This document shows positions 1 to 23,056 of a stretch of 23,056 bases of DNA, piece after piece (position 1 is the stretch's first letter; each line of letters starts with the position of its first letter). This DNA is from Bdellovibrionia bacterium (lineage in GTDB: Bacteria; Bdellovibrionota; UBA1018). A model generated the notes under the pieces. That model had not been told where the DNA came from, searched no databases, and saw nothing but the letters and a program-made list of their open reading frames with translations. Both the position numbers and the translations under genes were made by a program. The stretch spans positions 1 to 23,056 of the forward strand of contig JBJMMA010000170.1 in assembly GCA_045805065.1 (NCBI GenBank), in the 5' to 3' direction.

Positions 1-26
1 CGACCACCTTTTGGCAGCTTTTGGTT
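1..26. repeat. Truncated copy of the REP-like ACCAAAAG...CTTTTGGT palindrome family
   Basis: Bases 1-14 CGACCACCTTTTGG are identical to 3571-3584 and are followed by a second CTTTTGGTT; cut by the window edge. Confidence 0.7.
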
Positions 27-137
27 CTCACGCTATTTGCAGCAAATTTAGGCATTTGATCTAATTGCAAAAATGCTTAGCCTGGCTGTTTGAATTTCCA
101 AGCTGAGTCCCAAGCTGAGCCAATGTTAGGGGAGCGA

Positions 138-539
138 ATGCTAGCGACCGCAAAGCCCTATACCGAGAGCCCTACGATTCTGCTGATTGATGATGAGGAT
201 GCTATCCGTCATGTTCTGTCTCTAGCGTTGGAGTTTGAAGGCTATCAGGTATTTACTGCATCGAACGGAGAGGAAGGCCTCCGAACGCTGCGCCGGATTC
301 CACGTCCAGGATTGATCTTGTTGGATTTGATGATGCCGGTCATGGATGGCTGGGAGTTCATGGAAGTACTCCATAAAGATCCCGGCTTTTCAGATATCCC
401 GGTTGTGGTTATCACGGCCTTTAAAAACAGCAACGAGATCAAACATGCAGCTGCTGTCATCGAGAAGCCGGTCGAGTTGAATGAACTGTTCCAGGTTGCT
501 GGTCGATTCTGCCAAAGAAGAAAAGGTGGCCATGGCTAG
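138..539 (+). CDS. Single-domain response regulator (CheY-like receiver)
   Basis: ILLIDDE acidic pocket, LLDLMMP phospho-Asp, VITA and EKP motifs. ATG at 138 follows GGGGAG; the ORF track extends to a TTG at 90. Confidence 0.9.
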   Translation: MLATAKPYTESPTILLIDDEDAIRHVLSLALEFEGYQVFTASNGEEGLRTLRRIPRPGLILLDLMMPVMDGWEFMEVLHKDPGFSDIPVVVITAFKNSNEIKHAAAVIEKPVELNELFQVAGRFCQRRKGGHG

Positions 540-3345
540 CCGTGATTCTTCGGCAAGAAAAATTGAGGATTTTGAAGCTCACAACACGTTAGCGATTCTG
601 AGCGCTATCGTTGAGGGAACCCCTGATGCGATTTTCATAAAAGACGTGTCGGGCCGCTATATCATGATCAACGCGCCTGGTGCGAAATGGCTTGGCAAAG
701 ATGTAAGCGAGATCATTGGCAAGACGGATTGGGATTTGTTTGCTCCTGACATTGCCGAAGAATTCATTAAATCTGATCAGAAGATTTTAGCGACCGGACA
801 GACGATGAATTTTGATCAAGAGTTTGATGCAGGAGGTTCACATCGAATCGTCCATAGCGTCAAGGTGCCCTATAGAGACCCGAATGGAAATATCAGGGGC
901 ATCATTGGGATCTCTCGTGACATCTCAGGCTCAATGGAGAGTAAACAGCAATTAGAGAAGGCTAACTCCCTCATGAAGGCGACTCTTGAGTCTACGGCGG
1001 ATGGAATTCTTGTCATCGACAATGATGAGAACATCACAGGGTATAATCAGAACTTTCTCGATCTTTGGAAAATTAAAAAAAGCGATATTGATAAGCATGG
1101 ATACGAGTGGGCGCTCAAATTCGTTCTTGAGCAACTGTATCATCCCGAGCACTGCCTGGAGAGGATTCATGAGATCCGACGCTTTCCCGGCGAGGTAAGT
1201 TTTGACACGCTTTATTTCAAAGACGGAAGAGTCTTTGAGAGATATTCTCGGCCCCAGCGAATTGATGGTGCTGTTGTGGGTCGTGTGTTCAGTTATCGCG
1301 ACGTAACGAATGAAACCAGGGACCGCGCTGAGCGCGAGAACTATCTTGCGCTCCTGCGAACCACGCTCGATGCGACCAACGATGCAATTCTAGTCGTCAA
1401 CACCGAAGGGCGAACTGTCACCTACAACAAGAACTTCCTGAATGTATGGAGTATCCCACCCGAGATCATCGAGTCTCGAGATGATGCGGAGATGATCAAA
1501 TGGGTTAAAAATCAGATTAAGTCACCCGACGAATTCGTTAAAAAAGTTGAAGAGCTATATAAAAGCCCGTCAAAGGAAAGCTTTGATACGATTGAATTCA
1601 AATCAGGGAGAGTCCTGGAACGCTATTCTCGCCCTCATCGACTGGGAGACAAAGTCGTTGGACGAGTGTGGAGTTTTCGGGACGTCACAGCTAAAATCCA
1701 GGCGGAGCGCTCCTTGAAAGAAAGCGAGGCCAGAAAAGCTGCGATTCTTGCGTCCGCAATTGACCCGATAATCACCATGGACCGGGATGGAAAGATCGTT
1801 GAGCTCAATCCTGCCGCCGAGAAAACGTTTGGCTACATCAGCTCATATGCGATTGGCCGATCCATGGATTCCCTGATTATACCGCCGCGATTGCGTGAAG
1901 CTCATCGCAGAGGGATGGAACGTTATCTCGGAACAGGTGAGTCCCAGTATTTAGGGAGACGAGTGGAGCTTCCTGCGATGCGAGCCGATGGAACCGAATT
2001 TCCGGCAGAGGTCTCCATTATTGAAACGCGACTCGCAAATCAGTTTCTCTTCACAGGATTTATTCGAGATATTTCAGAGCGAAAACACAGCGAAGCCTTG
2101 ATTCGTCACGGCGCTGCTCAGATCAGGGCACTTGTGGAGGTGTCGCGCGATGTGATTGCGGCGGGTCTCGATCTTGGTCGCGTTTTAAATGCAGTGGTGA
2201 CACGAGTCTCGGCCTATTTTCAAGACGGGTGCGTGATTCGGCTCTTCAGTGAGGACTATACTCGTTTGAATACCGTTGCCTTCAGGCATTTTGACCCAAA
2301 AGCGGAAGAGTTCTTACGACCGTGGTTTGAAGGAGCCAACGAGTTTATCGATAAAGGTGCAACGCCTGATCTTCTGAAAGAGGGAAGGCCAGTCTCTGTC
2401 TCCGGTCCAGTCGAGGAGATCCGGAAAAGAATTGCGCCAGAGCTTTGGCCGGTTTTTGATCATTATCCTGTTCACTCATGGGTCATTGTTCCGCTGCGAA
2501 TGGCTGATCAGATGATCGGTACTCTGACCGTGTTTCGATATCGGTCCGCGCCTTCTTACACAGTTGAGGAAAACATCTGGCTCCAGGAAGTCGCCGATCG
2601 GGCCGCGCTGTCGATTGATAACGCAAGACTCTACACGGACGCTGTGCAGGCAATTCAGCTCAGAGAGGATTTCATGTCGATCGCGTCGCACGAGCTTAAA
2701 ACGCCCCTGACTCCATTGAAGATGCAGCTCCAGCTGCTGTCCCATCTGGTTCAGACGGGCGTGATGAACGTCGGACCACTCGAGGATAAGCTGAAGAAAG
2801 TGATTTCGGACTCGGATCAACAGATTGTCAGGCTTTCACGACTGGTGGACGACATCCTCGATGCGACCCGGCTTAGAACGGGTCAATTTGCTTTGCAACG
2901 TGAGATTGTTGATTTGAATTCTGTGGTCGCAGGCGCCATTGATCGTCTGAAAGAATCAAAGATGTCGGGCGCTAACGCCATTGAGTTTCATCCAGGCCAG
3001 CTGAAAGCAGGATTCTGGGATCGCTTGCGTCTTGAGCAGGTGGTGACCAATCTCATCAGCAATGCGCTCAAGTTTGGCGCGGGTAAGGCAGTGATTGTGA
3101 AAACTTCGATGCAAGATGGTTATGCCTTTTTCTCAGTCAAGGACTTCGGGATCGGAATCGCCAAGGAAAGTCATAAAAAAATATTTGAAAGGCTCGAAAG
3201 AGCTGTCTCCGTCAAGCAGTACGGAGGCTTAGGAATGGGCTTGTTCATCGCTCGACAAATTGTGGACCTCCACGGCGGTCGAATCCTTGTCGAAAGCAGT
3301 CCCGGAGCCGGCTCGACCTTCACAGTGGAACTGCCATTTCATTAA
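532..3345 (+). CDS. Cytoplasmic sensor histidine kinase (4 PAS + GAF + HisKA + HATPase_c)
   Basis: Four PAS repeats ending RDIS/RDVT/RDVT/RDIS, a GAF (VPLR...IGTLTV), H-box ASHELKTPL, N-box NLISNALKF, DFGIGI and GGLGMGL G-boxes; no obvious TM helix. ATG 532 overlaps the receiver stop. Confidence 0.93.
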   Translation: MASRDSSARKIEDFEAHNTLAILSAIVEGTPDAIFIKDVSGRYIMINAPGAKWLGKDVSEIIGKTDWDLFAPDIAEEFIKSDQKILATGQTMNFDQEFDAGGSHRIVHSVKVPYRDPNGNIRGIIGISRDISGSMESKQQLEKANSLMKATLESTADGILVIDNDENITGYNQNFLDLWKIKKSDIDKHGYEWALKFVLEQLYHPEHCLERIHEIRRFPGEVSFDTLYFKDGRVFERYSRPQRIDGAVVGRVFSYRDVTNETRDRAERENYLALLRTTLDATNDAILVVNTEGRTVTYNKNFLNVWSIPPEIIESRDDAEMIKWVKNQIKSPDEFVKKVEELYKSPSKESFDTIEFKSGRVLERYSRPHRLGDKVVGRVWSFRDVTAKIQAERSLKESEARKAAILASAIDPIITMDRDGKIVELNPAAEKTFGYISSYAIGRSMDSLIIPPRLREAHRRGMERYLGTGESQYLGRRVELPAMRADGTEFPAEVSIIETRLANQFLFTGFIRDISERKHSEALIRHGAAQIRALVEVSRDVIAAGLDLGRVLNAVVTRVSAYFQDGCVIRLFSEDYTRLNTVAFRHFDPKAEEFLRPWFEGANEFIDKGATPDLLKEGRPVSVSGPVEEIRKRIAPELWPVFDHYPVHSWVIVPLRMADQMIGTLTVFRYRSAPSYTVEENIWLQEVADRAALSIDNARLYTDAVQAIQLREDFMSIASHELKTPLTPLKMQLQLLSHLVQTGVMNVGPLEDKLKKVISDSDQQIVRLSRLVDDILDATRLRTGQFALQREIVDLNSVVAGAIDRLKESKMSGANAIEFHPGQLKAGFWDRLRLEQVVTNLISNALKFGAGKAVIVKTSMQDGYAFFSVKDFGIGIAKESHKKIFERLERAVSVKQYGGLGMGLFIARQIVDLHGGRILVESSPGAGSTFTVELPFH

Positions 3346-3586
3346 ACCAAAAGGTGGTCGCCTACTTTTGGTAGCGCACCTGCAGCAAAGTCCTGAAACC
3401 GAACAAAGCAAACAGAGTTCAGAATAAAGATAAAAGCCCTCGTTGTGACATCCTGTCACATTCCCCATCGCCTTCCTGGCTAGGAACGACTCGGTATTTC
3501 ACGTTCTTGTGAACTTGCTGTGATTTGCCCAGAGATCGTATGATGACGCGGTATCGCTACCAAAAGTAGGCGACCACCTTTTGGTT
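3345..3586. mobile_element. REPIN/MITE-like non-coding element bounded by perfect 32-bp terminal inverted repeats
   Basis: AACCAAAAGGTGGTCGCCTACTTTTGGTAGCG (3345-3376) is the exact reverse complement of 3555-3586. Each arm is itself a hairpin (ACCAAAAG-N11-CTTTTGGT). Mobility is inferred; no transposase is in the window. Confidence 0.6.
3438..3494 (-). ncRNA. Two-GGA-loop structured repeat, copy A (decayed basal stem about 3416-3515)
   Basis: Shares the exact 22-mer CCTCGTTGTGACATCCTGTCAC and GACTCGG with copies B and C. The minus strand reads CCGAGUC-GUUCC-UA-GCCAGGAAGGC-GAUGG-GGAAU-GUGACAGGAUGUCAC-AACGAGG. Expression as RNA is inferred. Confidence 0.6.
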
Positions 3587-4586
3587 AGGTCGCCAGGACT
3601 TGCGCGAGTTTCAGAAGGTCGGGGGAGAGGGACTTCTTTTTGCCGATGACGTCTTTGAATGGGACGCGTACGACTTTTCCGTCTCTTATACCCACCATCA
3701 CGTTGGAGATCCCGGCGGTCAGGTAGGCTGCGGCTGAGGCGCCTAGCGCTGAGGCTAGGAGGCGATCATGGGCTGTTGGGGCGCCACCGCGTTGGGTGTG
3801 GCCAAGGATTGCGACTTTTGCGCGATATCCGCGGCGCTCAAGATCATGGGCGAGGGAAGTGGTGGATCCGCCTTTCATTCCTTCGGTCACGACAATGATG
3901 CTGCTGGTTTTTCCGCGTCTCATGCCGCGATCAATCGTTGAGACGATTGAGGCTGCGGTTTCTTTTTTCTCGGGAACGATGATCGTTTCGGCGCCGCCAC
4001 CAATTCCGGTCTCAACAGCAATGAAGCCTGAGGCGCGGCCCATGACTTCAACGAGGAAAATGCGATCATGCGAGCTTGCGGTATCGCGAATGCGGTCAAT
4101 GGCGTCGACTGCTGTGTTGACGGCCGTATCAAAGCCAATCGTATCGTCGGTGCCTGCGATGTCATTGTCGATTGTGCCTGGAATTCCCATCGTTGGAAAA
4201 CCGGTTTCTTTTTCAAGAAGGTGAGCGCCTGTGAAAGATCCATCGCCACCGATGACAACGAGGCCATGGATCCCTTTGCGCTCCAGGATGTTTGCGGCTT
4301 CTCTGCGAACGGACTTCTTATGGAAAGCAGGGCAGCGGTCGGTCTTTAAAATCGTTCCGCCGCGCTGGATGATGTTGGCAACGGATGAGGCATCCAGGCG
4401 ATGAATCTGCCCTTCCAGCAATCCGCTATAGCCGCGCATGACGCCGTATACTTCCACGCCATGGGCAATGGCATATCGGACTACGGCGCGGACAGCGGCA
4501 TTCATTCCCGGAGCATCCCCACCGCTGGTGAGAACTCCGATGGATTTAAGCTTAATTTGCGAAGGAAGGTTTGGAACCTGAAGCAT
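3585..4586 (-). CDS. pfkA: ATP-dependent 6-phosphofructokinase
   Basis: TSGGDAPGMNAA, IGGDGS, PGTIDNDI, VEVMGR and LGHTQRGG motifs; ATG at 4586 with GAGGA upstream. Confidence 0.97.
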   Translation of the reverse strand: MLQVPNLPSQIKLKSIGVLTSGGDAPGMNAAVRAVVRYAIAHGVEVYGVMRGYSGLLEGQIHRLDASSVANIIQRGGTILKTDRCPAFHKKSVRREAANILERKGIHGLVVIGGDGSFTGAHLLEKETGFPTMGIPGTIDNDIAGTDDTIGFDTAVNTAVDAIDRIRDTASSHDRIFLVEVMGRASGFIAVETGIGGGAETIIVPEKKETAASIVSTIDRGMRRGKTSSIIVVTEGMKGGSTTSLAHDLERRGYRAKVAILGHTQRGGAPTAHDRLLASALGASAAAYLTAGISNVMVGIRDGKVVRVPFKDVIGKKKSLSPDLLKLAQVLAT

Positions 4587-4598
4587 CAATGACAGTCC

Positions 4599-6215
4599 TC
4601 ATGACTTAAGTTGGGATGGAAGAAGGCTTTTGCCAGAGCATTCACCTGGGATGGGAAGCTTCATCAGATCGCAAAGCGTAGGCATGATATCGGCAAGCGT
4701 TCCATCGTTCAGAGCAATGCGGGATGATTTTGGCGCAACAGCTGACCCTGGCGCGACCCAGATCGCAGGAACCGGATTGAGCGTGTGCTGCGTATGAAGT
4801 CTGTGCTCATGATCGCGCATTTCCTCGGCGTTGCCATGGTCTGCCGTGAGCAGGCAATGATAACCTGAGCGTTCCGCTGTTCCCACAACCAGAGCCAGGC
4901 ATTTGTCGAGCGCTTCCATGGCGCGAACGGTGGCTTCGTAATTTCCAGTGTGTCCCACCATGTCGGCATTGGCGAAGTTCATCAGAACGAAATCATACTT
5001 TCCGCTTTGAATCCGATCGGACGCCACTTTTGCGACTTCAAAAGCGCTCATTTCTGGCTTCAAATCATAGGTTGGAACATCCCGAGGCGATGCAACGAGC
5101 TCGCGGTCTTCGTTTTTGAAAGGCTGCTCTCGTCCGCCGTTAAAGAAGAAAGTAACGTGCGCGTACTTTTCAGTCTCTGCTGTACGCAATTGATAAAGTC
5201 CGCGCTCCTCAAGCCATTCGCCAAAGATATGATTGAGATTCTGAGGAGGGTAGGCGACCGCGACATTTTTGAAGTTCTTATCGTAAGTCGTCATGCCCGC
5301 GTAGGCGGAAGGTTTAAAGCCGCGGCCCCGGTCAAATTCCTTGAAATCAGGATCGGTGATCGCAATGGAGATCTCCCGCGCGCGATCGGATCGGAAATTA
5401 AAGAAGATCACGCTATCGCCATCTTTCATGGCGGCGTTTGCATCAAGCAAAGTTGGCTCGACAAACTCATCGGTCTTGCCGTCCTCATGCGACTTTTGAA
5501 CCGCAGCGATCGCAGGATGCTCGGCTGAGCTTGCGGCCATCTTGAAAACGTCAGACTGGCCGGTCATCGTCTTGTAAGCGCGCTCGATTCTCTCCCAGCG
5601 CTTATCGCGGTCCATAGCCCAGTAGCGTCCCATGACGGACGCGATCTCGGCCTTGGTTCCGCTCTTGTTTCCTTCAGAGAAAAGAGGATGTCTTAAGAGC
5701 TGCTGAACGTAGCCACCGTTTGCACCTCTTAGGGATGAGTCAGGCGGGGTGTCGCGACCATCCAGGAAGCAATGAACGCTCACGTTTGGAACGCCGAGCT
5801 TTGCGCAAAGATCCAGGAGCGCAAACAGATGCTCCATCGTACTATGGACGCCGCCATCCGAGAGTAGTCCCATCAGATGAACGCGACCTGTTTTCTTTGC
5901 GCCCGTTTCAATCGCCCCACGCAAAACAGGATTCTCAAAAAAGTCTTTATCGTAAATGGATTTCGAGATGCGGGTCAGATCCTGATAGATGATCCGACCT
6001 GCTCCCATGGTCATATGGCCCACTTCCGAGTTGCCCATGACCCCAGGCGGAAGGCCCACCGCCTCGCCGTGCGTGATCAGTTGGGAGTGGGGGTATTTCT
6101 GTATCAGCTCGCGGTAAAAAGGCATCTTCGCGTTATTAATCGCGTTGAAAGGCGAGTCTTTTCCGATACCAAAGCCATCTAAAACAATGAGAACCGTTTT
6201 TTGTGAAGAGGCCAT
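4599..6215 (-). CDS. gpmI: 2,3-bisphosphoglycerate-independent phosphoglycerate mutase
   Basis: LDGFG, MGNSEVGH (catalytic Ser), DGRDT, GRYWAMDRD, AETEKYAHVTFFFNGG, DMVGHTG, TADHGN. Start placed at MASSQK (6215). Confidence 0.97.
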   Translation of the reverse strand: MASSQKTVLIVLDGFGIGKDSPFNAINNAKMPFYRELIQKYPHSQLITHGEAVGLPPGVMGNSEVGHMTMGAGRIIYQDLTRISKSIYDKDFFENPVLRGAIETGAKKTGRVHLMGLLSDGGVHSTMEHLFALLDLCAKLGVPNVSVHCFLDGRDTPPDSSLRGANGGYVQQLLRHPLFSEGNKSGTKAEIASVMGRYWAMDRDKRWERIERAYKTMTGQSDVFKMAASSAEHPAIAAVQKSHEDGKTDEFVEPTLLDANAAMKDGDSVIFFNFRSDRAREISIAITDPDFKEFDRGRGFKPSAYAGMTTYDKNFKNVAVAYPPQNLNHIFGEWLEERGLYQLRTAETEKYAHVTFFFNGGREQPFKNEDRELVASPRDVPTYDLKPEMSAFEVAKVASDRIQSGKYDFVLMNFANADMVGHTGNYEATVRAMEALDKCLALVVGTAERSGYHCLLTADHGNAEEMRDHEHRLHTQHTLNPVPAIWVAPGSAVAPKSSRIALNDGTLADIMPTLCDLMKLPIPGECSGKSLLPSQLKS

Positions 6216-6284
6216 ATTTGCCCTTACTTTCCTAGAAGAGGAGGAAAGTCGCAAGGCCTAAGGGCCCTTAACTTTTAGGAACTG

Positions 6285-6782
6285 TTAAGAACCCTCGTTA
6301 TGATACGGATGGCCGCGAACGACACCCCATGCTCTATAGACCTGTTCTAAAAGCACAACGCGGGCCAGCTCATGGGGAAGAGTTTGGGGACCCAGGCTTA
6401 AAATTCCGCGGGCCTTTGAGCGAACTGCCTGCGAGAAGCCCAGGCTGCTTCCCACGCAGAGCGCAATCTCTGGAATGCTCTCGCTCTCCCATTGACGCAC
6501 CCTTTGCGCCCATTCCTGGGTCGAGAGGGCTTTGCCGCCTTCATCCAGGATGAAGAAAATCCCGCGCGGAGAAAGCTCGCTTTCAAGCTTCTCCAGCAGG
6601 ATCTGTCCTTCTTTTTCCTGAATCTGCTTTCGCGTGGCCGGCGATTTGTCAGGTACAGCAATGGGCTTGAGTTCGATTTCACGAACCGTAAGCCAGCCAT
6701 TGGCGAGCTGCAGATAATAGTCAGCCGCTTGCCTGAGACCAGGCGTTTTTACTTTGCCGAAGCAGACAATGCTGAGGCGCAC
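6285..6782 (-). CDS. rlmH: 23S rRNA pseudouridine-1915 N3-methyltransferase (SPOUT)
   Basis: LDEGGK and LSLGPQTLPHELARVVLLEQVYRA...GHPYH C-terminal signature; lies downstream of rsfS. Confidence 0.93.
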   Translation of the reverse strand: MRLSIVCFGKVKTPGLRQAADYYLQLANGWLTVREIELKPIAVPDKSPATRKQIQEKEGQILLEKLESELSPRGIFFILDEGGKALSTQEWAQRVRQWESESIPEIALCVGSSLGFSQAVRSKARGILSLGPQTLPHELARVVLLEQVYRAWGVVRGHPYHNEGS

Positions 6783-6792
6783 GACAAAAGTG

Positions 6793-7215
6793 TTAGTTCA
6801 GGCGGCTCGCGGCTGGGCCGTAGTATTCCGATGGGATCTTCACGCGTGGAGCATCTGCCCACAACGTTTCAAGATCGTAATACTCGCGCAATGCATCGAG
6901 AAAGATGTGAACGACAACATCGCCCATATCCATCAATACCCAGCGGCCTTCGCCGTAACCTTCAGCCGAGAGTACTTCTTGATCGGCCGAGGACATCACG
7001 CTTTCCACGGAGTCTGCGATGGATTGGACTTGGCGATCGGACATCCCGCTGCAAATCACGAAATAATCCGTGAAGCCCGAGAGATCCGTCATATCCAGGA
7101 TCTTGACGTTTTCAGCCTTCTTGTCGATTGCAGCGCGTGCACAGGCAAGCGCCTTTTCCTTGGAACGGTCGACAACGATCGATGAGCTGGTTTCTGTAGC
7201 TTTTTGTTCAGTCAT
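6793..7215 (-). CDS. rsfS: Ribosome silencing factor (Iojap family)
   Basis: DKKAENV, DYFVICSG.SDRQV, WVLMDMGDVVVHIF, REYYDLETLW. Confidence 0.95.
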   Translation of the reverse strand: MTEQKATETSSSIVVDRSKEKALACARAAIDKKAENVKILDMTDLSGFTDYFVICSGMSDRQVQSIADSVESVMSSADQEVLSAEGYGEGRWVLMDMGDVVVHIFLDALREYYDLETLWADAPRVKIPSEYYGPAASRLN

Positions 7216-7936
7216 AATTCTTTAGTTCGCTCCTGATACCATAAAGTCTGTTTTGCTTCAAATAGGCCAAAACCTGGGCTGAGAGCGCCCCTTCAGGCAC
7301 TTCTCCAGTGCGAGCGATCTGCTCGCGAATTTGAGTTGAGGAAAGTTCAGCGGCTTCGGTGGGGACTAAATGAAGATAGCTGTTCGTGCCTTTGATCCAC
7401 CAGACGTCCCTCTGAGTCGTCTTCTGAACCAGTCCGCTGGCTTCCCATTCGTTTAAGATCTTGAGCGAGCGCTCCTGGCCCTGCGGCTTGCGAGCCAGAA
7501 CAACCCAGTGGGAGAGGCTCAAAACGTCGGGAAATCGATGCCAGGTATGGAGCTGCTCCAATTGATCGGTTCCAATGACAAAGGCGATTTGCGATGTCTC
7601 ACGTCGGATGTCCTGAAGCGTATCAAACGTATACGTGGGGAGATCAGGACGGACCTTGGCTCTTTCGGCCTCTCTGAGGTCAATTCTTACGGCTCCCGAA
7701 TCGCCTGCAGGATGCGCATGCAGCAGGCCGATCTTGGCAAGCTCCACACGGTGCTCAAAGCTTGCCGTAGCAGGCTTATGAGGCGGCGTAGGCGAGGGAA
7801 TGATCCACACTTGCCTGACTCCAGGGATTTCAAACAATCCTCGAATCGCCTGCGCATGACCTAAATGAGGCGGATCAAAACGACCGCCAAAAAGAGCGAT
7901 CGTTTCAGACCAGCGAGGAGGGTTTGCCCTGCTCAT
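7208..7936 (-). CDS. nadD: Nicotinate-nucleotide adenylyltransferase
   Basis: FGGRFDPPHLGH (HxGH), PPHK, TYTFDTL, FVIGTD, WH, SSTQIR; obgE-nadD-rsfS synteny. Confidence 0.92.
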   Translation of the reverse strand: MSRANPPRWSETIALFGGRFDPPHLGHAQAIRGLFEIPGVRQVWIIPSPTPPHKPATASFEHRVELAKIGLLHAHPAGDSGAVRIDLREAERAKVRPDLPTYTFDTLQDIRRETSQIAFVIGTDQLEQLHTWHRFPDVLSLSHWVVLARKPQGQERSLKILNEWEASGLVQKTTQRDVWWIKGTNSYLHLVPTEAAELSSTQIREQIARTGEVPEGALSAQVLAYLKQNRLYGIRSELKNYD

Positions 7937-7942
7937 GACTTC

Positions 7943-9085
7943 TTAGCCCCGAATGTTCTGATCGTCAGGGAGCATGGTTTTCTTTGGTCCCTGATTGATC
8001 TGCTCGCGATAGCTCTTCAGCTCGTGGTAGACGCCAAACACAAGATCTTGAACGCCGGTTCCGCTCACCGCTGAGACCACATAGGGCTCATTGGCAACAG
8101 GATGCGTGCCACGAATGGAGTTGATGCGTTTTCTCAGCTCCGTGCGAGCGCGCTCAACAAGCTCTTGGTCTGCCTGAAGCAGATCGATCTTATTGATCAC
8201 AACGATCTCAGGCTTATGAAGAAGCTTTTCGTTGAAATAGCCAAGCTCTTTGCGAATGGCCTGATAGCGATGAATCATGATCTCAATCGCTTCTTGAAAG
8301 CTGTCTTCCATGTCAGGGCGTGTGGCGTCTTCGAGGAGCTGTGTTCCATCGAGCAGATGCACGAAAATTGCCGTGCGCTCAATGTGCTTCAGGAACTTAT
8401 GTCCCAAGCCCAGTCCGCGATGCGCACCTTCCACAAGTCCTGGAATGTCTGCGACCACAAAGGTCGAGAAATCAGGCAAAGACACAACGCCAAGGTTTGG
8501 CGTCAGAGTTGTGAACGCGTAATCAGCGATTTTTGGGCGTGCAGCGCTGATGCGCGAAATGAGCGTGGATTTGCCAGCGTTTGGAAATCCGATGATTCCT
8601 ACGTCAGCCAGGAGCTTGAGCTCCATCGTGATTTCGCGAGATTCGCCTTCTTCACCTGGCTGCGCAAAGCGCGGAGCTTGGTGAGTGGAAGTCGTAAAAT
8701 GCGCGTTGCCTTTTCCACCACGGCCACCTTTGCAGGCGATCCATTCCTGGCCATTGGTTTCGAAGTCGATCAAGACCTCACCGGTGTTGGTGTCCTTGAT
8801 GATCGTTCCCACAGGGACTTCGAGGATGATGTCTTCTCCATCGCGTCCGGCTTTATTCGTGCCGGATCCATGATGGCCGTTTTCGGCTTGATAAGAGCGC
8901 TTATAGCGAAAGTCTTGAAGGCTTCCGAGCTGCTCATTGGCAACGAAAATCACACTTCCGCCTTCGCCGCCGTCTCCACCATCGGGACCGCCGCGCGGGA
9001 TGAAGGTTTCGCGCCTAAAGCTCACGCTACCTGGACCGCCATGGCCGCCAGAAATCTTGATTTTTGCTTCGTCGATAAATCTCAT
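7943..9085 (-). CDS. obgE: Obg family GTPase ObgE/CgtA
   Basis: MRFIDEA, Gly-rich Obg fold GGPDGGDGGEGG, G1 GFPNAGKS, YAFTT, DIPG, NKID. Confidence 0.97.
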   Translation of the reverse strand: MRFIDEAKIKISGGHGGPGSVSFRRETFIPRGGPDGGDGGEGGSVIFVANEQLGSLQDFRYKRSYQAENGHHGSGTNKAGRDGEDIILEVPVGTIIKDTNTGEVLIDFETNGQEWIACKGGRGGKGNAHFTTSTHQAPRFAQPGEEGESREITMELKLLADVGIIGFPNAGKSTLISRISAARPKIADYAFTTLTPNLGVVSLPDFSTFVVADIPGLVEGAHRGLGLGHKFLKHIERTAIFVHLLDGTQLLEDATRPDMEDSFQEAIEIMIHRYQAIRKELGYFNEKLLHKPEIVVINKIDLLQADQELVERARTELRKRINSIRGTHPVANEPYVVSAVSGTGVQDLVFGVYHELKSYREQINQGPKKTMLPDDQNIRG

Positions 9086-9347
9086 GAAATTCTCTAATCT
9101 TTATTTATGAAAGTGTCGTACCTGATTTATTGACGCAACGCAATCAAAAGGGCCGCTTGCTGTCAGATGAATGCCTTGAGGCTCACCTTCATGGCTAAGG
9201 ACAGCTCAGTACGTATTTAAATTTTTATTGTTGAGCTCGGCAGGCCGAGCGGTTGTAGCTAAATTTCGGCTGGAGAAGGGGAGCTTCACAGGCGCGTCTT
9301 TATCGCACGGAGCAACAGAAATCGCAGGTCTTCTATCTCACTTATTT

Positions 9348-9391
9348 CAAAGCAAGAAAGCCCCGCTCAGAAAATGTGCTGAGCAGGGCTT
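9348..9391 (-). terminator. Probable intrinsic terminator after rplU-rpmA
   Basis: 13-bp stem 9358-9370/9379-9391 (one G-U on the minus strand) with an 8-nt loop, followed on the minus strand by an imperfect U-rich tail. Confidence 0.6.
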
Positions 9392-9425
9392 CCAAATGTC
9401 AGTCGATTACGCGTGAAAACGGTAA

Positions 9426-9683
9426 TTAAGCAGCCGGATAAACCGAGACTGCTTTACGCTTACGATCGTGGCGTTCGAAAGTCACAACGCCTGGGATGAG
9501 AGCGTACAAAGTGAAGTCACGGCCAACGCCGACGTTACGACCTGGGTGAAACTGGGTGCCGACTTGGCGGACGAGGATTTCACCTGCGCCGACCACTTGG
9601 CCACCGTAACGCTTCACGCCGCGCATCTTTGGATTAGAGTCGCGACCGTTTTTAGAACTACCACCCGCTTTTTTATGTGCCAT
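9426..9683 (-). CDS. rpmA: 50S ribosomal protein L27
   Basis: [16 protein letters not shown]...RGVK...G.ILVRQ.GT.FHPG.NVG.GRD.TL.AL. Confidence 0.98.
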
Positions 9684-9757
9684 TGTGTAAAACCTCTTAT
9701 CTACTCACTTCTTAGACTGTGCGACAGCCCTGAAAAAGTGAGGATGTGGATTAAAAA

Positions 9758-10330
9758 TTACTCAGCCTTTGCCTTCTTAGAGGTCGAGGCTTTCTTGGTG
9801 CCTGCTGCCTTAGCGGTCTTAGCCTTAGCTGGAGCTGCTGCTTCAGTCTTTGCTCCACCCGCTGCGCGAGCAGCTTTCATGCGCTTGCGAGAGCCGAGGG
9901 TCTTAGGCGTGAATGCCTCGCCCTTTGCCTTCAAGTGCGATTGGAACTTAGAAAGTGTAGCTTTCTTAGCTGCATCGTCAAGAGCTGCCTTTTCGCCTGC
10001 GCCGTTGTCCACAGCAGTCACGAGGAGCTGCGTGTAATATTGGCGATGACCTTGCGTACGGCGATATTGCTTACGGCGCTTCATCTTGATGATGAGGATT
10101 TTGTCGCCGCGGCCTTGGCCGACGATTTCGGCTTGAACGGAAGCGCCACTGAGAAGGGGCTTACCGAGCCAAACTTGTGAGCTGTCGCCGTTTGGCTTGC
10201 TCACGAAAAGGACGCGATCAAGCTTCAAAGCCGATCCAACGTCACCTTCAAGCTTCTCGACCTGGACGATGTCGCCTGGCGAGACGCGATATTGTTTACC
10301 ACCTGTTTCCATCACTGCGTAGATTGACAT
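9758..10330 (-). CDS. rplU: 50S ribosomal protein L21 with a long basic C-terminal extension
   Basis: YAVMETGGKQYRV.PGD...VEKL and KRRKQYRRTQGHRQ.YT; about 80 extra Lys/Ala-rich residues follow. Start placed at ATG 10330. Confidence 0.96.
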   Translation of the reverse strand: MSIYAVMETGGKQYRVSPGDIVQVEKLEGDVGSALKLDRVLFVSKPNGDSSQVWLGKPLLSGASVQAEIVGQGRGDKILIIKMKRRKQYRRTQGHRQYYTQLLVTAVDNGAGEKAALDDAAKKATLSKFQSHLKAKGEAFTPKTLGSRKRMKAARAAGGAKTEAAAPAKAKTAKAAGTKKASTSKKAKAE

Positions 10331-10339
10331 AGACGCAGC

Positions 10340-10368
10340 AAATTGCCCCAAGAGGATAGAGCTGTCAA
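10340..10368 (-). promoter_or_regulatory. Candidate sigma70 promoter for rplU
   Basis: TTGACA-N17-CAATTT on the minus strand: perfect -35, weak -10, ending 9 nt before the ATG. Confidence 0.35.
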
Positions 10369-10385
10369 GGCTCTTTAGCTGGCAT

Positions 10386-11780
10386 TTATCGATTTGGTCG
10401 GCTGTTTTTTTTGGCGCCCTTGCCGGTGCTCTTGCTCGTGCTTTGGGCGATGTACTTCTGGGCCTCTATAATCCGTTTGAGCAGGCGCCCTTCAGGAATA
10501 TTTGTGACCTTTCCGTCTTTAAAAACAAGGTTTCCATCGACCATCGTCCATTGAACCTCGGATGGCATGGTCGAATAGACCACAGAGGACGCAATGGCTT
10601 CAGGATTGGTTTCCTGGCCTGCTGGAATCGTATTACGGATGGTTTGGAGGTTCAGGGCGACCAAATCGGCCTTTTTGCCCACCTCAATGGATCCAATATC
10701 GTCCTGCCAGCCGAGCGCTTTGGCACCACCTAAGGTCGCCATATCGAGGACTTCCTGAGCGCGCATCGCCATAGGGCCGGTACCTGGCTTATGGATCAGG
10801 GCAGCCATGCGCATCTCCTGGAAAATATTGAGAGTATTGTTACAAGGCGCCCCGTCCGCACCCAGGGCAACGTTGATTCCGCGCTTTAAAAGGTCTGGGA
10901 CATGCGCAAAGCCTGAAGCCAGCTTCATATTGGAGCAGGGGCAATGAACAACGTGCGTGCCGGTCGTCTCGAGGATCTTCTTTTCATTGGGCTTAAGCCA
11001 GATGCAGTGGGCGAGAACGAGGCGATTGGAAGTCATTCCCAGCTGATGCAAGTACTCGACGTTCTCACATTGAACGAGCTTTTTGACCATCTCGATCTCT
11101 TTGAGATTCTCGCTCGCATGCGTGTGAATGACGGCGTTTTGCTCTCGAGCAAGGCGCGCCACTTCTGTCAGCAATTTTTCCGTGCAAGAAATCACGAAAC
11201 GAGGAGCGTAGGAGACGCGAATCCGGTCATTCTCGCGGCCATTCCATTTTTCGAAAAGCATGCGTGCTTCGGCAATCGCATCGCGAGTCGGCTCACGAAG
11301 ACCTTCCGGAGTCGTCTCTGGATGATCCATCAGGCATTTGCCAACGCTTGCACGAATTCCGCTTTCACGAACGGCTTCAAAAATGCTCTCCGTGTGACGA
11401 ACGGTTCCCATGTCGAGAATGCAGGTCGTTCCGGAGGAGAGAAGCTCATGAATTCCCATCATGGCACTCGTATAGAGCGTTTCTTCAGTATGAGCTGCCT
11501 CGTAAACCCAGATGCGCTTGGAGAGCCAATCGAGGAGCTCCATATCGTCAGCCTGGTTACGGAAAAGGGTCTGGCAGAGGTGAATATGCGCCTGCACAAA
11601 ACCTGGCAAAATCGTGAGGCCCTTGGCATCGAGGATCGTGACGCCTTTTTTCTTCTTATTGGGGGCCTTCGTGGTGATTGCAGCAATGCGACCGTCCACG
11701 ATCTGGAGGTTCGCGCGCAGAGCGCGGCGGTTTTTGTCCTGAGTGAAGAGTACCCCGTTGATAATCCAAGTTTCGGCCAT
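10386..11780 (-). CDS. Metal-dependent amidohydrolase, MTA/SAH/5'-deoxyadenosine deaminase-like
   Basis: PGFVQAHIHLCQTLFR (HxH), HTHASE, LAHCIW, HCPCSNMKLASG, GADGAPCNN, GSIEVGKKADL; substrate not determinable. Confidence 0.85.
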   Translation of the reverse strand: MAETWIINGVLFTQDKNRRALRANLQIVDGRIAAITTKAPNKKKKGVTILDAKGLTILPGFVQAHIHLCQTLFRNQADDMELLDWLSKRIWVYEAAHTEETLYTSAMMGIHELLSSGTTCILDMGTVRHTESIFEAVRESGIRASVGKCLMDHPETTPEGLREPTRDAIAEARMLFEKWNGRENDRIRVSYAPRFVISCTEKLLTEVARLAREQNAVIHTHASENLKEIEMVKKLVQCENVEYLHQLGMTSNRLVLAHCIWLKPNEKKILETTGTHVVHCPCSNMKLASGFAHVPDLLKRGINVALGADGAPCNNTLNIFQEMRMAALIHKPGTGPMAMRAQEVLDMATLGGAKALGWQDDIGSIEVGKKADLVALNLQTIRNTIPAGQETNPEAIASSVVYSTMPSEVQWTMVDGNLVFKDGKVTNIPEGRLLKRIIEAQKYIAQSTSKSTGKGAKKNSRPNR

Positions 11781-11872
11781 AGAGAGTAAGGATTACTCTA
11801 AGGTGGGCTTTTGCTCAAGCTAGCAAAATTGAAAGGTCCGCCGTACCTTCTAAAGTACGGGGCATCTTCTAT

Positions 11873-12523
11873 ATGGAATATCCAAAAATTGGGCGTGTTA
11901 CGAGCGAGTCAGTTCATAAGGGTACGGGTAAAACCTGGGATCAATGGGTTTTGATTCTGGAGAAGGCCGGTGCTCGCACTTGGACTCATCAGGAAATCGT
12001 CGCGTTCTTGAAGAAAAAGCACAAACTCGGGCCCTGGTGGCAGCAGGGCGTGGCCATGGGTTTTGAGATCGCGACGGGCCGCCGAGTCGAGGGCCAGAAC
12101 GCAAAAGGCGAGTATGGCCTGACCGTGACGAAATCCATTCGCCTGGATGTTAAAAAGGTTTTGAAATTTTTCATGAGCGAAGAGGGAATTGCGATCTGGC
12201 TTCAGCCTTTGTTTGAAATCGCAATCAAGCCCAAGTGCATGTTTGAAACGCAGGATGGGTATTTTGGCGAGATCCGGACCGTCATGAAGCCTGTTCAGGA
12301 TCCTTCCGCGAAATCGGCGAAAGTCGAGCGCCGGATCCGCATGAGCTGGCAGGATCCCAATTGGGATTACAGCACCTCGGTCGAAGTGATGTTTGTAGCG
12401 CGCGCCAATGGAAGCTCAATTGTGGCTTTCAATCACGGCAAGATTAAAGACACCAGAGTCCAGGCCAAGCTTCGCGCGCGCTGGCGAAAAGCGCTCGATG
12501 AGTTAGCTGAAAAATGCTCTTAA
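11873..12523 (+). CDS. Hypothetical protein, DUF4287-like N-terminus plus SRPBCC/START-like C-terminus
   Basis: TGKTWDQW...H.EIVAFL...H.LG.WW N-terminal pattern; C-terminal RIRMSW...SIVAFNH...RARWRKAL resembles AHSA1/SRPBCC. Candidate TTGAAA-N16-TAAAGT promoter upstream. Confidence 0.65.
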   Translation: MEYPKIGRVTSESVHKGTGKTWDQWVLILEKAGARTWTHQEIVAFLKKKHKLGPWWQQGVAMGFEIATGRRVEGQNAKGEYGLTVTKSIRLDVKKVLKFFMSEEGIAIWLQPLFEIAIKPKCMFETQDGYFGEIRTVMKPVQDPSAKSAKVERRIRMSWQDPNWDYSTSVEVMFVARANGSSIVAFNHGKIKDTRVQAKLRARWRKALDELAEKCS

Positions 12524-12557
12524 AAAGCTAACGGGACATCAGCCATGACGCGAACCT

Positions 12558-12588
12558 TAACCAAAAGGTGTCGGATACCTTTTGGTTA
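12558..12588. repeat. REP-like palindrome, possibly a bidirectional terminator, between convergent genes
   Basis: TAACCAAAAGGTGTCGGATACCTTTTGGTTA has 12 perfect pairs and shares AACCAAAAGGTG with the 3345/3586 repeats; its last 3 bases are the stop codon of the 12586 gene. Confidence 0.75.
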
Positions 12589-13995
12589 GTTTGAAGAGAT
12601 GGCGCCGATATCGAGGCCACTCGTATTGTTGCGTGACTTGGCGCTTTGCTGATGAACGTACTCATTTACAGGCAGGAGCGAATAGTTATTCACAATGCCT
12701 GGGTCTGCCGCCGTGTGAATCAGAGGCGAGCCTGCCAAAGGCTTCAGATTGAAGTTGGCCTTATCCGTAAACATCGGGCTATTGCCCACGTAATTTGAGG
12801 CCTGAGAAGCCAGGTTTGCCATGTTGTTGATGAGAGTGCCGCCGCCCACGATGGCGTTGTTCTTGATGACGGCCGTGCCTCCGTTTGCGACTTGCACAAT
12901 GTTGCCACTTCCTCGGTCGTTCAAAATCGTGTTGTTCACGACGTACAGGTGAGTGTCATGGCCAGCGGTGTAGCCTTCAGAGCCAAAGTCGATGATCCCA
13001 GAATTACCCGTGTTGGAAGTCTGCTGGATAATGTTGCCGATAACGTAAGACTCGCCAGCGTTTGGAAGGTTGATCTCGTAGCTATCGAATCCAGCTTCAC
13101 CGGTCAGGCGGTTATTGTAGATGTAGTTGTGCTGGGCGCGCGATTTGAGCAGATGCCCGTCATGGCGCGTATTGGTCGAGTAGTTGTAACGGAAGGTGAG
13201 GTTTGCGACTTCACCAATGTAGAGGTTATGGGAATAGCTATCGCTGCTGTTCTGAGAAAAGTAGGAGTTCTCGATCAGAAACGAGCTTGCCGTGTTGACG
13301 CCGGCCAGAATTCCATCATCGTTCAGGGTGAATGAGCAGTTACGAATGGTGATGTTCGTGCCTTCCATGCGAATGCCTGCGCCGTTCATGTCCGCGCTAC
13401 AGCTTGAGTTGGCAACCCATGGATCGCCCGGATTAAGGGTGGCACCGGTAAAAGCGATGTTCTCAATGACGGTATCGTTTCCGCTGACGACAAAAATTCC
13501 TTTGCAGCCAGCAGGGCGCACGGTGTGCGAATCCATAATGACAGTCGGGCTTCCAGTCGTGGCAGGGCCGCGAATCGTCAGTCCGTTTTTACTGATGTAG
13601 CAGGTCTCCACGTAAGTGCCCGCATCGATTTGAATCGTGTCGTTATTGGCTGCCGCAGCAATGGCTGCGCAAGGACTTGCGTACATTTTGCCCGAGCCCA
13701 CGGTGAGAACGTGGCCCGATGGAGTAGGTGCAACGGGAAGGTCTGGGAAGCTGTAAGAGGAGAGAGTCGTGCCGCCACCTCCGCCTCCACCGCCTGAACC
13801 TGAGCCTCCGCCACCGCCATTTCCTGAACCCGATCCATTACCGGATCCAGTGCCTGGATCTGAAGGTGAGCCCGATGGGCTTGTCTGGCTGAGCTTAATC
13901 GAGGTGGAAGGTTGCACCAGCTCGCAGGCGCTCAGGCTGACCATTGCAAAAATGGCAGCAAAGGATGCTGTTGAAACGGATTTGAGTTTCCCCAT
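12586..13995 (-). CDS. Lipoprotein with Gly/Ser linker and right-handed parallel beta-helix (pectin-lyase-like) domain
   Basis: Signal peptide ending in an LSAC lipobox, poly-G/S linker, Asn-ladder repeats (IENIAF, IRNCSF, IENSYF, IYNNRL, VIGNII, VVNNTI) and a C-terminal DIGA motif. Confidence 0.8.
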   Translation of the reverse strand: MGKLKSVSTASFAAIFAMVSLSACELVQPSTSIKLSQTSPSGSPSDPGTGSGNGSGSGNGGGGGSGSGGGGGGGGTTLSSYSFPDLPVAPTPSGHVLTVGSGKMYASPCAAIAAAANNDTIQIDAGTYVETCYISKNGLTIRGPATTGSPTVIMDSHTVRPAGCKGIFVVSGNDTVIENIAFTGATLNPGDPWVANSSCSADMNGAGIRMEGTNITIRNCSFTLNDDGILAGVNTASSFLIENSYFSQNSSDSYSHNLYIGEVANLTFRYNYSTNTRHDGHLLKSRAQHNYIYNNRLTGEAGFDSYEINLPNAGESYVIGNIIQQTSNTGNSGIIDFGSEGYTAGHDTHLYVVNNTILNDRGSGNIVQVANGGTAVIKNNAIVGGGTLINNMANLASQASNYVGNSPMFTDKANFNLKPLAGSPLIHTAADPGIVNNYSLLPVNEYVHQQSAKSRNNTSGLDIGAISSN

Positions 13996-14119
13996 CTTTT
14001 CATTGTTACAAAAAATTTAAAATCTTCCAATGTGTCGTCGCAGACACGGTTTCTTGCCACAAATTTAGGGCAGCGCGAACCAAATGAATCAAGTTTACGG
14101 GCGAACCGACCAGAAGTTG

Positions 14120-14184
14120 CTCCGAACATCTCCGAACGCATTGTTCGGAGGAAGATTGACGAAATGGGGACACCTTTATAAGTC
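14120..14184 (+). promoter_or_regulatory. Candidate operator and promoter for the TIGR02147 operon
   Basis: CTCCGAAC-N5-GTTCGGAG palindrome at 14130-14150 plus an extra CTCCGAAC at 14120, just upstream of TTGACG (14156) and TATAAGTC (14177-14184). Confidence 0.4.
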
Positions 14185-14191
14185 CTTGGAT

Positions 14192-15022
14192 ATGCAAAAC
14201 CCTTGGCAACAAGCATTTCCAAAGGATCACCGCGAGCTTCTCAGAGCTGAGTTCGCGCGTCGGTGTGCCCGGAATGGTCGATACTCGATCCGCTCTTATG
14301 CACGCGACCTGGGAATTGCTCCATCGACGCTGACCGAGGTGATGAACGGGCGCTATGGTCTTTCACGTGCCAAAGCTCTTAAAGTGGGTGAGCGCTTAAG
14401 ACTGGATCGCGAGGCTTGCGAGCATTTTGCGGATCTTTTTGAATCCAAGTTTCATCGAAGCGAGACCCGCCGTAAGGCTGCAGTCCTCAGAGTTCGGCAA
14501 AAGAGCCGTCCAGCGACAACGATGAGCCTTGATACTTTCCAGGTGATTGCCGAATGGTATCACTTCGCGCTTTTGGAGCTGGTTTGTCTCATGCCGGAGG
14601 CTACCCCTCGAGAACTGGGCCGAAGGCTTGGGCTTCGATCCAATGTCATTGAGGATGCGATCCAGCGATTGATCCGAGTGGGGCTTTTGAAGCAAGAGAA
14701 TGACAGGCTGATTCCTTCGGATAACTTCACAGCCGTTGGAAATGAGACGCCATCCGCAGCGCTCGTCAAATATCATCAAGGACTGCTCAATAAGGCGCTC
14801 GTGGCGCTTGAGACTCAGCCCGTTGAGCGCCGCAATTTCTCAAACACGATTTTTACGATGGATCGCTCCAGGCTTGAAGAAGCCAAGCGCGACCTCAAAC
14901 GCATGCGACTTGAGTTTGCCGAAAAATACGGACCCGGATCCACGACGCCAGGAAATGACGTCGTATGTCTCGGGATGCAGCTTTTCAGTGTGTTGGAAGA
15001 AAATGGGGGAGAGAACCTATGA
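14192..15022 (+). CDS. TIGR02147/DUF4423-family HTH protein (putative regulator)
   Basis: RN.RYSIRSYARDLGIAPSTLTEVMNGRYGLS XRE-like HTH, F.VIAEWYHFALLEL, second wHTH-like AIQRLIRVGLL, YHQ.LL.KA..ALE, C-terminal MQLFS. Family recognised from motifs; start placed at ATG 14192. Confidence 0.85.
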   Translation: MQNPWQQAFPKDHRELLRAEFARRCARNGRYSIRSYARDLGIAPSTLTEVMNGRYGLSRAKALKVGERLRLDREACEHFADLFESKFHRSETRRKAAVLRVRQKSRPATTMSLDTFQVIAEWYHFALLELVCLMPEATPRELGRRLGLRSNVIEDAIQRLIRVGLLKQENDRLIPSDNFTAVGNETPSAALVKYHQGLLNKALVALETQPVERRNFSNTIFTMDRSRLEEAKRDLKRMRLEFAEKYGPGSTTPGNDVVCLGMQLFSVLEENGGENL

Positions 15023-16647
15023 GATTTCTTGTTTTAGCAGGATGTCTTTTGATTGCAGGAATGACCCATGCAGGCTCGGGCGGGATTCGCGATGGCGGCA
15101 ACGGGGGCGATGCGGTTGTTTGTCGCAATTCGTCCGGGGCGATTCAAAAAATCGAAATGCTCGATGTTCTTGAGGCACGCACACTTTATGGTTTGAGCCC
15201 AAAGCTTGGAGCAAGCAATCTGAGCATTGAGCAAAAGCTTGAGACCGTTTTTCAGCAGATTGAGCGCCTCAATCCAACTCGTGCCAAGCGTTATCGAGAA
15301 GCTATTCAGGGCTGGGCTTTGAATAAAATTGAATGGACCCAAGATGAGCTCAAGGACATCCCCGATTCGGATCACAATCTGATCCCTGTGGGCTGCAAGA
15401 TTGAGCAGATCGCAATTCGCCAAGACCCTGACTATGATTATTACCATCGCGGGCTCGTGCTCACGGTTCAGCAAAACCTTTGGCGAGCGATGGATTTAGA
15501 TAATCAAGCAGCGCTCATTCTTCACGAGCTTTTCTACTGGGACACGCAGCATCTCACTTTCATCACTAACTCCAGGCCTGCGCGCTATCTCAATGCCCTG
15601 GCTTTTTCAGGCCAGCTTGCCGCATTGGATTCGGCCGCTTTCTTCAAGCTTGCTAAAGAGTACTTGCCGGACGTGGATTACGCTGGATGGGTCATCGACC
15701 CGCGATCGCTTGAGCTTTATCCCGATGGAAAGATGAAAAAAGCCACTGACGGTGGCTATAATCACAAGCTCGCAGACATCGTGATTCAAGGCCAAACCAT
15801 CTCGGCCGAGCGAGTAGTCGAATTCAGACCGGATGGGCATGTCTCTCATACGATGATCAGTGACCCAAAGACGCTGATGACTCGTTATGGGAAGGCGAAA
15901 ATCTCAGGCGAGTTAGACTTTGACTCAAACGATGTTGTGGTTAATTTTGATCAGCTCGAAGAAACGACTCCGCTTGTGATTGGAGACGCACATTTCAGTT
16001 GTGATCGTGGTGAAGTCAAAACTTGGGATGGTTTGGAACTTCGATGCCTGGTGACTGCTCAATCTGAAGTTTTGAGCCCTCGCATGAAGCTCAAGGTCGT
16101 CAAAGGCGGCAAGGCTGTTTTTGATAAGTACGGCTTGAAAGACATTTATCCTAAAACCGAATTTACAGGTCAGCTCACTTCATCTCAGGGGCAGTTTCGT
16201 TTCAAGCGCCTTTACAACAAGGGGCATTATGAATGGAAAGACTGCTACGACGCTACTTGCGCGGGGGAGTTAGATGGACCTCATCAAGTGGTCGTTGACG
16301 GGACTCGCATCTCCATTGCAGGAAGGGTGGAATTTGCCAATTTCGAGAGACTGCTTTATTTAGAGCCTCAGGAAGATTTCATCTTTCACGGCATACCCGT
16401 CGCATCTCGCGTAAAATGCGGATTCGTTGGAAGCAAGGTTGTTCCGACGGTCTTTTTCATCGGGCAGCCAGCTCAGATGGTTCTTTCAGAGAGAATGAGC
16501 TGGACAGTTCCTTTCGAGAAAAAGACCGTGTCGGCAGACGCTGGCGACATGGTGACCTTTTATTACGGGTACAGCAACACACCTTACGAAAAAGAAACGA
16601 AGCACTGGTGCGACGTTTATAAAAAATATTTTCCGGAGGCCCCATGA
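15019..16647 (+). CDS. Secreted hypothetical protein (GGNGGD N-terminus, HExxY motif, beta-repeat C-terminus)
   Basis: Signal peptide MRFLVLAGCLLIAGMTHA; GGNGGDAVVC; AALILHELFY; ATGA overlap with the upstream stop; GGGGGAG RBS. Confidence 0.8.
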   Translation: MRFLVLAGCLLIAGMTHAGSGGIRDGGNGGDAVVCRNSSGAIQKIEMLDVLEARTLYGLSPKLGASNLSIEQKLETVFQQIERLNPTRAKRYREAIQGWALNKIEWTQDELKDIPDSDHNLIPVGCKIEQIAIRQDPDYDYYHRGLVLTVQQNLWRAMDLDNQAALILHELFYWDTQHLTFITNSRPARYLNALAFSGQLAALDSAAFFKLAKEYLPDVDYAGWVIDPRSLELYPDGKMKKATDGGYNHKLADIVIQGQTISAERVVEFRPDGHVSHTMISDPKTLMTRYGKAKISGELDFDSNDVVVNFDQLEETTPLVIGDAHFSCDRGEVKTWDGLELRCLVTAQSEVLSPRMKLKVVKGGKAVFDKYGLKDIYPKTEFTGQLTSSQGQFRFKRLYNKGHYEWKDCYDATCAGELDGPHQVVVDGTRISIAGRVEFANFERLLYLEPQEDFIFHGIPVASRVKCGFVGSKVVPTVFFIGQPAQMVLSERMSWTVPFEKKTVSADAGDMVTFYYGYSNTPYEKETKHWCDVYKKYFPEAP

Positions 16648-18371
16648 GTTTATCAATGAAACATCTGCGTCCTTTAGTGATGGGGCTTGTTCTGGCTCAA
16701 GTAGTCTCTTTCTCGGGTGCTCGTGCAGAAGAGCCGGCAACGTCTCATTGGACACTGGGTGCCCAGGCGGTCGTCTGCCACGAGGCTTCAGGAGATCGCA
16801 TTTTTCCGCTTTCTCGCCTGGGACATTACGAGCACGAATTTGAACCGATCTCCGGAGCAAATTGGCAGTCGGTGCTCGATGGGATTTTTTCTCGAGTCGC
16901 CAGACTCAATCCATCGCGGGCCAAAAGATTTCGCGAAAAATATGCTGAGCTGATGACAACCAGTCGCTTTCTCTCCGGTGTTTCACTCCAATATCAAGAT
17001 CAGCCGTGGCCTCCGGTCTCATTGCCTGGCGGGTGTGAAACTCGTTCCATCGCTGTTTTGCGGGCGGAAGCGATGCCTCTGCAGCCTCGCTTGATTGTTG
17101 ATAGTGATCTTTGGAACAAGCTCGATGATCAGAGTCGCGCGATCACATTCTTTGAGATCCTGTTCTCTGATGAGCTCTGGCATTATTCGGATCCTTACTC
17201 TCATCCGTCATATGAGAGCCCGATGACTTATATCGAGGCTCATTACAAAAAAGTGTGGAAGATTTCCACTCTGGTGACCTCTAAGGAAATGAGTCAACAA
17301 AGTCAGGACAGTTGGCTGAAGCTTCTGCAAGAAGTTTTTTATGGGGTTGATGGGGATTGGAACGGATGTCGTTTTCCGGTTGCTGATTATCTCCGCTTTC
17401 AAACATATTCTGATGCCTGGAGTACTACGTTCCTAGATGGTCCTTGTCCGGTCTTGATTCAGGGAAAGAAGGTCTCGGCAACAGAAGTAAAAGTGGACGC
17501 AGATGGACGGGTTGCAATGGCAGTTGTAGCGGATGCTGAATTATCGACTCGTTCAGGCAAGAAGGTCGCGGTTTCAGGATGGGCTTATTTTGATCAGGAT
17601 GGTTTTTTGACCACTGCGACTTTGAAAGGAATCCAGACTTTTACGTCAGGATCGGGCCAAGAGTTTGTCTGCCAGATCCATGCAAGTTTTGATTCAAAAA
17701 CGGGAGTACTCGAGGAGTGCGAAATAGCGCTGCCAATTAAAATAGAAACGCCCCACCAAAAGATCGAATTGAGTCCGGTCACATCTGACTACCAACCTTG
17801 TCAAAGTATGACCAGCTATTCCGTCAGTTTCTTACCCAATGGGGATTGGAATCCTCTCCATGGCGGCTCTTACGCTTGCCAGTATGTGGCGCGCGGAAAT
17901 TTTTTAATCAGCAATCAATGGGTGAGGGGAGAGCGCTTTGCTGGGGATGATTTCGCTCTGGCCAATTTCAAATTAGACCAAGACGTGAGCTACCAGGTGA
18001 AAGGGATCGATTTTGCCGCAAAGGCCGGCGAAAAAATCCCTGTCTATTTTGACGAAAAAGGTCACTTCTTTATGGGTGGCAAGATCTCACAGTCCATCAC
18101 CGTCGACACATCTGACGGAAAGCACACCTTGGGCACGGGCAAGTGTTTCCCGAATTTCTGGAAGACCTACGACAGCACCACGCTTTTCTATCCTGACGGC
18201 AAACTGGCCATGGGAGTGATTCCTGGCGACAGTCAGTTTTATATGCAGCCACATCTCTTCGAGGACGGTCGGGTCGTAGAACTTCATGGAACGGCGAGGG
18301 TTGTGTTGAACCGAGATGGAACTATTAGGGACTGGGACAAAAACCTCTGCAACGATCCGCCCCCTCACTAA
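16644..18371 (+). CDS. Secreted hypothetical protein, paralog of the upstream gene
   Basis: Signal peptide ending ARA; shares AVVC, RLNP.RAKR, GC....IA and LW..[ML]D...A motifs with the 15019 gene; ATGA overlap; repeated [FY]xxDG turns in the C-terminal half. Confidence 0.8.
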   Translation: MSLSMKHLRPLVMGLVLAQVVSFSGARAEEPATSHWTLGAQAVVCHEASGDRIFPLSRLGHYEHEFEPISGANWQSVLDGIFSRVARLNPSRAKRFREKYAELMTTSRFLSGVSLQYQDQPWPPVSLPGGCETRSIAVLRAEAMPLQPRLIVDSDLWNKLDDQSRAITFFEILFSDELWHYSDPYSHPSYESPMTYIEAHYKKVWKISTLVTSKEMSQQSQDSWLKLLQEVFYGVDGDWNGCRFPVADYLRFQTYSDAWSTTFLDGPCPVLIQGKKVSATEVKVDADGRVAMAVVADAELSTRSGKKVAVSGWAYFDQDGFLTTATLKGIQTFTSGSGQEFVCQIHASFDSKTGVLEECEIALPIKIETPHQKIELSPVTSDYQPCQSMTSYSVSFLPNGDWNPLHGGSYACQYVARGNFLISNQWVRGERFAGDDFALANFKLDQDVSYQVKGIDFAAKAGEKIPVYFDEKGHFFMGGKISQSITVDTSDGKHTLGTGKCFPNFWKTYDSTTLFYPDGKLAMGVIPGDSQFYMQPHLFEDGRVVELHGTARVVLNRDGTIRDWDKNLCNDPPPH

Positions 18372-18376
18372 AAAAC

Positions 18377-18522
18377 AGATCACCGAGCAATAAAAAAAGA
18401 ATCGGGAATCGAGTTAAAAGGCCTCGTTGTGACATCCTGTCACGTTCCTTTGGCCCATCCTGGGCGGGAACGACTCGGCTTTTAACTCGATTCCCGATTC
18501 TTTTTTTATTGCTCGGCGATCT
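18377..18522 (-). ncRNA. Two-GGA-loop structured repeat, copy B, on a 44-bp stem
   Basis: Arms 18377-18420 and 18479-18522 are complementary at 43/44; the exception is A.C on + and G-U on -. Core 18422-18478 on the minus strand has GCCCAGGAUGGGC and GUGACAGGAUGUCAC hairpins. Confidence 0.7.
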
Positions 18523-18664
18523 TTTTGCTTCTCGTTGAATCGGCTTCTGGTGCGACTTTATTTCCCGGCGCCGGGGACGCATTGAGCTCACGGTCGCCGT
18601 CGGAAGTCCCCACCAAGAGTTATCAGCATGGCACTGCGACAGCGTCAAAGACCGGAAAATCGAT

Positions 18665-18787
18665 CAAATCAAAACAAGCTGAGATTCAAACTAAAACCCG
18701 AGTCCTTCCAGCCAGGATGGCGACAGGAAGTGTGACAGGATGTCACAACGAGGGGTTTTAGTTTGAATCTCAGCTTGTTTTGATTTG
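18665..18787 (+). ncRNA. Two-GGA-loop structured repeat, copy C, on a perfect 35-bp stem
   Basis: Arms 18665-18699 and 18753-18787 are exact reverse complements. Core 18698-18753 has GCCAGGAUGGC and UGUGACAGGAUGUCACA hairpins. Confidence 0.7.
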
Positions 18788-18789
18788 CT

Positions 18790-19242
18790 TTATTTTCCGA
18801 GAAAATCTGGCGTGAAAGCATCGGGCATGATGTCGCCAAAGCGCTGCACTCGAACGTCACCCTGAAGATTCGCGGCGTAGAGCGGAATCTCTGGGCTTGC
18901 GAACTCAGCGATCACTTGGCGGCAAAAACCGCATGGGGGCCATGGATAAGCGGAGTCGGTGACGACTGCGACTTCGGCGACTTTGATTTTGCCGTTTTCG
19001 CTCACGGCTTTGAAGATCGCCGTGCGCTCAGCGCAGACGGTTCCGCCGTAAGAGGAGTTTTCGATGTTGCAGCCGGTGAAGATTTCGCCGTTTTTCAGAC
19101 GAATGGCAGCGCCTACTTTGTGTTTGCTGTAGGGGCTGTACGAGCGTTTACGAGCTGCAGTCGCGGCTTTAATCAGCTCGCGAACAGGAGCCGATTGCTC
19201 CCGAACTTTAGCAAGTCCTGAAGCTTTGCTCGTTTTCTTCAT
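18790..19242 (-). CDS. cdd: Cytidine deaminase (homotetrameric type)
   Basis: YSPYS..KVGAA, GCNIENSSYG.TVCAER.AI, PCGFCRQVI.EF zinc motifs. Confidence 0.95.
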   Translation of the reverse strand: MKKTSKASGLAKVREQSAPVRELIKAATAARKRSYSPYSKHKVGAAIRLKNGEIFTGCNIENSSYGGTVCAERTAIFKAVSENGKIKVAEVAVVTDSAYPWPPCGFCRQVIAEFASPEIPLYAANLQGDVRVQRFGDIMPDAFTPDFLGK

Positions 19243-20102
19243 TACTGAGCTCTCCCCTGGGCTTTCGAATTCATCGAAAGCTTTGGCACCGTTGATTCAA
19301 GAAGCTTCTTGAGCTTCTCAGCGCTGGCGCGCGAGTTATCAATGACTTCCTGATGGGTCAGCTTTTGAGGAGAGAGTCCTGCGCCAAGATTCGTGATGCA
19401 GCTTACGCCTGCAACGCGAACGCCCAGGTGGTTTGCAGCAATGCTCTCAGGAACGGTGGACATGCCGACAGCATCGGCGCCCAGAGTTCTCAGCATGCGA
19501 ATTTCAGCTGGGGTTTCGTACGTTGGGCCCAAGAGTCCGCCGTACACGCCTTGATGAACTTCAATTCCAAGCTCTTTTGCCGTTTGCTTGAAGGAGTCGA
19601 GGCAGACGCGGCTATAGGCTTCCGAAAGATCAGGAAAGCGTGGGCCAAGTTGCGCCAAGTTTGGACCCATGAGCGGGTTATCGCCCATGAGGTTCAGATG
19701 ATCTTCAATGAGCATCAGATCGCCTGGGCGGAAACGAGTGTTCACTCCGCCTGCAGCGTTGGTGAGGATGACCGTGTGAATTCCCAGTCCGCAAATCGTG
19801 CGAGTTGGGAAAACAACGTCCGTCATCGAGTAACCTTCGTAGCGATGAAAGCGGCCTTGAAGGAAAACAGTTGGGATGCCTTTGAACTTTCCAAGGATCA
19901 TCTTGCCAGCGTGGCCTTCAACGGAAGTTCCGTGGAAGTGCGGGATCTCGGTGTAGGAGATCGTTACGCTTTCGGTCAGGGATTCTGCGACCGAACCGAG
20001 TCCTGAACCCAGGATAATTCCGATTTCAGGGCGAATGGTGGTGCGACTCTGGATGGCTTCAACGGCTTCGCGGATCTTTTGGTAGATGGTCGATTCGGAC
20101 AT
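19242..20102 (-). CDS. punA: Purine nucleoside phosphorylase (trimeric PNP-I/XapA type)
   Basis: IILGSGLG, VEGHAG, QGRFH.YEG, TNAAGG, GPTYETPAE, DAVGMSTVPE, SCITN. Confidence 0.93.
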   Translation of the reverse strand: MSESTIYQKIREAVEAIQSRTTIRPEIGIILGSGLGSVAESLTESVTISYTEIPHFHGTSVEGHAGKMILGKFKGIPTVFLQGRFHRYEGYSMTDVVFPTRTICGLGIHTVILTNAAGGVNTRFRPGDLMLIEDHLNLMGDNPLMGPNLAQLGPRFPDLSEAYSRVCLDSFKQTAKELGIEVHQGVYGGLLGPTYETPAEIRMLRTLGADAVGMSTVPESIAANHLGVRVAGVSCITNLGAGLSPQKLTHQEVIDNSRASAEKLKKLLESTVPKLSMNSKAQGRAQ

Positions 20103-20178
20103 AGAAGTTCTTTATATCACAGGAATTTATGAATGGAAGCCCGTGTCAATCGGGGCGAACTTTATAAGTCCCGTCATA

Positions 20179-20218
20179 CTCATCGAGCCTAATCGAGTCT
20201 AATCGGGCCTAATCGAGT
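20179..20218. repeat. About 4 imperfect 10-bp tandem repeats duplicating the pdp 3' end
   Basis: catcgagcct aatcgagtct aatcgggcct aatcgagt; the rightmost unit corresponds to the final pdp codons. Confidence 0.8.
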
Positions 20219-21540
20219 TGATCCACGATGAGCTTTGGTACTGCTTTTCGGGTCGAACTGATTTCAATGGCTTCATGGAAGCGCTCTTCAAGTGCTTGAA
20301 GCGACTGAGGATCTGAGTAATGAACGGTCACAAGAGCGTCGCCGGCCTGGACCTTGGCGCCCAGCTTTTTGTGGAAAACGAGGCCCACGCCAAAATCGAT
20401 CGAGTCCGATGCTTTTCTGCGGCCTCCGCCCAGATCGACCAAAATCCAGCCCAAGGCCTGGGTGTCCATCCAGTTGAGGTAGCCACGCTTTTTAGCGTTC
20501 CAGGTCGTGGTGTATTTGGCCTTGGGAAGCTTCTCAGGGTGAATGACCTGATTGACGTCGCCGCCCTGGCCTTTGACCATTTCTTTGAAGATCTTCCAAG
20601 CCGAGCCATCCGCCAGGCGCGCGTGCGCAAGTTTGCGGCCTTCGGTGACGCTCTTTACGGCGCCTCCGACTTGAAGCATGTGAGCGCAAAGCTGGATCGT
20701 GAGTTCTTTAAGATCAGCGGATGAGTTTTCTGCGCTCTTGCCGTTTTGAAGAATCTCGATGCACTCTTTCACTTCGAGCGCATTTCCTGCGGCATAGCCC
20801 AGAGGCTGGCTCATATCGGTGAGAAGAGCGCGGCAGGGGAGATCCATTTTCTTGGCGACTTGAATGAGCGTGCGAGCAAGCTTTCTGGCTTGCTCGCGGT
20901 TTTTCATGAAAGCGCCGTTTCCGACTTTCACGTCCATGACGAGAGCGTCGGTGCCTTCAGCAAGTTTCTTGGAGAGAATGGAGGCGACGATGAGTGGAAT
21001 GCATTCCACCGTTCCCGTCACGTCACGGAGCGCGTAAAGCTTTTTATCAGCAGGAGCAATCTGCTCGCTTTGTCCGATGATTGCGCAACCAATGTCGCCC
21101 ACAAGCTTTTCGTAAGTCTCTTTGGGAGGACGAACGTTGTAGCCAGAAATGGCTTCAAGCTTATCGAGTGTTCCGCCGCTATGGCCAAGCCCACGGCCTG
21201 CCATCATCGGAACTTTCAGTCCGCAAGCGGCAACCAGAGGCGCCAAAATCAGCGAAACCTTATCGCCTACGCCGCCGGTGGAGTGCTTATCGACTTTGGT
21301 TCCAGGGATCTTGGAGAGATCATAGCGAAAGCCACTCTCAAGCATCGCGCGAGTGAGTGACACCGTCTCATCAAAGGACATGCTTCGAAAGTACGTCGCC
21401 ATGAGAAACGCGGTTGCCTGATAGTCGGGAATTTCGCCCGCAGTGATTCCTGCGATAAATTCGCGGATCTCCTGATCAGTAAGTTCTTTGCCGTCGCGCT
21501 TGCGCGAAATCGTGATTGCCGGATTTTGAGAAACGATCAT
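20209..21540 (-). CDS. pdp: Pyrimidine-nucleoside/thymidine phosphorylase
   Basis: KRDG, DKHSTGGVGDK, GRGLGHSGGTLDKLE, APADKKLYALRDVT, SILSKK. Confidence 0.95.
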   Translation of the reverse strand: MIVSQNPAITISRKRDGKELTDQEIREFIAGITAGEIPDYQATAFLMATYFRSMSFDETVSLTRAMLESGFRYDLSKIPGTKVDKHSTGGVGDKVSLILAPLVAACGLKVPMMAGRGLGHSGGTLDKLEAISGYNVRPPKETYEKLVGDIGCAIIGQSEQIAPADKKLYALRDVTGTVECIPLIVASILSKKLAEGTDALVMDVKVGNGAFMKNREQARKLARTLIQVAKKMDLPCRALLTDMSQPLGYAAGNALEVKECIEILQNGKSAENSSADLKELTIQLCAHMLQVGGAVKSVTEGRKLAHARLADGSAWKIFKEMVKGQGGDVNQVIHPEKLPKAKYTTTWNAKKRGYLNWMDTQALGWILVDLGGGRRKASDSIDFGVGLVFHKKLGAKVQAGDALVTVHYSDPQSLQALEERFHEAIEISSTRKAVPKLIVDQLD

Positions 21541-22787
21541 TGTGCTTGAGCCAAACCAAGTTCTTTGAGGAAGGACGTGCCTGCGAGGCCGTGAGCGCCT
21601 TGCGGAGCCTGGCCAAGAAGAGCGTGAACCGTCGTTGCGCCGATATCCGCAAAAGAAGTACGGATGCCAAGATCGACTGGGCCCGTGCCTTTTTGAGCAG
21701 GGGAGTAAGCCAAGATTGGAATGTACTCGCGCGTGTGATCGGTGCCAGGGAAAGTTGGATCGTTTCCATGGTCAGCCGAGATCAAAACGAGGTCGCGTGG
21801 CGTGAGATGCTTTTTGATCTCAGGGATGGCGCGATCAAATTCTTCCATCGCCATGGCAAAGCCTTCGACATCACGGCGATGGCCGTAGAGCATGTCAAAG
21901 TCGATGAGATTGCAGAAAATCAGGCCATTTTTACGAGTTTGAAGCTGTTCAATGAGAACGCGAATGCCATCGGTGTTGCCTTTGGTGTCGATGTTCTCAG
22001 AGATACCCTGGCCGGCGTAGATGTTGGAGATTTTGCCGATTCCAAGAGTGCTCACGCCTTCGAGACGAAGTTGATCCAAGAAAGTCGCCGATGGCGGAAG
22101 TTGTGCGTAGTCCTTCCGGTTGTAAGTGCGCTTGAATGGAATTCCCTTCGCCTTGTCACCAATGAAAGGGCGTGCGATCACGCGGCCAATCTTGAGCTCA
22201 TCGCAGATCTCGCGCGCGGATTTGCAGATTTTGAGCAGGCGATCGAGTCCGAATGATTCTTCGTGGGCTGCGACTTGCCAGACGCTGTCAGCGCTGGTGT
22301 AAAGAATCGGCTTGCCCGTACGCATATGTTCTTCGCCGAGCTCTTCGATGATTTCCGTTCCACTTGCGGACTTGTTTCCAAGAACGCCTGGAAGATTGTT
22401 CTCACGGCACCAGCGATCAATCACGTCTTGTGGGAAGCCATCTGGGAAAGTTGCAAAGGCAGTGTTGATCACCAAGCCTGCCATTTCCCAGTGTCCGGAC
22501 GTTGTGTCTTTTCCGCGGGATTTCTCCACGGCTCTACCAAAAGCACCTTCTCCTTTTTGAGCCGGAGAGACGCCTTCCATCTGAGTGATGTTTCCGATTC
22601 CCCAAGATGCTAGGTTTGGAAGCTGCAAAGTTTTACCGGTCTTTTGGCGGTACACGCGAGCCAAATTCCCCAGCGTGTTTGAGCCGGTGTCTCCGTAGGA
22701 TTTTGCATCCGGGAGCTCGCCTGCGCCGACGCCGTCGAGGACGATTAAAATAACACGATCAATAGGGGACTTGGTTTGAGTTGCCAT
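21537..22787 (-). CDS. deoB: Phosphopentomutase
   Basis: LDGVGAGELPDA..YGD.GSNTL, GKDTTSGHWE, YTSADSV.Q.AAHE, RVIARPF, DFDMLYGHRRD, ADHGNDPT..GTDHTRE. Confidence 0.96.
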   Translation of the reverse strand: MATQTKSPIDRVILIVLDGVGAGELPDAKSYGDTGSNTLGNLARVYRQKTGKTLQLPNLASWGIGNITQMEGVSPAQKGEGAFGRAVEKSRGKDTTSGHWEMAGLVINTAFATFPDGFPQDVIDRWCRENNLPGVLGNKSASGTEIIEELGEEHMRTGKPILYTSADSVWQVAAHEESFGLDRLLKICKSAREICDELKIGRVIARPFIGDKAKGIPFKRTYNRKDYAQLPPSATFLDQLRLEGVSTLGIGKISNIYAGQGISENIDTKGNTDGIRVLIEQLQTRKNGLIFCNLIDFDMLYGHRRDVEGFAMAMEEFDRAIPEIKKHLTPRDLVLISADHGNDPTFPGTDHTREYIPILAYSPAQKGTGPVDLGIRTSFADIGATTVHALLGQAPQGAHGLAGTSFLKELGLAQAQ

Positions 22788-22795
22788 AAATTCTT

Positions 22796-23056
22796 TTAGT
22801 ATCCGCTTGGGGATTGAGGGGGTGCTTGGTTCGAGCTTGTCGAAACAATCGCCGGGCCCGAAGAAGTACCGATGCGGTTAGCGCCTGCGGCAATCATCTT
22901 GAGCGCGTCTTCGCGGGTTCTGACTCCGCCCGAAGCTTTCACGCCTACACTAGGCCCAACCACGGCGCGCATCAAGCGGATATCTTCAACCGTTGCACCA
23001 CCGCCGCCGAAACCCGTCGACGTTTTTACAAATGCTGCACCTGCTTCTACGGAGAG
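22796..23056 (-). CDS. deoC: Deoxyribose-phosphate aldolase, C-terminal part (5' end outside the window)
   Basis: Not in the ORF track. Manual translation gives ...[12 protein letters not shown]...[10 protein letters not shown]...[11 protein letters not shown]...SGY*, containing the DERA KTSTG and KASGG lysines and the terminal Tyr. Confidence 0.95.

Follow-up and report, generated by a model that had tools for sequence, protein, structure and literature searches.

A dispersed family of GGA-loop hairpin elements in a Bdellovibrionota genome: a probable relative of TwoAYGGAY, in part with REPIN-type anatomy

What is the two-hairpin element that recurs in the 23,056-nucleotide stretch of DNA analysed here (the window), presenting GGA in both of its loops? 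An initial annotation of the sequence had described three dispersed copies of a structured element and had suggested that it might be a CsrA-type sponge or docking site, possibly an undescribed relative of the TwoAYGGAY motif. The window is one contig (C170) of a 4.22 Mb draft Bacteriovoracaceae MAG with 262 contigs and 94% completeness. An exact 22-mer, CCTCGTTGTGACATCCTGTCAC, occurs three times in the window, at 3438-3459 (+), 18422-18443 (+) and 18732-18753 (-), compared with none in 100 dinucleotide-preserving shuffles and none expected in the window. The three copies sharing this word are therefore confirmed, and the proposed pairing agrees with the sequence in its lower stems of hairpin 1 (CUUCC/GGAAG, GUUCC/GGAAC and GUUCC/GGAAU), its upper stems of hairpin 1 (GCC/GGC versus GCCC/GGGC), hairpin 2 (GUGAC-AGGAU-GUCAC) and the closing motif (CC-GA-GU...AC-GA-GG). 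Three features described below did not figure in that annotation: the role of the 47-48 bp arms in defining the element, its REP termini, and the link to a RAYT gene.

Every core caps an inverted repeat of great length whose sequence is peculiar to its copy; in copies 2 and 3 this repeat takes the form of near-perfect stems of 47-48 bp. Copy 1 (3345..3586, - strand) is a long form, a REPIN-type unit of 242 nt in which a REP hairpin, a subterminal arm, the module and an inverted REP hairpin follow one another. The ends of the unit (3345-3376 and 3555-3586, 32 nt) are 100% complementary, and abut the TAA stops of two convergent genes, which ORF and Pfam analysis identifies as encoding a PAS/GAF histidine kinase (481-3345, +) and a phosphofructokinase (3585-4589, -). 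The left REP hairpin with its GTAG tag (3347..3377, +; CCAAAAGG-TGGTCGCCT-ACTTTTGG-TAGCGC) has one mismatch to the 31-mer REP consensus, and the inverted right hairpin (3554..3584, -) has two. The module, comprising the two-hairpin apex and its inner arms (3418..3517, -), is matched by R1, our covariance model of the family, with 91.4 bits (E = 5e-26); its core is located at 3438-3494, and the inner arms are partly degraded in the fold.

Copies 2 and 3 are short forms that lack REP ends. They make up a divergent doublet, flanked by an ORF without Pfam family and a cytidine deaminase gene. The left member (18373..18526, -) has 48-bp arms at 18373-18420 and 18479-18526, which are 96% complementary, around a core at 18421-18478; the right member (18653..18799, +) has 47-bp arms at 18653-18699 and 18753-18799, which are 94% complementary, around a core at 18700-18752. 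As RNA they fold with -96.4 kcal/mol (z = -15.8) and -80.8 kcal/mol (z = -13.1), respectively, and in each case none of 200 shuffles folds equally well. R1 matches copy 2 at 18402-18501 (103.1 bits) and copy 3 at 18675-18773 (100 bits). The spacer of the doublet (18527..18652) shows no conservation and is not a palindrome, and a search for promoter-like sites within it gave none.

Based on an nhmmer profile of the core, the genome contains 32 full copies and 2 divergent ones, plus fragments at contig ends. R1, which was built from 34 copies of this genome, gives 37 matches at E <= 0.01, and the Rfam model of TwoAYGGAY (RF01731) adds 2 copies that form a third subfamily, so that the family comprises three subfamilies and no fewer than 39 full copies. 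All 33 full copies that were folded have a common plan of a long arm pair, a closing motif, hairpin 1 and hairpin 2. The closing motif, CC-GA-G(U/C)...(A/G)C-GA-GG, encloses hairpin 1 with its two-part stem and hairpin 2; its tandem G.A is near-invariant in the main subfamily, and genus g33 has CCGAC...GGAGG. The loops are mostly CAGGAUG, the dominant form, or CAGGAAG, and rarely CAUGGAUG, with a GGA-to-GGA spacing of 23-24 nt in 31 of the 33 copies. The five doublets of the genome, including that of the window, are all divergent, and the distance between model matches is 107-173 nt in four of them; a sixth divergent doublet is found in the related genome G002. Comparison of the doublet spacers with each other revealed no conservation and no palindrome.

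The alignment used to analyse covariation combined 34 sequences of this genome with 24 from relatives, 58 in all. In this alignment, which was fitted to the model and consists of mutually related sequences, 94.0% of paired cells hold standard pairs versus 59.5% after shuffling (none of 500 shuffles reached the observed value), 30 of the 33 pairs vary on both sides, the covariation score is 0.804 versus 0.172, and helices 4-6 are paired in 91-96% of cells with both sides changing; 3' partners that were slid as a control paired in at most 50.2%. Thus, both the dispersed multicopy family and the strong structure with compensatory change that had been claimed from three copies are borne out.

The family extends to other genomes of the lineage. 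R1 matches were found in 11 of 41 related genomes (10 matches in the sister species, 4 in another genus of the family), and in 5 of 151 genomes of a phylum-wide sample, all belonging to one order, under stricter filters and with few candidates scored per genome. The relatives carry arms of unrelated sequence whose length often exceeds 100 bp, and whole stretches of 356 nt form a single hairpin of -190 to -231 kcal/mol. The apex keeps its two CAGGAUG loops there, some of them replaced by CAUGGAUG. A search of viral contigs for the exact 22-mer gave no matches.

Does this family belong to a known class? At gathering thresholds there was no Rfam match in the window, and over the whole genome no RF01731 match above the cut-off of 43 bits. 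Below the cut-off, 9 of the 34 copies are matched by RF01731 over its full length, with 30.5-38.9 bits and on the GGA strand only; copy 3, for instance, matches the full model at 18658-18794 with 37.8 bits. None of the 34 reaches 43 bits, the best score being 38.9. Matches to miRNA precursors that appear with E-value thresholds (MIR847, MIR8643 and others) were rejected, as these plant and animal families reflect a generic long hairpin.

Weinberg et al. (2010, PMC2864571) listed TwoAYGGAY for gamma-proteobacteria, Clostridiales and the human gut, and it has been an orphan motif since 2010, for which a CsrA sponge and a mobile-like expansion are the two proposals. Gardner and Eldai (2015) report that a model of the CsrA site matched TwoAYGGAY and propose CsrA sequestration (PMC4333381). 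A preprint of September 2026 (bioRxiv 10.64898/2026.09.22.753630) describes an elongated basal stem for the motif in Bacillota, and for Pseudomonas doublets that are divergent in 68.4% of cases with a median distance of 249 bp, as well as REP arrays at a fixed downstream position; high copy number is already reported in it, and a spread resembling that of mobile elements is already proposed. The words REPIN, RAYT and Bdellovibrio are absent from its main text.

The element described here resembles this class in having two sequential hairpins on a common elongated basal stem, with GGA central in both loops. Its tandem G.A also recalls one in the TwoAYGGAY stem (PMC4333381), a likeness of occurrence in which the position was not compared with the Rfam seed. 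As far as the published descriptions go, both are intergenic and multicopy, with divergent doublets a few hundred bases apart and an association with REPs, and a role in Csr/Rsm binding has been proposed. There are also clear differences. Most loops here read A-GGA-Y (CAGGAUG) and so lack one base of AYGGAY, and the copies do not carry AYGGAY in both terminal loops as TwoAYGGAY does. Where AUGGAU does occur, it occupies a single one of the two loops; this is the case for 2 of the 34 main copies, for 2 of the 4 copies of subfamily C (those on C181 and C89; those on C19 and C143 read differently) and for the relatives G007, G015 and G029. The arms here are near-perfect and copy-specific over 47-48 bp, and over more than 100 bp in relatives. 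An inverted REP pair flanks the module, whereas downstream arrays are described for P. fluorescens SBW25, and the host is a member of the Bdellovibrionota, while the sources cited name Pseudomonadota and Bacillota in addition to the hosts given above.

We conclude that the three copies of the window are very probably structured elements of the TwoAYGGAY class. With loops that lack one base and scores that stay under the threshold, the element falls outside RF01731 as now defined; we take it for a divergent variant of the class and not for a member of that family. A relationship to TwoAYGGAY had been put forward in the initial annotation, and it is upheld by the full-length sub-threshold matches and by the occasional AUGGAU loops. 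The further claim that this relative is undescribed stands in part: no copy reaches the RF01731 threshold, but CsrA binding, copy number, doublets and REP association have all been published for the class. On this evidence, the feature is real, strongly structured and multicopy, and the CsrA idea, which is already published for the class, is a plausible proposal.

How did the family become so numerous? Seventeen long-form copies, including copy 1, align over about 240 nt, and copy 1 aligns end to end with the other 16. The alignment ends sharply, similarity being lost at inverted terminal hairpins of the form CCAAAAGG-TGGTCGCCT-CCTTTTGG followed by GTAGCGC. About half of the copies (17-18) are flanked by such inverted GTAG-tagged REP hairpins, most of them with REP matches on both sides. 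The REP 31-mer, with up to 6 mismatches allowed, occurs 43 times in the genome; for 34 of these a core is no more than 230 nt away, and 3 (at 8328, 9065 and 9161) flank an ORF for a RAYT protein on contig C111 (8407-9060, -; 217 aa from an internal start). The REPs bracket this ORF in inverted orientation, are of the same hairpin type as those of the long-form copies, and beside the ORF form a pair of 127 nt without a module. The product matches NCBIfam REP_Tyr_transpos with 65.9 bits (E = 3.4e-18; below the cutoff of 80), Pfam Y1_Tnp with 17.6 bits (below the cutoff of 23), and the E. coli TnpArep structure (PDB 4ER8) with E = 2.5e-6. Further RAYT-like genes in the genome have other REP types. 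Since inverted GTAG-tagged REPs both flank the long-form copies and bracket the RAYT gene, the long-form copies are likely to be REPINs that carry the module at their apex or interior and depend on RAYT for carriage. An IS630/Tc1-type MITE with TA duplication was rejected as an identity for the element, the bases flanking the REP ends not being consistently TA.

The anatomy compares well with that of REPINs as described by Bertels and Rainey (2011; PMC3116915, PMC3337134), where two inverted REP hairpins and a spacer fold into one long hairpin, extragenic copies number in the tens, and the same REPs stand on either side of the RAYT gene; the GTAG tag on the REP likewise has a counterpart (compare PMC3733652). 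Two features differ from the published pattern. The spacer is here a conserved, covarying two-hairpin module that is also found without REPs or without a RAYT-like gene, and the unit of about 240 nt has no master sequence, all arm pairs being different. What this analysis adds is twofold: a REPIN/RAYT anatomy seen directly in about half of the copies, and evidence that the arms are kept up at DNA level around a conserved apex.

The module itself does not depend on RAYT, as is evident from the short forms without REP ends and from genus g33, in which three genomes, each 98% complete and with 1-3 modules, gave no RAYT-like match (0/3). Nor does the presence of a RAYT-like gene discriminate between genomes, as one is found in 9 of 11 genomes with modules and in 19 of 30 without. 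In a pattern search, no REP hairpins were found beside three RAYT-like loci of the sister species. At two orthologous sites the sister species lacks the element; the flanking genes there are only about 78% identical, a divergence too high for exact insertion boundaries to be drawn.

The arms behave quite differently from the rest of the element. Within a copy they are highly complementary (median 0.94 over the inner 32 nt), while the mean identity between copies is 0.586 for the arms, compared with 0.505 when arms are shuffled and 0.80 for the core. The highest arm identity between any two copies is 0.875 (87.5%), and no arm pair is held in common; as arms differ between all copies, there is no sign of recent transposition. 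In the model alignment, the 12-pair outer helix consists of 673 Watson-Crick pairs, 4 G.U, 4 A.C and 15 transversion mismatches. A selected RNA helix would tolerate G.U; that G.U and A.C are instead equally and extremely rare points to complementarity kept at the DNA level, which makes it rather likely that the arms are maintained as DNA palindromes. A strand signal in the arms was rejected on the same counts. In minimum-energy folds the arms had 65 G.U versus 25 A.C/C.A, a figure biased by folding in one orientation, and a strand-symmetric recount gave 35 G.U versus 65 A.C, dominated by a single inherited A.C position (GAACAAA/TTTGCTC).

Template switching or conversion within an element is a known mechanism, and complementarity might be maintained in this way between the two arms, instead of by selection on an RNA helix. 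Arms that are nearly random between copies and about 94% complementary within them would represent a clean case of concerted palindrome evolution. Hairpin MITEs of bacteria, such as Correia, ERIC and RUP, are also short non-autonomous repeats at gene ends whose transcripts fold into long hairpins, but their copies have the whole sequence in common and decay by uncompensated mutation. By contrast, the arms studied here vary between copies yet remain complementary, and consistent TA target duplication is not seen at the element ends.

Palindromic arms of this kind raise the possibility that the element is a purely selfish DNA repeat, with an apex read as single-stranded or cruciform DNA by a protein of mobilisation or replication, and no role of the GGA loops in RNA or with CsrA. 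The rarity of both G.U and A.C (4 each among 696 cells) is in accord with such a repeat, and so are the sharp ends of the long form at REP hairpins and the presence of a RAYT gene. Many copies are located at contig ends, as is common for repeats, and no synteny was found between the low-copy modules of two g33 genomes, so that module sites differ within one genus. Furthermore, scans of 18200-18950 and 3200-3750 revealed no sigma-70-like promoter, and orientation relative to flanking genes is inconsistent. Several points count against it. The REP ends and the core are conserved while the arms are near random, which indicates selection on the core in each copy; the excess of core over arm identity (0.80 versus 0.586), and loops that remain constant across genera with unrelated stems, likewise argue that selection acts on each copy in place and not only on a master. 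The modules of g33 without a RAYT-like gene also speak against it, as does evidence for a single functional strand, namely the tandem G.A and the wobble pairs of the two hairpins. In hairpins 1 and 2, G.U outnumbers A.C by 16 to 4. We regard a purely selfish repeat as an unlikely account of the family.

The strand signal is weak over the core as a whole, as 32 G.U and 28 A.C are nearly equal when all core helices are counted. We favour the GGA strand as the structured one: on the opposite strand the tandem G.A would turn into a mismatch of pyrimidines, G.U exceeds A.C in the hairpins, and every RF01731 match lies on the GGA strand.

The copies are intergenic. Crude ORF finding allowed the genes on both sides to be called for 23 copies; they are convergent at 10 of these, tandem at 10 and divergent at 3, so that 20 of 23 adjoin at least one gene 3' end. 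With tandem genes, the GGA strand is co-directional in 3 cases and opposed in 7, and read-through transcripts would consequently contain mostly the UCC strand. The preference for gene ends suggests that the long hairpin might be a 3'-end structure, acting as a bidirectional transcription barrier or as a stabiliser of mRNA 3' ends, functions proposed for REPs, with an apex of minor importance. Besides the 20 copies at gene 3' ends and the 10 in convergent intergenic regions, the extreme stability of the hairpins and the two stop codons abutting copy 1 would fit such a function. It leaves unexplained the invariant GGA loops, the conserved tandem G.A and the divergence of five out of five doublets, and no U-tract terminator was called for the elements, the one weak terminator-like call being on the UCC strand of hairpin 2. 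We consider a mere 3'-end structure very improbable.

Could the GGA loops then be sites for CsrA? The genome has one csrA (90.9 bits), in the order flgL-like gene, csrA, fliW. As csrA is present in 38 of the 41 related genomes, including all 11 that bear modules, its presence does not discriminate between the hypotheses. With csrA next to fliW, the antagonist of CsrA is expected to be a protein and not an sRNA. The loop CAGGA(U/A)G corresponds to the CsrB repeat, and two sites at the GGA spacing seen here could be bridged by one CsrA dimer. Like the Csr/Rsm sponges (CsrB and CsrC, together with RsmX, RsmY and RsmZ), the family has GGA in hairpin loops in a genome that encodes CsrA. It differs from them in having two sites per unit and units at some 40 separate loci, where a sponge unites many sites in a single sRNA, in giving no Rfam match to any Csr/Rsm family in the window, and in the linkage of the host csrA to fliW. 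This linkage, the negative promoter scans and the orientation of the GGA strand, antisense to its neighbours in 7 of 10 tandem contexts, speak against a simple sponge. Judged by the fit of the GGA loops to the CsrA site, docking of CsrA on the apex is a candidate function, which we regard as possible and put forward with reserve. That a transcribed RNA serves another partner, either a different dimeric RNA-binding protein or an RNase III that processes the hairpin to arm-derived small RNAs, would suit the copy-specific arms of 47-48 bp (more than 100 bp in relatives), which should be good double-stranded substrates, and the location of csrA next to fliW, but a consistently adjacent gene for a partner protein was not found among the diverse contexts, we know of no site that fits the loops better than the textbook CsrA site, and the idea is highly doubtful.

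Our overall reading, which is a tentative one, is that of a TwoAYGGAY-class module that is partly carried by REPINs, has arms maintained as DNA, and presents at its apex a candidate dock for a protein that binds GGA loops. The module consists of an arm pair of 35-50 bp, exceeding 100 bp in relatives, and of a junction on top of it, which a tandem G.A closes and which bears the two loops. RAYT may have copied the composite REP-module-REP unit around the genome, mostly into gene 3' ends, whereas copies without REPs and the divergent doublets might represent a second, RAYT-independent layer that is also present in related genera. If the GGA strand is transcribed, the apex could dock one dimer of a GGA-loop-binding protein, for which CsrA is the best candidate, and the family might then constitute a distributed CsrA decoy or docking site.

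A stronger version, in which TwoAYGGAY-class modules are functional cargo of a REPIN-RAYT system that has placed a CsrA docking hairpin at dozens of gene 3' ends, appears improbable at present. Were it true, a lineage with FliW-type control of CsrA would gain a genome-wide layer of RNA decoys tunable by copy number, and a domesticated tyrosine transposase would explain the expansion of TwoAYGGAY, a matter left open in the main text of the recent preprint (bioRxiv 10.64898/2026.09.22.753630). As the module is situated at the apex of a REPIN whose REPs match a RAYT of the same genome, RAYT-dependent copying is directly testable in this system.

The results extend the TwoAYGGAY class to the Bdellovibrionota, predatory bacteria in which csrA is paired with fliW and RNA antagonists of CsrA are unexpected. 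Very little is known of regulation by CsrA in predators of this type, according to a report on B. bacteriovorus in which CsrA represses a hag reporter (PMC13443453). Compatible with a role for CsrA, 3 of 7 flagellin leaders of the present genome contain AYGGAY in an upstream hairpin loop together with GGA in the Shine-Dalgarno region, where a rough estimate of the chance expectation for AYGGAY in the leader sequence searched is about 1.

Two further genes resembling REP-associated tyrosine transposases (RAYTs) are present in the genome, in addition to the REP-bracketed RAYT gene on contig C111. One lies on C34 (about 40676-41366; NF047646, 73.2 bits) and adjoins a REP type of its own, AAAAGGTATGCCATACCTTTT, and the other lies on C152 (about 10046-10502; NF047646, 63.1 bits), with CCAAAGGTCGGGACGACCTTTGG as its own adjacent REP type. 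Thus, the genome has several REP/RAYT pairs.

Copy 1, a long-form element with REP ends, is situated between the convergent genes for a histidine kinase (481-3345, +) and a phosphofructokinase (3585-4589, -), and its REP ends reach the TAA stop codons of the two genes, with the outermost bases either adjoining or overlapping them (window 3343-3345 and 3585-3587). TAA or TTA is also found directly outside the REP in several further long-form copies. A solo REP-like hairpin, ACCAAAAGGT-GTCGGAT-ACCTTTTGGT, occupies window 12560-12589, flanked by the convergent ORFs 11873-12523 (+) and 12586-13995 (-). Its stem is identical to that of the element's REP ends, whereas the loop is different; some REP ends of other elements in the genome (C141, C246) carry this loop variant too.

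In the related genome G018, the giant hairpins L038, L049 and L055 are layered, with variable outer arms followed by a conserved subterminal motif, AAGACGTCCTCGCC, then variable inner arms and the apex. Several G018 copies have lost the GGA of hairpin 2, which reads AAGAU or ACGAU.

Three flagellin genes on C143 (starting at about 543, 1879 and 3207) each have a leader in which a hairpin presents AUGGAU or ACGGAU 30-70 nt 5' of the start codon, together with GGAGGA at the Shine-Dalgarno region. The hag leader of Bacillus subtilis is controlled by CsrA, and the combination of upstream loop and Shine-Dalgarno motif in the C143 leaders resembles its layout. Modules occur near flagellin genes as well: one (C143, 5730-5827, +) directly downstream of this three-gene cluster, and another (C249, 3215-3315, -) sharing its strand with a flagellin gene that it precedes by about 360 nt.

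Directly upstream of the doublet formed by short-form copies 2 and 3 (18373-18526 and 18653-18799) are two overlapping ORFs, 14965-16647 and 16644-18371 (560 and 575 aa), neither of which matched a Pfam family at E <= 0.001. At the end of the pyrimidine-nucleoside phosphorylase gene (ORF 20209-21540, -) there is a tandem repeat (20179-20218) with a 10-nt unit similar to CTAATCGAGT; the repeat finder lists it as three 20-nt copies that overlap, each offset from the next by 10 nt.
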